Positions 1-64,000 of a DNA stretch of 64,000 nucleotides are shown here, piece by piece; the stretch's first letter is position 1, and the number at the start of each line of letters is the position of its first letter. The translations under genes and the position numbers were made by a program. The DNA is taken from positions 69,913-133,912 of the forward strand of contig JAVERC010000005.1 of the NCBI GenBank assembly GCA_034007295.1, read 5' to 3'. Source of the DNA: Desulforegulaceae bacterium. Lineage in GTDB: Bacteria > Desulfobacterota > Desulfobacteria > Desulfobacterales > JACKCP01. The notes below the pieces were generated by a model. It had not been told where the DNA came from. It did not search any database and saw only the letters and a program-made list of their open reading frames with translations.

Positions 1-387
1 TGCTTTCAAACCTGAACCACACACTTTACTCACAGTAAATGCAGGGGTTTCCTTTGGCATGCCTGCCGCAATCATTGCCTGTCTTGTAGGATTTTGACCA
101 AGACCTGCTGTAAGAACACATCCCATTATTACTTCATCAATTGCAACCGGGGTAAGAGAATCATCATAGTCGTAACCTGGTTTTTCAAGATCTATCTGTC
201 CCTGATCTTTTAGAGCATCAGGATAAATTTCTTTCATTTCATCTGAAGGTACTGGTCTGATGCCGGCCTTCTTAAGAGTTTCCTTCATTACTGTTTTGCC
301 AAGTTCAACAACAGAAGCATTTTTTAAAACTCCACCAAAACTTCCTACTGCTGTTCTTGAACCGCTGACTATTACAACATCTCTCAT
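1..387 (-). CDS. acetyl-CoA acetyltransferase (thiolase), N-terminal part; gene continues off the window
   Basis: Reverse translation from ATG at 387 gives [19 protein letters not shown]...[11 protein letters not shown], the thiolase N-terminus with the active-site Cys motif. AGGAGG lies upstream of the ATG. Confidence 0.85.
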
Positions 388-545
388 GGATTTCCTCCTT
401 AATTTATTTTTGAAATTATATTTAAAACTTTATGGTTGACACTACCCGAAAATTAATTATAGACGCAGATTAGCCGTATTAAAAGTGAAAGTCAATAATC
501 TGGTAAAACAGATTAAACCTATAATAAACACTGTGTGCAAATAAA

Positions 546-1301
546 ATGTGTCTGATTATTTTTTCGTTCCGCCAAAATAAAGATTATCCCCTTATCATTG
601 CTGCAAACCGCGATGAATTTTACAAAAGAGAAACAAAAACTCTTGATGTAACTGATGAAAATCCCCTTGTAATTTCAGGAAAAGACCTTGAATCAGGAGG
701 AACATGGATGGGGATAAACAGAAAAACAAAAAAATTTGCAGCAATTACTAACTACAGAGACCCTTCAAAAATCAAAGATAATGCAAAATCAAGGGGAATA
801 ATTGTAAGCTCTTTTTTAAATAAAGATGAAAGTCCACTTATATATCTTGAAAACCTTAAAAAAGAAAAAGACCTTTACAATGGATTTAATTTTATTCTCG
901 GGAATGTGGACGAGATATTTCATTATTCAAATATCACAGATGAAATAACAAAAATTGAGACAGGACTTCATGGAGTAAGCAATCACCTTTTAAATACTCC
1001 CTGGCCTAAAGTTGTAAAAGCAAAAAATCTTTTACAAAAATCTTTTGAATCTGAAAATGTAGTTGAATCAAGCCTTGAAATGCTCAAAAACGATGAAATT
1101 TTTGATGATGAAAAACTTCCCCAAACAGGAATGGGTCTTGAATGGGAAAGGCTTTTGTCACCTGTATTTGTTAAAAGTGAAATTTACGGTACAAGATCTT
1201 CTTCTGTTCTTTTAATAGATAAAAATGGAAAAATCCGTTTCAGAGAAAGGGCTTATCTTGAAAAAGGGCTTGTAAAGGACACAGATTTTTTTATTTCCTG
1301 A
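546..1301 (+). CDS. NRDE-family (TANGO2-like) protein
   Basis: N-terminal MCLIIF...AANRDE motif typical of the NRDE/DUF833 family. 251-aa ORF followed by a hairpin. Confidence 0.75.
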   Translation: MCLIIFSFRQNKDYPLIIAANRDEFYKRETKTLDVTDENPLVISGKDLESGGTWMGINRKTKKFAAITNYRDPSKIKDNAKSRGIIVSSFLNKDESPLIYLENLKKEKDLYNGFNFILGNVDEIFHYSNITDEITKIETGLHGVSNHLLNTPWPKVVKAKNLLQKSFESENVVESSLEMLKNDEIFDDEKLPQTGMGLEWERLLSPVFVKSEIYGTRSSSVLLIDKNGKIRFRERAYLEKGLVKDTDFFIS

Positions 1302-1307
1302 AAAGCA

Positions 1308-1334
1308 GGAGCCGCATCGCATGACTGCGGCTCC
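1308..1334. terminator. hairpin between convergent genes (GGAGCCGCA...TGCGGCTCC)
   Basis: 9-bp GC-rich inverted repeat directly after the stop at 1301, with T-rich sequence downstream and A-rich upstream. Confidence 0.5.
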
Positions 1335-1342
1335 AAAAGATT

Positions 1343-2383
1343 TTATTTTTTCATTTTCCTTATTTTTTTATGAATATCCTTCCATTTTTCCTTTTCAATA
1401 CGATCAAATGACTTTGACTGCCTGTCCTTTATAAATTTTTCTTCAAGACTTAATTTTCTGTAATTTTTAAGCCTTTTCAGATCAAGCTCTCCAGACCTGA
1501 CTGCTTTTAAGACAGCACATCCAGGCTCATTTTCATGTGTGCAGTTTCTGAACCTGCATTTTTGCTCAAGAGCTTTTATATCTGCAAAAGTTCTTGTTAC
1601 GCCTTCATTTCCTTCAGCAAGAGAAATTTCTCTTATGCCGGGATTGTCAATAATCATTGCACCTGATTCAAGAACAATTAAGTCCCTTGTGGTTGTGGTG
1701 TGCCTGCCTTTACCTGAAAAACTGCTTATTTCACTGGTTTTTCTTTTTTCAAATCCGCAAATGGAATTTATTATGGATGATTTCCCGGCACCTGAAGAGC
1801 CGATAAGAGCACATGTATCAAAAGGTTTCATGTAGTTTTTTATAAGATCAGTTCCAGTATTTTCCTTTGCAGAAACAGCAAAAACCTCTACACCCGGAAC
1901 AGACATTTCCACTTCTGATACTGTTTCAGACAGATCATCACAAAGATCACACTTGTTCAAAATTATTACAGGCTTTATTGAGCAGCTGTATACAAGCACA
2001 CAATATCTTTCAAGCCTTCTTGGATTAAAGTCATTGTCAAGACCTCCAACAACAAAAACATAGTCAAGGTTTGATGCAATGACCTGTTCTTTCTGGCCAA
2101 AATTATCTTTTTTATTATTTTTGCCGGAACTTCCTCTGATAAGAGAATTTTTTCTTTCAAAAACTCTTACTATTGTTTCATCCGATATTTCAACAAAGTC
2201 ACCTGCAGCAGGAAAAATACCCTGATTTAGAAGACGTCCTGCCGGTTTTGCATAAATTTCTTTTTCTCCGTTTGACGAAAGATAAATATTTCTTCCAGAT
2301 GATACAATCCTGAATATATTTGAAGTGTCTGTATCTGAATCTGTATTGTAAAATCTGCCAAATCCCATTGGTTCCATAGACAT
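1343..2383 (-). CDS. rsgA: ribosome small-subunit-dependent GTPase A
   Basis: GSSGAGKSSIIN Walker A and the C-terminal Zn-knuckle CRFRNCTHENEPGCAV. I prefer the ATG at 2383 (AGGAG 9 nt upstream) to the TTG at 2419 in the ORF track. Confidence 0.9.
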   Translation of the reverse strand: MSMEPMGFGRFYNTDSDTDTSNIFRIVSSGRNIYLSSNGEKEIYAKPAGRLLNQGIFPAAGDFVEISDETIVRVFERKNSLIRGSSGKNNKKDNFGQKEQVIASNLDYVFVVGGLDNDFNPRRLERYCVLVYSCSIKPVIILNKCDLCDDLSETVSEVEMSVPGVEVFAVSAKENTGTDLIKNYMKPFDTCALIGSSGAGKSSIINSICGFEKRKTSEISSFSGKGRHTTTTRDLIVLESGAMIIDNPGIREISLAEGNEGVTRTFADIKALEQKCRFRNCTHENEPGCAVLKAVRSGELDLKRLKNYRKLSLEEKFIKDRQSKSFDRIEKEKWKDIHKKIRKMKK

Positions 2384-2450
2384 TGTTTTATTCTCCTGAA
2401 AACAGCGGCTGTTAAACAAAGCTTAAAACAGCCCGATTCAATAAACAGCA

Positions 2451-2487
2451 GTTGACTGAAAAATATATATTTTCGTTCTGCCGATAA
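2451..2487 (+). repeat. degenerate short form of repeat family 1
   Basis: ttgactgaaaaatatatattttcgttctgccgata resembles the short form ttgattggccgaaaa...ttttcgttcagcaa. Confidence 0.3.
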
Positions 2488-2763
2488 ATAAATTAATATG
2501 ATCAGTTTACAATGGAGTGCCGCTTAAAAAGGGAATGAACTTTTCAGGATATAAAACTTATAATGAAATCTGAACCAGATGTTTCATATTTTTAAAAAAA
2601 ACAACCTGCCCTTTACTAAGCAGCTTTAAAAACAATCTCTTTTTTGGGATTAAACATAAAACTTTCCTTAATTTTTAACTGAATTGAACTTTTCATAATT
2701 TCAGGTTCAGGCAATACTTCCAAAAAAAGGCTGAAAAAGTCAAATAAATTTTTCTTTAAAAAA

Positions 2764-4092
2764 TCACTTCTTTTCTTTTTTTTCCCTTCTTGATTCCCAG
2801 AATGCAAGCCGTTTTTTTATAAGTGCTTCATGCCCAAAATCAGAAGGCTCATAAAATTTTATGCCTTTAAGTTCTTTTGGCAGATAATCCTGGTCTGCAA
2901 ATGCATATTCAAAGTCATGGGGATATTGATATCCTTTGTGATATCCAAGTTCCTTCATAAGTTTTGTGGGAGCATTTCTCAAATGCATAGGGACTTCAAA
3001 AGCCTTATTTTCCTTAACAGCAGTTTCTGCTTTTCTTAAGGCAAGATATGATTTATTGCTTTTTGGAGCTGTTGCAAGATAAAGAGCACATTGAGCCATT
3101 GCAAGCTTTCCTTCGGGAAGCCCCATAAACTTGAAAGCTTCTACAGCGGAAACTGCAATTTTAAGAGCTTCAGGGTCGGCATTCCCAATATCTTCTGATG
3201 CAACTGCAACCATTCTTCTTAAAATATATAAAGGGTCTTCACCAGAAGACAACATTCTTTCCATCCAGTAAAGAGCAGCATCAGGATCACTTCCCCTTAA
3301 ACTTTTATGAAAGGCTGAAATAAGATCAAAGTGATTTTCCCCTGATTTATCGTATCTTATAGTTTTTTCACCAAAAACTGCCTTTAAATCCTGTTTTTCT
3401 ATTCTTTTTTTTGAGGAATCGACACAGAAGAGAACAAGACTTTCAAGATTGTTGAGACAAAGCCTCAAATCACCCTCCCCTGCCGATGCAATCATTGAAA
3501 GCACTTCGTCATCAGCTTCAACACCAAAAAGTTTGAGTCCTTTTTTTTCATCATCAAGAGCCTTTTTAAGAACCCTTACAATATCATTTTCCTCAAGTGA
3601 ATTGAGCTTGAAAACCTTGAGTCTTGAAAGAAGAGGAGAAATAATTTCAAAGGAGGGATTTTCAGTTGTAGCTCCAACAAGTGTAATAAGGCCTTCTTCC
3701 ACATGCTTTAAAAATGCGTCCTGCTGGGATTTGCTGAACCTGTGTATTTCATCCACAAAAAGAACGGTTTTTTTCTTGAATTTAAAAAGATTTTCCTTTG
3801 CCTCTTCAAGAAATTTTCTAACATCTGCAACACCTGACAGAACCGCTGAAAGCTGGACAAACAAATATCCGCTTTCACTTGACAGGGCTCTTGCAATGGA
3901 GGTCTTTCCACATCCTGGAGGCCCCCATAAAAGAAAGGAAAAAATTCTTTTTTCCTTTAAAGATGTGCTTAAAAGAGATTTTTCACCTGTAATATGACTC
4001 TGGCCGATAACTTGAGACAAGGAAGCCGGCCTCATTCTTTCTGCAAGGGGCTGGTATAAAAGCCTGTCAGTATTCTGCTCAAAAAGATCCAA
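2764..4092 (-). CDS. rarA: replication-associated recombination protein A (AAA+ ATPase)
   Basis: PLAERMRP N-terminus, Walker A GPPGCGKTS, Walker B LFVDEIHRF and the C-terminal MgsA-type region. TTG start 2 nt after the der stop. Confidence 0.9.
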   Translation of the reverse strand: MDLFEQNTDRLLYQPLAERMRPASLSQVIGQSHITGEKSLLSTSLKEKRIFSFLLWGPPGCGKTSIARALSSESGYLFVQLSAVLSGVADVRKFLEEAKENLFKFKKKTVLFVDEIHRFSKSQQDAFLKHVEEGLITLVGATTENPSFEIISPLLSRLKVFKLNSLEENDIVRVLKKALDDEKKGLKLFGVEADDEVLSMIASAGEGDLRLCLNNLESLVLFCVDSSKKRIEKQDLKAVFGEKTIRYDKSGENHFDLISAFHKSLRGSDPDAALYWMERMLSSGEDPLYILRRMVAVASEDIGNADPEALKIAVSAVEAFKFMGLPEGKLAMAQCALYLATAPKSNKSYLALRKAETAVKENKAFEVPMHLRNAPTKLMKELGYHKGYQYPHDFEYAFADQDYLPKELKGIKFYEPSDFGHEALIKKRLAFWESRREKKEKK

Positions 4093-4094
4093 AA

Positions 4095-5498
4095 TCAGCG
4101 CCTTTTTTTAAGTCTTTTATTTTTACCTTTTTTGGTCGGTTTTGTATTTGAAGGTCTTGTTGGAAGGTTTTCCATAAAACCTTCTCTACCCTTTCTCTGC
4201 TTCATATAAAAAACAACAGGAGTCATTTCAAGACCTGTTTCAGCTCTTATCTGATTTATAAGAAATCTCTTGTATGAAAAATGAACTGCATCAGGGTAGT
4301 TCACAAACGAAACAAAAGTAGGAGGACAGGCTTTTACCTGTGTTGAATAATAAAATTTAAGCCTTCTGCTTTTATGGTATGGAGGAGTATTTTTTTGAAC
4401 AGCTGTATTTATAATGTCATTTACTTTAGCTGTGGAAATTCTTGTTGAATATTCTGCATAAACCTTATTTACCAGATCAAAAATCTTGTGAACCCTTTTT
4501 CCTGTTTTTGCAGAAATTGTAATTACAGGTGCATAGGAAAGAAAAGCAGCCTGATATCTTAGATCATCAACAAAGCGTTTTTGAGCCTTTGGATCTCTTT
4601 CCACAAGATCCCATTTATTTAAAACAAAAATTGCACCGCAGCCTCTTTCTTCTGCATAACCTGCAATTTTTACATCCTGTTCTGTAACACCTTCTGAGGC
4701 ATCAATCAAAATCAGTGCAATATCGCATTTTTCAAGGCTTTTTAAAGCTTTTATAACTGAAAACTTTTCAATTTTTTCATTAACCTTGCCTTTTCTTCTT
4801 ATGCCTGCTGTATCGACTATAAGGTAATTTTTCCCGTCATAACTTATTTTAGAATCTATGGAATCCCTTGTTGTTCCGGGCACATCACTTACAACCATTC
4901 TTTCTTCGCCAAGAATTTTGTTTGTAAGTGAAGATTTTCCTGCATTAGGTCTTCCTACAATTGCAATTTTTATAATATCTTCTTTTTCATCTTCCATGTC
5001 TTCTGATGGAATAAGCTCGCATACAGCTTCAAGAAAATCATTTATTCCATATCCGTGCTCTGCTGAAACAGGAAAAAGATATTCTGTTCCTGTCTGATAA
5101 AAATCATAAATCAAATCTTCCTTTGCAGGAGAATCTACTTTATTCACAAGAAAAAATTTCGGTTTATCTATATCTCTTACAAGATCTAGAAGATCATAAT
5201 CATATGATGAAAGGCCTGATTTACCGTCAAAAACAAGAACAATTATATCACTTTCTCTCATACCTGCTTCAAGCTGGGATTTTATTTCCTTTGCAAAGGA
5301 ATCTGTATCATTTGATAAAAAACCGCCTGTATCAACAAGAAGAAAAGATTTGTCATCATAAACCACATCACCGTAGTTCCTGTCCCTTGTAACCCCGGGC
5401 ATATTGTCTACTATTGCATCCCTTGACTTTGTGAGTCTGTTGAAAAGGGTTGATTTTCCAACATTGGGTCTTCCAAAGAGAGCTACTGTTTTTTTCAT
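4095..5498 (-). CDS. der: ribosome biogenesis GTPase Der (EngA), double GTPase domain
   Basis: Two G domains (GRPNVGKST and GRPNAGKSS) plus a KH-like C-terminus and a basic tail. Confidence 0.95.
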   Translation of the reverse strand: MKKTVALFGRPNVGKSTLFNRLTKSRDAIVDNMPGVTRDRNYGDVVYDDKSFLLVDTGGFLSNDTDSFAKEIKSQLEAGMRESDIIVLVFDGKSGLSSYDYDLLDLVRDIDKPKFFLVNKVDSPAKEDLIYDFYQTGTEYLFPVSAEHGYGINDFLEAVCELIPSEDMEDEKEDIIKIAIVGRPNAGKSSLTNKILGEERMVVSDVPGTTRDSIDSKISYDGKNYLIVDTAGIRRKGKVNEKIEKFSVIKALKSLEKCDIALILIDASEGVTEQDVKIAGYAEERGCGAIFVLNKWDLVERDPKAQKRFVDDLRYQAAFLSYAPVITISAKTGKRVHKIFDLVNKVYAEYSTRISTAKVNDIINTAVQKNTPPYHKSRRLKFYYSTQVKACPPTFVSFVNYPDAVHFSYKRFLINQIRAETGLEMTPVVFYMKQRKGREGFMENLPTRPSNTKPTKKGKNKRLKKRR

Positions 5499-5658
5499 TA
5501 CACTTCTACCTTAATTTATATTAAGAAAACTGAATTTTTTGACACATTTTTAAATAATTTGCAATAAATTTAATATCATACTTTTTTGCAGGCATAAAAC
5601 AAAGCACAATCTTTTATAATAAAATTAAATCTTTTAAAAAAAGTTTCATAAAGATATT

Positions 5659-5702
5659 ATAGTGACTAACCAAAAATGAGGGTTTTTTGTTCAGCAGCTA
5701 TT
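5659..5702 (+). repeat. short (~45 bp) form of repeat family 1
   Basis: atagtgactaaccaaaaatgagggttttttgttcagcagcta joins the left-end and right-end motifs of the long element without the core. Confidence 0.5.
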
Positions 5703-5776
5703 ACAGGCAAATATATTTTTTATCTTAACTGGACTTCAGCTTAAACGCTCAAAAAATATAAAACAGGCAAAGGTTT

Positions 5777-6904
5777 ATGGAAGATAATATTTATAAAAAA
5801 CTTGCAAATCACCTTGACTCACTGCCAGGGGGATATCCTGAAACAAAATCAGGGGTTGAAATAAAAATTCTAAAGCTTCTTTTTACAAGAGAAGAAGCAA
5901 AAACAGCACTTCTTTTAAACCTTATTGCAGAAAACTGTAAAACAATAGCTTTCAGAGCAGATAAGTCTGTTGAAGAAACCTTTGAAATTCTAGAACAAAT
6001 GGCTTCAAAAGGTCTTATTTTAAGGAACAAAGAAAAAAATAAAGAGCCAAAATACATGGCACTTCAATATGTTGTAGGAATCTGGGAATTTCAGGTAAAC
6101 AGACTGACCCCAAAACTTCTTGAATATATGGAAGAACATATCCCCCACCTTCTTGATGTAAAAACCTGGAAAAAAAACCCTCAAATGCGTACCATTCCAA
6201 TTGGGGAAAGCATAGACAACTCATTAAAAGTCATGACCTATGAAAATGCTTATGAGCTTGTTGAAAAAAAGGAAAATTTTGTAATAAGCCCATGCATTTG
6301 CAGAATGGAAATGAGACTTCAGGGAAAAGGATGCAATAAGCCAATTGAAACCTGCATTTCATTTGGGGATGAAGAGGATTTTTATGTAAAAAACAACATT
6401 GGAAGAAGAGCCACAAAACAGGAAGTTCTTGATGTTTTAAAACTTGCCAACAAAAAAGGACTTGTTCTTCAGCCAAGCAATGGAAAAGACATTCACTGGC
6501 TTTGCTGCTGCTGCGGATGCTGCTGCGGAATTTTAAGAACAGTAAAAACATATCCAAAACCATCACATATTTTATCCTCACCTTTCAGAGCAGTTGTTTC
6601 AAATGATTCATGTACAGGGTGCAAACTCTGCTTAAAAAGATGTCCAATGGATGCAATTGAAATTAAGGATAAAAAAGTAAAAATAGATTATGACAAATGC
6701 ATTGGATGCGGACTTTGCGTTTCAACCTGTCCTTCAAAAACTCTCAAACTTGAAAGAAAACCAAAAGGAACATATCCAAAAGTTTCACAAAATATTGTTA
6801 CCTCATCATTAAAAACTCTTCATGCAAGAGGCAAAACAAGTCCAATGGAACTATCCAAAATGATTGGAAAATCATTTTTTGACAGATACAAGTCAAAAAA
6901 ATAA
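5777..6904 (+). CDS. Fe-S protein with a 2x[4Fe-4S] ferredoxin domain and a poly-cysteine motif
   Basis: CTGCKLCLKRCP and CIGCGLCVSTCP ferredoxin motifs, preceded by WLCCCCGCCCG and CICRMEMRLQGKGC. Confidence 0.7.
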   Translation: MEDNIYKKLANHLDSLPGGYPETKSGVEIKILKLLFTREEAKTALLLNLIAENCKTIAFRADKSVEETFEILEQMASKGLILRNKEKNKEPKYMALQYVVGIWEFQVNRLTPKLLEYMEEHIPHLLDVKTWKKNPQMRTIPIGESIDNSLKVMTYENAYELVEKKENFVISPCICRMEMRLQGKGCNKPIETCISFGDEEDFYVKNNIGRRATKQEVLDVLKLANKKGLVLQPSNGKDIHWLCCCCGCCCGILRTVKTYPKPSHILSSPFRAVVSNDSCTGCKLCLKRCPMDAIEIKDKKVKIDYDKCIGCGLCVSTCPSKTLKLERKPKGTYPKVSQNIVTSSLKTLHARGKTSPMELSKMIGKSFFDRYKSKK

Positions 6905-6934
6905 ATTAAATATCAGAATTTTCAGGAGAAAATA

Positions 6935-8098
6935 ATGGGAGCAAACCCTGTTGAATTAAGAAAATTTATAGCCCCTGAAATAATTTTTGGAAACGGTTCA
7001 AGAATGCTTGCAGGACAATACTGCAAAAATTTTCATGCAAAAAAACCCCTTGTTGTTTCAGACCCCGGAGTAATTTCTTCAGGCTGGACAGATGATGTAA
7101 TTGAAAGCCTTGGAAAATTTGGAATAAATTATAAGCTTTTTTCAAATATAAGCCCAAATCCAAGGGAACACGAAGTAATGACAGGAGCTGAAATTTATCT
7201 TCAGGAAAAATGCGACTCAATTGTTGCAGTTGGAGGCGGAAGCCCCATGGACTGTGCCAAGGGAATTGGAATTGTTTCAGCAAACAAGGGACATATTCTT
7301 GATTATCAGGGAATTGACAAAATAACAAATCCGCTTCCCCCTATGATTTTTATTCCAACAACAGCAGGAACTTCAGCTGACGTTTCCCAGTTTGCAATTA
7401 TTGCTGATACAAAAAAACTTGTTAAAATTGCAATTGTAAGCAAAATAATTCTTCCCGATGTTGCACTTATTGACCCTGAAACAAGTTTTACAATGGACAA
7501 ATATCTTACTGCATGCACAGGAATGGATGCTTTAGTTCATGCAATAGAAGCTTTTGTATCAAAGGCTTCATCTCCTCTTACAGATGTCCATGCACTTGAA
7601 GCAGTAAAAATACTTAGTGAAAATCTTTACAAAGTCCATTTAAAACCAGATGATATTGAAACAAGAAAAAAAATCATGTTTGGAAGCATGGAAGCAGGTC
7701 TTGCATTTTCCAATGCCATTCTTGGAGCTGTTCATGCAATGTCCCACGGACTTGGAGGACTTATGGATCTTTCTCACGGAGAATGCAATTCAATGCTTCT
7801 TGAACATGTAATAAATTTTAATTTCAATTCTGTGCCTGAGCGTTTTTCAGTAATTGCCCAGAATATGAATATTGACACAAAAAATTTAACCCAAAACGAA
7901 ATCAGAAAAAAAATATTTTCCAAAATAAGGGAACTTAAAAATTTTATAGGAATAACAAACACCCTTAAAGATACAGGAGTAAAATCATCTGATATTCCTG
8001 TTCTTGCAAAAAAAGCAGTAAATGATGCCTGCCTTGTAACAAATCCAAGAAAGGCACAAACAAGGGAAATTGAAATTATCTATGAAGAAGCCATGTGA
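6935..8098 (+). CDS. iron-containing (group III) alcohol dehydrogenase
   Basis: GGGSPMDCAKG glycine-rich motif and His-rich metal site (HAIEAF...HAMSHGLG...HGECN). AGGAG RBS. Confidence 0.85.
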   Translation: MGANPVELRKFIAPEIIFGNGSRMLAGQYCKNFHAKKPLVVSDPGVISSGWTDDVIESLGKFGINYKLFSNISPNPREHEVMTGAEIYLQEKCDSIVAVGGGSPMDCAKGIGIVSANKGHILDYQGIDKITNPLPPMIFIPTTAGTSADVSQFAIIADTKKLVKIAIVSKIILPDVALIDPETSFTMDKYLTACTGMDALVHAIEAFVSKASSPLTDVHALEAVKILSENLYKVHLKPDDIETRKKIMFGSMEAGLAFSNAILGAVHAMSHGLGGLMDLSHGECNSMLLEHVINFNFNSVPERFSVIAQNMNIDTKNLTQNEIRKKIFSKIRELKNFIGITNTLKDTGVKSSDIPVLAKKAVNDACLVTNPRKAQTREIEIIYEEAM

Positions 8099-9578
8099 AA
8101 ATCCTGAAAATGAAATTCTTGAAAAGCTTATAGGCCTTGGGAGTTCTTCAATTCAAAAAAGCTATTATCCGGAACTTCAAAAAAAAATTGATGAACTTGA
8201 AAATGAAAGAAAAAAATACAAGTCATTTTTTGACAATGCTTTCAACGGAATTTTAAGACTAAATGAAAAAGGTGAAATTTTTGAAGCAAACCCTGCAATA
8301 CTTCATATGACAAATTTTGACCAGATTTCAGACCTTAAAGGGAAAAATTTTAAAACAGAACTTATGTCATATCCCGATGAATGGGAACAGATTTTAAAAG
8401 ATATTAAAGATAAAAAGCCCATAAAAAATTTTTTTATAAAATTAAAAACAGCAAAAAACAAAGAGATTCTTATTTCTGCAAATATTTTAAAATCAGAACA
8501 AAAACAGGATTTAATAGAAATTTTCTGCGAAAATATTTCAGATAAAAAAAAAATGGAAGAAGAGCTTGCACACAGGCAGAAAATGGATGCTCTTGGTCAG
8601 CTTGCAGCAGGGATTGCCCATGATTTCAACAATATTTTAACAGGAATTTTAGGCTCATGTGAACTTGTTTATCCCCATGTTGAAGATAAATACAAAAAAT
8701 TTATTGACACTACAGTAGAACTTCTTGAAAGAAGTATAGATAAAAAAATTATTATTTCAAAAGATTTTCAGGCTTCAAATTTTCAGATTTCAGGTGACGA
8801 ATCTTTAATCCAAAATGCCTTTCTAAACCTTGGAATAAATGCAAAAGATGCCATGCCAAAGGGCGGAATTATTTTTTTCAGAACAAAAAATAAAACCCTA
8901 GATGAAAACACAATAAAATATCTTCCATATGAAATAAACCCGGGGAATTATCTTGAAATTGAAGTTCAAGACTCAGGTGATGGAATACCTTTTAATATTC
9001 TCTCAAAAATTTTCGATCCTTTTTTTACTACCAAGGAAAATGGCAAAGGCTCAGGCCTTGGTCTTTCTTCGGTATACGGGACAATAAAAAAACATAATGG
9101 AATTATTACAGTTTACAGCGAACCTGAAAAAGGCAGTTTATTTAAAATTCTTCTTCCTTTGTCAGACAGTAAAGATTTAGAGCAAAACCTTGAGCTGGTA
9201 AAATTTGTCAAAGGGAAAGGCACTATACTTATTGCAGATGATGAAGAGGCAATAAGACTTACCTCATCAGCACTTATTGAAACTTTTGGCTATAATGTTG
9301 AAACGGCTGAAAACGGATTTGAAGCCTTAAAAATTTATAAAAAAAATCCAGTAAAATTTGATCTTGTTATTCTTGATATGATTATGCCTTTAATGGATGG
9401 AGAAGAAACATTTTTTGAAATAAAAAAAATTAATCCAGAGGCAAAAATAATTATTTCATCTGGCTTTTCAAAAGACAGCACAATTAAAATTTTAAAGGAA
9501 AAGGGATTAAAGGGTTTTATTAAAAAGCCTTTTCAAAAATCAGAACTAAGCAGTATTTTATTTTCATCACTACAATAA
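8070..9578 (+). CDS. hybrid sensor histidine kinase / response regulator (PAS-HisKA-HATPase-REC)
   Basis: H-box [11 protein letters not shown]-box [11 protein letters not shown]-boxes DSGDGIP and GSGLGLS, and REC (ILIADDE...DMIMP). Start uncertain (TTG 8070 or ATG 8082). Overlaps the 3' end of the ADH gene. Confidence 0.85.
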
Positions 9579-9603
9579 AAATATTATTATTTGGAGCAAA
9601 ATC

Positions 9604-11772
9604 ATGCACAAGGAACTGTTTTCGCCCATAAAAATAGGAAATCTCAATGTAAAAAACAAAATTGTAATGGCACCAATGGGAAACATAAACATGGCAGACC
9701 CCATAGGAAGGCCGCTTCAGAAAATGATTTCATATTTTGAAGAAAGGGCAAAAGGAGGAACAGGTCTTATAATAAGCGGGCTTGTTCCTGTTCCATTTGG
9801 GATTGACCCGACAATTTCAGAAGAAAACAACACAACATATTTCCCAAGAATTGACGGATCATCCAGAACAAGAATGTCAGGATGGAGAGACCTTGTCTCA
9901 ACTCTTCACTCCTATGACTCAAAATTTTTTATCCAGCTCACAGCAGGACTTGGAAGGGTCGGTTCTCCTGAATGTGCATTAAAATTAAAGCTTCCAAAAT
10001 CAGCATCTTTTAACAAAAATTTTTATCTTCCGGCTATTCCACACTTTCCGTTTACTGACATGGCAATAAAAAAAATAGTAAAAAGCTTCGGCCAGAGTGC
10101 AATAAATGCCAAGGTATGCGGAGCAGACGGAATTCATCTTCACGGCCATGAAGGTTATTTAATGGATCAGCTCACATCCCTTCCCTGGAACAGAAGAAAA
10201 TTCGGAAGATACAAAAACAGATTTCAATTTGCCATAGACATTGTAAAGGAAATAAAAAATATCTGCGGAAATGACTTTCCTGTAATTTACAGAGTTGACC
10301 TTACCCAGGGACTTGAATTTACCTACGGAAAAGAAATATTCAAAAAAAGATTCATGGGAATGGAAAGGACAATTGAAGAAGGCCTTGAATTCTGTAAAGA
10401 ACTTTACAAGGCCGGAGTTGATGCCTTTGATGTTGACAAAGGATGTTATGACAACTGGTTTTTTCCCCACCCTCCTGCATATTTTAAAGATATGCCCTAC
10501 GTTGAGGAAATGGCAGGCAGCTTAAAAAAATTTTTTGAAAAGGAAAATATAAAAGCACCTGTAATTGCAGTTGGAAAACTTGGAAATCCAAAAGCTGCAT
10601 CAGATGTTTTAAAAAACAATACAGCAGACATGATAATGCTTGGAAGACCTCTTCTTGCAGACCCTTACTGGCCGGAAAAAGTAAGAACAGGAAAGGCAGA
10701 TCAGATTGTTCACTGCATTGGAGATCAGGATGCCTGTATTCAGTCTTTTATTCTTGGAGGACATCCCTGCTGCAGCATTAATCCATATGCTGGTTTTGAG
10801 GATGTAAAAATTTTAAAGCCTGCAGATAAAATAAAAAATGTTGCTGTTGTAGGAGCTGGACCCGGAGGATGTGAAGCAGCAATAACAGCAGTAAAACGAG
10901 GACATAAGGTAACCTTGTTTGAAAAAGGGAAAAATATTGGAGGACAATTTTATCTTGCCTCAAAAATGCAGATAAAACATGACGTAAAAACATATTTAAC
11001 AAATCTTGAAAACCGCCTTAAAGCACTTGAAGAACAGGGCCTTGAAATAAAATTAAACACAAAACCTTCAAAAGAAGAGCTTATTTCATCATTTGATTCA
11101 ATTATATGTGCTACCGGAGTAAAACCTTTAATTTTAAATATTAAAGGCCTGGAAAACATTAAATATACAGATTCAAGAACATTACTTGAAAAAAATCTTG
11201 AGCTTGATGAAAATCATAAAAAAATAACAATAATCGGAGGCGGAATTGTAGGATGCGAACTCGCCTGCGAAATGGGTGCAAAATACAAAGATATTGAAAT
11301 TACTGTAATTGAAATGGAAAAAGACCTTATGAAAGGAGTTGTCCAGGCAAACAGGGCAATGCTTTTATGGCTCATGATGGGACTTGGTTCAACGGACAAC
11401 TCAAAAAATCCTCTGATAAAAAATCCTGTAAAAGCTTATACATCTTCAAAAGCAGTGGAAATAACAAAAAATTCAGTCATTATTGAAGCAAACAAAAAAA
11501 GAAAAAATCCTTTCACCCCATGGCATACACTTATCCCTGAAAATATTCACAATCCTTTTGATAAAAAATTAAATATCAATAATACAGAAAAAATTGAAAT
11601 TGATACTGATTTTATAATTTTTGCAACAGGTGCATTGTCAGAAAATTCTCTTTACACAGAAATTTCAAATTCAGATTTTAAGGGAGATATTTTTACAATT
11701 GGAGATTCAAGAGAGCCTGCAAGCGGATGGCAGGCAATTAGTTCTGGAAATGATGTGGCAAGGTTTATCTGA
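9604..11772 (+). CDS. OYE-family FMN oxidoreductase fused to an FAD/NAD(P) domain (2,4-dienoyl-CoA reductase-like)
   Basis: N-terminal OYE TIM-barrel signature (HGHEGYLMDQ), central Cys cluster region and Rossmann motifs VVGAGPGG and IIGGGIVG. Confidence 0.85.
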   Translation: MHKELFSPIKIGNLNVKNKIVMAPMGNINMADPIGRPLQKMISYFEERAKGGTGLIISGLVPVPFGIDPTISEENNTTYFPRIDGSSRTRMSGWRDLVSTLHSYDSKFFIQLTAGLGRVGSPECALKLKLPKSASFNKNFYLPAIPHFPFTDMAIKKIVKSFGQSAINAKVCGADGIHLHGHEGYLMDQLTSLPWNRRKFGRYKNRFQFAIDIVKEIKNICGNDFPVIYRVDLTQGLEFTYGKEIFKKRFMGMERTIEEGLEFCKELYKAGVDAFDVDKGCYDNWFFPHPPAYFKDMPYVEEMAGSLKKFFEKENIKAPVIAVGKLGNPKAASDVLKNNTADMIMLGRPLLADPYWPEKVRTGKADQIVHCIGDQDACIQSFILGGHPCCSINPYAGFEDVKILKPADKIKNVAVVGAGPGGCEAAITAVKRGHKVTLFEKGKNIGGQFYLASKMQIKHDVKTYLTNLENRLKALEEQGLEIKLNTKPSKEELISSFDSIICATGVKPLILNIKGLENIKYTDSRTLLEKNLELDENHKKITIIGGGIVGCELACEMGAKYKDIEITVIEMEKDLMKGVVQANRAMLLWLMMGLGSTDNSKNPLIKNPVKAYTSSKAVEITKNSVIIEANKKRKNPFTPWHTLIPENIHNPFDKKLNINNTEKIEIDTDFIIFATGALSENSLYTEISNSDFKGDIFTIGDSREPASGWQAISSGNDVARFI

Positions 11773-11783
11773 TAAATCAATTT

Positions 11784-11814
11784 AAAAAAGCGGAGTTTTT
11801 ACCTCCGCTTTTTT
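11784..11814. terminator. bidirectional rho-independent terminator
   Basis: AAAAAAGCGGAG-tttttac-CTCCGCTTTTTT between convergent genes, with A-run and T-run flanks. Confidence 0.7.
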
Positions 11815-11823
11815 AATTAAGTT

Positions 11824-14007
11824 TTAGTTTGAATGTTCCATTAAATAAGCTGAAGCATCATCAACCCAATTCCAGAGCTCGCCTTGTCTTTCATTTTTAA
11901 CCTTAGTAAACTCAAGCTTTGCACTGCGGTTTGAGTCTATTACAATCCGGCTTTCTGAAGGATGAAGAATTGGAAGAAGATGAGGAAAATCAGAATTTGA
12001 AATTGAAAGTCTTATTCTGTGGCCTTTTTTAAATACTGCATGTGTAGGCCAGATTTCCATTGAATATTTATAAACCTTATTTTCTTCAATCATATTGGGA
12101 TTTTTGTCTGCATAATCATAAAAAGGATCTGCTGGATCATATCCTGGAGCAATTTCAAAAACATTATTTGGGTCATAGGGTCTGTGTGAAGCTGTAAGCC
12201 ATCCTGAAGTAATATTTCTTGCTCTCCCATCTGGCTGAACGTCATTAATTTCTGCAATCCACTGAACATCTTTTCTGTCCATTGAGTCAAAAAGAAGGTT
12301 TGCATCATATCCAAGTGCATTTTTTATGTCTTTTAGAACAGCTGAAACTGCAAGGGATGAAAGAGGCCTTTTAAAATCCGTTTTTGCATAAAAACTAAGC
12401 TTAAACGGCCCTGCAACTTCTATATCTTCATCTAAAGGCTCAGTTGTAAAGGTAAGAACACCGTCTTCATCAATTCTTTCGTCTTCCCAGGGCATGAGAA
12501 AATCTATATCAAGATTTAAAACAAGTTTTGATGCCTGGGAAACAAGAGCAGGAAGTCCCATAAGCCATCTTGAAGATGATCTGGAAATCAGACCTTTTAA
12601 ATCAAGGGGAGAATGTTCAATTAAAGGATTTGAAAGAAGCCAGGTTGTATCTGTCCAGTTAAGGGATTCCTTCATTTTGTAATTTCTGGAATAATTTGAT
12701 GCTGAAAACCAGTCGCCAAATATAAATGAAGCTTTTCTTTTTGAAAGATAAAAGGTTTTATTTTCAGTAATTTCTTCTGACGGAGGCCAGTTTTTAAGTG
12801 CTTTCCATTTTTCTTTGCCAAGAACATAGCTTAATACGCTGAACTCTTCCATAAAAGGATCGTTTTTACCTTTTATTTTCCAGTCAAACCATCTTGCAGG
12901 AAGCGACATATCCATAATTGAATTTACACCAAGCCCAAGAGAACCTCCAAGATGATACCAGGGGCCCATCACAAGAGCCTTATCTGAAATACTGTGATTT
13001 TTCAGGCCGTGCATGTAATTATTTATTGTTCCCCTTGTAAAAATATCAAACCAGCCGCCTGTCATAAAAACAGGAAGTTTTTCAGAAATCTGTTTTTTAC
13101 CCAAAGGACTGTTGTAAAGATCATTGTTAAATTCGGGAAATGCAGGAAAATCCCAGCCTTGCGGATGATCCTTGGGCCAGTAAATCATTGCAGACTTTGT
13201 TTCATAAAAATCTGTTTTTTCAGCATTTGCAATATCCATTACCCAGTGAATTGGAACATCAAGCTGGCCCAAATGCTCTTCCCATATTTGAGAAGCTTTT
13301 TGAATATCATCAAGATTTATTCCGTTTTCTCCAAGATAAAGAAGGGGTGGAAAAACAGATAAAATATCTACAAGTCCAAGCCAGAGCGGAATAAATTCTG
13401 CATTTACACTCCCTCCGTGCATAACAATATCTTTGTATGCATCTGATTTGCTTACAAGTGGAAAAAGTGCCTTTAAATGTATTGGTTCTCCATTTTCGTC
13501 AGTTTGAATCTGACCTGCTGCAAGAAGCTGTGATATTGCCATATAGGAAGGTCCAATCATACCTACCCTTCCGTCGCAAGAAGGCATGGAAGGAATAAAA
13601 TTGTCAATTATCCATGCATTGTCATAATGCTCAGAAGGCCCAAAAGATTCCCATTCTCCGTTTGAAGACCCTGTACCTCTTATATCAACGCCAACAAGGT
13701 TGTAGCCCTTTGTTACCAGACCAAGGTAAAGCATCATCATAACTTCTCTGCGATATGGTGTTGATATAACAATAGTCGGACAAGGCTGAGCATGAGTTAT
13801 TGCAGTTGCCCATAGTTCAACTGCTTCTCCAGATGAATTTGCAGGAACAGGGATTTTAAGATTAAGATCAACATTCAAATCACTTAAACCAAGCGATTGT
13901 ATTTTTTCCTGAAGCTTGTCAAAACTTGTTTCAGAAGAAACATCACAATAACCGCCTGTAAATAAAACAAAAAAGAAAAGAAAACAAATTAAGGCAATTT
14001 TTTTCAT
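11824..14007 (-). CDS. secreted CocE/NonD-family (S15 X-Pro dipeptidyl-peptidase-like) hydrolase
   Basis: Signal peptide MKKIALICFLFFFVLF and the GVDIRGTGSSNGEW motif characteristic of CocE/NonD. GGGGGAG RBS. Confidence 0.8.
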   Translation of the reverse strand: MKKIALICFLFFFVLFTGGYCDVSSETSFDKLQEKIQSLGLSDLNVDLNLKIPVPANSSGEAVELWATAITHAQPCPTIVISTPYRREVMMMLYLGLVTKGYNLVGVDIRGTGSSNGEWESFGPSEHYDNAWIIDNFIPSMPSCDGRVGMIGPSYMAISQLLAAGQIQTDENGEPIHLKALFPLVSKSDAYKDIVMHGGSVNAEFIPLWLGLVDILSVFPPLLYLGENGINLDDIQKASQIWEEHLGQLDVPIHWVMDIANAEKTDFYETKSAMIYWPKDHPQGWDFPAFPEFNNDLYNSPLGKKQISEKLPVFMTGGWFDIFTRGTINNYMHGLKNHSISDKALVMGPWYHLGGSLGLGVNSIMDMSLPARWFDWKIKGKNDPFMEEFSVLSYVLGKEKWKALKNWPPSEEITENKTFYLSKRKASFIFGDWFSASNYSRNYKMKESLNWTDTTWLLSNPLIEHSPLDLKGLISRSSSRWLMGLPALVSQASKLVLNLDIDFLMPWEDERIDEDGVLTFTTEPLDEDIEVAGPFKLSFYAKTDFKRPLSSLAVSAVLKDIKNALGYDANLLFDSMDRKDVQWIAEINDVQPDGRARNITSGWLTASHRPYDPNNVFEIAPGYDPADPFYDYADKNPNMIEENKVYKYSMEIWPTHAVFKKGHRIRLSISNSDFPHLLPILHPSESRIVIDSNRSAKLEFTKVKNERQGELWNWVDDASAYLMEHSN

Positions 14008-14048
14008 AAATTTCTCCCCCAGATTTTGCTGATTTAATGAATGTGCAT

Positions 14049-14196
14049 ATAGTGATTGACCGAAAACGAAATTTTTTGTTCAGTTTAAGTAGATTTAAAA
14101 TTTAACCTTTAGGATACATTTAGTATTTTGAGGATTAAATTTTGAATCTGACTTTAGAATGGCCCAAAAAGGCCGTTTCCGTTCAGCAACTATATA
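14049..14196 (+). repeat. repeat family 1, full-length MITE-like element (copy 1)
   Basis: atagtgattgaccgaaaacga...aaatttaacctttaggatacatttagtattttgaggattaaattttgaatctgac...ggccgtttccgttcagcaactatata. Ends form ~35-bp imperfect inverted repeats. Confidence 0.75.
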
Positions 14197-14496
14197 CAAA
14201 AATATGATCAGATCTTAAAAAATTCAGGCACTTATGTTTAAAAAACCAGGAATATGCAATTTTAAAACTCTTTGGTTAAATTTACTTTTTTATAATGTAG
14301 GATAGAAATGCAAATATATTTTTATATAATAAACACTGTTTAGTGTTATAATTATACAAACCTTATGTCAATCAATAACTCTTATTAATTATGATTAAAT
14401 TGGAAAAATAATAATAAACATTTGGTCAGAAATTAATTTTGGACAAAAAAATTTAAAAGTCTCTTAAGAATGCAAAACCAAAATTTACCAAATATT

Positions 14497-14537
14497 AACT
14501 AAAAATATAAACCCTGCAAAAATAAATTTTTGCAGGG
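14497..14537 (-). terminator. candidate terminator of the defence operon
   Basis: CCCTGCAAAAA-taaa-TTTTTGCAGGG hairpin. On the minus strand it is followed by a T-rich run and lies ~180 nt downstream of the helicase stop. Confidence 0.5.
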
Positions 14538-14632
14538 CATAAATATTTGAATTAAAAATGATTTCATTGCAAGCACACGAAAAAAAATATTCTGTTTCAT
14601 TTCAAATGACAAATTCAATCTTTAGGATACTT

Positions 14633-14702
14633 TGAAAATATCTTATTTTTCAACTGGCAGTTCAATAATTCCATTGTTTCAAATGTCTTGTCATGGGAAC
14701 GG
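14633..14702 (-). pseudogene. icd: relic fragment of icd (matches codons ~421-457 of the intact icd at 29018-29127, with a ~36-nt internal deletion)
   Basis: ttccattgtttcaaatgtcttgtcatgggaacgg vs icd ttccattgcttcaaatgtcttgtcatgggaaccg (32/34). tgaaaatatcttatttttcaactg vs tgaaaatatctcctttttcaactg (22/24). The two blocks are collinear and in the same orientation. Confidence 0.8.
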
Positions 14703-14714
14703 CTAAATATTATT

Positions 14715-17432
14715 TCACCAAGGCTCACTCAATTTATTGACAATATCACGACGGGATAAAACAGCAGAACATCTTTCCCATAAATGTGATTCAGGAGAAA
14801 CCGTACCCCTGTATTTTACAGTAAAAGCATCCTGTGCTTTTTTTCTTTCATGGATATATTCATTGACTCTTAATTTAAGCTCTTCCTCATCCTCTATCCA
14901 TTCATCATCAATTGTATCGGGAAGGCTTCCAAAAATATCATAAGTGTCTTTCAGGCGTTCAGACAATACCTTGTAAATCTTTTCATCCTGAGTTTCACAA
15001 TAAACCAGATTGAGCATATCAACAAACTTTCGGGTCTGCCCAAACCTTTTTATTCTTCCAAGTCTTTGTTCAAGCCTTGAAGGATTCCATGGAAGATCAA
15101 TATTAATCAGAGTGCCTAAGGCCTGAAGGTTTAAACCTTCACATGCAGCATCAGTTGCAACAACAAGACGTATTTCCCTTGTTTTTACTGCGTTTTTTAT
15201 TATTTCACGTTCAACATTGTTAAATTGCTCTCCAGAAAACAGTCCGCTTTTTCCTGCACCTGCATAAACTGCAATAACTTTATCATTAAAAAATTTTGCA
15301 AGCTCTTTTGCAATCCATTCAGCTGTATCATAATACTGGCTGAAAATAATACATCCATGTTCCAGCCAGGTTTTGCCTTCAGTTCTAAATTCTGTTAAAA
15401 ACCATTTAATTGTATTAAATTTGGAGTCAACAGCCTCTGGACGGCTAAGCTGATTTTCAATTTCCTTTAAACAGGCAGCTTCAGCAGGAGTCATTCCCGA
15501 AAGAATATGTTCTACCTGTTCAATTTGATCTTCATCTTCATTTGAAATTGAATGCCTGAGCATTTTTTGAGCTGTTTTAAGGCCCGATGCAAAACTGGAG
15601 CAGATTCTTTGAAGCATAAGAGATTTCATAAACCCGCCTGATTTTGTTCTTGACTGAAGCAGTTTACTGAATTTTTCAGCCTGTTCATAAGCGACTCTAA
15701 ACGGTGTATTTACAGGAATACCTAACCCAACAAACCGAGATTTATACATGGTAAGATTATTTGCAGCAGGATGGGTATTAACCCCAATTTTTTCCAAAAG
15801 GCCGTCGTCTTCAAGCTGTTTTCTTTTTCTTAATACAGTATGACGCAAAACAGGGTTATTTTTTTTGAAAAATTCTGGTGCCAGACAATCAGAAAGCCAC
15901 ATTTCCTGAATCATATATTCCAAATCTTCAAACCGGTGAGAACAAATAAAAGTGTTTGGATCTATGGAAAGTGAATTCCTTATCTCATTAATAACATAAT
16001 CTTCATCACCTGGCGGCAAAGGATTGCTCAGCCAGTACCAGGCATCTTTTTCAGAGTTTACATTTACTTTTCCAGTTACCATTGGAACAGCCTTTTCATA
16101 ATCCTGCCAGGGAGATAATGAATCTCCTAGAACAAAATCTGCACCGCTGTTTAAAATCCCCAAAAGATCCCAAAGCTCTTTTACATTAGTTTGAATTGGA
16201 GTAGCAGTTCCAAGAATAATATGCCTTGTCCTTTTTCCAATCTTCATCATAAATGCAAGCAGATTATTTGGCTCAAATGATTTACTGCCTAATCCTCCCT
16301 TTGCCCTTGCCTTATGTGCTTCATCAAGAATAATTGTACCAAAACGATTTTTCAAAAGCATGCCGGCCTCTTTTACAAACTCAGAATTTTCCCTTTGATG
16401 CATTATTAATCCGGTTGAAATAATTGCTATCTTATAAGGACATTTTTTTATTGAAGATGAATCTCCCCTTGGGGATAAAAGCTGACCTTCAACTCCAAAC
16501 CAGGCTTTTTTTTGCGAAGACCACACAGCAGTTGGAACACCAAGTTTATCCATCATTTCAATCTGCCATTGAATTGTAAGAGTTGAGGGTGCAAGAATTA
16601 ATACAGGCCCGTCTTCAAGAAGAACACTGACCAATGCACTTGCTGCCATTGAAAGTGTTTTCCCCACACCAACCTCATCTGCTAAAAGCAGTCTGGCTTT
16701 ACCGTATTTTTCCCTGTGTTCAATAAACATGGTTACAAAAGACCGCTGCCAGGGCTGCAATTGTTCTCCGCCCCGGTATATTGGAGCTTCTGCCAGAGCA
16801 GCTGCCGGAATTTCATACGGTTTTAAAACTTCTACACTAACCTCTCGACGCTGAGCAACACGGCTTATTTCTGCCAAAATTGTTTCAGGCAAAGGAACAC
16901 CGTCATTCCATAAAGACCAGAATTCTTGTTCAACCCAGTCTGCACTGTCTGCATCATCATCTTCCCAAATCAATTCATAATTATCTGAAAAAGCACTTTT
17001 TGATTCATTTACAGAACCAATAAAAGATTTTCTTTTTCCATTTGAATAATGAATAGAGCCTGCTTTTCCATGAAGAAAAAGACGCTCACGGGGTACAACC
17101 CGAATTTCCACATTGCCTGCCTGAAGTAATTTGGAAAGAATTTTATAACGCTCTTTTTTTAAAATTGATTCTGCTTCAACATCTACCTCATTCCAGCGTT
17201 CTTTCAATGCTCTGTTTCGTCCTGTTGCTACCTGAAAATCAATAAGGTCAAGTTCTGAATTGCATACAATTTTTACTTCCGGAATTTTTGCAATTTCTTC
17301 ACCAACAAGCTCAAAAATTGAACTTCTGAAATAACCTGCAATCCTGAAATATTTTGAAGCACCATCAAGAGCTTTAGCTAAAAACTCTTTATCAAGTTTT
17401 TGTGTTCTGGATGAAAAACGTTTTATGGTCAT
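14715..17432 (-). CDS. PLD-like domain / SNF2-family helicase fusion (last gene of the defence operon)
   Basis: N-terminal HKD-like LHGKAGS...FIGSVNES. Helicase motifs ADEVGVGKT (I), ILDEAHKAR (II), GTATPIQT (III), ACEGLNLQ (V) and QRLGRIKRFGQ (VI). Confidence 0.85.
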   Translation of the reverse strand: MTIKRFSSRTQKLDKEFLAKALDGASKYFRIAGYFRSSIFELVGEEIAKIPEVKIVCNSELDLIDFQVATGRNRALKERWNEVDVEAESILKKERYKILSKLLQAGNVEIRVVPRERLFLHGKAGSIHYSNGKRKSFIGSVNESKSAFSDNYELIWEDDDADSADWVEQEFWSLWNDGVPLPETILAEISRVAQRREVSVEVLKPYEIPAAALAEAPIYRGGEQLQPWQRSFVTMFIEHREKYGKARLLLADEVGVGKTLSMAASALVSVLLEDGPVLILAPSTLTIQWQIEMMDKLGVPTAVWSSQKKAWFGVEGQLLSPRGDSSSIKKCPYKIAIISTGLIMHQRENSEFVKEAGMLLKNRFGTIILDEAHKARAKGGLGSKSFEPNNLLAFMMKIGKRTRHIILGTATPIQTNVKELWDLLGILNSGADFVLGDSLSPWQDYEKAVPMVTGKVNVNSEKDAWYWLSNPLPPGDEDYVINEIRNSLSIDPNTFICSHRFEDLEYMIQEMWLSDCLAPEFFKKNNPVLRHTVLRKRKQLEDDGLLEKIGVNTHPAANNLTMYKSRFVGLGIPVNTPFRVAYEQAEKFSKLLQSRTKSGGFMKSLMLQRICSSFASGLKTAQKMLRHSISNEDEDQIEQVEHILSGMTPAEAACLKEIENQLSRPEAVDSKFNTIKWFLTEFRTEGKTWLEHGCIIFSQYYDTAEWIAKELAKFFNDKVIAVYAGAGKSGLFSGEQFNNVEREIIKNAVKTREIRLVVATDAACEGLNLQALGTLINIDLPWNPSRLEQRLGRIKRFGQTRKFVDMLNLVYCETQDEKIYKVLSERLKDTYDIFGSLPDTIDDEWIEDEEELKLRVNEYIHERKKAQDAFTVKYRGTVSPESHLWERCSAVLSRRDIVNKLSEPW

Positions 17433-17433
17433 T

Positions 17434-18414
17434 TTATCTTAATCTTAAATGAGGTCCAATATAGCCGACATATATCCGGCAAGTTTCATTATCAGGATAA
17501 AAATGCAGCCTGTAACCTGCCGACATTTTTATATGCATTTCAAAAAATTCCTGTTTTCCGCTTGGAAGCCAGAATTCTCTGTCACGACGAAGTTTAGGAT
17601 TGTCCCTGACAGTTTGCGATTCACCGCTTACTTTAAACGGCAGGCCAAGATTTTTTAAACTTTCAATTCTAAATTCTTTTATCTCATTACTTTTCCATTG
17701 CAATGCAAAATCATTTAAAACAGAAACTGATTTTTTTACCTGCTCTAAAATAGTTAAAGATCCTGACCATGAGTTTAACTGCTGCTCAGATTTTCCACAA
17801 AGGACTACCCCTGGATAATACTCTTCAAACAATAAAAGAACTTCTTTTCCAGATAAAAGAGACTGATTTCTTTTTTCAATTAGCTCAGGTAAAAATTTTT
17901 GAAATACAAAGTAATTATAAAAATTTTGAATTTCACATTTTTGCTCTTCAATTTCACCATTTTCCAAATTCATTTTAGAAATATCAACGGTCAAAGGAGA
18001 AACTGTCCACGGAGCTCTTGTACTAAAGCTCAAAATCGGCGAATCATGCCAGGCAGCAGCCGATAAAGCACTATAATCCATGCATCCATTTAAACTAACC
18101 TCAAACACATCTGCTCCCTCGTTTATATCTTCTGTATTAAAAAAAGGAGATTGAGTTGCAATGGAACGAAAAGCCCTTAGCATATCACGGTTTTTTCCTT
18201 TTAAATTTTGATCATGCCAGTTTTTCCAATAATAACCTGGTGCAAGTTCAATCAAAAACCATGATTTATCCACAGACTGATCAACAAGGATTGTTTTCAG
18301 GCCTGCATTTTTAGCTTTTATACAGATTTTAAGAAAGTCAGGGACAGCTTCTTTTGCATAATCACTATGATCAAAAGGAAGTGAATGATGATTAAATACC
18401 ATGCAGTCTGTCAT
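17434..18414 (-). CDS. hypothetical protein (326 aa), no family recognised
   Basis: ATGA start/stop overlap with the upstream ATPase gene and a 1-nt gap to the helicase start, so it is probably translated. C-terminal tail GYRLHFYPDNETCRIYVGYIGPHL. Confidence 0.6.
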   Translation of the reverse strand: MTDCMVFNHHSLPFDHSDYAKEAVPDFLKICIKAKNAGLKTILVDQSVDKSWFLIELAPGYYWKNWHDQNLKGKNRDMLRAFRSIATQSPFFNTEDINEGADVFEVSLNGCMDYSALSAAAWHDSPILSFSTRAPWTVSPLTVDISKMNLENGEIEEQKCEIQNFYNYFVFQKFLPELIEKRNQSLLSGKEVLLLFEEYYPGVVLCGKSEQQLNSWSGSLTILEQVKKSVSVLNDFALQWKSNEIKEFRIESLKNLGLPFKVSGESQTVRDNPKLRRDREFWLPSGKQEFFEMHIKMSAGYRLHFYPDNETCRIYVGYIGPHLRLR

Positions 18415-19520
18415 AAAAGTTTCTCCAGTAAGCGGTCACCTTCATCAAAAAAACCTTGCGGCCATAAATCAATTCTTCCGCTTTCGTCTATTTCAGGATT
18501 AACAACCAGAGCTTCATGAACTGAAGTTTTACTTCTTTCAAGATAAAAAACCTTTACTTCGTGGGAGGGTATAATTTTTTCACGAACACAAACCCTTATT
18601 CCATTAAGAAAATGATCTGAATGGGTTTCTATAAAAAGCTGAACTCCGTTGTTTGCAGCTATAGAACAAAGCCTTCCAAGAGTTGACTGACCTGCAGGAT
18701 GAAGATGAGCTTCCGGATTTTCAATAATTATCATATCACCAGGCTTTGAGCGAAGTATTGCAGTTAGAACCGGCAATACAAAAGTCAAACCAAACCCTAC
18801 ATTCTGTGGTTTGAAATCTGCTGTAATATCAGTTCCCTGCTGAAAGGCATAATTAAGTGAAACAACATTCATTGCAGGCTGAAGCTTTGCATGAATCCTT
18901 ACCCCAGGTGAAATTTCAGCCATCCATTTATCAAGGTTGTCAAGCAGGGACAATGATGGTGAATCCTTATGTTTCAGTGCTTCAACAGCCAAAGGAGACA
19001 ATCCGTATTCAGCAATATAGTGAGCTGTAAATTCACCATGATTGCCAAGGGAATTTAAATCTCTAATATAATAATCTGAAACTTCATATGATGATTTAGG
19101 ACTTATCCTGTCTGCACTTAAATATTGAAACTGTCTTGTAAAAAGACTTTTTTCAACAATTTTTTCATTAATGTTACTGCTGCCTGCCTTTAAAGGCTGC
19201 AAATCTGATTTACTGTCATAATCAAAGGAAAAATTAAAGGGATTTTCATTTTCCCAGGTAAGTGTAAATTCAATTGCTTCCTTTTCTGCACTTTCAGCTA
19301 AAATATCCTGCCCTGTACCCAGGGATACATAATCGCCTTTTAAAAGAAGTCCTTTATTAAAAAGAGTGTTTTTTTCATTGGACTGTCTAAGCAGTAAAAG
19401 AGCCTGAATAAGTGAAGACTTGCCCATACCGTTAAGACCGCTGAATAAATTAAGCGATGCAAGGGGAAACTGTGCGTTATTCAATGATTTAAAACGCTGA
19501 ATTCTTATAAATTTAAGCAT
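18411..19520 (-). CDS. ABC/SMC-like AAA ATPase (AAA_15/21 with a DUF3696-like C-terminus)
   Basis: Walker A GLNGMGKSS, Walker B/D-loop MIIIENPEAHLHP and H-loop ETHSDH. 8-nt overlap with the upstream DUF262 gene. Confidence 0.8.
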   Translation of the reverse strand: MLKFIRIQRFKSLNNAQFPLASLNLFSGLNGMGKSSLIQALLLLRQSNEKNTLFNKGLLLKGDYVSLGTGQDILAESAEKEAIEFTLTWENENPFNFSFDYDSKSDLQPLKAGSSNINEKIVEKSLFTRQFQYLSADRISPKSSYEVSDYYIRDLNSLGNHGEFTAHYIAEYGLSPLAVEALKHKDSPSLSLLDNLDKWMAEISPGVRIHAKLQPAMNVVSLNYAFQQGTDITADFKPQNVGFGLTFVLPVLTAILRSKPGDMIIIENPEAHLHPAGQSTLGRLCSIAANNGVQLFIETHSDHFLNGIRVCVREKIIPSHEVKVFYLERSKTSVHEALVVNPEIDESGRIDLWPQGFFDEGDRLLEKLL

Positions 19521-20700
19521 TTAAAATCTCCAATATAAGCTGGTTTACTTTATCACGCCTTGTTCTGTAATGATCTTTTTTCTGGGTTGAATAGGTAATT
19601 GACCTGAAATAATCATTATCAGTTTTCATAAGTTCAAAATGTTTATCTTCAAGTGCTTTTTTTCTCTTAATCAGACCCTGCATTTTTTCATCTGACAATC
19701 CTGAAAGAGCATTCATCCAGACTTCAAAAAGAGTTGAATTTTTACGCCTTTTTTTTGAGTGATTACCGTCTGTAATTTTTTCAAAGGCCCTGTCTCCAAA
19801 AATTTCCCAGCACCTTTTTATTGCAAGACAAAATGAATTTTTAAATTCAATCAGCTCTTCCTTTGAAGAATTTTCCAGTTTTTTTATCATCTCATCAAGA
19901 AATGTTGCTATATTTTTTTTACTTTGTTCATAATCCATAAATCTAAATGCAAGAAAGCGGAGAACCATTTCCTGGTCAACCATTCTGCGGCTCTGATTTC
20001 CAATTGTTTTAACAAGAAACTCATCCTCTGCAAGTTCTTCAAGATATTTTCTTATTTCAGGTTTTACCATGGCGTTTCTGATTTCCTGGTCATTTAAAAC
20101 AATACCGCCTGTATTTATTCTCCTGAAAATTGAATACTTTACGGCATCAGGTGTACCAGACTGAATTAAAAACTCAGTAACAGAACATTCATTTATTCTT
20201 CGCTGATAGGTTCTTGGAAGATCATCATAGGAAAACCCTGTAAAATCTTTCAGATATTCCAGCCCCCGAAGTTTTAATTTTTTGTCTATTACAAACTTTT
20301 TTATGGCAGAAAGCCTTTGAAGTCCGTCTACAATAAGCCAGTTGTCATCATTTGATGCATCAAAATAAAATGCAGGAAGAGGAATACGTATAAGAATAGA
20401 TTCAATAAGCCTGGACATTTTCTGATTGTCCCACAAATCTCCATGTCGTTGAAAATCCGTATATAAATCAATATCTTCGTTTACAATCCTGTTAATAATA
20501 TTACTCAAGGCATCCTGTTTTGGTATTATATTTATTTCAGAGGGGTCAAAAGGTTCTTGCATCACAGGATCTAAATCTTCATTGTCATCTTCTTTTTCAG
20601 ATGCTGTATCAACATTTTCAATCTCAATAATATCTTCTATAAAATTGTTTTCTAATTTTTTTTTCATGCTTGAATTATCTTGATTTTCACAAAAAGTCAT
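19513..20700 (-). CDS. DUF262 (ParB/DndB-like) domain protein, no HNH/DUF1524 domain
   Basis: Core LIESILIRIPLPAFYF...VDGLQRL (the DGQQR motif of DUF262). Acidic N-terminal tail. No C-terminal His-Me finger seen. Confidence 0.8.
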   Translation of the reverse strand: MTFCENQDNSSMKKKLENNFIEDIIEIENVDTASEKEDDNEDLDPVMQEPFDPSEINIIPKQDALSNIINRIVNEDIDLYTDFQRHGDLWDNQKMSRLIESILIRIPLPAFYFDASNDDNWLIVDGLQRLSAIKKFVIDKKLKLRGLEYLKDFTGFSYDDLPRTYQRRINECSVTEFLIQSGTPDAVKYSIFRRINTGGIVLNDQEIRNAMVKPEIRKYLEELAEDEFLVKTIGNQSRRMVDQEMVLRFLAFRFMDYEQSKKNIATFLDEMIKKLENSSKEELIEFKNSFCLAIKRCWEIFGDRAFEKITDGNHSKKRRKNSTLFEVWMNALSGLSDEKMQGLIKRKKALEDKHFELMKTDNDYFRSITYSTQKKDHYRTRRDKVNQLILEILNA

Positions 20701-20702
20701 AA

Positions 20703-23700
20703 TTACAACCTCTGATTTCTAACAGCTTCTGCAATAATTCTTGCACAGCTTGCCTCAATATCTGGTTTAAATATTTTTGTTGGTTTAAGGTCTTCTCTTT
20801 TTTCAGCTAAATAATCTGCCATTTTGGACAAAAGCCCTTTGTTCTGAATATAATTTGGACAGTTTTCCATAAGATGCAAAAGCACATCATCAACTTCAAA
20901 CTCTTTTGAAAGCTCAAACATTGAATAAAGAAGAGCCCTTAAAGGTGTTTTGGAAATTTCAGCATCACCTGACATCAAAGAACCTTTAAATTCAGTAGAA
21001 AGCTTTAGCCTTGCATTGTTTGCCTTTGATTTGTCGCTCATAAGCTGATCATAATGGCGTACTTTAAAAGCCTTGGCAAAATTCTGGTAATTATCAAGGG
21101 TTTTATTTCCCTGATGCTCCATTTCAGCCATTTTAAGATAAAACCGCTCAACAGCCTGAAGTTTCTGCCATTCTTCCTTTTCAAAACCAACAGGAACAAG
21201 AAACTGAACAGCAGTTTGAACTGCAAAGTCTATAAGTTCATCAACAAAGGTTTTTTTGTTTTTCTGCCTTGGAGCTTCTGCCTCTGAAACCATATCCTTT
21301 CCGTCAATTTTTGAATATGATGTAAGAACTTTCAAGGCTGCGGCATAACCTGCCATATGTAGATCTGCATCAGAATAAAGGCCTTCCAGACTTTTTTCTT
21401 TAACTTTTGTATCAAGGCCCATAAGAGATTCAACCTGCTCTTTTACTGCATCCTGAATTTCCCAGGCAAGGTCGTCTCTGAATGTTTCAAGTTCCCTGTG
21501 GCGTTTTCTTAGAACAAGAATAATTGTTCCCTTTACATTTGCACCTTTTCTAAGGGATGACTCTGTTTCTGTTACAACATACCATGCAGCAGTAACCTGA
21601 AGACCGCTTGCCCAGATAATATTTGTCATATCAGACCAGATAGAACCGCTTTGATGGGTAAACATTAAAACCTGAATTCCGTTGTCAGGCATTTTCTGTG
21701 CTGTTTTACCATAGGCTGATATCATTGCCCGCCTGAAATCCTCATCTTCTCCCTTTATTGCAAGAGACCGCCTGCTGTCCCATGTCCAGTGTGAAAATTC
21801 CTCAGGCGGATTTTTTCTCAGCCAGGCAATAAAAAATTCTGTTATTTCTTCGTATTTTACTGCATCTCCGTATGGGGGGTCGGTTATGTAGATATCGTTT
21901 TCTGTTTCAATATTTTGTGCAGGGTGAGTTTTAACGGTTGTTTTCACATCATAAAAGGGATAGCTTTTACAACCTTTTAAAGTTATTTGATTAGTTAAAT
22001 ATTCAAGAGATCTGCACCCATAATTATAAAAAGTGTTCAATGCTTGATTATAAAATACGTGACCAACAGCATCTACACCTTCTGAAGGATCCCACACACA
22101 AAGTTTGCTACTTCTATTAAGTGCCTGGGATAAAGAAATATACACATCACTTGTTTTTGCATATTTTTTCAATAAACCATTAATATATAACTGCCGAGGA
22201 TTAAACAAATGATGCCAATGGGTCCAGCCTCTGGTTCTAATTGGCTCATCTGTTTTCTCTCCGGCTTCAATAACCATATCAGGAATATATCCTTTTTCCT
22301 GCCACTCACCAAGATGGGTTTTGACATAATCAATAACCTTTTTTTCACGCTCAAGGTCATCATTTGTAACTGAACGGAAATGATATTCGTATTGCGAGCT
22401 GTTTGGCTTTTTTTTCATCCATTGAATACAATAAAGCCGTTCCTGGAAAATATCATCGGGTCTTGGAATAAAATCGGATTTTTCCCACAGCCTGAGACGG
22501 TTTTTGTTTTCTTTGCCGTCCTTATAATCGCCTCGGATTGTTTTAATATTTACACGATGTTGCTTTATACCATCAAATGAATGAACTAAATATCCATTCT
22601 GAATAGTTCCATCTTTTGCTTCATTAACTTCATCTTTTGTAGAAACATATTCAATACTAATATCATATGAGAAGTCTAAATAATTTGGTAACAATTTTGC
22701 AACAACCCTTTTACCCTTACTAATAATAAATGAAGGCAACAAAGGAACTCTCCACCCAGTTTCTGGACATATTACTTCGTGACAATACAAAAAAGCTTTA
22801 GCCTGCCAACCGTTATTATCAGTTTCAACGCCTAATTCATCAATTTTTTCTCTAACTTTTTTTACCAAGCCTGCCTGATGCTTTTCAATAAAAACTCTTT
22901 GAGCTGGTGATGCACCAACAATATTTGCTCCGCCCCAGGTAAGCATACAGGCAATGGGATTAAGATCTGATGCATAAACATCACATCCAAGCCTTGCTGC
23001 TTCAAAAGGAATCTGGCCTGAACCACAAAATACATCAGCAAGTTTTGGTCTGTGTCCAAATCTTGCAATTCCCATCTGCTCAACAAGCTCTGAAAAACAA
23101 TCTGCACTTGTACCAAGATGTTTGTTAACCTTTTCCCATATATGAAAATGAACTTTGTCTCCAAGTTCTTCCGGCCTTTTTGCCTTAGAAACATTTTCAT
23201 TATATTTTGAGTATGGAAGAGCCTTTGCCTCAAGTTCAAGCCTTTGATCTTCAGAAACAGAGTCTGCCCATAAAAGAACCGGAACTTTTCTTTTTTTTTT
23301 GCCGGACTGAACTACTTCAACCTCATAATCCTTAATATCAAAAGGTGTATAAATGGGAAGTTCAACATCTTCTTTAACATAAAACCATTTATTTGTTTCA
23401 AGCCCTTTTACCCTTAAAGCAATATCACAAGGCTTTATTCTTCCAAGACGCAAAGCCATGGATTTTTCATCCATTCCCATTAAAAGCTCAAAAACCTCAA
23501 GATCTTTAAGGCTGTCATCTGTTAAGGGAAGAAGGCAGCCAAGTGTACATGCCTTGTTTAAAATAAGGGGTTTTCTTCCTTTCCAGTAACTTCCAAGAGC
23601 AGTCAGGGTTTTCCCTTGATTTGCCATTTGTTCCTTGAAACTTTCAGCAGATATTTTCTGCACAGGAAAAAGTCCTTCAATAAGAGCTGGTTTATCTTTC

Positions 23701-23723
23701 CATTCAAACGGTTCAAGAGCCAT
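20703..23723 (-). CDS. DUF1156-type DNA methyltransferase (N6-A/N4-C class, DPPY)
   Basis: N-terminal LIEGLFPVQKISAES...YWKGRKP (DUF1156-like), AdoMet motif I VFCGSGQIPFEA...DLNP and catalytic motif IV ITDPPYGD ~380 aa later. TAATG overlap with the upstream gene. Confidence 0.85.
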   Translation of the reverse strand: MALEPFEWKDKPALIEGLFPVQKISAESFKEQMANQGKTLTALGSYWKGRKPLILNKACTLGCLLPLTDDSLKDLEVFELLMGMDEKSMALRLGRIKPCDIALRVKGLETNKWFYVKEDVELPIYTPFDIKDYEVEVVQSGKKKRKVPVLLWADSVSEDQRLELEAKALPYSKYNENVSKAKRPEELGDKVHFHIWEKVNKHLGTSADCFSELVEQMGIARFGHRPKLADVFCGSGQIPFEAARLGCDVYASDLNPIACMLTWGGANIVGASPAQRVFIEKHQAGLVKKVREKIDELGVETDNNGWQAKAFLYCHEVICPETGWRVPLLPSFIISKGKRVVAKLLPNYLDFSYDISIEYVSTKDEVNEAKDGTIQNGYLVHSFDGIKQHRVNIKTIRGDYKDGKENKNRLRLWEKSDFIPRPDDIFQERLYCIQWMKKKPNSSQYEYHFRSVTNDDLEREKKVIDYVKTHLGEWQEKGYIPDMVIEAGEKTDEPIRTRGWTHWHHLFNPRQLYINGLLKKYAKTSDVYISLSQALNRSSKLCVWDPSEGVDAVGHVFYNQALNTFYNYGCRSLEYLTNQITLKGCKSYPFYDVKTTVKTHPAQNIETENDIYITDPPYGDAVKYEEITEFFIAWLRKNPPEEFSHWTWDSRRSLAIKGEDEDFRRAMISAYGKTAQKMPDNGIQVLMFTHQSGSIWSDMTNIIWASGLQVTAAWYVVTETESSLRKGANVKGTIILVLRKRHRELETFRDDLAWEIQDAVKEQVESLMGLDTKVKEKSLEGLYSDADLHMAGYAAALKVLTSYSKIDGKDMVSEAEAPRQKNKKTFVDELIDFAVQTAVQFLVPVGFEKEEWQKLQAVERFYLKMAEMEHQGNKTLDNYQNFAKAFKVRHYDQLMSDKSKANNARLKLSTEFKGSLMSGDAEISKTPLRALLYSMFELSKEFEVDDVLLHLMENCPNYIQNKGLLSKMADYLAEKREDLKPTKIFKPDIEASCARIIAEAVRNQRL

Positions 23724-24307
23724 TAAATATTTCCTTTTTCCATAAAATCAAAATTAAACTCCATTTCCCGGGTATCTGACTTTTTAATTTTTGGTTTTTT
23801 TTTGGGTTCAACCTTAATACTTGATGCATCTGACAAGGCACAATAAAGAGCCTTGCGCCAGCCCCTTTTAAACTGGTCAAAGTTTCCTGCCTCTGCTGCT
23901 GTTTTTGAATAAAGCCACCATCTTTCTTCAGGACGAAGTGCAAGCCATTTCTGGCAAATTACTATACATTCTTCAGGAAGTGCATGTTCTGCGGCCCACC
24001 CAAGAACACAGAGTTCTTTTCCAAGAAACCTGTCAAGTTTTACTTTCCCTGTTGACCAGCTCCCTGTACTCATTTTTTTTGCTTTCAGACGTGTATTAAA
24101 ATCTCTTCTTGCATCGTCTCTTATTTTGGTCCAGAGCTCCCTTGCAAGAACAAGCCTGCATTCTTGAGTTTCACGCCGGCTTTCATCTCCGTCAAATCCA
24201 AAATCTTCATAAATTGAAACCCCGTCACGGGGACCTTTAGGGATTTCCACATAAAAATGATGCACACCAAAAGCTGAGGGAGCACCAAAGTCAATGGTTT
24301 TGCTCAT
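23723..24307 (-). CDS. small conserved partner protein (DUF3780-like by position between the DUF499 and DUF1156 genes)
   Basis: Start moved to ATG 24307 (MSKTIDF), which has GGAGAGG upstream and a 17-nt overlap with the DUF499 gene stop. The family call is from synteny only. Confidence 0.6.
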   Translation of the reverse strand: MSKTIDFGAPSAFGVHHFYVEIPKGPRDGVSIYEDFGFDGDESRRETQECRLVLARELWTKIRDDARRDFNTRLKAKKMSTGSWSTGKVKLDRFLGKELCVLGWAAEHALPEECIVICQKWLALRPEERWWLYSKTAAEAGNFDQFKRGWRKALYCALSDASSIKVEPKKKPKIKKSDTREMEFNFDFMEKGNI

Positions 24308-27300
24308 TTTGCTCAACCTCTCCGTTTTGAATTTCCAGACTAAATTTTTTGGCAAACTGAGTCAAATCATAGCCTGTTGGGACATGAGCTTTTTTAAATC
24401 TCATTATAACCGGAGCATCAGGGTCTATAAGACTTTGAAGGTTTGAAAGTTCTTTTTCAATAAATTCTGCACTTATTTTAATTTCACCAAAGGACAGATT
24501 TATAATTTGTTTTCCTGTTCCAAGGGTTAAGGTTACCTGTTCAAAAGAAATATTTTTTTCCTTTGCAATCTTAAGCCCTTCATAGGTTTTTGAGGAATTG
24601 TCCAGAACTTTTGGAGATGTGCTTACCCATACAGCCGGTGCTTCCTTGATAATTGGCACTTCTGTAGAACCTGAAGCAGGAAGTGTAAAATTTTTCTTTA
24701 CTTCAAGACCTTCACATTCTGCAAATGCATAAACTGTGGTTTCTTCATTTCCAAGCTGAATTGGACAGGTATATTCTTTTCCGTTTCTTGGTTCTGAACC
24801 ATCCAGAGTGTAAAGAATTTTACCCTTTGGTGCCACAAAAAGCTCTAAATTACGTGAAACTTTATCAAGTTTACATCTAAGTTTAAGCTGGTTTTCCCAT
24901 GTTATTGGGTTTCCCTGAAGATTTTTTCCTGTTGGGTCAACTGCAAGAAACTGGACCCTTAAAGCTTTTGTTAAAAGATTATTTTCTTTTAAAACAGGAC
25001 TTTGTTCTGAAACTTCACTATCTTCTGAATAATGAATTCTTGGACTGTTTCCTGAATTTGAAGCTTCAACTTTAATACGAACTTCTCCAAAATCATCGGG
25101 ATCGAAAACTTCACATATAACAACCTGAGTTGTTTTAGGCTTTGGTTTTTTGGTTATATATCCATTCCCAAGATCCTCCCATATGCCCCTTTGATATGCT
25201 TCCAGTGCAAGATCATCAAAACCTTTTCCTGGAATCCACGGCATCTGGGTTTTTTGTTTCATTTTATCTATAAGATCAGTTTTTTTTGCTTCATCTGAAG
25301 ACCCGAAAAGCAAAGATTCTGCCTTGGCCCTGAGTGCATCAAAATTATCTGGAATTTGAGTATAAAGCTTGATTGGATCAGAACTTAAAGTTTTAATAAT
25401 CTGTTTTTCACCATTGTAGGGTTCATTTGAGGAATAAGTGCTGTCAAGAGCTTTTGCCCTTAAAGTATCTTTTCCCTGGCTGTTTCCCGGGAATAAAAGC
25501 TTATCAAAAACCGATAATACGGTTGTTTGAAAATCCTGCTCATACTGAGCTTTTTTTTCATCAAGTTCTTTTCTCTGGGGATGGGAATTTTGAATTTCAT
25601 TATCTGCCTTTGTAACAGCATAAACATGACGTGCTGATTTTTCCACGCTTGCTATTGAAGACTTGTCGCCGGTTAAAATAAGAATATTGTTTTTATTTAT
25701 CAACTGGTCAAAAAACCTTGAATAAACACCCGGAGGCACTTTACCGTCTGGTTCAATAATTAACAGAGTACGCGATGTTTTTAAATAAGCTTCAGCATCA
25801 TCAATTTCAGGCAGAGGCAGTATTTTTTCATAGGCTTCTTTTGTAACAGGCCTATACATTTCCTCAAGACGATGCCTGATTAATTCATCAACCTTGTTCT
25901 GGGGAGCCTTGTCTGCATAACCCTGAAGCTTTTTTGTAAGATTTTCCTGATGGCTGAAATAATGCCTTCCCTCCTGGGTCTGGTGTAAATACCAGGCTGA
26001 TTTTTGAAGTTCTTCAAATGCATTTCTATAACCGCTGGCCTGATGATTAGGGTCTATGAGACATTCAAGCATTTCCCTTTCGCTAAGGCCTTTTACAGAA
26101 TTTATTGCAGTTGAAAGGCTTGCTGTAAGTAAAAGAGCTCCTGCCTGTTTTGCATAATTGTTTCCATTATTTATATCAATCACCTGTGCATGTGCACTAT
26201 CTGTTGAATCCCAGAGATCTTTTGCAATTACATCTCTCATTTCTGAAATTTCAGCCAGTTTTTCACGAACCTCATATATTGACAAATCAAAATGCTGGGC
26301 CCCGATAAGATAAATATCATCACTGCTTTGCCAAACTGATTTTAAAAGCCTTGAAACAAGCTCCATAAGACCGCGGGTCTGCTTGAATTTTTCATTTTCC
26401 TTAAATAAAGCCACAAGGCTTTTAAAGCTTGGATGGAATGGGTAGGTTGATTCAATATCATTTGCCAGTGCTTCGGCACTTCTTTCAACTGTTTTTGCCT
26501 TAGCTGCCTCTGCAAGTCTTGAAGCATAAACTGAAGCAATTTCTGCAATTTCACTTTTATCAGGAAGTGAAACAAAAAGGCGTTTTCTTAATATTTCATA
26601 AACTTCATTTGATTCAAGATTTACAGGGGTAATTGAAATTTCTGCACGTCCAAGTTCCTGTGATGCATCATCAAGAGCTCTTTGAATAAGTTTTCCACCT
26701 GTGTCATAGGCTGCCTCAAGATCTGAAACAACAATACAGACATTCTTTTTTTTCTGTGCTGCTGTAAGCATATTTGAAAAAGCTCTTGTTATTACATCTG
26801 CAATTGTTCCATGCCCTAAAACCTGGGTGCTGTAATAATGAAAATAGGGAGGCATTTCATCAAGAAGAATAAGGACAGGCTTTTCTCCCTCAAAAAGATT
26901 GAGCCAGGCCTGTTCATCAGGTGCTTTTGCTCCTGACTCCCAATATTCTCTAAAAAGACTTTCTTTACCAAGCTGAGCTGCAATTTCTCCCCAAAAATAT
27001 CTGTGAGGATTATTTCTGCCGTTAAAAGCTGCTATTTTTGCTGAATCAAAATCTGACTTATAAGGCATTGTGCCAATTTTAGACTGTCTAAGTTCCAAAT
27101 CTTTTGCAAGAAGCCCAAAACCTACCATTAAATGGGTTTTACCTCCGCCCATGGCCTGTTTTAAATGAAATACAGAATCATTTGACTTGCCGGCAAGACG
27201 TGCCATGCCCTTTGAAAGCAAAACTTTCATTCCGTCTGTAATAAAAGTCTTATTGAAATATTCATGTCCGTCTGTTTCATTAATGATCTGATCTAGTTTT

Positions 27301-27371
27301 TCTATCTGATCACCGACATTTATTTCAAGAGCATTTGGCTGTAATTGACATGCACTTCTAATGGTTTTCAT
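24291..27371 (-). CDS. DUF499-type large ATPase (first gene of the defence operon)
   Basis: Walker A QAMGGGKTHLM, Walker B VLILLDEMPPYF, ~1000 aa. C-terminal LYTLDGSEPRNGKEYTCPI beta-sandwich-like motif. GGGAG RBS. Confidence 0.8.
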   Translation of the reverse strand: MKTIRSACQLQPNALEINVGDQIEKLDQIINETDGHEYFNKTFITDGMKVLLSKGMARLAGKSNDSVFHLKQAMGGGKTHLMVGFGLLAKDLELRQSKIGTMPYKSDFDSAKIAAFNGRNNPHRYFWGEIAAQLGKESLFREYWESGAKAPDEQAWLNLFEGEKPVLILLDEMPPYFHYYSTQVLGHGTIADVITRAFSNMLTAAQKKKNVCIVVSDLEAAYDTGGKLIQRALDDASQELGRAEISITPVNLESNEVYEILRKRLFVSLPDKSEIAEIASVYASRLAEAAKAKTVERSAEALANDIESTYPFHPSFKSLVALFKENEKFKQTRGLMELVSRLLKSVWQSSDDIYLIGAQHFDLSIYEVREKLAEISEMRDVIAKDLWDSTDSAHAQVIDINNGNNYAKQAGALLLTASLSTAINSVKGLSEREMLECLIDPNHQASGYRNAFEELQKSAWYLHQTQEGRHYFSHQENLTKKLQGYADKAPQNKVDELIRHRLEEMYRPVTKEAYEKILPLPEIDDAEAYLKTSRTLLIIEPDGKVPPGVYSRFFDQLINKNNILILTGDKSSIASVEKSARHVYAVTKADNEIQNSHPQRKELDEKKAQYEQDFQTTVLSVFDKLLFPGNSQGKDTLRAKALDSTYSSNEPYNGEKQIIKTLSSDPIKLYTQIPDNFDALRAKAESLLFGSSDEAKKTDLIDKMKQKTQMPWIPGKGFDDLALEAYQRGIWEDLGNGYITKKPKPKTTQVVICEVFDPDDFGEVRIKVEASNSGNSPRIHYSEDSEVSEQSPVLKENNLLTKALRVQFLAVDPTGKNLQGNPITWENQLKLRCKLDKVSRNLELFVAPKGKILYTLDGSEPRNGKEYTCPIQLGNEETTVYAFAECEGLEVKKNFTLPASGSTEVPIIKEAPAVWVSTSPKVLDNSSKTYEGLKIAKEKNISFEQVTLTLGTGKQIINLSFGEIKISAEFIEKELSNLQSLIDPDAPVIMRFKKAHVPTGYDLTQFAKKFSLEIQNGEVEQNEQNH

Positions 27372-27440
27372 TTAAAACTCCCGGCTTTCTTATTTTTTTA
27401 TTTCTTGTTCCAAAAAATGGCCTGTTTTTTAATGCACAAT

Positions 27441-27469
27441 TTTATAAGTTTTCATTAAGCAAAGCTCAA
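27441..27469 (-). promoter_or_regulatory. candidate sigma70-like promoter of the defence operon
   Basis: Minus strand reads TTGAGC-N17-TATAAA, ~70 nt upstream of the ATG at 27371 and downstream of the preceding terminator. Confidence 0.3.
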
Positions 27470-27480
27470 GATATCTAGGT

Positions 27481-27513
27481 AAAATAAAAAAATCAAGCTC
27501 CCATTGGGAGCTT
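27481..27513 (-). terminator. rho-independent terminator after the 142-aa ORF
   Basis: Minus strand reads AAGCTCCCA-a-TGGGAGCTT followed by GATTTTTTTATTTT. Confidence 0.6.
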
Positions 27514-27582
27514 AAATGATATAAATTATCTTTTTTCTCTTATAAAAAAATTTTAGCTAAAACTTTATATTAGTTTTTATCT

Positions 27583-28011
27583 TTATATTTTAGGAAACAA
27601 TATTTCATTTTTATCTGAAAATTTTAAGTAAATATCTTCAATCATATCATCAATAACAGCGAAAGGAAGTTCTGTAACATCTATAAAGTACCTTGATGCA
27701 AAGCTATTTTTATTTATAGAATGATTAAATGTATCCTCTTCTAATTTTTCTCCTGCAAATTCTTTAAACAATTTAACAGCTTCATCAACTTGTTCAGGAT
27801 ATCTTTCTGAGGCAGAAGGTGTAGTTAAAAGATCAATTATCAATTTATTATTTTTTAAATGGTGAATCCATACATCACAGCCTCGTTTTATTTGTAAAAT
27901 TTTAGCATATCCATTTTCATTTCCTGAAAACCCCTTAACTTTCCCAGCTTTATTAAGTCCATCAACTTTTTTTGCAGCTAAATACAGTTTGTAATCTATT
28001 GTTTCAGTCAT
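27583..28011 (-). CDS. hypothetical protein (142 aa), monocistronic, island-proximal
   Basis: Intact ORF with its own terminator. No recognisable motif. Confidence 0.5.
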   Translation of the reverse strand: MTETIDYKLYLAAKKVDGLNKAGKVKGFSGNENGYAKILQIKRGCDVWIHHLKNNKLIIDLLTTPSASERYPEQVDEAVKLFKEFAGEKLEEDTFNHSINKNSFASRYFIDVTELPFAVIDDMIEDIYLKFSDKNEILFPKI

Positions 28012-28062
28012 TTTTTTATCCTTATTTTAATTTGACATAAATTTTCAACAGCAATAACACAC

Positions 28063-28089
28063 ATGGTCTGTCAAAAACTGACAGACCAT
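28063..28089. other. 11-bp perfect hairpin (ATGGTCTGTCA/TGACAGACCAT) downstream of icd
   Basis: Seen directly. A T-run follows only on the plus strand, so its role as the icd terminator is uncertain. Confidence 0.35.
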
Positions 28090-28107
28090 AAATGTTTTTT
28101 TAAAAAA

Positions 28108-28170
28108 GATTAAATTTTGAATTTAAGGCATAAAATGGACAAAAAACCGTTTTCGTTCACCAACTACATA
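28108..28170 (+). repeat. repeat family 1, right-half fragment overlapping the icd stop codon
   Basis: gattaaattttgaatttaaggcataaaatggacaaaaaaccgttttcgttcaccaactacata matches the right half of copies 1 and 8. The icd TAG (28164-28166) lies inside it. Confidence 0.7.
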
Positions 28171-30389
28171 AATTCAATAATAGAATTAAAGGCTTTGCTA
28201 GGACGCATTGCATCTTCAACCTTAAGTTCAACAGGCCTGTAATAACCTCCAATATCAACTGGTTTTCCCTGTGCCTTTGCAAAGTCGTCAATTATAAGAA
28301 GCTCGTCCTCTTCAAGTTTTTTTGCTGTTTGTTCAAATTTATTTTTCATCCATTCATTTGAGTCCTGTGCTGCAAGAGCCTTTGCCCAATATAATGCAAG
28401 ATAAAAATGACTTCCCCTTGTATCAAGCTCTCCAACTTTTCTTGAAGGAGATTTTTCATTCTCAAGATGCATTCCAATTGCCTGATCAAGTGTTTTTGCA
28501 AGAATTTCTGCATTTTCATTTTTATAAGTCAGAGCAAGATGCTCAAATGAAGCAACAAGAGCACAGAATTCTCCAAGTGAGTCCCATCTCAAATGACCTT
28601 CCTTTAAAAACTGCTCAACATGTTTTGGAGCTGAACCTCCGGCTCCGGTTTCAAAAAGCCCTCCTCCGTTCATAAGGGGAACAATTGAAAGCATTTTAGC
28701 ACTTGTTCCAAGTTCAAGAATTGGAAAAAGGTCAGTTAAATAGTCACGCAAAACATTTCCTGTAGCTGAAATTGTATCTTCTCCTTTTCTTATTCTTTCA
28801 AGGGAAAACTTCATTGCTTCAACAGGCTCCATAATTTTTATATCAAGACCTGATGTGTCATGCTCCGGAAGATATTTTTTTACTTTTTCAATAATTTTTG
28901 CATCATGTGCCCGATTTTCATCAAGCCAGAAAACAACAGGATTATTTGTAATTCTTGCCCTTGCAACTGAAAGTTTTACCCAGTCCCTGATTGGAGCATC
29001 CTTTGCCTGGCATGACCTGAAAATATCTCCTTTTTCAACTGCCTGCTCAAGAATAATACTGCCGTTTTCATCAACAATCTGAATAACACCTTTTTCCATT
29101 GCTTCAAATGTCTTGTCATGGGAACCGTACTCTTCAGCCTTTTGTGCCATAAGACCAACATTTGAAACACTTCCCATGGTTGAAGGATCAAATTCTCCGT
29201 TTTTATTGCAGTCATCAATTACAGCCTGATAAATTGTGGCATATGATCTGTCAGGTATAATGGCAATTGTGTCATGGAGCTTATCGTCAGCCCCCCACAT
29301 TTTACCGCCGTCACGTATTACAACAGGCATTGAGGCATCTATAATTATATTATTTGGAACATGAAGGTTTGTAATTCCCTTGGAAGAATCAACCATGGCA
29401 ACCCTGCAATTATTTTCATAGCAGGCCATAAGGTCTTTTTCTATTAATTCCCTTTCCTTTGGATCAAGCTTTTTTATTCTTTCATAAAGATCGTTTATCC
29501 CGTTATTTGGATTAAAACCAATGGATTTTATTTTATCTTTATGTTTTTCCAAAACATTCTTATAAAAAACAGATACCATATGTCCAAACATTACCGGGTC
29601 TGAAACCTTCATCATTGTTGCTTTCAGATGAAGTGATAAAAGAAGGTCATCTTTTTTTGCCTCAAGAATCTGATCTTCATAAAACTTTCTTAAGACTTTT
29701 ACATTCATAACAGTTGCATCAAGAACTTCACCTTGAAGAAGTTTTGTACTTTCTTTTAAAACTGTTACTTTACCTGATTCATTGATGTGCTGAAATTTCA
29801 CACTACAGTCTTTTTCAAGAACAACTGATTTTTCATTCCCGTAAAAATCTCCTTCAGACATGTATGCAACCCTTGATTTTGAATTTTTCGGCCAAGGCTT
29901 TATAAGTCTGTGCGGTTTTTTCTGTCCAAATGCCTTAACAGAAGCAGCAGCTCTTCTGTCTGAATTTCCTTCTCTTAATACAGGGTTTACAGCACTTCCA
30001 AGAACCTTTGCATATCTGGCCTTAATTTCCTTTTCCTCTTGTGTTACAGGCTCTTCAGGATAATCAGGTATATCATAACCTTTTTCCTGAAGTTCTTTCA
30101 CAGCAGACTTAAGCTGTGGAACAGAAGCACTTATATTTGGAAGTTTTATAATATTTGCTTCAGGTTTTTTTACAAGGTCTCCAAGTATGCCAAGATAATC
30201 ATCAATCTTTTGATCATCAGTTAATTTTTCCGGAAAATTTGCAATAATTCTTCCTGCAAGTGAAATATCCATTTTCTGAAAAACAATTCCCGTATCTTTT
30301 GTAAAAGCTTTTAAAACAGGCAAAAGAGAATATGTAGCAAGTGCTGGAGCCTCGTCTATCTTTGTATAGACAATTGTTTGTTTTTCCAT
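28164..30389 (-). CDS. icd: NADP-dependent isocitrate dehydrogenase, monomeric type
   Basis: 741 aa. N-terminus [19 protein letters not shown] and overall length are typical of monomeric IDH. AAGGAA RBS. Confidence 0.95.
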
Positions 30390-30421
30390 GATTGTTCCTT
30401 ATATTTCAACTTGTTTAAGAT

Positions 30422-31423
30422 TTATCCTGCAATTTTTTCAAAAGCTTTTTTTAAACTTTCTTCAGCTTCTTTTACTATTCTTGAAATCAGCTCATCTACC
30501 GATGGAATGTCCTTTATTCTTCCAACAGACTGTCCGATTGTAAGCATTGCCTCATCTGCATTGCCCTCTTTCCACACTTTTTTTGCCCTTTCGCCGGAAA
30601 TAAGAGGAAGAAGTGAGGTTAAATCACCGCCTTGTTTTTCAACATCTTCAACCTGTTTCATAATGCTGTTTTTTAAGGCCCGCACCTGAAGTCCAAAACC
30701 GCTTAAAAGGCTCTGAAGATTAAGAGATGTGTCATTCTCATTTTTTTCAACTAAAACAGAATATATATTTTCATGAACACCGCTTTCTTTTGTGGCAAGA
30801 AACCTTGTTGCCATCATAATTCCGTCAGCTCCAAGACAAAGTGCCGCTGCAAGGCTTTTTCCGTCGGCCATTCCACCAGCTGCAATTACAGGAATATCCA
30901 CTTCTTCAACAACCCTGGGAACTAGAACCATTGTGGAAACATTGTCCTTATGGGGAAATCCACCTTCTTCAAAACCAGCAACAGTAACAGCATCATAACC
31001 AGCTTTTTGTGCATGAACCGCATGTTTTACAGTTCCCACTTTATGAAGAACCTTTACTCCGGCTTTTTTTGCCATTGGAATAAATTCAGGCCCAAGAAAT
31101 TTGTCAACCGGAGCTCCTGCAATTTCTATTGCCTTAACTTTTTTTTCGCAGGAAATCCTGAAAAAATCCTGTAAAAGTTCAATTGGAAGACGAATTGACG
31201 GCATTGTTGTGATATTCACTATAAAAGGCTTGTCTGTCAGCTCAAAAGTCTTGTCAACAGCCTCCCTGAACTCATCTGAAGAATTATAATTTCCGGATGT
31301 CAGATTTCCCATTGCACCGGCATTGCTGATTGCTGCGGCAAGTTCAGGTTTTCCTATCCAGAGCATTCCTCCGCACTGAATTGGATATTTGATGTCAAAT
31401 AGTTCAGTCATTTTTGTTTTCAT
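30422..31423 (-). CDS. nitronate monooxygenase / FabK-like NAD(P)H-dependent flavin oxidoreductase
   Basis: YPIQCGGMLWIGKPELAAAISNAGAMG N-terminus and IPVIAAGGMADG FMN-binding motif. Confidence 0.85.
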   Translation of the reverse strand: MKTKMTELFDIKYPIQCGGMLWIGKPELAAAISNAGAMGNLTSGNYNSSDEFREAVDKTFELTDKPFIVNITTMPSIRLPIELLQDFFRISCEKKVKAIEIAGAPVDKFLGPEFIPMAKKAGVKVLHKVGTVKHAVHAQKAGYDAVTVAGFEEGGFPHKDNVSTMVLVPRVVEEVDIPVIAAGGMADGKSLAAALCLGADGIMMATRFLATKESGVHENIYSVLVEKNENDTSLNLQSLLSGFGLQVRALKNSIMKQVEDVEKQGGDLTSLLPLISGERAKKVWKEGNADEAMLTIGQSVGRIKDIPSVDELISRIVKEAEESLKKAFEKIAG

Positions 31424-31633
31424 AAAAAAACCTTTTTTTAAATTTTCATATTCAAAAAACCAATAAAAAAAACAAGCAGTTTTTTCTGCCGTTTAAATTT
31501 CAAAAATTATTTATTTTCTTTTATCAGTTTCAAAAAATTTTAAAAACCATTAATATTATAAATATTAATCTTTTAAACACATTTCCTCACTACCGTAATT
31601 TATTCTTAAACCAAAAAAATACAGGCAGAATTT

Positions 31634-33424
31634 ATGAATAAAATAAAAATTATGGAAAATCAAAAAATCAACTACAATGAACCAATAGAAATTGCAGACA
31701 AAATCTGGTGGGTCGGACACTACCTTCCAGATGATAAATTCCAATGCCATGTGTATCTTATAGAAAATGGAAAAAACTCTGTTCTTATAGATCCTGGTTC
31801 AAAGCTTACATTCAAACATACAATGAAAAAAATTGAGTCTATAATCCCTTTTTCAAACATAAAATACTTTATATGCCATCATCAGGATCCAGACATTACA
31901 GGAAGCATGCCTCTTATTGATTCAATAGTATCAAGAAAAGACGCTGTAATTTTAAGTCATTGGAGAGCAATTGCTCTTTTAAAACACTACGGACTTGAAA
32001 TGCCCTTTCAATGTGTTGAAAACATTGGCTGGAAAATTGACATAGGAAATAAAATACTTCAGTTTATTTTTACTCCATACCTTCACTTTCCAGGTGCTTT
32101 CTGTACTTATGATCCGGAAACTCAAATACTTTTTTCAAGTGATATTTTTGGAGGATTTACAGAAGGATTTAATCTTATTGCAGAAGATGAATCATATTTT
32201 GAATCAATGAGACCGTTTCATGAGCATTACATGCCTTCAAGGGAAATTTTGTTTCATGCTGTTTCAAAATTTGAAAAACTTGATGTAAAGTTAATCGCTC
32301 CCCAGCATGGTTCAATAATACCTGAAAAACTTATAAATTTTATTTACAACAGACTCAAAAACCTTGACTGCGGCCTTTTTCTGCTGACCCATACAAATTC
32401 TGATATTACAAGGCTTTCAAATCTTAACAAAGTACTTAGAAAATTTTTTGAGTCCATTGCAATCCAAAAAGATTTTCACGAAATTGCATCTTCTCTTTTA
32501 AACTATATAAAAGAAGTCCTTCCTGTAAAAAAAATGACATTTTATGCAAAAAATAAAGAAACTTTAATCAAATTTGATAATCAGTCCATGTTTAGAGGGA
32601 TTGTTTCAGAAACAGACAATAATTTCAAAGATTTATTCAATCTTACAAAAGATGAATTTATTGATACATATAAAAATACATTTCTAAAAATATCAGAAAA
32701 ACATTCACAAAATCATGATTCAGCAGAAAAAATCATTATACCTCTTTTTTCAATTTCAGATTTTAAAACACATGCAATTGCAGAACTTACATTTGACCAT
32801 GAAATAGAAATAGATCAGGAACTCCAACATATACTTCAGGAAATATCCATTCCACTTGGAGTTGCTGTTGAAAGGGAAATAATTTTAAAATCCATGGAAA
32901 TAGAACGCCAAAAATTTTATGAGCAGGCCATAAGAGATCCCCTTACAGGACTTTATACAAGGGTTTATCTAAATGAAGCAGTCAAAAGAATGTTTGCAAT
33001 CCATGACAGGGAAAAAACAGGAAATATTTTTGCAATTATTTTTGACATAGATTTTTTCAAATCTGTAAATGACACATTCGGACATATTGCAGGCGACAAA
33101 GTCTTAAAAAATGTTTCCCAGGTAATTTTAAATGAAACAAGAGAATCAGACATTCAGGTAAGACTTGGCGGTGAAGAATTTGCAGTCTTTATTGCATCCT
33201 ATGACGATAATATCCCCTATTCTCTAACAGAAAGAATACGATTAAAAGTAAGTGAACTTAAATTCGGCCCTCCAATGGAAAATAAGCAGATAACCATAAG
33301 TGCAGGGATTGCCCAAAGAACTTTTGACCAGACACTAGAAGACCTTATACACAATGCAGACACTGCCCTTTATAAAGCAAAACATTCAGGACGAAATTGT
33401 ATCTGCACCAATTGCAGAATCTGA
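31634..33424 (+). CDS. diguanylate cyclase with an N-terminal di-iron metallo-beta-lactamase-like (flavodiiron/ODP-like) sensor domain
   Basis: N-terminal WWVGHY...VYLIENGKNSVLIDPG...CHHQDPDITGS (FDP-type MBL fold), middle GAF-like region and C-terminal GGDEF domain with RLGGEEFAV. Confidence 0.85.
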   Translation: MNKIKIMENQKINYNEPIEIADKIWWVGHYLPDDKFQCHVYLIENGKNSVLIDPGSKLTFKHTMKKIESIIPFSNIKYFICHHQDPDITGSMPLIDSIVSRKDAVILSHWRAIALLKHYGLEMPFQCVENIGWKIDIGNKILQFIFTPYLHFPGAFCTYDPETQILFSSDIFGGFTEGFNLIAEDESYFESMRPFHEHYMPSREILFHAVSKFEKLDVKLIAPQHGSIIPEKLINFIYNRLKNLDCGLFLLTHTNSDITRLSNLNKVLRKFFESIAIQKDFHEIASSLLNYIKEVLPVKKMTFYAKNKETLIKFDNQSMFRGIVSETDNNFKDLFNLTKDEFIDTYKNTFLKISEKHSQNHDSAEKIIIPLFSISDFKTHAIAELTFDHEIEIDQELQHILQEISIPLGVAVEREIILKSMEIERQKFYEQAIRDPLTGLYTRVYLNEAVKRMFAIHDREKTGNIFAIIFDIDFFKSVNDTFGHIAGDKVLKNVSQVILNETRESDIQVRLGGEEFAVFIASYDDNIPYSLTERIRLKVSELKFGPPMENKQITISAGIAQRTFDQTLEDLIHNADTALYKAKHSGRNCICTNCRI

Positions 33425-33431
33425 AAAACAA

Positions 33432-33470
33432 AAGGCAGTTAAAAAAACTGCCTTGATTTTTATTTATTTG
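33432..33470. terminator. bidirectional terminator
   Basis: AAGGCAGT-taaaaaa-ACTGCCTT followed by GATTTTTATTTATTT. An A-run precedes it, serving the minus strand. Confidence 0.65.
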
Positions 33471-33494
33471 CAGGGTCAATTCTTCTTTTGATTT

Positions 33495-33540
33495 AAAATT
33501 TAACCTTTAGGATACATTTTGTATTTTCAGGATTAAATTT
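33495..33540 (+). repeat. repeat family 1, core-only fragment
   Basis: aaaatttaacctttaggatacattttgtattttcaggattaaattt matches the central hairpin of the long element. Confidence 0.6.
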
Positions 33541-33549
33541 TTAAAAAAA

Positions 33550-33972
33550 TCAATCATCACTGCTTGAAAGCAGCTCAAACTGATCATTAAACACACCCTG
33601 GCTTATTATCCATTTTTTGGAAGGCTTGTAAAAATAAAATTCCCAGACAACAGGATGGAACTCATACTTGAATACAGCAGCTATCCTTACTACAGAATCT
33701 GTTTTTTTCTCCACACAATAATACTCATGTCCAAGTGCTTTCCCATAAAGCTTGTCAAGCATGGCTATCTGTTGTTTAAGTGCTTCAAGCTGCTGAATTT
33801 TCTGGCCCATCAATGTATTTGATGAATAAAGATTATCTACAGCTTCAGCTATTTTCCCTGACAAAAGCTCATTAAAAAAACTTTCTGTCTGCTCTTTTGG
33901 AGTTCCTTCATATGAAAATCCAGGTGATGCTGTAATAAAAAACACAAATAATAAAAATAATGTTTTTTTCAT
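33550..33972 (-). CDS. secreted hypothetical protein (140 aa)
   Basis: Signal peptide MKKTLFLLFVFFITASPGFS. No family recognised. Confidence 0.55.
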   Translation of the reverse strand: MKKTLFLLFVFFITASPGFSYEGTPKEQTESFFNELLSGKIAEAVDNLYSSNTLMGQKIQQLEALKQQIAMLDKLYGKALGHEYYCVEKKTDSVVRIAAVFKYEFHPVVWEFYFYKPSKKWIISQGVFNDQFELLSSSDD

Positions 33973-34096
33973 TTTTCTGCCCTTTCAAAATTTTTATTGA
34001 ATTTCCAGATATTGACTATTTCCATTTTTATTTTAAAAATATGAAATAATCAGCTTATGTCTATTATATAACAATAAATAAAAACAGGAGAAAATT

Positions 34097-34939
34097 TTGA
34101 TTTCCGGAGGTTATAAAATAAGAACAATTGAATGGGGAGATTTTAAACTTGACGGCGGAGCAATGTTTGGAGTTATTCCAAAAACTCTCTGGTCACAAAA
34201 AATACCAGCAGACGAACAAAACATGATCAAAATGAAGGCAAGGGGACTTTTTCTGGATGGAAACGGGAAAAAAATTTTAATTGACCTTGGCACTGGCTCA
34301 AAAGATGACGAAAATTTTAAAAAAAGGTTTGCAGTAAAAAATGTCAAATCTCCGGCTCAAGCACTAAAACCTTTTGGAACAAGTCCTGAAGAAATTACAG
34401 ATGTTATAATAACCCACCTGCACTTTGATCACTGCGGAGGGTCAACAATCATTATTGATAATAAAATTATTCCTTCATTTAAAAATGCAAAATATCATAT
34501 TCAGAAAAATCAGTGGGAAAGTGCTGTTTCAGGTAAATCAAGGGATAGTGCAAGTTTTCTCGATCAAAATTTTATTCCCCTTTTTGAAAAAAATAATATT
34601 GTTTTTACTGATGGAGAAAAAAACCCTGGCTTAAAAAATATTTCCCTTAAAATTACAAGTGGACACACATCTTTTCAGCAGCACCCGTTAATTGAGGACA
34701 AAATAAATCCTGTTTTTTATTGTGCAGATATTTTCCCGACTTCAGCACATATTTCTCCAAAGTGGGTTATGGCATATGATAATCATGCAGAAAAATCAGT
34801 TGAAGAAAAAAAACAGCTTCTTGAAAAAGCTGCTAAAGAAAACTGGATAATGGTTTTTGAGCATGATCCCTTTATTGCTGCATGCAGAATTGTAAAAAAA
34901 GGGAAAAATTTTGAAATAGCAGAAATATTGGATTTTTAA
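34097..34939 (+). CDS. MBL-fold metallo-hydrolase
   Basis: ITHLHFDHCGG metal motif. TTG start with AGGAG 7 nt upstream. Confidence 0.8.
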   Translation: MISGGYKIRTIEWGDFKLDGGAMFGVIPKTLWSQKIPADEQNMIKMKARGLFLDGNGKKILIDLGTGSKDDENFKKRFAVKNVKSPAQALKPFGTSPEEITDVIITHLHFDHCGGSTIIIDNKIIPSFKNAKYHIQKNQWESAVSGKSRDSASFLDQNFIPLFEKNNIVFTDGEKNPGLKNISLKITSGHTSFQQHPLIEDKINPVFYCADIFPTSAHISPKWVMAYDNHAEKSVEEKKQLLEKAAKENWIMVFEHDPFIAACRIVKKGKNFEIAEILDF

Positions 34940-34957
34940 CCTGATTTTGAAAAATTT

Positions 34958-35003
34958 AATGAGCGTTTCAATTTTTTTAATTTAAAAATATGTAACGCTC
35001 ATT
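34958..35003. terminator. long AT-rich hairpin between convergent genes, related to the family 2 hairpin arm
   Basis: AATGAGCGTTTCAATTTTTTTAA / TTTAAAAATATGTAACGCTCATT. Shares GAGCGTTTCA.ATTTTTAAA with 48614-48636. Confidence 0.5.
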
Positions 35004-35015
35004 TAATAAAAAAGA

Positions 35016-35417
35016 TTATTCAGGATACCTTGCAATAACAGTAGAGCTGATTCCGCCTCTTGGAGTAAAAATTCCTTTAACCTCCATTTTTTTAGGTTTT
35101 ACAACTTCAACAAGATCATCAAGAATTTTGTTTACAATATGCTCGTAAAAAATCCCCACATTCCTGTACTGAAAAAAATAAAATTTCAAAGACTTAAGTT
35201 CAATAATTTTATCATTTGGAACATAGGTTAAAATGATTTCACCATTGTCAGGAAGACCTGTCATTGGACATACTGAAGTATGTTCAGGATGGCTTATTAC
35301 AATTTCTATGTCCCTTTTGCCCTTATATAAATATTCAACAGGATCAAGCATATCAGTTTTTACAGAATCCGGCCCTGCTATTTTATATGGAACCTGTTTT
35401 TCATGTGTTATTTTCAT
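35016..35417 (-). CDS. queF: NADPH-dependent 7-cyano-7-deazaguanine (preQ0) reductase
   Basis: HTSVCPMTGLPD catalytic Cys motif and ELKSLKFYFFQYRN. Start set at MKITHEK (AAGGA RBS) rather than the upstream ATG. Confidence 0.9.
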   Translation of the reverse strand: MKITHEKQVPYKIAGPDSVKTDMLDPVEYLYKGKRDIEIVISHPEHTSVCPMTGLPDNGEIILTYVPNDKIIELKSLKFYFFQYRNVGIFYEHIVNKILDDLVEVVKPKKMEVKGIFTPRGGISSTVIARYPE

Positions 35418-35436
35418 TTTTTTCCTTTTATCTAAA

Positions 35437-35634
35437 TCATGATGAAATAAAATAATAGACAATAATCATGCTGAAGCAAATAAGAACAATAATCCCCGGA
35501 GTGGTAAAATAGGCATGATACATTGGCTTACCCTCCATTTTGATTTTTTTTGCCTCCTTTGAAAACCATTTCCCAAGCAGTAATGATAAAACAAGAATAA
35601 AACCTGCCAATGACCAAAATAAAACCTTTTCCAA
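35437..35634 (-). CDS. possible small two-TM membrane protein
   Basis: TTG start 5 nt after GGAGG and two hydrophobic segments. No homology recognised. Confidence 0.35.
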   Translation of the reverse strand: MEKVLFWSLAGFILVLSLLLGKWFSKEAKKIKMEGKPMYHAYFTTPGIIVLICFSMIIVYYFISS

Positions 35635-35808
35635 AAAAACCTCCAGATATTTTCTACTTAAAATTACATAGCCTTAAGTTTATACATGTATGCAATTAGA
35701 ATAAAATACTGTCAATACAAAAAAAGCAGGTCTTTTTTTAAACTTTTATCTAAAATTAAACATTTTTTTATTGACGACACATAAATACAAACAGCATTAA
35801 ATTATTAA

Positions 35809-35954
35809 ATAGTTGCTGAACGAAAACGGCCTTTTTTGTCCATTCTTAAGTCAGATTCAAAATTTAATCCTCAAAATACTCAATGTATCCTGAAGGTTAA
35901 ATTTTTCACCTTCCGTAACTGAACAAAAAATTCTCGTTTTCGGCCAATCACTAC
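35809..35954 (-). repeat. repeat family 1, full-length (copy 4)
   Basis: atagttgctgaacgaaaacggccttttttgtccattcttaagtcagattcaaaatttaatcctcaaaatactcaatgtatcc...ctcgttttcggccaatcactac. Confidence 0.8.
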
Positions 35955-36104
35955 TTAGACAAAAATTGAGTTTTTATAAAAATTTATTTTTTAATGAATA
36001 TAAATTGAAATTGTGCGTTGTTGAGTTTAATCTGTTCCTTTGCTATTAATTCAAATAATGGATTTATAGTTTTTACAAAAAAAGCATAAAAAGCGGCAGG
36101 GAAA

Positions 36105-37163
36105 ATGGACAGAAATAAAACCAGAAAAATTAAACTTGGAAATATTTATATTGGAGGCGGTGAGCCAATAAGTGTTCAGTCAATGACAAACACAAAAACA
36201 GAAGATTATGAATCAACAATAAATCAGATAAAACGGCTTGAAAATGCCGGCTGCGAAATTGTAAGGGTTGCTGTACCTGGAGAAGAAGCTGGCATGGCAC
36301 TTGAAAAAATATGTGCCAAAGCTAAAATCCCTGTAATTGCAGATATTCATTTTGATTATAAGCTTGCTCTTTTATCCCTTGAATCAGGTGTTTCAGGATT
36401 AAGGATAAATCCTGGCAACATAGGAGCAAAATGGAAGGTTGAAGAGGTTGTCAGGGCTGCAAAAAACAGATCTGTTCCTATAAGAATTGGAGTAAATGCA
36501 GGTTCCCTTGAAAAGGAACTTATGAAAAAATATGGTGGAGCAGTTCCTGAGGCTATGGTTGAAAGTGCAGAAAGCCATATACGAATACTTGAAGATCTTG
36601 ATTTCCATGACATAAAGGTTTCTTTAAAGGCTTCAGATGTAGACAGGACAATAAAAGCCTATAGTCTTTTTGCTGAAAAAAGTGATATCCCCCTCCATCT
36701 TGGCATAACAGAGGCAGGCGGGCTTTATCCTGGAATAGTAAAATCTTCAATTGGCCTTGGTCTTATGCTTTCAAAGGGAATAGGAGATACCATAAGAGTT
36801 TCTCTTTCAAGGGATCCAGTTGAAGAGGTAAGGGTTGGATTTGAAATTTTAAAGGCTCTTGGATTAAGACAGAAAGGCATTGATATTATTTCCTGTCCTA
36901 CATGCGGAAGATGCAGGTTTGATCTTTTCAAGGTGCTTGAAGATGTTGAAAAAGAGCTTATAAATATTGATTACCCTTTGAAGGTGGCAATAATGGGTTG
37001 TACTGTAAACGGACCAGGAGAAGCAAGAGAGGCAGACATAGGTATCGCAGGTGGTGATATGGAAGGAATTTTATTTAAAAAAGGAAAAGTCATAAAAAAA
37101 ATTCCTCAGGATAAAATGGTTGAAACTCTTGTTTCAGAAATAAAAGAAATGATGAGCAGTTAG
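36105..37163 (+). CDS. ispG: 4-hydroxy-3-methylbut-2-en-1-yl diphosphate synthase
   Basis: Full-length GcpE: [15 protein letters not shown] and C-terminal Cys ligands CPTCGRC...GCTVNGPGE. Confidence 0.95.
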
Positions 37164-37192
37164 AGAAATTTGATTTTTTAAGGTATTTAAAT

Positions 37193-37343
37193 AATTGATT
37201 GACCGAAAACTAGAATTTTTTGTTCCTTTAAAGGAAGATGAAAAATTTAACCCTTGGGTGATATATAGAGTATTTTGAGGATTAAAATTTGAATCTGATG
37301 CTAAAATGGGCAAAAAAGAAGTTTTTGTTCAGCCACTAAGTAT
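37193..37343 (+). repeat. repeat family 1, full-length (copy 5)
   Basis: taattgattgaccgaaaactagaattttttgttcc...gagtattttgaggattaaaatttgaatctgatg...gtttttgttcagccactaagtat. Confidence 0.75.
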
Positions 37344-37374
37344 GCATAAAATTTTTATGAAAGGTTTAATATAA

Positions 37375-38895
37375 ATGGCTAAACAGGCAAAAACAGCAGT
37401 AAATCCAACAAGAAATGAAGATTATCCAGAATGGTATCAGCAGGTTGTAAAAGTCTCTGAACTTGCAGAGGCATCGCCTGTCAGGGGGTGTATGGTTATA
37501 AAACCCTGGGGGTATGCACTTTGGGAAAATATGGTCAGGGTTTTAGATGACATGTTCAAGGAAACAGGTGTTAAAAATGCATATTTTCCACTTTTTATTC
37601 CTCTTGAGTTTATGGAAAAAGAGGCGGCTCATGTCGAAGGCTTTGCAAAGGAATGTGCAGTTGTTACCCATCACAGGCTCGAGTCAGATGGAAAAGGAGG
37701 GCTCAAACCTGCTGGAGAACTAGCAGAACCTCTTATAGTAAGACCTACTTCTGAAACAATAATTGGTGCCCAGTTTGCAAAATGGGTTACAAGCTACAGG
37801 GATCTTCCACTTTTAATTAACCAGTGGGCAAATGTAGTCAGATGGGAAATGCGAACACGAACATTTTTGCGTACAAGTGAATTTTTGTGGCAGGAAGGAC
37901 ATACAGCCCATTCTTCTTCAGAAGAAGCACAGTCAAGGACTAAAATGATGCTTGATGTATACAAGAAATTTGTTGAAGATTATCTTGCAATTCCAGTACT
38001 TCAGGGAAGAAAGTCTGAATCAGAAAAGTTTCCGGGAGCTGTTGAAACCTTGTGTATTGAGTCCATGATGCAGGATAAAAAAGCTTTGCAGACAGGAACC
38101 TCACACTTTCTTGGTCAAAATTTTTCAAAAGCTTCGGGTATAAAATTTCAAAATGAAGAAGGAAACGAAGAACTCGCCTATACAACCTCTTGGGGTGCTT
38201 CAACAAGGATGATAGGTGGGATAATAATGGTTCACGGGGATGACGACGGAATAATGCTCCCCCCAAGGGTTGCTTCAGCACATGTTGTAATACTTCCGGT
38301 TTTTCCTAAAAATGCAGATAAAGATGTTATAATTTCTTTTTGTGACAATATTTATGATGAACTTAAAAATTTAAAATATTTTGATAAAAATTTAAGAATA
38401 GAAAAAGATTATCGTGATGTACCTGGAAAAAACTGGGATTGGATTAAAAAAGGGGTCCCTTTAAGAATTGAGGTCGGGCCAAGGGATATTGAAAATAATT
38501 GTGCAATGGTTTCAAGGCGTGATCTTGGTCTGAAAGAGAAAAAAGCATATGAAATAAATGAACTTAAATCTCAAGTTTGTGATATCCTTGATTCAATTCA
38601 TTGTTCTATGTTTGAAAGGGCAAAAGATTTTTTAAAAAAAAATACAAAAGAAATAGACAGCAAAGATGATTTCGTTTCCTTTTTTAACCCTAAAAATGAA
38701 GAAAAGCCTGAAATACATGGAGGATTTGCAGTTTCACCATGGTGTGGAGAGGCAGATTGCGAGGAAAAAATAAAGGAAGATCTTAAAGTTACAATACGAT
38801 GCCTTCCTTTTGATTTTAAAATAAATCAGGGCGAAAAATGTATTTATTGTAACAAAGACGCAAAAGAAAAAGCTGTTTTTGCTAAAGCATATTAA
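37375..38895 (+). CDS. proS: proline--tRNA ligase (archaeal/eukaryote-like type)
   Basis: Class II motifs, WYQQV...GCMVIKPWGY N-terminus and the C-terminal Zn-binding tail ending ...AKAY. Confidence 0.95.
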   Translation: MAKQAKTAVNPTRNEDYPEWYQQVVKVSELAEASPVRGCMVIKPWGYALWENMVRVLDDMFKETGVKNAYFPLFIPLEFMEKEAAHVEGFAKECAVVTHHRLESDGKGGLKPAGELAEPLIVRPTSETIIGAQFAKWVTSYRDLPLLINQWANVVRWEMRTRTFLRTSEFLWQEGHTAHSSSEEAQSRTKMMLDVYKKFVEDYLAIPVLQGRKSESEKFPGAVETLCIESMMQDKKALQTGTSHFLGQNFSKASGIKFQNEEGNEELAYTTSWGASTRMIGGIIMVHGDDDGIMLPPRVASAHVVILPVFPKNADKDVIISFCDNIYDELKNLKYFDKNLRIEKDYRDVPGKNWDWIKKGVPLRIEVGPRDIENNCAMVSRRDLGLKEKKAYEINELKSQVCDILDSIHCSMFERAKDFLKKNTKEIDSKDDFVSFFNPKNEEKPEIHGGFAVSPWCGEADCEEKIKEDLKVTIRCLPFDFKINQGEKCIYCNKDAKEKAVFAKAY

Positions 38896-38915
38896 TTGGA
38901 ATCGGGCAAAACATT

Positions 38916-41069
38916 ATGATCAGGATTAACGACATACTTGATAAAATTTTAGAATATCATCCTGATGCTGATATAGATATAGTTGAGAAAGCCTATATTT
39001 ATTCAGCAAGGGTGCATGATGGTCAGACAAGGCTTTCTGGAGAGCCTTATCTGTCACATCCCCTTGCTGTTGCCTGGATTCTTGCAAATATGCGTCTGGA
39101 TGTTGTCAGCATTGCAGCTGGTCTTTTGCATGATGTCATAGAAGACACACATGCAACCCATGAAGAAATTGCAGGTATTTTTGGAGATGAAGTAGCTCAT
39201 ATAGTTTCAGGTGTTACAAAAATAAGCAAGCTCAATGTTGAAAGTGCTGAATACAGGCAGGCTGAAAGCCTTAGAAAAATGATCCTTGCAATGGCAGATG
39301 ATTTAAGGGTCATTTTAATAAAGCTTGCAGACCGTCTTCATAATATGGAGACAATTCAGTTCCATAAAAAAGAAGAAAAAAAAATAAGAATTGCTCAGGA
39401 AACACGAGATATTTATTCACCTCTAGCATCAAGACTTGGTATTTATTCAATTAAGCAGAAATTTGACGAAATAGCCTTTGAAGTGCTTTATCCCAATGAG
39501 TTTAAAGATATAAAGGAACTTACCTCAAGGAATCTTGAGGAAAAAGAGCATTATATTGAAAAAGTAAGAAACATTATTATTGGAGAGCTTAATAAAAATG
39601 GAATAGAAGGAATCGTCCTTGGAAGGTATAAATCCATCCCAAGCATCTATGAAAAAATGCTTAAGCAGAACCTCAAATTTGATGAAGTATATGATTTAAT
39701 AGCTTTTAGAATAGTTCTTGACACAATACCAAGGTGCTATGAAGTGCTTGGTCTTATTCATTCTTTGTGGCGTCCAATAGCTCATAAAATTAAAGATTAT
39801 ATTGGAATGCCAAAATCCAATATGTATCAGTCTCTTCATACTACTGTTATTGGCCCTTATGGCGAAAGAATGGAAGTTCAGATAAGGACACAGTCAATGG
39901 ACAGGGTAGCAAAAACAGGTGTTGCAGCCCATTGGTCATACAAAGAAGGAAGAACAGCCGATCCAAAAATTGCCAAAAGTTTTGAGTGGGTTCAAAAACT
40001 TGTTGAAAATCAGGCTGACTTTCCTGAGCCTGAAGAATTTTTAGAAAATGTCAAAATAGATCTTTTTCCTGATGAAGTATATGTATTTACTCCAAGGGGA
40101 GATATCAAAAATCTTCCAAAAGGCTCTACGCCAATTGATTTTGCATACAGTATTCATACTGATGTGGGCAATACTTGTGCTGGTGCAAAGGTAAACAGCA
40201 GGATGGTGCCTTTGCACCATGTGCTTAAGAATGGAGATACTGTTGAAGTATTTACTTCAAATAATGTGAAGCCCAATCATGACTGGCTTTCTTATGCAAA
40301 AAGCGTACGTGCAAGATCAAGAATCAAGCGTTATCTTAAGCAGCAGGATAAGGAAAGAAGCATAAGTCTTGGAAGGGAAATGTGTGAAAAAATATTTAGA
40401 AAACACAAGCTCAATTTTAACAAACTATATTCTACAGATGAAATGACAGATATTGCTTCAAGATATGGTTATAAAGAGTCTGAAAGTCTTATTGCAGCAG
40501 TTGGTTACGGTAAAATTACTCCAAGGCAGATACTTAACCGTTTTCTTGAGAACAGGGAAGATAAATTTACAAAAGAAGAATCTGGAAATGTTTATGATGA
40601 ATCTGCAGAAGCACTTTTTCAGTCAGGCGAAGGCGAAATTATTGTTGATGGACTTGACGACCTTCTTACAAGAAGAGCACGATGCTGCAATCCGGTTCCT
40701 GGTGATCCGATAATTGGATATATCACCGAAGGTCATGGGATTACAATTCATGTAAAAAACTGCCCGAATGTAAAAGCTCAGACAAATCCAGAGCGTCTTG
40801 TTGCTGCAAGCTGGGGAAGAACAGCTGAAGGTACATATCCTGTAAAACTTATTGTTTCTGTCAAAGACAGGGTTGGTGCAGCAGCTGAAATAACAGGGGC
40901 CATAAGTGAAAACAATGCAAATATTGGCGAATTATCACTTAGAAAAAATGAAATTGGTGCTGTTTTTGATTTGACAATTAATGTCCCAAACAGGGATGTT
41001 CTTGAAAAAATACTTAAAAGGCTTAAATCAGTTAAGGATGTATATGAAGTAAAAAGAATTAAGAGCTAA
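38916..41069 (+). CDS. relA: bifunctional (p)ppGpp synthetase/hydrolase (RelA/SpoT family)
   Basis: HD domain (HPLAVA...LLHDVIEDT), synthetase domain (YKSIPSIYEKM...YQSLHTTV) and TGS and ACT C-terminal domains. Confidence 0.95.
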   Translation: MIRINDILDKILEYHPDADIDIVEKAYIYSARVHDGQTRLSGEPYLSHPLAVAWILANMRLDVVSIAAGLLHDVIEDTHATHEEIAGIFGDEVAHIVSGVTKISKLNVESAEYRQAESLRKMILAMADDLRVILIKLADRLHNMETIQFHKKEEKKIRIAQETRDIYSPLASRLGIYSIKQKFDEIAFEVLYPNEFKDIKELTSRNLEEKEHYIEKVRNIIIGELNKNGIEGIVLGRYKSIPSIYEKMLKQNLKFDEVYDLIAFRIVLDTIPRCYEVLGLIHSLWRPIAHKIKDYIGMPKSNMYQSLHTTVIGPYGERMEVQIRTQSMDRVAKTGVAAHWSYKEGRTADPKIAKSFEWVQKLVENQADFPEPEEFLENVKIDLFPDEVYVFTPRGDIKNLPKGSTPIDFAYSIHTDVGNTCAGAKVNSRMVPLHHVLKNGDTVEVFTSNNVKPNHDWLSYAKSVRARSRIKRYLKQQDKERSISLGREMCEKIFRKHKLNFNKLYSTDEMTDIASRYGYKESESLIAAVGYGKITPRQILNRFLENREDKFTKEESGNVYDESAEALFQSGEGEIIVDGLDDLLTRRARCCNPVPGDPIIGYITEGHGITIHVKNCPNVKAQTNPERLVAASWGRTAEGTYPVKLIVSVKDRVGAAAEITGAISENNANIGELSLRKNEIGAVFDLTINVPNRDVLEKILKRLKSVKDVYEVKRIKS

Positions 41070-41071
41070 AA

Positions 41072-41113
41072 ATTGATTGACCATAAAGTCAAAATTTTTT
41101 GTTCAGCAAGTAT
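41072..41113 (+). repeat. short form of repeat family 1
   Basis: attgattgaccataaagtcaaaattttttgttcagcaagtat, starting 3 nt after the relA stop. Confidence 0.5.
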
Positions 41114-41127
41114 GTAATAAAATTTTA

Positions 41128-41170
41128 AACCCCGGCATAATATTTATACCGGGGTTAAATTCTTTTTTTA
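41128..41170 (+). terminator. rho-independent terminator after relA
   Basis: AACCCCGG-N13-CCGGGGTT followed by aaattcTTTTTTTATTT. Confidence 0.65.
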
Positions 41171-41232
41171 TTTAACCTAAATTAATTATTTTGAAATCAA
41201 GACTTGATCTAAAATAGATTATAAAACTTATA

Positions 41233-41378
41233 CTTAGTTGCTGAACGAAAACGGCCTTTTTTGTCCATTCTTAAGTCAGATTCAAAATTTAATCCTCAAA
41301 ATACTCAATGTATCCTAAAGGTTAAATTTCTCATCTTCCTTGAATGAAACAAAATTCTCGTTTTCGGCGAATCACTAT
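41233..41378 (-). repeat. repeat family 1, full-length (copy 7)
   Basis: Near-identical to copy 4 over ~100 bp (cttagttgctgaacgaaaacggccttttttgtccattcttaagtcagattcaaaatttaatcctcaaaatactcaatgtatcc). Confidence 0.8.
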
Positions 41379-41399
41379 TTAGGCTTAAAAAGATTTTTA

Positions 41400-41591
41400 T
41401 CAGGGTGCTTTAACAACTTTGCCTGATTTGATACAGTTTGTACATGCCTGAATTGTTTTTACTCTTCCGTTATAAAGAGCTCTAACTCTCTGAATATTTG
41501 GATTAAAGCGTCTCTTATTAACATTATGGGCATGGCTTATATTGCTTCCCACCATTGGCTTTTTGCCACAGATTGCACATTGTTTTGACAT
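41400..41591 (-). CDS. rpmB: 50S ribosomal protein L28
   Basis: [32 protein letters not shown] is the canonical L28 sequence. AAGGAG RBS. Confidence 0.95.
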
Positions 41592-41717
41592 TTAACTATC
41601 TCCTTATAAACTATTGTTTCCCCTGAGCTTAAGGCGGTTAATTTCACAAAAAAAAATTATTATACCAAAAAAATAAAGATGTAAAGGCTTAAGTTTTTAA
41701 TATAATCTGAAAAAAAA

Positions 41718-42377
41718 TTATTTTTTTTCTTTTAATGACTCATTTTTTAACTTTTGTGCTTTTTCTAGATTTTGGGCAGCCTTTTTTGCTGCTGGAGTAT
41801 CTGTAAAGCTTTTAATAATTTCTTTATATCTCATTATTGCTGCGTCAAAAGATTTTTCCTTTAGATAAAAATCACCTACATAAAGTTCTGAATTTGCAAG
41901 CCTTTCAACGCATTCCTTTGAATGCTTTTCAGCTGTTTCTGCATATTCTGAGTCAGGATAAGTCTGGAGAAACTTTATGAAATACTTTAATGCCTGTTTT
42001 GTATAAAGCTGATCCCGGTCAATGGAAAGGATCTGCTTATAGTATGATTCTGCTATTCTAAATGATGCCTTTTCAGTTTCAGGGTGAACTGGATGCAGTC
42101 TTTCAAAAAGTTTATAGGCTACTATTGCTTCATCATATTTTTTCATTTCAAAATATGAATCGCCTATTTTTATTTGTGCTTCCTTTACATGCTCACTGAA
42201 GGGATACCAGTTTTTTAGCTGCTCATACAGCTCAATTGCATCAAGGTAGTCTTCATCTTTATACTCTTTTCTTGCTTCGGTTATGAGCTCTGTCGCAGTT
42301 TTTTCTGTTTCCTTATGGAAAAGGCCACAGCCTGAAAAAAAGACTGCTATCAATGCAAGAACAAAAATTTTTTTCAT
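41718..42377 (-). CDS. bamD: outer-membrane protein assembly factor BamD (TPR lipoprotein)
   Basis: Lipobox FFSGC and TPR-like repeats with a YfiO-type pattern. TAATG coupling to trxB. Confidence 0.8.
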   Translation of the reverse strand: MKKIFVLALIAVFFSGCGLFHKETEKTATELITEARKEYKDEDYLDAIELYEQLKNWYPFSEHVKEAQIKIGDSYFEMKKYDEAIVAYKLFERLHPVHPETEKASFRIAESYYKQILSIDRDQLYTKQALKYFIKFLQTYPDSEYAETAEKHSKECVERLANSELYVGDFYLKEKSFDAAIMRYKEIIKSFTDTPAAKKAAQNLEKAQKLKNESLKEKK

Positions 42378-43303
42378 TATGAAAGGCCTTCAATATACTG
42401 ATCTGCACAAAAAGCTGCAATCGCTGCGTCTCCAACAGCAGTTGAAACCTGTCTAAGGGGAGTATTCCTGACATCGCCTGCTGCAAAAATACCTTTTGCT
42501 GATGTCTCCATCCTATTGTTTGTTATTATAAATCCACTTTCATCAACCTTAATTTGAGCATTTAGAAATTCAGTATTTGGGAGTGTGCCAACCCAGATAA
42601 AACATCCTTCTGCTTCAATTTTTTTTATTTCGCCTGTTTTTACATTTTTAACACTAACAGCTTCAACGCTCTTACTGCCGAGTATTTCAGTCGCTGTGCT
42701 GTCCCATACCATTTCTACTTTTTCATTAGATAATATTCTGTCCTGAAGAATTTTAGTAGCCCTAAGCTTGTCTCTTCTATGAACCAAATAAACTTTTCTG
42801 GCAAATTTTGTAAGGAAAAGAGTTTCCTGGACAGCAGTGTCCCCTCCGCCGATTGCTATCACATCTTTATTTCTGAAAAACATTGCATCGCATGTTGCAC
42901 AGGTTGACACTCCTTTTCCATATAAAGTGTTTTCTCCTGGGATTCCTAGTTTTTTTGGAGAGCATCCCGATGCAATAATAACAGTCTTTGAATTTACTGA
43001 TTTGTCGGACAGGTTAATTTTTTTTATTTTACTGTCAGTTTCAAGACTTTTTACATCTCCTTGAATAATTTCAAGACCAAAGTTTTTTGCCTGCTGTTCC
43101 ATTTTCATTGTCAGGTCATACCCTGCAAGGCCCTCTGGAAAACCAGGGTAATTTTCAATCCAGTCTGTAATCATTATTTGTCCGCCTGGGGTATGTTTTT
43201 CTATTAAGAGAGCCGATAAACCGGCTCTCTTGGCATAAATACCTGCTGTAAGGCCGGCAGGTCCCCCACCAATGATTACCACATCGTAATCATTTTTATC
43301 CAT
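42377..43303 (-). CDS. trxB: thioredoxin-disulfide reductase
   Basis: IIGGGPAG FAD motif, redox-active CATCD and GGGDTA NADPH motif. Confidence 0.95.
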   Translation of the reverse strand: MDKNDYDVVIIGGGPAGLTAGIYAKRAGLSALLIEKHTPGGQIMITDWIENYPGFPEGLAGYDLTMKMEQQAKNFGLEIIQGDVKSLETDSKIKKINLSDKSVNSKTVIIASGCSPKKLGIPGENTLYGKGVSTCATCDAMFFRNKDVIAIGGGDTAVQETLFLTKFARKVYLVHRRDKLRATKILQDRILSNEKVEMVWDSTATEILGSKSVEAVSVKNVKTGEIKKIEAEGCFIWVGTLPNTEFLNAQIKVDESGFIITNNRMETSAKGIFAAGDVRNTPLRQVSTAVGDAAIAAFCADQYIEGLS

Positions 43304-43314
43304 TATTTAGACCC

Positions 43315-43641
43315 CTAAATTAAGGTTTTAATTTTTTCTTCAAGCTGTTCTTTTGTTGCAAGTCCAGTTTGCTGGCTGGCGACTGAGCCGTTTTTAAAAA
43401 AAATAAGAGTAGGTATTGCTTTTATTTCAAATTTACCAGGTGTGAGAGGGTTTTCATCGACATTACATTTGCAGAATTTAATTTTGTCACCGTATGTAAC
43501 TGCCAGATCTTCAACAGTTGGAGCAATTGCCCTGCAAGGTCCGCACCATGGAGCCCAGAAATCTACAAGCACAGGTTTTTCAGACTTTAGAACTTCTGCT
43601 TCAAAATTTGAGTCTCCTATTTCAATTACTGCATCACTCAT
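43315..43641 (-). CDS. trxA: thioredoxin
   Basis: WAPWCGPC active site. Start set at MSDAVIE (AAAGGA RBS) rather than the upstream in-frame ATG at 43734. Confidence 0.9.
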   Translation of the reverse strand: MSDAVIEIGDSNFEAEVLKSEKPVLVDFWAPWCGPCRAIAPTVEDLAVTYGDKIKFCKCNVDENPLTPGKFEIKAIPTLIFFKNGSVASQQTGLATKEQLEEKIKTLI

Positions 43642-43819
43642 TTGTTTTGTCCTTTCATTTGTATTTGAATTTAATTTTTTTATAATTCTTATTTTATGGT
43701 TATAATAAAAATCATATTCTCCAATGTCAATCAATCAAAGTAAACTTTAAGTTTTTTTGAGAATAAAATTCAAAATAGGTTACAAGTATTTTTTGATGAA
43801 TGCAAATTATGAAAATTAG

Positions 43820-44166
43820 ATAGTGATTGGCCGAAAACGAGAATTTTTTGTTCAGTTCTTAAGGAAGATGAAAATTTTTATTCATTCCTATTGATGAATC
43901 ACAAGTTTGCTGCGTTCAAAGTCAAATTTTATGAGGCTATTATTTTGCTGTAGGTGATGCAATTTAGTGCATAAGATGCTGAAACATTGCAAATTCTGAA
44001 GGATTTGCATATTTTATAGAACAAGCTGAATTCATAGAGATTTTATTTGTTTAAAAATATGAAATATTAAATTCAGGCACAGGAATATATTGAACTTTTT
44101 GAGGCTTAAATTTTGAATCTGACTTAAGAATGGACAAAAAAGGCCGTTTTTGTTCAGCAACTATAT
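43820..44166 (+). repeat. repeat family 1 copy 8, carrying a nested family 2 element
   Basis: Family 1 left end (atagtgattggccgaaaacgagaattttttgttcag) and right end (gaatctgacttaagaatggacaaaaaaggccgtttttgttcagcaactata) are separated by ~185 bp of family 2 sequence. Confidence 0.75.
43879..44062 (-). repeat. repeat family 2 (copy A), nested, reverse orientation
   Basis: The reverse complement of 48607-48801 aligns along its length, e.g. caagtttgctgc..., gtgatgcaattta..., tttaaaaatatgaaa. Confidence 0.65.
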
Positions 44167-44174
44167 AATTTTTT

Positions 44175-45395
44175 TTAGGAAAGGGATTTGAAAGATTCGT
44201 CTGTCCATCTGCATGCTTCAAGATAAATTAAAGGCAGTTTTTTTTCATTAAGTTTAAGTTTTTTCTGGAGTTCAAGTACTTGATCAAATTTTGCCTGTTC
44301 ATAAAGAGATACAAGGACAAGAACTGGATAAAGAGGGCCTCTTTTTTCAAGATAGGCAAGGGTTATTTCATCCGAAAGAGGAAGTTCTGCAAGGATTTTT
44401 TTCATGGTATGTCCTAAAAGAGCATCTATCTGAGAAAATAGACCCATTGTAAAAAGTGCAGTTGGTGAAAATTTCGGATTATTTATTTCAATTCCAACAA
44501 GCTCGCAGAATTTAGCTCTTACAGAAGAATTCCTTAAAAGAGCGTTTTGCTTTTTTGATTCCATATTGGTTAACACAACAAGAGATGCAAGTTTTTTTAG
44601 TTCTTCAAGACCTATGAGAACTGCAGCATCTTTAATAGAAGATATTTTTTCAAGCCTTCTGTAATAAGCGGAATTAATATATCTTAAAATTTTGTATGAA
44701 AGCCCGACATCATGCTGAATAAGTTCTGCAATTTTATTCATTTGGGCATCCTTTTTGTTTATTTCTGAAATCAGATGGAGCAGCTGGATTTTATTTGAGG
44801 GTATATTTTGGCCCTTAATAATTTGAGGTCTGCAAAAGAAAAAACCTTGGAAAAGATCAAAACCCATTTTTTTTGCAATTTTGTATTCCTGTTCAGTTTC
44901 AACTTTTTCAGCAAGAATGGTTTTATTTTCTTTTAAAAATTTTCTGGCATATTTTTCTATTTCTTCAATGGGAGTGGCCCTGAAATTAAGTTTTATAATA
45001 TCTGCAATATCTACTAGGGGAGCTAGTGCTGGTCTGAATATAAAATCATCAAGTGCAATTTTATAGCCGTCTTTTTTTAGAAGAACGCATTCTCTTATAA
45101 GCTCTTTTGTAGGGGGAATATTTTCAAGTATTTCCACAACAATTGATTCCCTTGGAAAAATTAAAGGGATCTGCTTCATGATCAGATTTTCAGTGAAATT
45201 TATAAAAGCTTTTTTGCCGCCTGTAAGTTCATCAATTCCAAAATTAAAATATGTGTTTGTAAGGACATGGGAAGATGCAAGATCACCGTCAACATCTGGC
45301 ATGGCGTTTTCATAGCTGCTTCTGAAAAGAATTTCATAGGCAATTATTTCCATTTTAGTGTTGAATATTGGTTGTCTTGCTGTAAAAATTTCCAT
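44175..45395 (-). CDS. EAL domain plus HDOD domain protein (c-di-GMP signalling)
   Basis: N-terminal RQPIF...AYEILFRS EAL-type start and a C-terminal HDOD-like region. Confidence 0.85.
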   Translation of the reverse strand: MEIFTARQPIFNTKMEIIAYEILFRSSYENAMPDVDGDLASSHVLTNTYFNFGIDELTGGKKAFINFTENLIMKQIPLIFPRESIVVEILENIPPTKELIRECVLLKKDGYKIALDDFIFRPALAPLVDIADIIKLNFRATPIEEIEKYARKFLKENKTILAEKVETEQEYKIAKKMGFDLFQGFFFCRPQIIKGQNIPSNKIQLLHLISEINKKDAQMNKIAELIQHDVGLSYKILRYINSAYYRRLEKISSIKDAAVLIGLEELKKLASLVVLTNMESKKQNALLRNSSVRAKFCELVGIEINNPKFSPTALFTMGLFSQIDALLGHTMKKILAELPLSDEITLAYLEKRGPLYPVLVLVSLYEQAKFDQVLELQKKLKLNEKKLPLIYLEACRWTDESFKSLS

Positions 45396-45499
45396 AAATA
45401 AAGTTGCCAGGATAAATTTGTTTTAATAATTATTTTTTTATCAGTTTTTTTTCTTAATATAAATTAAATAAAAAAAACACAACAAAGGATTTAAATTAA

Positions 45500-46261
45500 A
45501 TGAATAAAGTCGCAATATTAATATCTGGTACAGGCTCAAATGCAGCAAAAATTTGCGAAAGCTGTCTTAAAAATGAAATTAATGCGAAAGTTGTTTGTGT
45601 AGGATCAGACAATATTGAAGCCAGAGGGCTTGAATATGCAAAAAAAAACAATATCCATACATTTGTAATTGATTATAAGAAAATTATTTCAAATTACAAT
45701 TCAAATTCTGATAAATTTAAACTCCCTGCTGATTTTGATTATGAGAATATAAATAAAAAACTGATGTTCTGTCCTGTCAAAGACAGGGAAAAATATTTAA
45801 AAACAAGGGTATCTGCTGAAAATGAGCTTTTGGAACAAATAATGGAGTTTGAGCCTGATTTGCTTGTGCTTGCAGGTTTCATGAGAACCTTAACGCCTTA
45901 TTTTATTGACAGGTTTTCTCCTGATCCTGATAATCCCAAAATTATGAACATTCATCCTGCTCTTCTTCCTTCCTTCCCTGGAACAGACGGCTATGGAGAT
46001 ACATTTGATTATGGGTGCAAGGTAGGGGGCTGCACTGTTCATTTTGTTGATTACGGAACAGATACTGGCCCAATTATTTTACAAAAGTCCTTTGAAATTT
46101 TACCTGGAGATTCTATTGAAAATGTCAGAAAAAAAGGTATTGAGCTTGAATGGCAGACCTATCCCTTAGCTGTGAAACTTTATTTTGATAAAAAAATAAA
46201 AATTATTGAATCTTTAAAAAAAGGTGTAAAAAGAAAAAAAGTGCAAATTAGCCTTGATTGA
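45500..46261 (+). CDS. purN: phosphoribosylglycinamide formyltransferase (with a ~50-aa insertion)
   Basis: ILISGTGSN, VLAGFMR, NIHPALLPSFPG and GCTVHFVD...DTGPII motifs. Confidence 0.85.
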   Translation: MNKVAILISGTGSNAAKICESCLKNEINAKVVCVGSDNIEARGLEYAKKNNIHTFVIDYKKIISNYNSNSDKFKLPADFDYENINKKLMFCPVKDREKYLKTRVSAENELLEQIMEFEPDLLVLAGFMRTLTPYFIDRFSPDPDNPKIMNIHPALLPSFPGTDGYGDTFDYGCKVGGCTVHFVDYGTDTGPIILQKSFEILPGDSIENVRKKGIELEWQTYPLAVKLYFDKKIKIIESLKKGVKRKKVQISLD

Positions 46262-46539
46262 TAGAATTAATAAATTTTAAAGGCTTCTGAAATTAAGATA
46301 AATTTATTTTATGTTTGGACAAAAAAGGCAGTTTAATACCAGATGCTAAGTGTTTTATAAGGTTTAGTTTTTAATTTTAAATTAAATTCAACTTTGGTGT
46401 TTGATAAATTAGAGTTTTATTTTTTTTAGAAACATTGTTTAAATGGTTTGAAGGTTATTTTTTCTTATAGTATTGTCTATATATTTTTATTTTAAAGTTT
46501 CTTGCAGTTTTACAGATTATAAATATTTAGGGGGAAAGA

Positions 46540-48606
46540 ATGAAATTTTTGAATAATCTCAAAGTTGGTCTCAGAATGGGAATTGGCTTTGGTCTTCTGG
46601 TAATAATAATATTTTTTATTGGTGCGTCCTGGTATATGGCAGCATCAAGCAATAAAAAAAATATAAATGAAATTGCCGAAGTAAGGCTTCCAAGCCTGGT
46701 ATCAATTCTTGATATGGAATATGAATTTGAAAAGGTGGTCACAGCCCAAAGAACTCTTCTTAATCCTGAAAATGATATTGAAACAAGAAATGCTCAATAT
46801 AAGGCTATTACTGAAGCAAGAAATAAATATTCTAATGCAATAGATGAGTATTTGAAACTTCCCCAGACTTTTGAAGAAAAAAAAGAATGGGATCAGTTTA
46901 TGACTCATCTTAAAGAATGGGCTGATGTAAACAACAGCTTTCTTTCACTAGCCAAGGATCTTGACAAAACAGGAATTTTAAATCCAAAGGAGCTTATGAG
47001 CAGAATTCAGATGTTCAGGGGAGGTCATAGTGAACTGATGAACAAGGCTTTAATGCTTATTTTTGAGGGCAGGGAGTTTTCTGGCGGAGAAGATTATCAG
47101 TCTTGCAATTTTGGGTTTTGGCTTTCGGATTTTACGACCCCAAATCAGGTTCTGACAAACCTAATCAATGATATTAAGCCAAACCATGTAAAGTTTCATC
47201 AGGCAATAGGAAAAATAAAGGAAGCTGTTAAAAACGGTGATAAAGAAACTGCCTTAAAAATTTTTGATGAAGAAATGAGTGCCTCATCAAAACTTGTATT
47301 TGAAGGTTTTGATTCTATAATTGATGAAACATTTAATGCATTCACAATTCAGGAAGAAATGTCAAAACTTGCCATGCTTGAGGTCTTGGAAAAACAGGAA
47401 AAAACCCTGGGACATTTGGATGCAGTAAGCAAAATAAATTTAGATCTTGCAAATAATCAGAAAAAAATTGCAAATGTAAAAGCTGATTCAAATATGAGAT
47501 TTTCTTTGTTTTCCCTTTTTACAGGTTTTATTCTTGCAGTTATTTTTGGTTTTATTGTTACAAGAAGTATTCTCACACCTTTAAGACAGAGTGCAAAACT
47601 TTTTAAAGCAATATCAGAAGGTGATATGACCCAGAATATTCCAAAGGCACTTTTGGCTCAAAAAGATGAGCTTGGAGATATGGGACGCCAAATTGATGAA
47701 ATGACAAAGTCTTTGAGAAAAGTTTTTTCTGATCTTGGCAAGGGAGTAAAAACCCTGGCATCTTCGTCAACTGAACTTTCAGCTGTTTCAGACCAGACAG
47801 CACAAGGAGCAAAGGAATCAAGTAAAAGTGCTGAAACAGTTGCAGCAGCAGCTGAAGAACTAACAGCCTCAGCTGGTTCAATGGTTCATAAAATGGAAGA
47901 TTCAGCAGGGAATCTTAATTCTGTTGCATCAGCAATGGAGCAGATGACTTCAACAATTTCTGAAATTGCAGCAAATACTTCAACGGCAAATCAAAGAACA
48001 GAAGAATCTGTAAAACAGATTGAGCGTTTTGCAAAAGTAATGAAGGAGCTTGGAGATGCCGCAGATCAAATAGGTAAGGTTACAGAAACAATAAGTAATA
48101 TTTCGGATCAGACAAATCTGCTTGCACTTAATGCTACTATTGAAGCAGCAAGAGCTGGAGAAGCAGGAAGAGGGTTTGCTGTTGTAGCAGGTGAAATAAA
48201 AGAGCTTGCATCTCAGACAGCTGAAGCAACTAAAGATATTAGTCTTAGAATAGGCGGTATTCAGGAAGCTGCTCAAAGAGCCGAAGCAGATGTTAACGGA
48301 ATTGTAAAGGGGATTGGACAAGTAGACGACATTGTTTCTGCAATAGCTTCTGCAGTTGAGGAACAGACATCTGCAATAGGCGAAGTAAGTTTAAATGTTA
48401 ATAATGTATCTGCTATGGTAAATGAGGCAAGCAACCAAAGCAGCGAAATGAAAAACGTGTCAGAAGAAATTTCAAGGGATATGTCATCTGTAAGTGCATC
48501 AGCTGTTCAGGTTGAAGGTGCAAGTGCTCAGGTTCAGCAGACAGTTCGTGAACTTTCAAATCTTTCCGAGGAAATTCAGGAGATGATTATGCAGTTTAAA
48601 GTATAA
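46540..48606 (+). CDS. methyl-accepting chemotaxis protein
   Basis: N-terminal TM, periplasmic 4-helix-like sensor, second TM, HAMP and the conserved signalling hairpin [28 protein letters not shown]. Confidence 0.9.
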
Positions 48607-48801
48607 CCTAAATTGAGCGTTTCATATTTTTAAATCAACAAATTCTCAATGAATCAAGCTTATTATATTTAAAAATATGAAACCTGCGAGCTTTCCAATT
48701 TTGCTGCATCTACGGCGTTAAATTGCATCACGCATAGCAAAGCAAAAGCCTGATACAATTTGTACTTATATGCAGCAAACTTGAAAATCGATCAATTTAG
48801 G
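48607..48801 (+). repeat. repeat family 2 (copy B), full-length, abutting the MCP stop codon
   Basis: Terminal inverted repeat CCTAAATTGA...TCAATTTAGG and two internal long imperfect hairpins (GAGCGTTTCATATTTTTAAAT/ATTTAAAAATATGAAAC; TTGCTGCAT...ATGCAGCAA). Confidence 0.7.
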
Positions 48802-48877
48802 TATAAGTATAATAAGCCAAATTAATTAAAAAATATAAAACCCTTAATTCAGGTTAGATTAAAAATTTATAGTTTTC

Positions 48878-48912
48878 CAATATCGGACAATAATTGTTAT
48901 TGTCCGATATTG
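48878..48912 (+). terminator. perfect 16-bp palindrome followed by a T-run (terminator or operator)
   Basis: CAATATCGGACAATAA-ttg-TTATTGTCCGATATTG followed by TTTTCT. Confidence 0.4.
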
Positions 48913-48964
48913 TTTTCTAGTATCAAAATAAAAAAAACTTTTTTAATTAAAAATTTATTATTAA

Positions 48965-49009
48965 TTAGTGATTGGCCGAAAAAAAAGACCATTTTCGTTC
49001 AGCAAATAA
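48965..49009 (+). repeat. short form of repeat family 1
   Basis: ttagtgattggccgaaaaaaaagaccattttcgttcagcaaataa. Confidence 0.55.
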
Positions 49010-49123
49010 TTAAGGTTATTATGTAAAATATAAAATAATGTAAGGTTTTATAATTAGGTTATCTAAAAATGGAGTTTTTCCTTAAATTTAAAATTGCAGC
49101 AAAAATTCAGGGGGTTTTTAGTC

Positions 49124-50740
49124 GTGAAAAAAAAAGGTTATGGGATTGGCATTGACACAGGCGGAACTTTTACAGATTCAGTTTTGAAAAATCTTGAAAC
49201 CGGTGAAATCGAGTCTTTTGCAAAAGTTCCAACTACGCATTTTGATCTTGGAAAAGGAATAGAAATCTGTCTTGATTTTTTATTTAAAGATAAAAATATA
49301 GAAAAAGATCAAATAAAAATCATTGGTGTTTCAAGCACACTTGCAACAAATGCAGTTGTTGAAAACAAAGGAGGGGATACAGCTCTTTTTATTATAGGAA
49401 TAGAAAAACATATGGAGCTTCCAGTTGCTGGATTTAAGTTTATAGATGGAGGTCATGATGTTTATGGAAATGAAGTTACTCCCCTTAATATGGAAGCACT
49501 AGTTGATGGGATAAGCTTTTTCAGAGGAAGGGTTGATTCTTATGCTGTTGTATCTTCAATGAGCTTTGCCAATCCTTCCCATGAGCTTGTTGCAAAAAAG
49601 GCAATAAGCCTTATGGATAATAAACCTGTTTATATTTCCTCTGATGTAAGTTCAGCTCCAGGTCTTGAAGAAAGAGCTGCAACTGCTGTTTTAAACGCAA
49701 GGCTGATGCCTGTAATGGAAGGTTTTATCAAAGGGTTAAAAAAAAGTGTTGAAAAATATGCAGATATCAAAACTTTAAAAATTATTGACGGAGCAGGTGG
49801 TTTTTTAGATTTTGAAGAAGCGGTTGAACGCTCGGTAAAAACATTTGGAAGCGGGCCTGCTTCAACTGCATATTTTGGTGCTATGAATGCTGAAAATGCA
49901 CTAGTCTGCGATATAGGGGGAACGACAACAGATATTTTGCTGGTAGAGGGGAAAGAGCCTGTTACAGACAGTACAAGCAGAATAGGAGATCTAGATACCC
50001 ATGTAAAAACAGTAAGAATGAAAACAATAGGGCTTGGAGGTGACAGCAGAATAGGACTTGATTTAAGAAAAAATCTTTTTATTGGGCCAAAAAGAGTTAA
50101 TCCGCTTTGTTTTGCAGACAATATTTTAGATCCTAAAGACTGGATGAATTATTTTGAAAGTGATGTTTTATACAGTCTTTTGGATAATGAAAATATAAAT
50201 GATGAAATAAGAGATTGTTTCAGAGGGAAGGATTTTCTAACAATTAATGACTTTTATAGAATTATGGGCAAAGGAGAAAAGACAAAGGAAAGAGTTGAAG
50301 ATTTTGTGAATAGAGGATTTTTGAATGTTTTTGGGTTTACTCCAACTGATGTTTTGTGCGTTTTAGATAAAATCAAAGCTCCATTTGGGTTTAAGTCAGA
50401 TGCTGCTGCAATAATTCTTTCAAAGGAACTAGGCATTTCTGTAATTGAACTTTGTGAAAAATTACTTGGAATGTTTGAGGACAAAATTGTTGATTCAGCT
50501 TTGGAATTTCTCACTTCTCATTATTCAGGAAAAAGAATTAAGGAAGTTTTTCCTGACTGGAGAAATAATAAATATATAAAAATTGAGTTCTCTTCTAAAT
50601 TTCCAATAGTTGGAGCAGGAGCAGCTGCAGATCATTTTCTTGTAGGAGTTGCCGAAAAACTGAAAACGAAACTAATCCTCCCAAAATATCATGAAGTCGG
50701 AAATGCTGTTGGTGCTTTAAATATTACTCTAATTCATTAG
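49124..50740 (+). CDS. hydantoinase/oxoprolinase-family protein
   Basis: GIGIDTGGTFTD N-terminal ASKHA-type motif and a second DIGGTTTD. Start set at GTG 49124 (AGGGGG upstream) rather than TTG 49094. Confidence 0.8.
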   Translation: MKKKGYGIGIDTGGTFTDSVLKNLETGEIESFAKVPTTHFDLGKGIEICLDFLFKDKNIEKDQIKIIGVSSTLATNAVVENKGGDTALFIIGIEKHMELPVAGFKFIDGGHDVYGNEVTPLNMEALVDGISFFRGRVDSYAVVSSMSFANPSHELVAKKAISLMDNKPVYISSDVSSAPGLEERAATAVLNARLMPVMEGFIKGLKKSVEKYADIKTLKIIDGAGGFLDFEEAVERSVKTFGSGPASTAYFGAMNAENALVCDIGGTTTDILLVEGKEPVTDSTSRIGDLDTHVKTVRMKTIGLGGDSRIGLDLRKNLFIGPKRVNPLCFADNILDPKDWMNYFESDVLYSLLDNENINDEIRDCFRGKDFLTINDFYRIMGKGEKTKERVEDFVNRGFLNVFGFTPTDVLCVLDKIKAPFGFKSDAAAIILSKELGISVIELCEKLLGMFEDKIVDSALEFLTSHYSGKRIKEVFPDWRNNKYIKIEFSSKFPIVGAGAAADHFLVGVAEKLKTKLILPKYHEVGNAVGALNITLIH

Positions 50741-50789
50741 TTCTTGGCTAAAAAGCATGATTTTTAGTTCACCTGCTTTTTAGTGAGTT

Positions 50790-50890
50790 TTTTACTGTAA
50801 ATAAACGGCAAATTGCATCAGACATAGCAAAATTACAGCCTGATACAATTTGCCGTTATATGCAGCAAATTTGAAAATCGCTGAAATCAG
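50790..50890 (+). repeat. repeat family 2 (copy C), 3' half
   Basis: AACGGCAAATTGCATCAG-N18-CTGATACAATTTGCCGTT hairpin plus tatatgcagcaaatttgaaaatcg, matching 48715-48795. Ends 4 nt from the BCCT stop. Confidence 0.65.
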
Positions 50891-50893
50891 TTT

Positions 50894-52936
50894 TTATGAG
50901 TTTTCGTTTCCCTGAAGCATTTCATCATGTTCCTCCATATTCCAGGGCAGAACTCCTGGTGAAATATGAAGAAAATGAAGATATTTTTCAAACTGGTTTA
51001 ATATGTCATCTATTATCTGGCTTTTGTCATAGCCATAAATATCGTATGACTGGCCGCCTCTTCTTAGAAAAACTTCAGCTCTGTAATAATGGCGTGATTT
51101 ACTTTCCTTGGGCGGAAGTTCGGGATAGGCAAATTCTGGCATAAGATATTCACATAAACGAATATCATAAAGGAAATCAACCATGTCATTTCTTTTTACT
51201 TCAATGTAGGCACGGTAATTTTCATTATCAAGGGTAACTTCTGCATCCCATCCCTTTGACTTTAATTCGTCCTTAACATGATTCATGCTGAGCATTACTT
51301 CACCCTTAATAAAATCTATTACTTTGGTTTGATTGGGGAAACGTATAAGGCCGGCAAGTCTTGCTCTCCAGCCTCCTTTACCACCCTCTGAGTTTTGTCT
51401 AAATCTTTGCATATGACTTTGGAGACTTACTTCTGTGTGGCTTTCAATTACTAAAGCCCGCCACATGCCAAGTGCTGCAATAAGCATTATTACTGCAAAT
51501 GGAAGTGCAGTAGCTATAGCCATTGTCTGCAAAGCCTTGAGTCCTCCTGCCATTAAAAGAGCTGACGCAACCACACCTTCAGTCACAGCCCAGAAAGAAC
51601 GGTGCCATACAGGGGAATCATCATTTCCACCAGCTGAAAGAGAATCAATAACAAGAGAACCTGAGTCTGATGATGTTACAAAAAAAGTTATGATTAAAAA
51701 TACTGTGAGTACTGACACTACAGATGTGAATGGCAGAGCTTCATACAATTTGAAAAGAGCAAGTGCATGATCTGACTGAACATGGTTAATAAGTTCATGG
51801 TAGCCTTCATTCATAATAAGGTGAAGAGCTGTATCTCCAAATATTGAAAACCATAAAAAAGTAAATAATGAAGGCACAAACATTACTCCAAAAACAAATT
51901 GACGTATTGTACGGCCTCTGCTGATTTTAGCTATGAATAAACCTACAAATGGTGCCCAGGCTATTGTCCATCCAAAAATAAATAGAGTCCAGTTTCCAAT
52001 CCAGTCGCTTCTTACATATGCCTGAAGGTTGAATGTTCGTTCAATTATGTTGTTGAGATAACTTCCTGTGTTTTGTAAAAATGTTTCAAGAATAAAAATT
52101 GTAGGCCCGACAACAAAAACAAAAGTCATCAAAATAATTGCAAGAATCATGTTCAAGATTGAGAGGTTTTTTACACCCTTGTCCATTCCTGCAAGAACAG
52201 AACAAAGTGCCATTGCCGTTATTATTGCAATTGCTGTTATCTGAACCCAGGTTGCAACAGGTATTTTAGGTATTAGATAATTTATTCCGGCATTTATTTG
52301 TGCAACTGACAATCCAAGTGTTGTTGCAACTCCAAAAAGAGTTCCAAGAATTGCAAAAACATCTACTGCATGGCCTATTGGGCCGTGTATTTTATCACCA
52401 ACAATTGGATAAAGTGCCGAACGCATTGAAAGGGGCAGTCCGTGACGGAAGGCGAAATAGGCAAGAACAAGACCTACAAGTCCATAAATTGCCCAGATAT
52501 GGAATCCCCAATGGAAAAAAGCAATCTGCAATGCAAGCTTGGCTGAATCTATGCTTGCCGGTGCTCCCTGTGGGGGAGAGGCATAATGAAGAACAGGCTC
52601 GGCAACTCCGAAAAATAAAAGTGCAATTCCATAGCCTGCGGAAAAAAGCATGGCAAACCAGGCTGGAAAACTGTATTGAGGTTCAGCATGATCGGGGCCA
52701 AGCTTAATGTTTCCCCATTTTGATACAGCAACAAGTACAAAAAAAACAAGAAAAATTGCAACAGACAGCATATAAAACCAGCCAAAATTTGTTGTAATAA
52801 AAGACAATATTGATGCAAAAAAATTTCCTGCAAGTGAAGGATTGCTGATAGTTCCAAGTACAATCAGAAAAATTACAAATACTGCCGGAAGAAATACCGG
52901 CAAAAGAATAGTGTCGTGCCACTTTGGTTTTTCCAT
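50894..52936 (-). CDS. BCCT-family (betaine/carnitine/choline) transporter with a long cytoplasmic C-terminus
   Basis: 12-TM-type hydrophobic core with the Trp-rich BCCT signature segment (WTLFIFGWTIAWAPFVGLFIAKISRGRTIR). Confidence 0.9.
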   Translation of the reverse strand: MEKPKWHDTILLPVFLPAVFVIFLIVLGTISNPSLAGNFFASILSFITTNFGWFYMLSVAIFLVFFVLVAVSKWGNIKLGPDHAEPQYSFPAWFAMLFSAGYGIALLFFGVAEPVLHYASPPQGAPASIDSAKLALQIAFFHWGFHIWAIYGLVGLVLAYFAFRHGLPLSMRSALYPIVGDKIHGPIGHAVDVFAILGTLFGVATTLGLSVAQINAGINYLIPKIPVATWVQITAIAIITAMALCSVLAGMDKGVKNLSILNMILAIILMTFVFVVGPTIFILETFLQNTGSYLNNIIERTFNLQAYVRSDWIGNWTLFIFGWTIAWAPFVGLFIAKISRGRTIRQFVFGVMFVPSLFTFLWFSIFGDTALHLIMNEGYHELINHVQSDHALALFKLYEALPFTSVVSVLTVFLIITFFVTSSDSGSLVIDSLSAGGNDDSPVWHRSFWAVTEGVVASALLMAGGLKALQTMAIATALPFAVIMLIAALGMWRALVIESHTEVSLQSHMQRFRQNSEGGKGGWRARLAGLIRFPNQTKVIDFIKGEVMLSMNHVKDELKSKGWDAEVTLDNENYRAYIEVKRNDMVDFLYDIRLCEYLMPEFAYPELPPKESKSRHYYRAEVFLRRGGQSYDIYGYDKSQIIDDILNQFEKYLHFLHISPGVLPWNMEEHDEMLQGNENS

Positions 52937-53152
52937 CTAGGTATCTCCTTAGATTTAACTTTAATAAGCTAATCAAAAGTATAGTTTATCTCTGTTTTTA
53001 TTAAGATAATCTGATAATTAAAATTTCGGTTTAAATAATAAATATCAAATTTATTATTATTTGGGTAGTTAAAATGAATTTTGGTTCAGTATATATTTCA
53101 GGGTTTTGAATGTAACTAATTTGAATTTTTATTAAATTTTAAAAAAAATAAA

Positions 53153-53294
53153 TAGGATTGACCGAAAACCAGGATTTTTTGTTCAGTTGATGATAATGAA
53201 ATTTTAATCTGTGCATCATGGTTATTTTGACGATTAAAATTTGAATCCGATCCATAAACTGATAAAAAAAACGGTTTTCGTTCCAGCTAGTGAT
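53153..53294 (+). repeat. repeat family 1, full-length divergent copy (copy 10)
   Basis: taggattgaccgaaaaccaggattttttgttcag...gacgattaaaatttgaatccgat...aacggttttcgttccagctagtg. Confidence 0.65.
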
Positions 53295-53300
53295 TTGTCT

Positions 53301-54992
53301 TTAACTAAGTCCAAGAGTTCCCTTTGGATTCATAATGTGATTTTCATCAAAATAATTTTTTACATTCTTAAAAAATTCAAATTCATTTTCTCCAATATGA
53401 TTTTTAAATAAATGAGCCATCATTCGGCCAATTCCGTGGTGATGGGATAAAGATCCGCCTGAAGCATCTATTTTTTCAATTATTTTTCTTTGAAAATTAA
53501 GATATTCCTCTTTTGAACTGAATTTTCCAATGAAAATAAAGTACAGATTTGTTCCCTGTGGATAAAAATGAGAAGAGTGGGTCATGCATATTGTTTTTGG
53601 CCGGGATTTAACAAAATTTCTTACTTTTGTATGGACTTCATGAAGATTTGACCATTTTACACTTGTTTCCAGAGTGTCAATATATATGCCAAAGTCATTT
53701 AAGTCTTCCCTCATATATGGATCGCTATATCTGCCGTGTTCCCACTTTGAAACGGGATAGCCTGTAAGATACATTCCATTGAAATTCTTTGCTGTTTTTT
53801 TTATATTTTTTAATACTGCCTTTGAATATGATTTTAATCCTTCTGTGTGTCCTATTAAAAGGCATCTTTTCATTGGAAAATACCCTTTGAGTTTCATGAA
53901 AAAATCAAGTGGAGTACCTTCAATTCCATAAAGCTTAAGTCCGACATCTGTTTCTTCTTCATCTGAAATTCTAAAAACTGCAGGAACTCCTCCTTCAGAC
54001 TGGGTTATTTCACGGCAGGCTTCAACAGCCTCTTTCCATGAAGGAAAAATAAATGAGAATTTTTTCCTGTTTTCAGGCATGAATCTGAAAACTTTCAGCT
54101 TTAATTCCACAAGTATTCCAAAAACTCCCTCGCTTCCAAGAAAAATCTGGCCAATGTCTGGTCCTGCAGCACTTGCAGGGAAGTCTGCTGTTTTGATTAT
54201 TCCTTTTGGGGTAATATATTCCTGGCTTATTACAAGGTCTTTTGCATCCCCGTAATATGTTGAAGCCTGGCCAGAACCAAGGGTTACAACCCAGCCTCCT
54301 GCTGTAGAATATTCAAATGACTGTGGGAAATGCCCGCAGGTATATTTTCTTTTTGAATTAAGAACTTTTGGTGCATTATTCAGAATTCTCTCAAGATCAG
54401 GTCCAAAAATTCCAGGTTCCACAGTAATTGTCTGATCTGTTTCATTGAATTCCTTAATCCTGTTCATATGTGTTGACATTACAATTGTAACTCCGCCTTC
54501 AGAGCATTTGTGCCCAATAGTTACGGACGAACCCCCTGAAAAAACATGGATCGGGATTTTATTGGAGCTGCAAATATTTATAATTTTAGAAATGTCATTT
54601 TTGCTTCTTGGATGAACTGCAATGTCTGTTATATTTTCAATTTTTTTTTCTCTTAAATCAATTGCTTCTTCAAGGGTTTTGCCATTGGAGTATTTTACTC
54701 TTGAATAAATGTCAGACTCTACATTTTCTTTTCCAAGGATGTAAATTAACTTTTCAATCACTTCCTTTTTAATGTTAATTTCTTTTTCACCCTTTATTTC
54801 ATCATTGCCTGTATCTGAAGCAGGCCTAAAAAAATCTTTGTCACTCAAAGAAAATGTTTTTTTTATAAGTGAGTAAAGCCTTTTGTTTGGGTGTTTAAAT
54901 TCACTTGGATTTCCCCACTTGAATATTGATCTGTAGCTGTTTTTTTCGGGTGGATTATTTATCCATTTAGGCTCAAAGTTATTTTTATTCAT
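53301..54992 (-). CDS. FAD-linked oxidase, alkyl-DHAP-synthase-like (long N-terminal extension)
   Basis: FAD-binding PCMH-type domain (PRSKNDISKIINICSSNKIPIHVFSGGSS), C-terminal HHHGIG motif and N-terminal FKWGNP segment reminiscent of the AGPS WNGWG. Confidence 0.75.
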   Translation of the reverse strand: MNKNNFEPKWINNPPEKNSYRSIFKWGNPSEFKHPNKRLYSLIKKTFSLSDKDFFRPASDTGNDEIKGEKEINIKKEVIEKLIYILGKENVESDIYSRVKYSNGKTLEEAIDLREKKIENITDIAVHPRSKNDISKIINICSSNKIPIHVFSGGSSVTIGHKCSEGGVTIVMSTHMNRIKEFNETDQTITVEPGIFGPDLERILNNAPKVLNSKRKYTCGHFPQSFEYSTAGGWVVTLGSGQASTYYGDAKDLVISQEYITPKGIIKTADFPASAAGPDIGQIFLGSEGVFGILVELKLKVFRFMPENRKKFSFIFPSWKEAVEACREITQSEGGVPAVFRISDEEETDVGLKLYGIEGTPLDFFMKLKGYFPMKRCLLIGHTEGLKSYSKAVLKNIKKTAKNFNGMYLTGYPVSKWEHGRYSDPYMREDLNDFGIYIDTLETSVKWSNLHEVHTKVRNFVKSRPKTICMTHSSHFYPQGTNLYFIFIGKFSSKEEYLNFQRKIIEKIDASGGSLSHHHGIGRMMAHLFKNHIGENEFEFFKNVKNYFDENHIMNPKGTLGLS

Positions 54993-55004
54993 AATTTTTC
55001 CCTT

Positions 55005-56561
55005 TTATCTGTAGATTTCCGGATAGCCCGTAATTTGCCTTATTTCCTTATAAACCGGTTCTAATGCCTTATACATTTTTGAATAAACATTTTCGTAAAT
55101 TTTTTTATAGAGGATTGAACTGGATTCATTTGGGATAAATTCTTTCTGGTAATTTATCATATGAGTGCCTGCATCTTTAATGTCCTTGTAAAAGCCAAGT
55201 CCATAGGCAGTGATTATTGCGGCACCAAGGCCTGATGTTTCACATGTCTTTCCTCTTAATATGGGTCTGTTAAAAATATCTGCAGATATCTGACATATGT
55301 TGTCACTTTGTGAGGCTCCTCCTGAAACAGCAAGTTTTTTTACTTTTGTTTTTGATTTTTTTTCAATTTTTAAAAGACCGTCAAAAAGAGCGTAGGAAAG
55401 GCCTTCAATTACTGCCCTGTAAACATGTGCCCTTGTGTGAACATCTCCAAAACCAATTATTGCACCTTTTGCATTATGATGGTTTAGACCAGGACTCCAA
55501 AATGGCTGTAAAACAAGGCCCATAGCACCTGGAGGCGTTTGGTCAAGGAGCCTGTCAAGAAGTATTTCAGGTTGAACTCCAGTTTTTTGAGCCTCTTTTA
55601 TTTCAGGATGGGCAAATTCGTTTTTATACCAGGTTATCATCCAGTATCCCCTGAAAATTTCAACTTCTGGATTGTAATGTCTTGGATATGGAGCAGGGTA
55701 GGGCGGCATGAACTTGATTGGTTCAAAATACTTTTCAGAGGTTGTCTGAACAGTTGCTGTTGTTCCAAAACTTAAAGATGCAGTTTCATTTGAATAAACT
55801 CCGTTTCCTATTGTTTCGCATCCTTTGTCAGACCCGCAGGCAATAACAGGTATTCCCTTTTTAAGGCCTGTTTCATCTGAAGCCTTTTGGCTGAGATGAC
55901 CAATTGTCTGTCCCGGCTCAATAACTTCAGGAAGTTTTGATTTTTCCACAGGAAACAAAAAAGACTGGATTTCATATTTTGAAGCCCATTGCATTTTTTT
56001 GTAGTTAAATGGAATATGTCCTATTTGTGATGCCTTGGAATCCTTGAATACGCTGGTTAATTTATGATTTAAAAAGCCTGACACCTGAAGATATTTATAT
56101 GTCTTGTCCCAGATTTTTTTTTCATTTTGCATTATCCAGTTGCATTTTCCTTCAGCCTGAATCTTGTAAATTGTTTCAAGCATTCCAAGTGCCTTTGCAC
56201 CTGATTTAACAATAAAATTTGGCTGGAAAACCGGGGTTGCCTTTCTCTGGTCAAGCCAGGTTATGGCAGGCCTCAATGCTTCTCCGTTTTTATCACAGCA
56301 TATCATTGTATCTCTTTGTGTCGTAACTCCAATTCCTGCAATAAGGTCTGTAAGGTCAGGATAATTTTTTTTAAGTTCCTTTATTCCCTTGATTGTGCTT
56401 GCCCAGAATATATTGGCATCCTGTTCAGCCCAGCCCGGGTTTAAACTGAAATATGGTTCATATTCAATTTTTTTTGTTGCAAGAAGATTCCCGCTTAAGT
56501 CAAAAATATGGGTTCTCAAACTCTGGGTTCCGCAGTCTATGGATAAAATTGTAGGTTCCAT
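55005..56561 (-). CDS. FGGY-family carbohydrate/glycerol kinase
   Basis: LSIDCGTQSLR N-terminal phosphate-1 motif and C-terminal VSGGASQS motif. Confidence 0.9.
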   Translation of the reverse strand: MEPTILSIDCGTQSLRTHIFDLSGNLLATKKIEYEPYFSLNPGWAEQDANIFWASTIKGIKELKKNYPDLTDLIAGIGVTTQRDTMICCDKNGEALRPAITWLDQRKATPVFQPNFIVKSGAKALGMLETIYKIQAEGKCNWIMQNEKKIWDKTYKYLQVSGFLNHKLTSVFKDSKASQIGHIPFNYKKMQWASKYEIQSFLFPVEKSKLPEVIEPGQTIGHLSQKASDETGLKKGIPVIACGSDKGCETIGNGVYSNETASLSFGTTATVQTTSEKYFEPIKFMPPYPAPYPRHYNPEVEIFRGYWMITWYKNEFAHPEIKEAQKTGVQPEILLDRLLDQTPPGAMGLVLQPFWSPGLNHHNAKGAIIGFGDVHTRAHVYRAVIEGLSYALFDGLLKIEKKSKTKVKKLAVSGGASQSDNICQISADIFNRPILRGKTCETSGLGAAIITAYGLGFYKDIKDAGTHMINYQKEFIPNESSSILYKKIYENVYSKMYKALEPVYKEIRQITGYPEIYR

Positions 56562-56573
56562 TTTTTGCTCCGC

Positions 56574-58085
56574 CTAATTTATTTCAGATGAAAAATACTT
56601 TTTATATATTGCAGAGTACCTTTTGATTTCAAAATCCCACTTATTGTTGTCCCATTTGAGATTTTCCATACTTAGGTTTTTTATTTCATCCATATAATCC
56701 ATTCCTCCGTTTCTCAATACAAGGCCAAGTCTAAGCCTTCTTAAAAGGAGATCATCAAGGTGCTTTATTGTTTTATCTTTGGAAGCAGCATGGATTTCTG
56801 CAAAACTTATTGGAGTATTTTCTATTTTTCTTAAAAGATTCTTTTTTTTGTAATAATCAAAGTCATGATTATTTGTGTATCTTCCTTTGAGTCTTAACTC
56901 ATCCTCAGGACAATTTTGAGAAATAAGATTAAAAACAGGAAGTATTCTGCTTTTGAGTTTTATGTCTTTAAAGTGTTTTTCAATGTGCTCTATTGTATCC
57001 CAGGCAAGTTTTCTAAATGTTGTAAGTTTTCCGCCTGTAACAGAAATAATCTTGTTTTTTTCCCATACAAGATGTTCTCTTGATTCTCTGGAAGGATCTT
57101 TTTTTGAGTTTTTTGAGCTTATTACCGGTCTTATACCTGAAAATGTTGAAATGATATCTTCAGGTGAAATCATATTTTTACCTAAAATATGGTTTGCTCC
57201 TTCAATCAGATAATCAGCTTCTTTTCTGCTTATTTTCAAGTCTTTTAATGAAGATGCATCAATATCTGTTGTACCTAATATAAGAGAGCCTTCCCATGGA
57301 ATAAAAAAGACAGGTCTTTTGTCCCTTGGATGAATAAAAGACAGAGCAAAGTCTAGGTTGAATTTGTTTTTTATTGTTAAATGACTTCCTTTAAGAGGTC
57401 TGATAAATGTATTTTTATCAGGAAGATTGCAAAGGCCTGATGCAGAAACTCCAGTTGAATTTATTATCAGTTTTGATTTGAAAGTTTTGATTTCTCCGGT
57501 TTCGGTTTTTGCATGAACAATTTTAAAGCCGGATTTATTTTCAATTTTTACTGCTTTACAATAGTTTTCAAAAAAAGCATTTTCATTTTTAATTGCTTCA
57601 TTTACAAGTCTTGCTACAAGTACTGAATCATCTGCTGCTGCATCTGTAAATGAATAGCCTCCCTTTAAATTTTCGGATTTCAGGCAGGAAAATTTTTTCA
57701 TGAGTTCTTCTGTGTGAAGATATTTGTGTCTGAGCTTCAATGCCATTAAATCATATACAAGAAGACCGGCCCCAAGACTAAGCCTTCCAGGCGACTGCTT
57801 TTTGTACAAAGGCATGACAAACTCAATTGGCGAAACAAGCCCTTTTGCTTCATTTAAAAGTTTTTCCCTGTGTATGACAGATTCATATGTGAGATGGAGA
57901 TTGCCCTCTTTTAAATATCTAAGACCTCCGTGGACAAGTTTTGATGATTTGCTTGATGTACCTGAACCAAAATCATATTTGTCAATAATCAAAACCTTGA
58001 GATTGGAATTGGAAAGCTCATTGAAAATCCCGGCTCCAGTTATTCCTCCGCCAATAATAATTATGTCGAAAGTATTATTTCCCAT
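56574..58085 (-). CDS. glpD: FAD-dependent glycerol-3-phosphate dehydrogenase/oxidase
   Basis: FDIIIIGGGITGAG dinucleotide motif, SSKSSKLVHGGLRYL GlpD signature and a C-terminal helical domain. Confidence 0.85.
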   Translation of the reverse strand: MGNNTFDIIIIGGGITGAGIFNELSNSNLKVLIIDKYDFGSGTSSKSSKLVHGGLRYLKEGNLHLTYESVIHREKLLNEAKGLVSPIEFVMPLYKKQSPGRLSLGAGLLVYDLMALKLRHKYLHTEELMKKFSCLKSENLKGGYSFTDAAADDSVLVARLVNEAIKNENAFFENYCKAVKIENKSGFKIVHAKTETGEIKTFKSKLIINSTGVSASGLCNLPDKNTFIRPLKGSHLTIKNKFNLDFALSFIHPRDKRPVFFIPWEGSLILGTTDIDASSLKDLKISRKEADYLIEGANHILGKNMISPEDIISTFSGIRPVISSKNSKKDPSRESREHLVWEKNKIISVTGGKLTTFRKLAWDTIEHIEKHFKDIKLKSRILPVFNLISQNCPEDELRLKGRYTNNHDFDYYKKKNLLRKIENTPISFAEIHAASKDKTIKHLDDLLLRRLRLGLVLRNGGMDYMDEIKNLSMENLKWDNNKWDFEIKRYSAIYKKYFSSEIN

Positions 58086-58088
58086 AGA

Positions 58089-58772
58089 TTATTCCCTGTT
58101 AAGTTTTTTCCATATTGATATTGCTTCTGTCATTGCTGTAAATATGAGGTTGTCAGGATTTTTATTGCCAGATAAAACAAGTTTTAAGTCGTTGTAATAT
58201 TTGATTGATGAAACCCTTGCATCATTCAGTTTGAAATATTCCTGTCCAAAAAATAAAAATAAAGGCCTAAATTCATTGTAAACAAGTTTGTAGACTCTGT
58301 TTTCAGACAGCTCCACAATTTTTTCCTGAAGCCTCCAGTCATAATGGGTAAACTCTTTTGAGGATGAATCCATATCTGGAATATCAATTTCCATTATCAA
58401 CTTGAAATCAGTCAGATTTTTATTAAAGGCTGTATTTGCACAAATTGGAAGAATTCCTGCTCTAACTTCAAGAAGTTCAATAATCAGTGGGAAAGGGAAA
58501 AGATCCTTGTTTTCATTGAGTCCTGTAAGAATTCCAAGGCCTCCTTCGTCCCAGAAATTTTTAACAGTTGAAGGCTTTCCGTGCTTTATTGCAATCCATC
58601 CTTCTTTTTCCATGAGCTTTAAGACTTCTCTTAATGTAGCCCTTGTAACTCCAAGATATTCCGATAAATTTCTTTCTGAAGGCAGGTTTATCCCTGGTTT
58701 CCACTCACCCTGAATGATTTTTCTTATAATTTCTCTTCTGGCATGTGCTGCTGGTTTGATTGGTTTTTCCAT
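58089..58772 (-). CDS. GntR-family (FadR-like) transcriptional regulator
   Basis: N-terminal wHTH LPSERNLSEYLGVTRATLREVLKLME. First gene of the glpD operon. Confidence 0.85.
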   Translation of the reverse strand: MEKPIKPAAHARREIIRKIIQGEWKPGINLPSERNLSEYLGVTRATLREVLKLMEKEGWIAIKHGKPSTVKNFWDEGGLGILTGLNENKDLFPFPLIIELLEVRAGILPICANTAFNKNLTDFKLIMEIDIPDMDSSSKEFTHYDWRLQEKIVELSENRVYKLVYNEFRPLFLFFGQEYFKLNDARVSSIKYYNDLKLVLSGNKNPDNLIFTAMTEAISIWKKLNRE

Positions 58773-58929
58773 ATAGTCTCCAAATTTCTTTTCTGGTATG
58801 AGGTCATACCAGTTTTTTAAAGATAAATCAAATCCAAATTAAAATTTTAATCAGGAATTTATATTTTGAATTAAACTTAAAGCATTTGTTATATATGGAT
58901 TGTGGGTTAAAAATCGCTAGAATTTAAAA

Positions 58930-59067
58930 TTAGTTGCTTACCGAAAATGGCCTTTTTTCCAATTCTCAAGTCAGATTCAAAATTTAAACCTCAAAATAAT
59001 GGATAAATCCTAAAGATTAAATTTCCCTTGAACTTAACAAAAAAAAGAATTTTTTTGGTCAATCACA
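58930..59067 (-). repeat. repeat family 1, full-length divergent copy (copy 11)
   Basis: attagttgcttaccgaaaatggccttttttccaattctcaagtcagattcaaaatttaaacctcaaaata...ttttttggtcaatcac. Ends 2 nt from the CheZ-like stop. Confidence 0.7.
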
Positions 59068-59069
59068 AA

Positions 59070-59747
59070 TTAGTCAATTCCATATTCTGCAAGCAAAGCA
59101 TCAATATTTTTCTGGGATATTTTTTCCTGTACTTCTTTTTTAATAACTTCGCAATCAAGATCAGGATTAGCTTCCTTGCTTTTGAGCATAAGATTGTGGG
59201 ATACGTATAATTTATTTATTATCTCTTCAATGTTTTTTATGAATTCAATGACTTTTTTTATTTGCTGCCCAATAATATCTTGAAAACTAAGAGCTGTTAA
59301 AATTTCAACCATATTGTTGTTTATACTATCAAAAAAAAATTTTCTATCTTCATTATTGCTAAGCCAGTCTTTTTGATCTGCTTTTGCAATCAGATCAATT
59401 TGTTTTTCAACTATGTCCATGACAGTAAATGTTGCATCTTCTGTCTTAGAATAGATTCCTGAGAGTTTGTCTGCTGCGTAATGAAATATATCGCCTGGTG
59501 CTTCATCATTATCATGATATTTTTGTATACCTGTAGAGTTTTTGAGATTTTGAATTTCATTAATCAACTGAGTAAGGCCACTTTGAACTTCATTTGTCAT
59601 TGATTGATAAAATTCCCCGTCGGATAAAGCTTTCCCCAGGGCTTTTCGAACTTCTTTTTCAATAGAAGCTTCAAGGGTTTCTTTGACAGTTTTACTTATG
59701 TGCTCGTTTAATTTGTTTGCTATGGTTGTAAGAATTTCTTCTTCCAT
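59070..59747 (-). CDS. CheZ-like chemotaxis phosphatase
   Basis: LSFQDIIGQQIKKV matches the CheZ catalytic segment (E. coli DFQDLTGQVIKR). Start uncertain (ATG 59747 chosen, and the longer ORF would overlap the upstream gene). Confidence 0.6.
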   Translation of the reverse strand: MEEEILTTIANKLNEHISKTVKETLEASIEKEVRKALGKALSDGEFYQSMTNEVQSGLTQLINEIQNLKNSTGIQKYHDNDEAPGDIFHYAADKLSGIYSKTEDATFTVMDIVEKQIDLIAKADQKDWLSNNEDRKFFFDSINNNMVEILTALSFQDIIGQQIKKVIEFIKNIEEIINKLYVSHNLMLKSKEANPDLDCEVIKKEVQEKISQKNIDALLAEYGID

Positions 59748-59754
59748 AAAAATA

Positions 59755-60588
59755 TCAGCCCAAAAATTTTTGCATGTTAAAAAAAGAGTATCCTCTATTG
59801 CCTGTTTTTGCTTCATACATTGCTGCATCTGCTTTTTTTATAAGTTCCTTTACATTATCCCCATCGTCTGGGAAAATTGAAATTCCTATGCTTGCAGAAA
59901 CACTTACTTCCAGGTCTCCAATATTAATAGGCCTTTCAATGATTTTTAAAATTCTTTTAGCTCCAAGAGATGCATGAATTGCTTCTTTAAGTTCAGAAAG
60001 AGCTAGTATAAATTCATCGCCTCCAAATCTGGCAACAGTATCAGTTTTTCTTAAGCAGTTTTTCATTCGATCGGAAATAACTTTAAGCACAATATCTCCT
60101 GCTTTATGACCATAGGTATCATTTACAGGCTTAAAACCGTTCAGGTCAAGAAAAATCACTGCCATTTTTTGGTTGTGCCTTTCGCATCTGTAAATTAGCT
60201 GGGTAACCCTGTCAAAAAAGATTTGCCTTGTAGGAAGTCCTGTTAGAATATCAATGTGCTGGCTGCTTGCATTGATTTTGATTGGAGTAAAAACCAGATA
60301 GATTTCCTGTGTTTTTTCGTTATAAAGTGATTTGACAAATCTTGTCTGGCCAAACAGCCGGCATTTCTGGGTTTCAACCTTGTTTTGTTTAATCTGTTCA
60401 AAGAAAAGGTTTAGGTCTTTAAAAGTTTCAAGAGCTATTACTTCCTGTATATTTTTATTTAGAAGAGTATCTCCGTCAGCTGATTCTGCCATTGTTTTGT
60501 TATAATATATTATTTGACAGCTGCTGTTTATGATACACATTTCAAGTGGTATAATTTTATGAAATAATTCGTATTGTGGGTATCTCAT
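59755..60588 (-). CDS. diguanylate cyclase (PAS-like N-terminus plus GGDEF)
   Basis: GGDEF domain with RFGGDEFIL, DxLTGLPTR linker and FLDLNGFKPVND. Confidence 0.85.
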   Translation of the reverse strand: MRYPQYELFHKIIPLEMCIINSSCQIIYYNKTMAESADGDTLLNKNIQEVIALETFKDLNLFFEQIKQNKVETQKCRLFGQTRFVKSLYNEKTQEIYLVFTPIKINASSQHIDILTGLPTRQIFFDRVTQLIYRCERHNQKMAVIFLDLNGFKPVNDTYGHKAGDIVLKVISDRMKNCLRKTDTVARFGGDEFILALSELKEAIHASLGAKRILKIIERPINIGDLEVSVSASIGISIFPDDGDNVKELIKKADAAMYEAKTGNRGYSFFNMQKFLG

Positions 60589-60790
60589 TTTAGTCCAGGT
60601 AAATTATTGTTTAGAAAAAGGTTTATATTTGAAGATGATAGCTTTAAAAAGTAATTAGATCAAATTTAAAGATTTATTTTTTTTGATATGATAGCAAATT
60701 GATAAATAAATTAAAGTTTTTTTGTTTAAGACCAAATTGAAAATAATGTATTTTTTATCTGCCTTCTAAAAATTATAAATTGGAGGAAAT

Positions 60791-61600
60791 ATGTTTTTTG
60801 AAACAATAAAATATGATCTGATTGATAAAACAGCAGTGATTACCCTGAATAGACCGGAAAGAATGAATGCAGTGTGTGAGGAAATGTATGATGAACTTCA
60901 GGCTGTTTTTAATAGTATTGAGGCTGATAAAAATGTCAATTGCGTAATTATCAAGGGTAGTCCCTATATGAAAAATGAAATTTTAAAATATTCATTTTGT
61001 GCAGGAGCAGATTTAAAAAAACATAAGGAAGGAAAACGTACCCATAGCGATAAGAGAAAATATATTGAAAAAGCACATTTAGTTAACAAAAAAATATTTG
61101 AATTTCAAAAACCTGTTATAGCCTGCTTAAATGGACATGCAAGGGGTGCGGGTGTAGAACTTGCTCTTTGCTGTGACTTTATAATTATTGGAGAAGAGGC
61201 AACAATTGCTTTTCCTGAAACTGGTCTTGGAACTTTTGTAGGCGGTGGTGTTACCTGGATTCTTCCCCGTATTGTAGGTTTGATGGAGGCAAAAAATCTT
61301 ATTTTTACAGGTAAGGTTTTAAATGGAGTTGAAGCTGTAGAAAAAGGTCTGGCTTTGTTTTCTTGTAAAATTGACAATGTTTATGATAAAACCCTTGAAT
61401 TTGCTATGAATTTTGGAAACAGGGCACCTGTATCAGTTGGCTACGGTAAAAAACTTCTTAACAAATCATGGCAGTTTGATTATGAAACATCCTCAAATTT
61501 AGAAGCAGACGCTATTTTATCCTGCATGGATACAAAGGACTGGCAGGAAGGAATTGATGCCTTTAATGAAAAAAGAAAACCTGTTTATAAGGGGGAATAA
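60791..61600 (+). CDS. enoyl-CoA hydratase/isomerase family protein
   Basis: Crotonase fold: VITLNRPERMNA, FCAGADL and PVIACLNGHARGAGVELAL. Confidence 0.85.
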   Translation: MFFETIKYDLIDKTAVITLNRPERMNAVCEEMYDELQAVFNSIEADKNVNCVIIKGSPYMKNEILKYSFCAGADLKKHKEGKRTHSDKRKYIEKAHLVNKKIFEFQKPVIACLNGHARGAGVELALCCDFIIIGEEATIAFPETGLGTFVGGGVTWILPRIVGLMEAKNLIFTGKVLNGVEAVEKGLALFSCKIDNVYDKTLEFAMNFGNRAPVSVGYGKKLLNKSWQFDYETSSNLEADAILSCMDTKDWQEGIDAFNEKRKPVYKGE

Positions 61601-63738
61601 TGGATTATTCCAGAATTTTTAAACCTGATTCTGTGGCAATAATAGGAGCTTCAAGAGATGAAACCAAAAGAGGGTTTAGAGCAGTGTCCACTCTTCTTGA
61701 AGAAAGGTATGAAGGTGCAATTTATCCTGTAAATCCCAGAGAAAAAAGAATTCTTGGATTAAGATGTTATCCGAGTGTTCTGGCGGTAAAGGAAAAAATT
61801 GACCTTGCTCTGATTACTCTTCCTGCAGATAAAGTTCTTAACGCAGTTTATGAATGCGGAGAAAAAGGTGTTGCAGGTGTTATAATAATTGCCGGAGGTT
61901 TTGGAGAAATTGGCAATCTTGGAAAATCCAAGGAAGTTGAGCTGGTTGAGACTGCCAAAAAATATGGGATGAGGATTATTGGACCAAATACTTCAGGATT
62001 TATAAATGTAGGAATAAATCTAGATCTTGTGGGAATAAAAGATGTCCCAAAGGGCAAAATAGCACTTTTAACACAGAGCGGGAATATAGCTCTTCATATG
62101 ATTACTGAAGCAAAGCTTAAGAGCATGTCGGGTTTTTCATACTATGTAGGCGTTGGAAATGAGGCAGACCTTCAGTTTTATGAATATTTAAAGTTTTTTG
62201 CAGATGACCCTGATACAAATACGATTCTTATGTATGTTGAAGGATTGAGAAATGGAAGGGAATTTTTAAAACAGGCATACAATACTACACTTAAAAAACC
62301 GGTTGTAATGCTTAAAAGCGGCAGGTCAAGTTCAGGAAAAATGGCTGTTGGCTCACACACTGGAGCCCTTGCCGGAATTTCTGAAGTCGCAAGAAATGCT
62401 TTTAGAAGAGTAGGTATAATAAATATAGAAAAATCAGAGGAGCTTTTTCCTGTTGCAGAATCCTTGTCATCGCTTCCTCCAATAAAAAATAATAATGTTG
62501 CAGTTCTTGCAGATGGAGGAGGACATGCAACGATATCTGCAGATACTCTTACAGACCTTGGAGTGAATATTCCTGTTTTAAGTGCTGAAACCCAGAAAAA
62601 ATTAAAAGCAATTCTTCCAAACAATGCAAATGTTTCAAATCCAGTTGATGTTGCAGGTGGTACAGATTCTGATCCTGGAGTATTTGCAGAGTGTGCCAAA
62701 ATTTTGATATCTGATCCAAATGTTGGAGGAATTCTTATAGCAGGTCTTTTTGGGGGGTATGGGATAAGATTTGCCGAAAAACTTAAATTTGCAGAAGAAG
62801 ATGCAGCCCACAGAATGGGTAAAATGGTTGAAAAATACAAAAAACCAATTGTGCTTCAAAGTCTGTACAATTTTGCAAAACCCCATTCTCTGGACCTTTT
62901 AAGATATTATGGAATTCCAGTTTATGACTCTCTTGATATAGCATGCAAAGTAATATCTTCTCTTTCAGCCTATGGGATTTATCTTGATTCCTACCATAAA
63001 AAAACCAATTTTGTTATGAAATGGGGAGCAAAGGCTAGAAAAAAAGGGGAAAAAATTATTGAAAAAGCATATCTTGATAAAAGAAATGTTCTGCTTGAGC
63101 ATGAGGCAAAGGAGCTGCTAAAAGAACATAAAATAGTCGTCAAGTCAGAAAAGGTTGTAAAATCAGCTGATGAAGCAGTTAATTTTTCGAAGGGAAAACC
63201 CCTTGGAGTTGCTTTAAAAATTGTATCCCCTGATATTTTGCATAAAAGTGATGCAGGCGGAGTCAAACTCAATCTAAAAACAGAAGATGAAATAAGAAAC
63301 GGTTTTAATGAAATAATTGAAAATGCCGGAAAATATAAATTTGAACCAGATATTCGAGGCGTTTTGGTTTCAGAAATGGTTAGACCCGGAACTGAGGTAA
63401 TAATTGGAACAAAATTTGATGACCAATTCGGCCCTGTAATTATGTTTGGAATAGGCGGAATTCTTGTTGAGGTTGTTAAAGATGTATCTTTCAGGGTTCT
63501 ACCAATTCAAAAATATGAAGCAAATAGAATGATTTCTGAAATTAAATCTTCTCCCATACTTGACGGAGTAAGAGGACAGCCCCAGGTCGATAAAAAGGCT
63601 CTTGTTAATCTTTTAGTAACTGTATCAGATATAGTTGAAGCCTATCCTCAGATTAGAGAAATGGACCTTAACCCTGTTATTTTAAGGGAAGATGGTTTTG
63701 ATATTGTTGACGCAAGGATAATTCTTAATGAACCTTGA
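61600..63738 (+). CDS. ADP-forming acyl-CoA synthetase (CoA-binding, succinyl-CoA-ligase-like and ATP-grasp domains fused)
   Basis: N-terminal FKPDSVAIIGAS CoA-binding motif, phosphohistidine segment GSHTGALAG and C-terminal ATP-grasp domain. TAATG coupling to the upstream gene. Confidence 0.85.
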   Translation: MDYSRIFKPDSVAIIGASRDETKRGFRAVSTLLEERYEGAIYPVNPREKRILGLRCYPSVLAVKEKIDLALITLPADKVLNAVYECGEKGVAGVIIIAGGFGEIGNLGKSKEVELVETAKKYGMRIIGPNTSGFINVGINLDLVGIKDVPKGKIALLTQSGNIALHMITEAKLKSMSGFSYYVGVGNEADLQFYEYLKFFADDPDTNTILMYVEGLRNGREFLKQAYNTTLKKPVVMLKSGRSSSGKMAVGSHTGALAGISEVARNAFRRVGIINIEKSEELFPVAESLSSLPPIKNNNVAVLADGGGHATISADTLTDLGVNIPVLSAETQKKLKAILPNNANVSNPVDVAGGTDSDPGVFAECAKILISDPNVGGILIAGLFGGYGIRFAEKLKFAEEDAAHRMGKMVEKYKKPIVLQSLYNFAKPHSLDLLRYYGIPVYDSLDIACKVISSLSAYGIYLDSYHKKTNFVMKWGAKARKKGEKIIEKAYLDKRNVLLEHEAKELLKEHKIVVKSEKVVKSADEAVNFSKGKPLGVALKIVSPDILHKSDAGGVKLNLKTEDEIRNGFNEIIENAGKYKFEPDIRGVLVSEMVRPGTEVIIGTKFDDQFGPVIMFGIGGILVEVVKDVSFRVLPIQKYEANRMISEIKSSPILDGVRGQPQVDKKALVNLLVTVSDIVEAYPQIREMDLNPVILREDGFDIVDARIILNEP

Positions 63739-63792
63739 ACTGCAAACAGCTTTTTTTAGATAAAAGCTTTTCAACATAGTAAGGAGAGGCTT

Positions 63793-64000
63793 ATGTATAG
63801 TGAGATAATTTTTGAAAAAAAAAACAGGACAGCAGTAATTACTTTAAACCGTCCTGATAAAAACAATGTTGTCACAGGTGAAAAAATAATTTTTGAATTA
63901 GAAAGTGCTGTAAAAGAAATAAATACAGACAAGTCTATATCAGTTGCTGTTTTGTGTGCAAACGGCAAGGTTTTTTCAGCAGGCGGTGACTTGAATTCAA
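63793..64000 (+). CDS. enoyl-CoA hydratase/isomerase family protein, N-terminal part (runs off the window)
   Basis: ATG at 63793 after AAGGAGAGG. MYSEIIFEKKNRTAVITLNRPDKNN...FSAGGDL crotonase signature. Confidence 0.8.
   Translation, partial: MYSEIIFEKKNRTAVITLNRPDKNNVVTGEKIIFELESAVKEINTDKSISVAVLCANGKVFSAGGDLNS

Follow-up and report, generated by a model that had tools for sequence, protein, structure and literature searches.

The textbook example of an isocitrate dehydrogenase (icd) fragment left by an insertion is the icdC pseudogene of prophage e14 in Escherichia coli K-12 (Hill et al. 1989, as cited in PMC13626634), and events that proceed without a mobile-element recombinase include Campbell-type single crossovers and homology-facilitated illegitimate recombination (HFIR; PMC3240628). 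Variable segments are also described for Vibrio cholerae, whose T6SS effector/immunity arrays undergo, according to the title of the study, sequential displacement of downstream cassettes (PMC5361080), and for Pseudomonas aeruginosa, which has integrase-free core defence hotspots (PMC10250203). Among defence systems, the Type-2 BREX-related class is defined by a DUF499 ATPase (often with FnIII-like domains), a standalone DUF3780 protein, an N6-methyltransferase and an HKD-helicase (PMC12839542).

In the window, by which is meant the whole 64,000-nt stretch of DNA that was analysed, a defence island of this class lies beside an intact icd gene, and a 70-nt stretch at its far edge (14633–14702, the relic) repeats an internal part of that gene. 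It is very probably a dead, icd-derived recombination scar at the distal junction of the island, and it constitutes a new example of a known scar type rather than a new biological system.

The icd-like stretch and its surroundings

14511–14538, minus strand: intrinsic-terminator-like hairpin with a T-run, ~177 nt downstream from the stop of the helicase gene
14633–14668, minus strand: relic block 2, from icd 29018–29057, with a 3-nt deletion and five substitutions including GGA>TAA (stop)
14669–14702, minus strand: relic block 1, from icd 29094–29127 (codons ~421–432), SHDKTFE[A>T]ME, 32/34 identities
14703–14714, minus strand: 12-nt linker between helicase stop and relic, in which homology to the island of the closest island-bearing relative (L054) fades
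28164–30389, minus strand: icd, intact monomeric isocitrate dehydrogenase, 741 aa (PF03971, 1262 bits); the relic's source is 29018–29127

When 14008–14714 is compared with the whole window by blastn, 14633–14702 matches icd 29018–29127 in collinear blocks and in the orientation of icd, that is, on the minus strand. Positions 14669–14700 equal 29094–29125 at 31/32 identities (E 3e-9), an extension by two bases giving 32/34, and 14633–14669 align with 29018–29054 at 31/37 (E 2e-5), with 22/24 in the core of the block; the two counts given by an earlier sequence-only reading of this DNA (32/34 and 22/24) are thus reproduced. The gapped local alignment of the 707-bp spacer with icd scores 75.5, against a mean of 32.1 (sd 3.6, maximum 47) for 200 dinucleotide shuffles of the spacer (z ~12), so that the significance expected by that reading is borne out. 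The one argument for a chance similarity or a misassembly is that the match is short and lies in AT-rich DNA; the shuffles, the blastn E value of 3e-9 and the identical junction on a separate contig make this explanation practically negligible. The contig in question, from an independent Logan assembly (L057, SRR8449815), is 100% identical to window 23224–14133, junction included, and the relic is therefore not one assembler's artefact.

Relic and matching icd segment differ in length by 40 nt, the relic being the shorter, and 40 is no multiple of three. As 37+3 nt of icd are absent between the blocks, block 2 is out of frame relative to block 1; the gap had been taken for an in-frame one of ~36 nt, and the pairing of QLKNKIF with icd AVEKGDIF comes from a wrong frame. 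Translated as icd is, block 2 gives II-ELPVEK*DIF, with a TAA stop and a 3-nt deletion. Altogether the relic carries 6 substitutions and 2 indels per 68 nt with respect to icd, i.e., ~9% divergence plus indels; it corresponds to codons 421–458 of 741, an internal part of the gene, and ends 854 nt before the icd stop. Throughout the window and 57 fetched loci, relic-like sequence occurs in icd genes and in one partial icd copy (in the relative L001) and nowhere else, from which it follows that the relic is no dispersed repeat, a case that the earlier reading had named as one that would refute it. Neither tblastn nor word-7 blastn finds further icd remnants in 14008–14632.

As to its allele of origin, block 1 falls within 77 nt over which all three lineages agree completely, and in block 2 both of the two nucleotide sites that separate the window and sister alleles carry the window-type base. 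In the set of the 120 closest Icd proteins, the motif [10 protein letters not shown] is confined to the lineage of the window and the sister lineage. Because of this clade-specific motif and the window-type bases, the relic can be assigned to the icd allele of its own lineage; it is a local product and did not come in with the island from a distant donor.

The helicase stop codon lies at 14715–17, 12 nt from the relic as had been noted, and the icd stop is 13.46 kb off, close to the ~13.5 kb first estimated. The description of the adjoining DNA as AT-rich and non-coding stands in so far as 14199–14632 has 21.7% GC and no credible ORF, but the spacer is not featureless: it holds half of a dispersed repeat (14578–14635) and the terminator. 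Because this good intrinsic terminator (14538–14511, minus strand) comes after the relic, the latter is probably part of the island operon's 3' UTR, which makes its transcription probable and raises the question as to whether it could be a functional element, either a regulatory RNA of the helicase-operon 3' UTR, a small ORF or a homology pad between island and icd. The sole ORF at the relic is a 37-aa GTG ORF that overlaps the end of the helicase gene and runs across the relic. A function of any of these kinds is nevertheless most improbable: the relic is sense to the icd mRNA and hence cannot pair with it, its predicted RNA fold does not differ from that of shuffles (z = 0.01), an Rfam scan of the relic returns sub-threshold chance matches only, the icd frame is broken by a stop codon and a frameshift, and the closest relative with the same island does without it. 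Lacking an RNA-family match, an unusual fold and a credible ORF, the relic is a pseudogene scar that bears no sign of function, and in annotation its 70 bp should be called neither gene nor att site.

The defence island and the dispersed repeats

11824–14007, minus strand: CocE/NonD (S15 peptidase-like) hydrolase gene, strain-specific
14715–17432, minus strand: HKD(PLD)-SNF2 helicase, last gene of the island (Pfam PF13091 plus SNF2/Helicase_C; PADLOC PLD_Helicase)
17434–20700, minus strand: NsnC, NsnB and NsnA-like genes, between methyltransferase and helicase; largely deleted in L050 and L054
20703–27371, minus strand: DUF1156 N6-methyltransferase, DUF3780 and DUF499 ATPase with Fn3-like domains (Pfam, PADLOC)
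27583–28011, minus strand: 142-aa ORF between icd and island, no Pfam or PADLOC match

The island yields Pfam matches to PF04465 with Fn3_assoc, PF12635, PF06634 and PF13091 with SNF2/Helicase_C, and full-length PADLOC matches to DUF499, DUF3780, DUF1156_MTase and PLD_Helicase; its four core genes thus fall within the definition of the Type-2 BREX-related, DUF499-centred defence systems. The Nsn module (17434–20700) comprises GmrSD_N, AAA_15/DUF3696 and a 326-aa protein, of which remnants of 43 aa and 290 aa are left in L050 and L054. The helicase protein is 80–84% identical to proteins of Bacillota and Proteobacteria (Enterobacterales, Acinetobacter, Pseudomonas), an unusually high cross-phylum conservation for a defence gene. 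In the methyltransferase gene, 21858–23036 (~aa 229–622) is 65–77% identical to L054 between flanks of 98–100%; this looks like a swapped target-recognition region, and would give two near-identical islands differing methylation specificities. The 142-aa ORF is conserved as 144 aa in L050, L051 and L054 and always accompanies the island.

Pfam and PADLOC scans detect no integrase, transposase or resolvase in the island or the flanking ORFs, in keeping with the missing integrase of the sequence-only reading. GC content was considered as an island marker and rejected, as island (36.7%), icd (36.2%) and whole window (34.6%) are about alike. On the distal side, the CocE-type gene has no orthologue in the close relatives, its best match beyond the strain's own cluster being 55% identical; exact-protein look-ups for it and for window 5777–6901 return short same-strain contigs only, and those for the left-flank genes at 9604–11769, 546–1298 and 4098–5498 return no matches. 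A comparison of the cocE–icd interval in relatives, which the earlier reading had proposed, accordingly has no counterpart to work on: the interval is absent elsewhere.

14042–14200 (+), 35800–35961, 41226–41385, 37189–37347, 58922–59076: full copies of the palindromic repeat; 14042–14200 stands upstream of the CocE/NonD-type gene
14578–14635, plus strand: left half (profile positions 23–84), abutting the relic with a shared TGA
28108–28169, plus strand: right half (profile positions 95–157), overlapping the icd stop codon
33490–33541, 43818–43878, 44069–44167, 53156–53289, 41066–41138: further fragments

A ~155-bp palindromic repeat, an element separate from the relic, occurs in at least 13 copies or fragments in the window, as judged by a profile built on five full copies. 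What had been called repeat copy 1 of the island is therefore one member of a dispersed family and not specific to the island, whose boundary is the helicase stop or the repeat half and not the full repeat copy by the CocE-type gene. The repeat is MITE/REP-like: its termini are inverted repeats, its centre forms a long hairpin (-48 kcal/mol), and its copies lie in intergenic DNA; it is frequent in L001, L050 and L053 as well. Two contigs break off within such copies, the ENA contig L049 at window 35950 and the Logan contig L055 at window 14126.

The 13.47 kb made up of relic, island and 142-aa ORF lies between two complementary repeat halves in the same orientation, which together lack 10 profile positions. 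TGA is common to relic and left half at their junction, as is typical of deletion by illegitimate recombination; the linker/relic junction shows no clear microhomology. A second repeat family interrupts a further copy of the palindrome (43818–43878 plus 44069–44167) in its middle, and since this different element has also hit the centre, the middle of the palindrome looks like a recurrent break or insertion point. That second family is ~200 bp long (window 48607–48802, 50810–50893 and 43902–44089; L001:14618–14826 and 5092–5288); one of its members occupies the middle of a palindromic repeat copy (43879–44068), and another sits in the insert of L001 near the start of its displaced icd copy.

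These arrangements bear on a rival explanation of the relic as templated filler, the main rival to the homology-anchored model set out below. The 13.47-kb segment would have entered the middle of the palindrome that lies at the icd stop, in one illegitimate event, or a later deletion would have been sealed there, with short icd patches copied by template switching from ~0.9 kb away, in the manner of SPDIR, the short-patch type of double illegitimate recombination, or of microhomology-mediated repair; the relic would then never have been part of a longer icd duplicate. The complementary halves around the segment (23–84 at 14578–14635, 95–157 at 28108–28169, 10 positions missing), the centre-split copy and the TGA microhomology are what it would leave, a source in the local icd allele is what it would use, and the shortness of the relic, in two collinear patches with a 40-nt skip, suits it well. 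SPDIR-type events, moreover, are described as inserting ectopic genomic single strands at microhomologies (bioRxiv 10.1101/2023.11.22.568220). Half copies are common, however (~6 of the 13 repeat loci in the window), so that two flanking halves independent of each other are not very improbable and may be what is seen here. The filler reading also has to accept the icd-like orientation and the placement at the far junction as coincidences of 50% each, and ~9% divergence plus indels as the result of error-prone copying or considerable age.

Related genomes and the origin of the scar

A scan of a genome collection with Icd finds one close relative, L001 (Desulfobacteraceae MAG HK-STAS-DESU-1, JACKCP010000004.1), all others being at most 70% identical, and a metagenome scan with Icd finds nothing closer than 68% and no further empty sites. 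In L053 (GCA_020633935.1; Icd 92% identical), icd is directly followed by TonB-dependent receptor, O-methyltransferase and ABC transporter genes, with neither island nor extra icd piece after it. L001 is near-identical to L053 except for a 2.7-kb insert, in which an MCP gene on the opposite strand is flanked by the duplicated last 1282 bp of icd; the duplication begins at icd position 29446 in window numbering. Within L001:10001–16252, the displaced 3' copy forms a 421-aa ORF 2.7 kb downstream of the intact icd. The 5' part of the intact gene is identical to L053 and its last 250 nt are window-type (57–59/60), while the displaced copy starts with 240 nt unlike any other allele (~88%) and ends, over its last 250 nt and the downstream DNA, as L053 does; the middle 480 nt of the two copies have been homogenised by gene conversion. 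This reciprocal mosaic fits one homologous crossover of the chromosome with a circular DNA that would have carried an icd 3' fragment, and no integrase is present in the insert. A site-specific event at a fixed core, by comparison, would leave no foreign icd sequence at the start of the displaced copy. Past the icd stop, the similarity between L001 and the window simply fades, and no common repeat breakpoint appears.

The same island lies beside icd in L050, L051 and L054 (JGI 3300035043, Logan SRR11801594; Icd 99%), at 98–100% identity except for the swapped methyltransferase centre and the largely deleted Nsn module in L050 and L054. Homology between L054 and the window ends at 14707–14714, a few bases from the helicase stop, and the stop codons themselves differ (TGA vs TAA); the relic thus sits at the distal edge of the sequence common to two island-bearing strains, which places it at the island boundary as the sequence-only reading had it. 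Beyond the helicase, the DNA of L054 is unrelated to that of the window and carries DUF4198, MMPL, DUF1302, DUF1329 and AraC genes, then the O-methyltransferase gene common to L053. A degenerate copy of the palindromic repeat (L054:20020–20122) stands where synteny with the island-free L053 resumes, upstream of that O-methyltransferase gene, and repeats therefore bound the variable segment in L054 too. The relic itself is absent from L054, the closest island-bearing relative, and from three similar contigs. Window and L054 differ by roughly 1–3%, and as the ~9% divergence of the relic, with its indels, is far above this, the relic appears older than the split of the two, and its loss in L054 is suggested; such dating is approximate. 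On these comparisons the DNA after icd is a hypervariable spot of the clade. A true empty site, with icd, a full repeat and a CocE-type gene in succession, was not found among the genomes obtained.

The icd gene of the window is itself a mosaic. Compared with L053 its divergence is 3.4% over 29700–29077 and 7.3% over 29076–28420; the best change-point, 29076 (log-likelihood gain 5.0, modest support), falls within the interval to which the relic is homologous, and the gene has several mosaic boundaries besides it. Over the last 250 nt (28164–28416), beyond a sharp boundary near 28417, divergence from L053 reaches ~18%: the clade has two alleles here, ~18% apart (24% in protein), and L001 has both, one per icd copy. 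Outgroup proteins are equally distant from the two (56/86 each), so that no direction of change can be read from them. Between the window and L050, 7 of 20 icd differences fall within 43 nt (28725–28767), several of them L001-type bases, and this looks like a short gene-conversion patch. A 3' end as mosaic as this makes icd an unsafe phylogenetic marker in the clade.

The rise in divergence just 3' of block 1 could be seen as the trace of an e14-like integration, the logic that the sequence-only reading had proposed for the relic. Block 1 (29094–29125) would then be an att core within icd, at which an element inserted, supplying a new 3' end of ~930 nt and displacing the old one, with the integrase and most of the displaced fragment lost later; the near-identical 31/32 direct repeats in icd and at the far end (14669–14700) might be copies of such a core, and the step from 3.4% to 7.3% at 29076, one of several mosaic boundaries in the gene, might mark a replacement 3' end. 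Yet in L054, which shares both the island and the icd 3' end, the far-end repeat is missing, and the duplication in L001 starts elsewhere (29446), with a mosaic that speaks for crossover within homology and against a fixed core. No recombinase lies in or beside the island, the BREX-related cargo includes neither phage nor ICE genes, and the fragment, an internal one, ends 854 nt short of the icd stop. The E. coli icd gene is of the dimeric PF00180 type, and the PF03971 gene of the window is unrelated to that target. An e14-like origin is accordingly improbable, if clearly less so than chance or function, and the proposed icd-targeting logic fails on these counts. The earlier proposal survives in its general form, in which recombination long ago placed an insertion beside or within icd; this fits both the L001 mosaic and the step at 29076, whereas the site-specific part of the proposal is not supported.

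The reading that we prefer, at about even confidence, is that the relic is the remnant of a partial icd duplicate, and hence the scar of an integrase-free, homology-anchored event that installed or exchanged the 13.4-kb island just downstream of icd. Donor DNA from a closely related strain would have extended from icd ~29127 through the icd stop, the 142-aa ORF and the island to a point 12 nt beyond the helicase stop. A single crossover with the chromosomal icd within common sequence, either as a Campbell-type circular integration or as an equivalent one-sided homologous event, would have left a hybrid but intact icd, followed by the island and, after it, by a displaced copy of icd from 29127 onwards. 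This copy would have eroded by a 40-nt internal deletion and by point mutations, including the stop codon, and a ~0.9-kb deletion would have run from icd 29018 into the centre of the palindromic repeat after icd, sealed at the TGA microhomology. From L001 we infer the same kind of origin for the relic of the window, and the succession of deletions is likewise reconstructed.

Five observations are explained by this homology-anchored model: that the relic is directly oriented, distally placed and of the local allele, that icd shows a step in divergence, and that a recombinase is missing. Direct orientation and location at the distal end of the island are both required of a single-crossover product, and the relic shows both. 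There is, in addition, a precedent at the same locus, namely L001, which equals the island-free L053 plus an insert with a reciprocal icd mosaic; the full reciprocal pattern can be followed there against L053, and in the window 70 nt of a displaced copy would survive. Templated filler, by comparison, does not predict the divergence step at 29076, and the event demonstrated at this locus by L001 is of the homologous type; it is thus a distinctly less probable origin, albeit one of real weight. Five points weaken the homology-anchored model in turn. With 70 nt left, the continuation of the displaced copy to the stop is not visible; to explain the relic-free L054, one of the lineages must have been rearranged once more at almost the same place; the breakpoints in the repeat halves, 10 positions apart, become partly coincidental, and a single insertion into the repeat centre would be simpler; the change-point at 29076 is modestly supported in a gene with other mosaic boundaries; and the true empty site of this strain was seen in none of the genomes obtained.

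More tentatively still, the icd 3' part together with the palindromic MITE-like repeat that overlaps its stop might form an integrase-free hotspot of cassette exchange in this Desulfobacteraceae lineage, with crossover in icd on one side and breakage at the centre of the repeat hairpin on the other. Were this so, the BREX-related island, the MCP gene and the TonB receptor gene would be cargo exchanged between strains, and the partial icd copies, 1282 bp in L001 and 70 bp in the window, would be the footprints of such exchange. The relic is of interest as a datable footprint of how a defence island devoid of mobility genes came to lie beside a core metabolic gene. Taken with the L001 duplication, it provides concrete evidence that islands of this kind can move by homologous or illegitimate recombination anchored in a neighbouring core gene, and it suggests that palindromic dispersed repeats mark the breakpoints.

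Comparison with known systems

In SPDIR, short ectopic genomic patches are inserted at microhomologies, much as the two icd patches would have been; as described, the process concerns microindels within a locus and not the junctions of 13-kb insertions, and it is not demonstrated here. The core defence hotspots of P. aeruginosa share with this locus a variable spot bounded by a core gene, the lack of mobility genes and a content that varies between strains. They differ in that only the icd boundary is conserved here, the distal flank being strain-variable, and in that a palindromic repeat stands at the breakpoints. In the T6SS arrays of V. cholerae, displacement reportedly takes place through recombination in a conserved upstream gene, with stranded remnants left behind. 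Their likeness to the present locus lies in the variable region after icd, filled by a TonB receptor gene, an MCP gene or a defence island; gene families and cargo are others, and the arrays of orphan genes found there contrast with a single 70-nt remnant here.

The e14/icdC pair remains the closest textbook analogue. In both cases an icd fragment in direct orientation lies at the end of the insert far from the intact gene, and the intact gene is a hybrid. By comparison with e14, which brings its own integrase and uses a fixed att core, no recombinase is found here; icdC is the C-terminal end of the gene, whereas the relic is internal and 70 nt long; and the target of e14 is not homologous to the monomeric isocitrate dehydrogenase of this locus, whose closest relative has the island without the fragment. 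The likeness is thus one of outcome and not of mechanism. Mechanistically, the relic belongs with Campbell-type or homology-facilitated illegitimate recombination, with which it shares one-sided homology (the icd 3' part), a mosaic anchor gene and the absence of a mobile-element recombinase. Classical HFIR with linear DNA replaces recipient DNA and does not duplicate the anchor, and the duplicate expected from a circular substrate would in the window be almost wholly deleted, so that the relic can be assigned to the Campbell type only as a putative member, while L001 represents the complete product.
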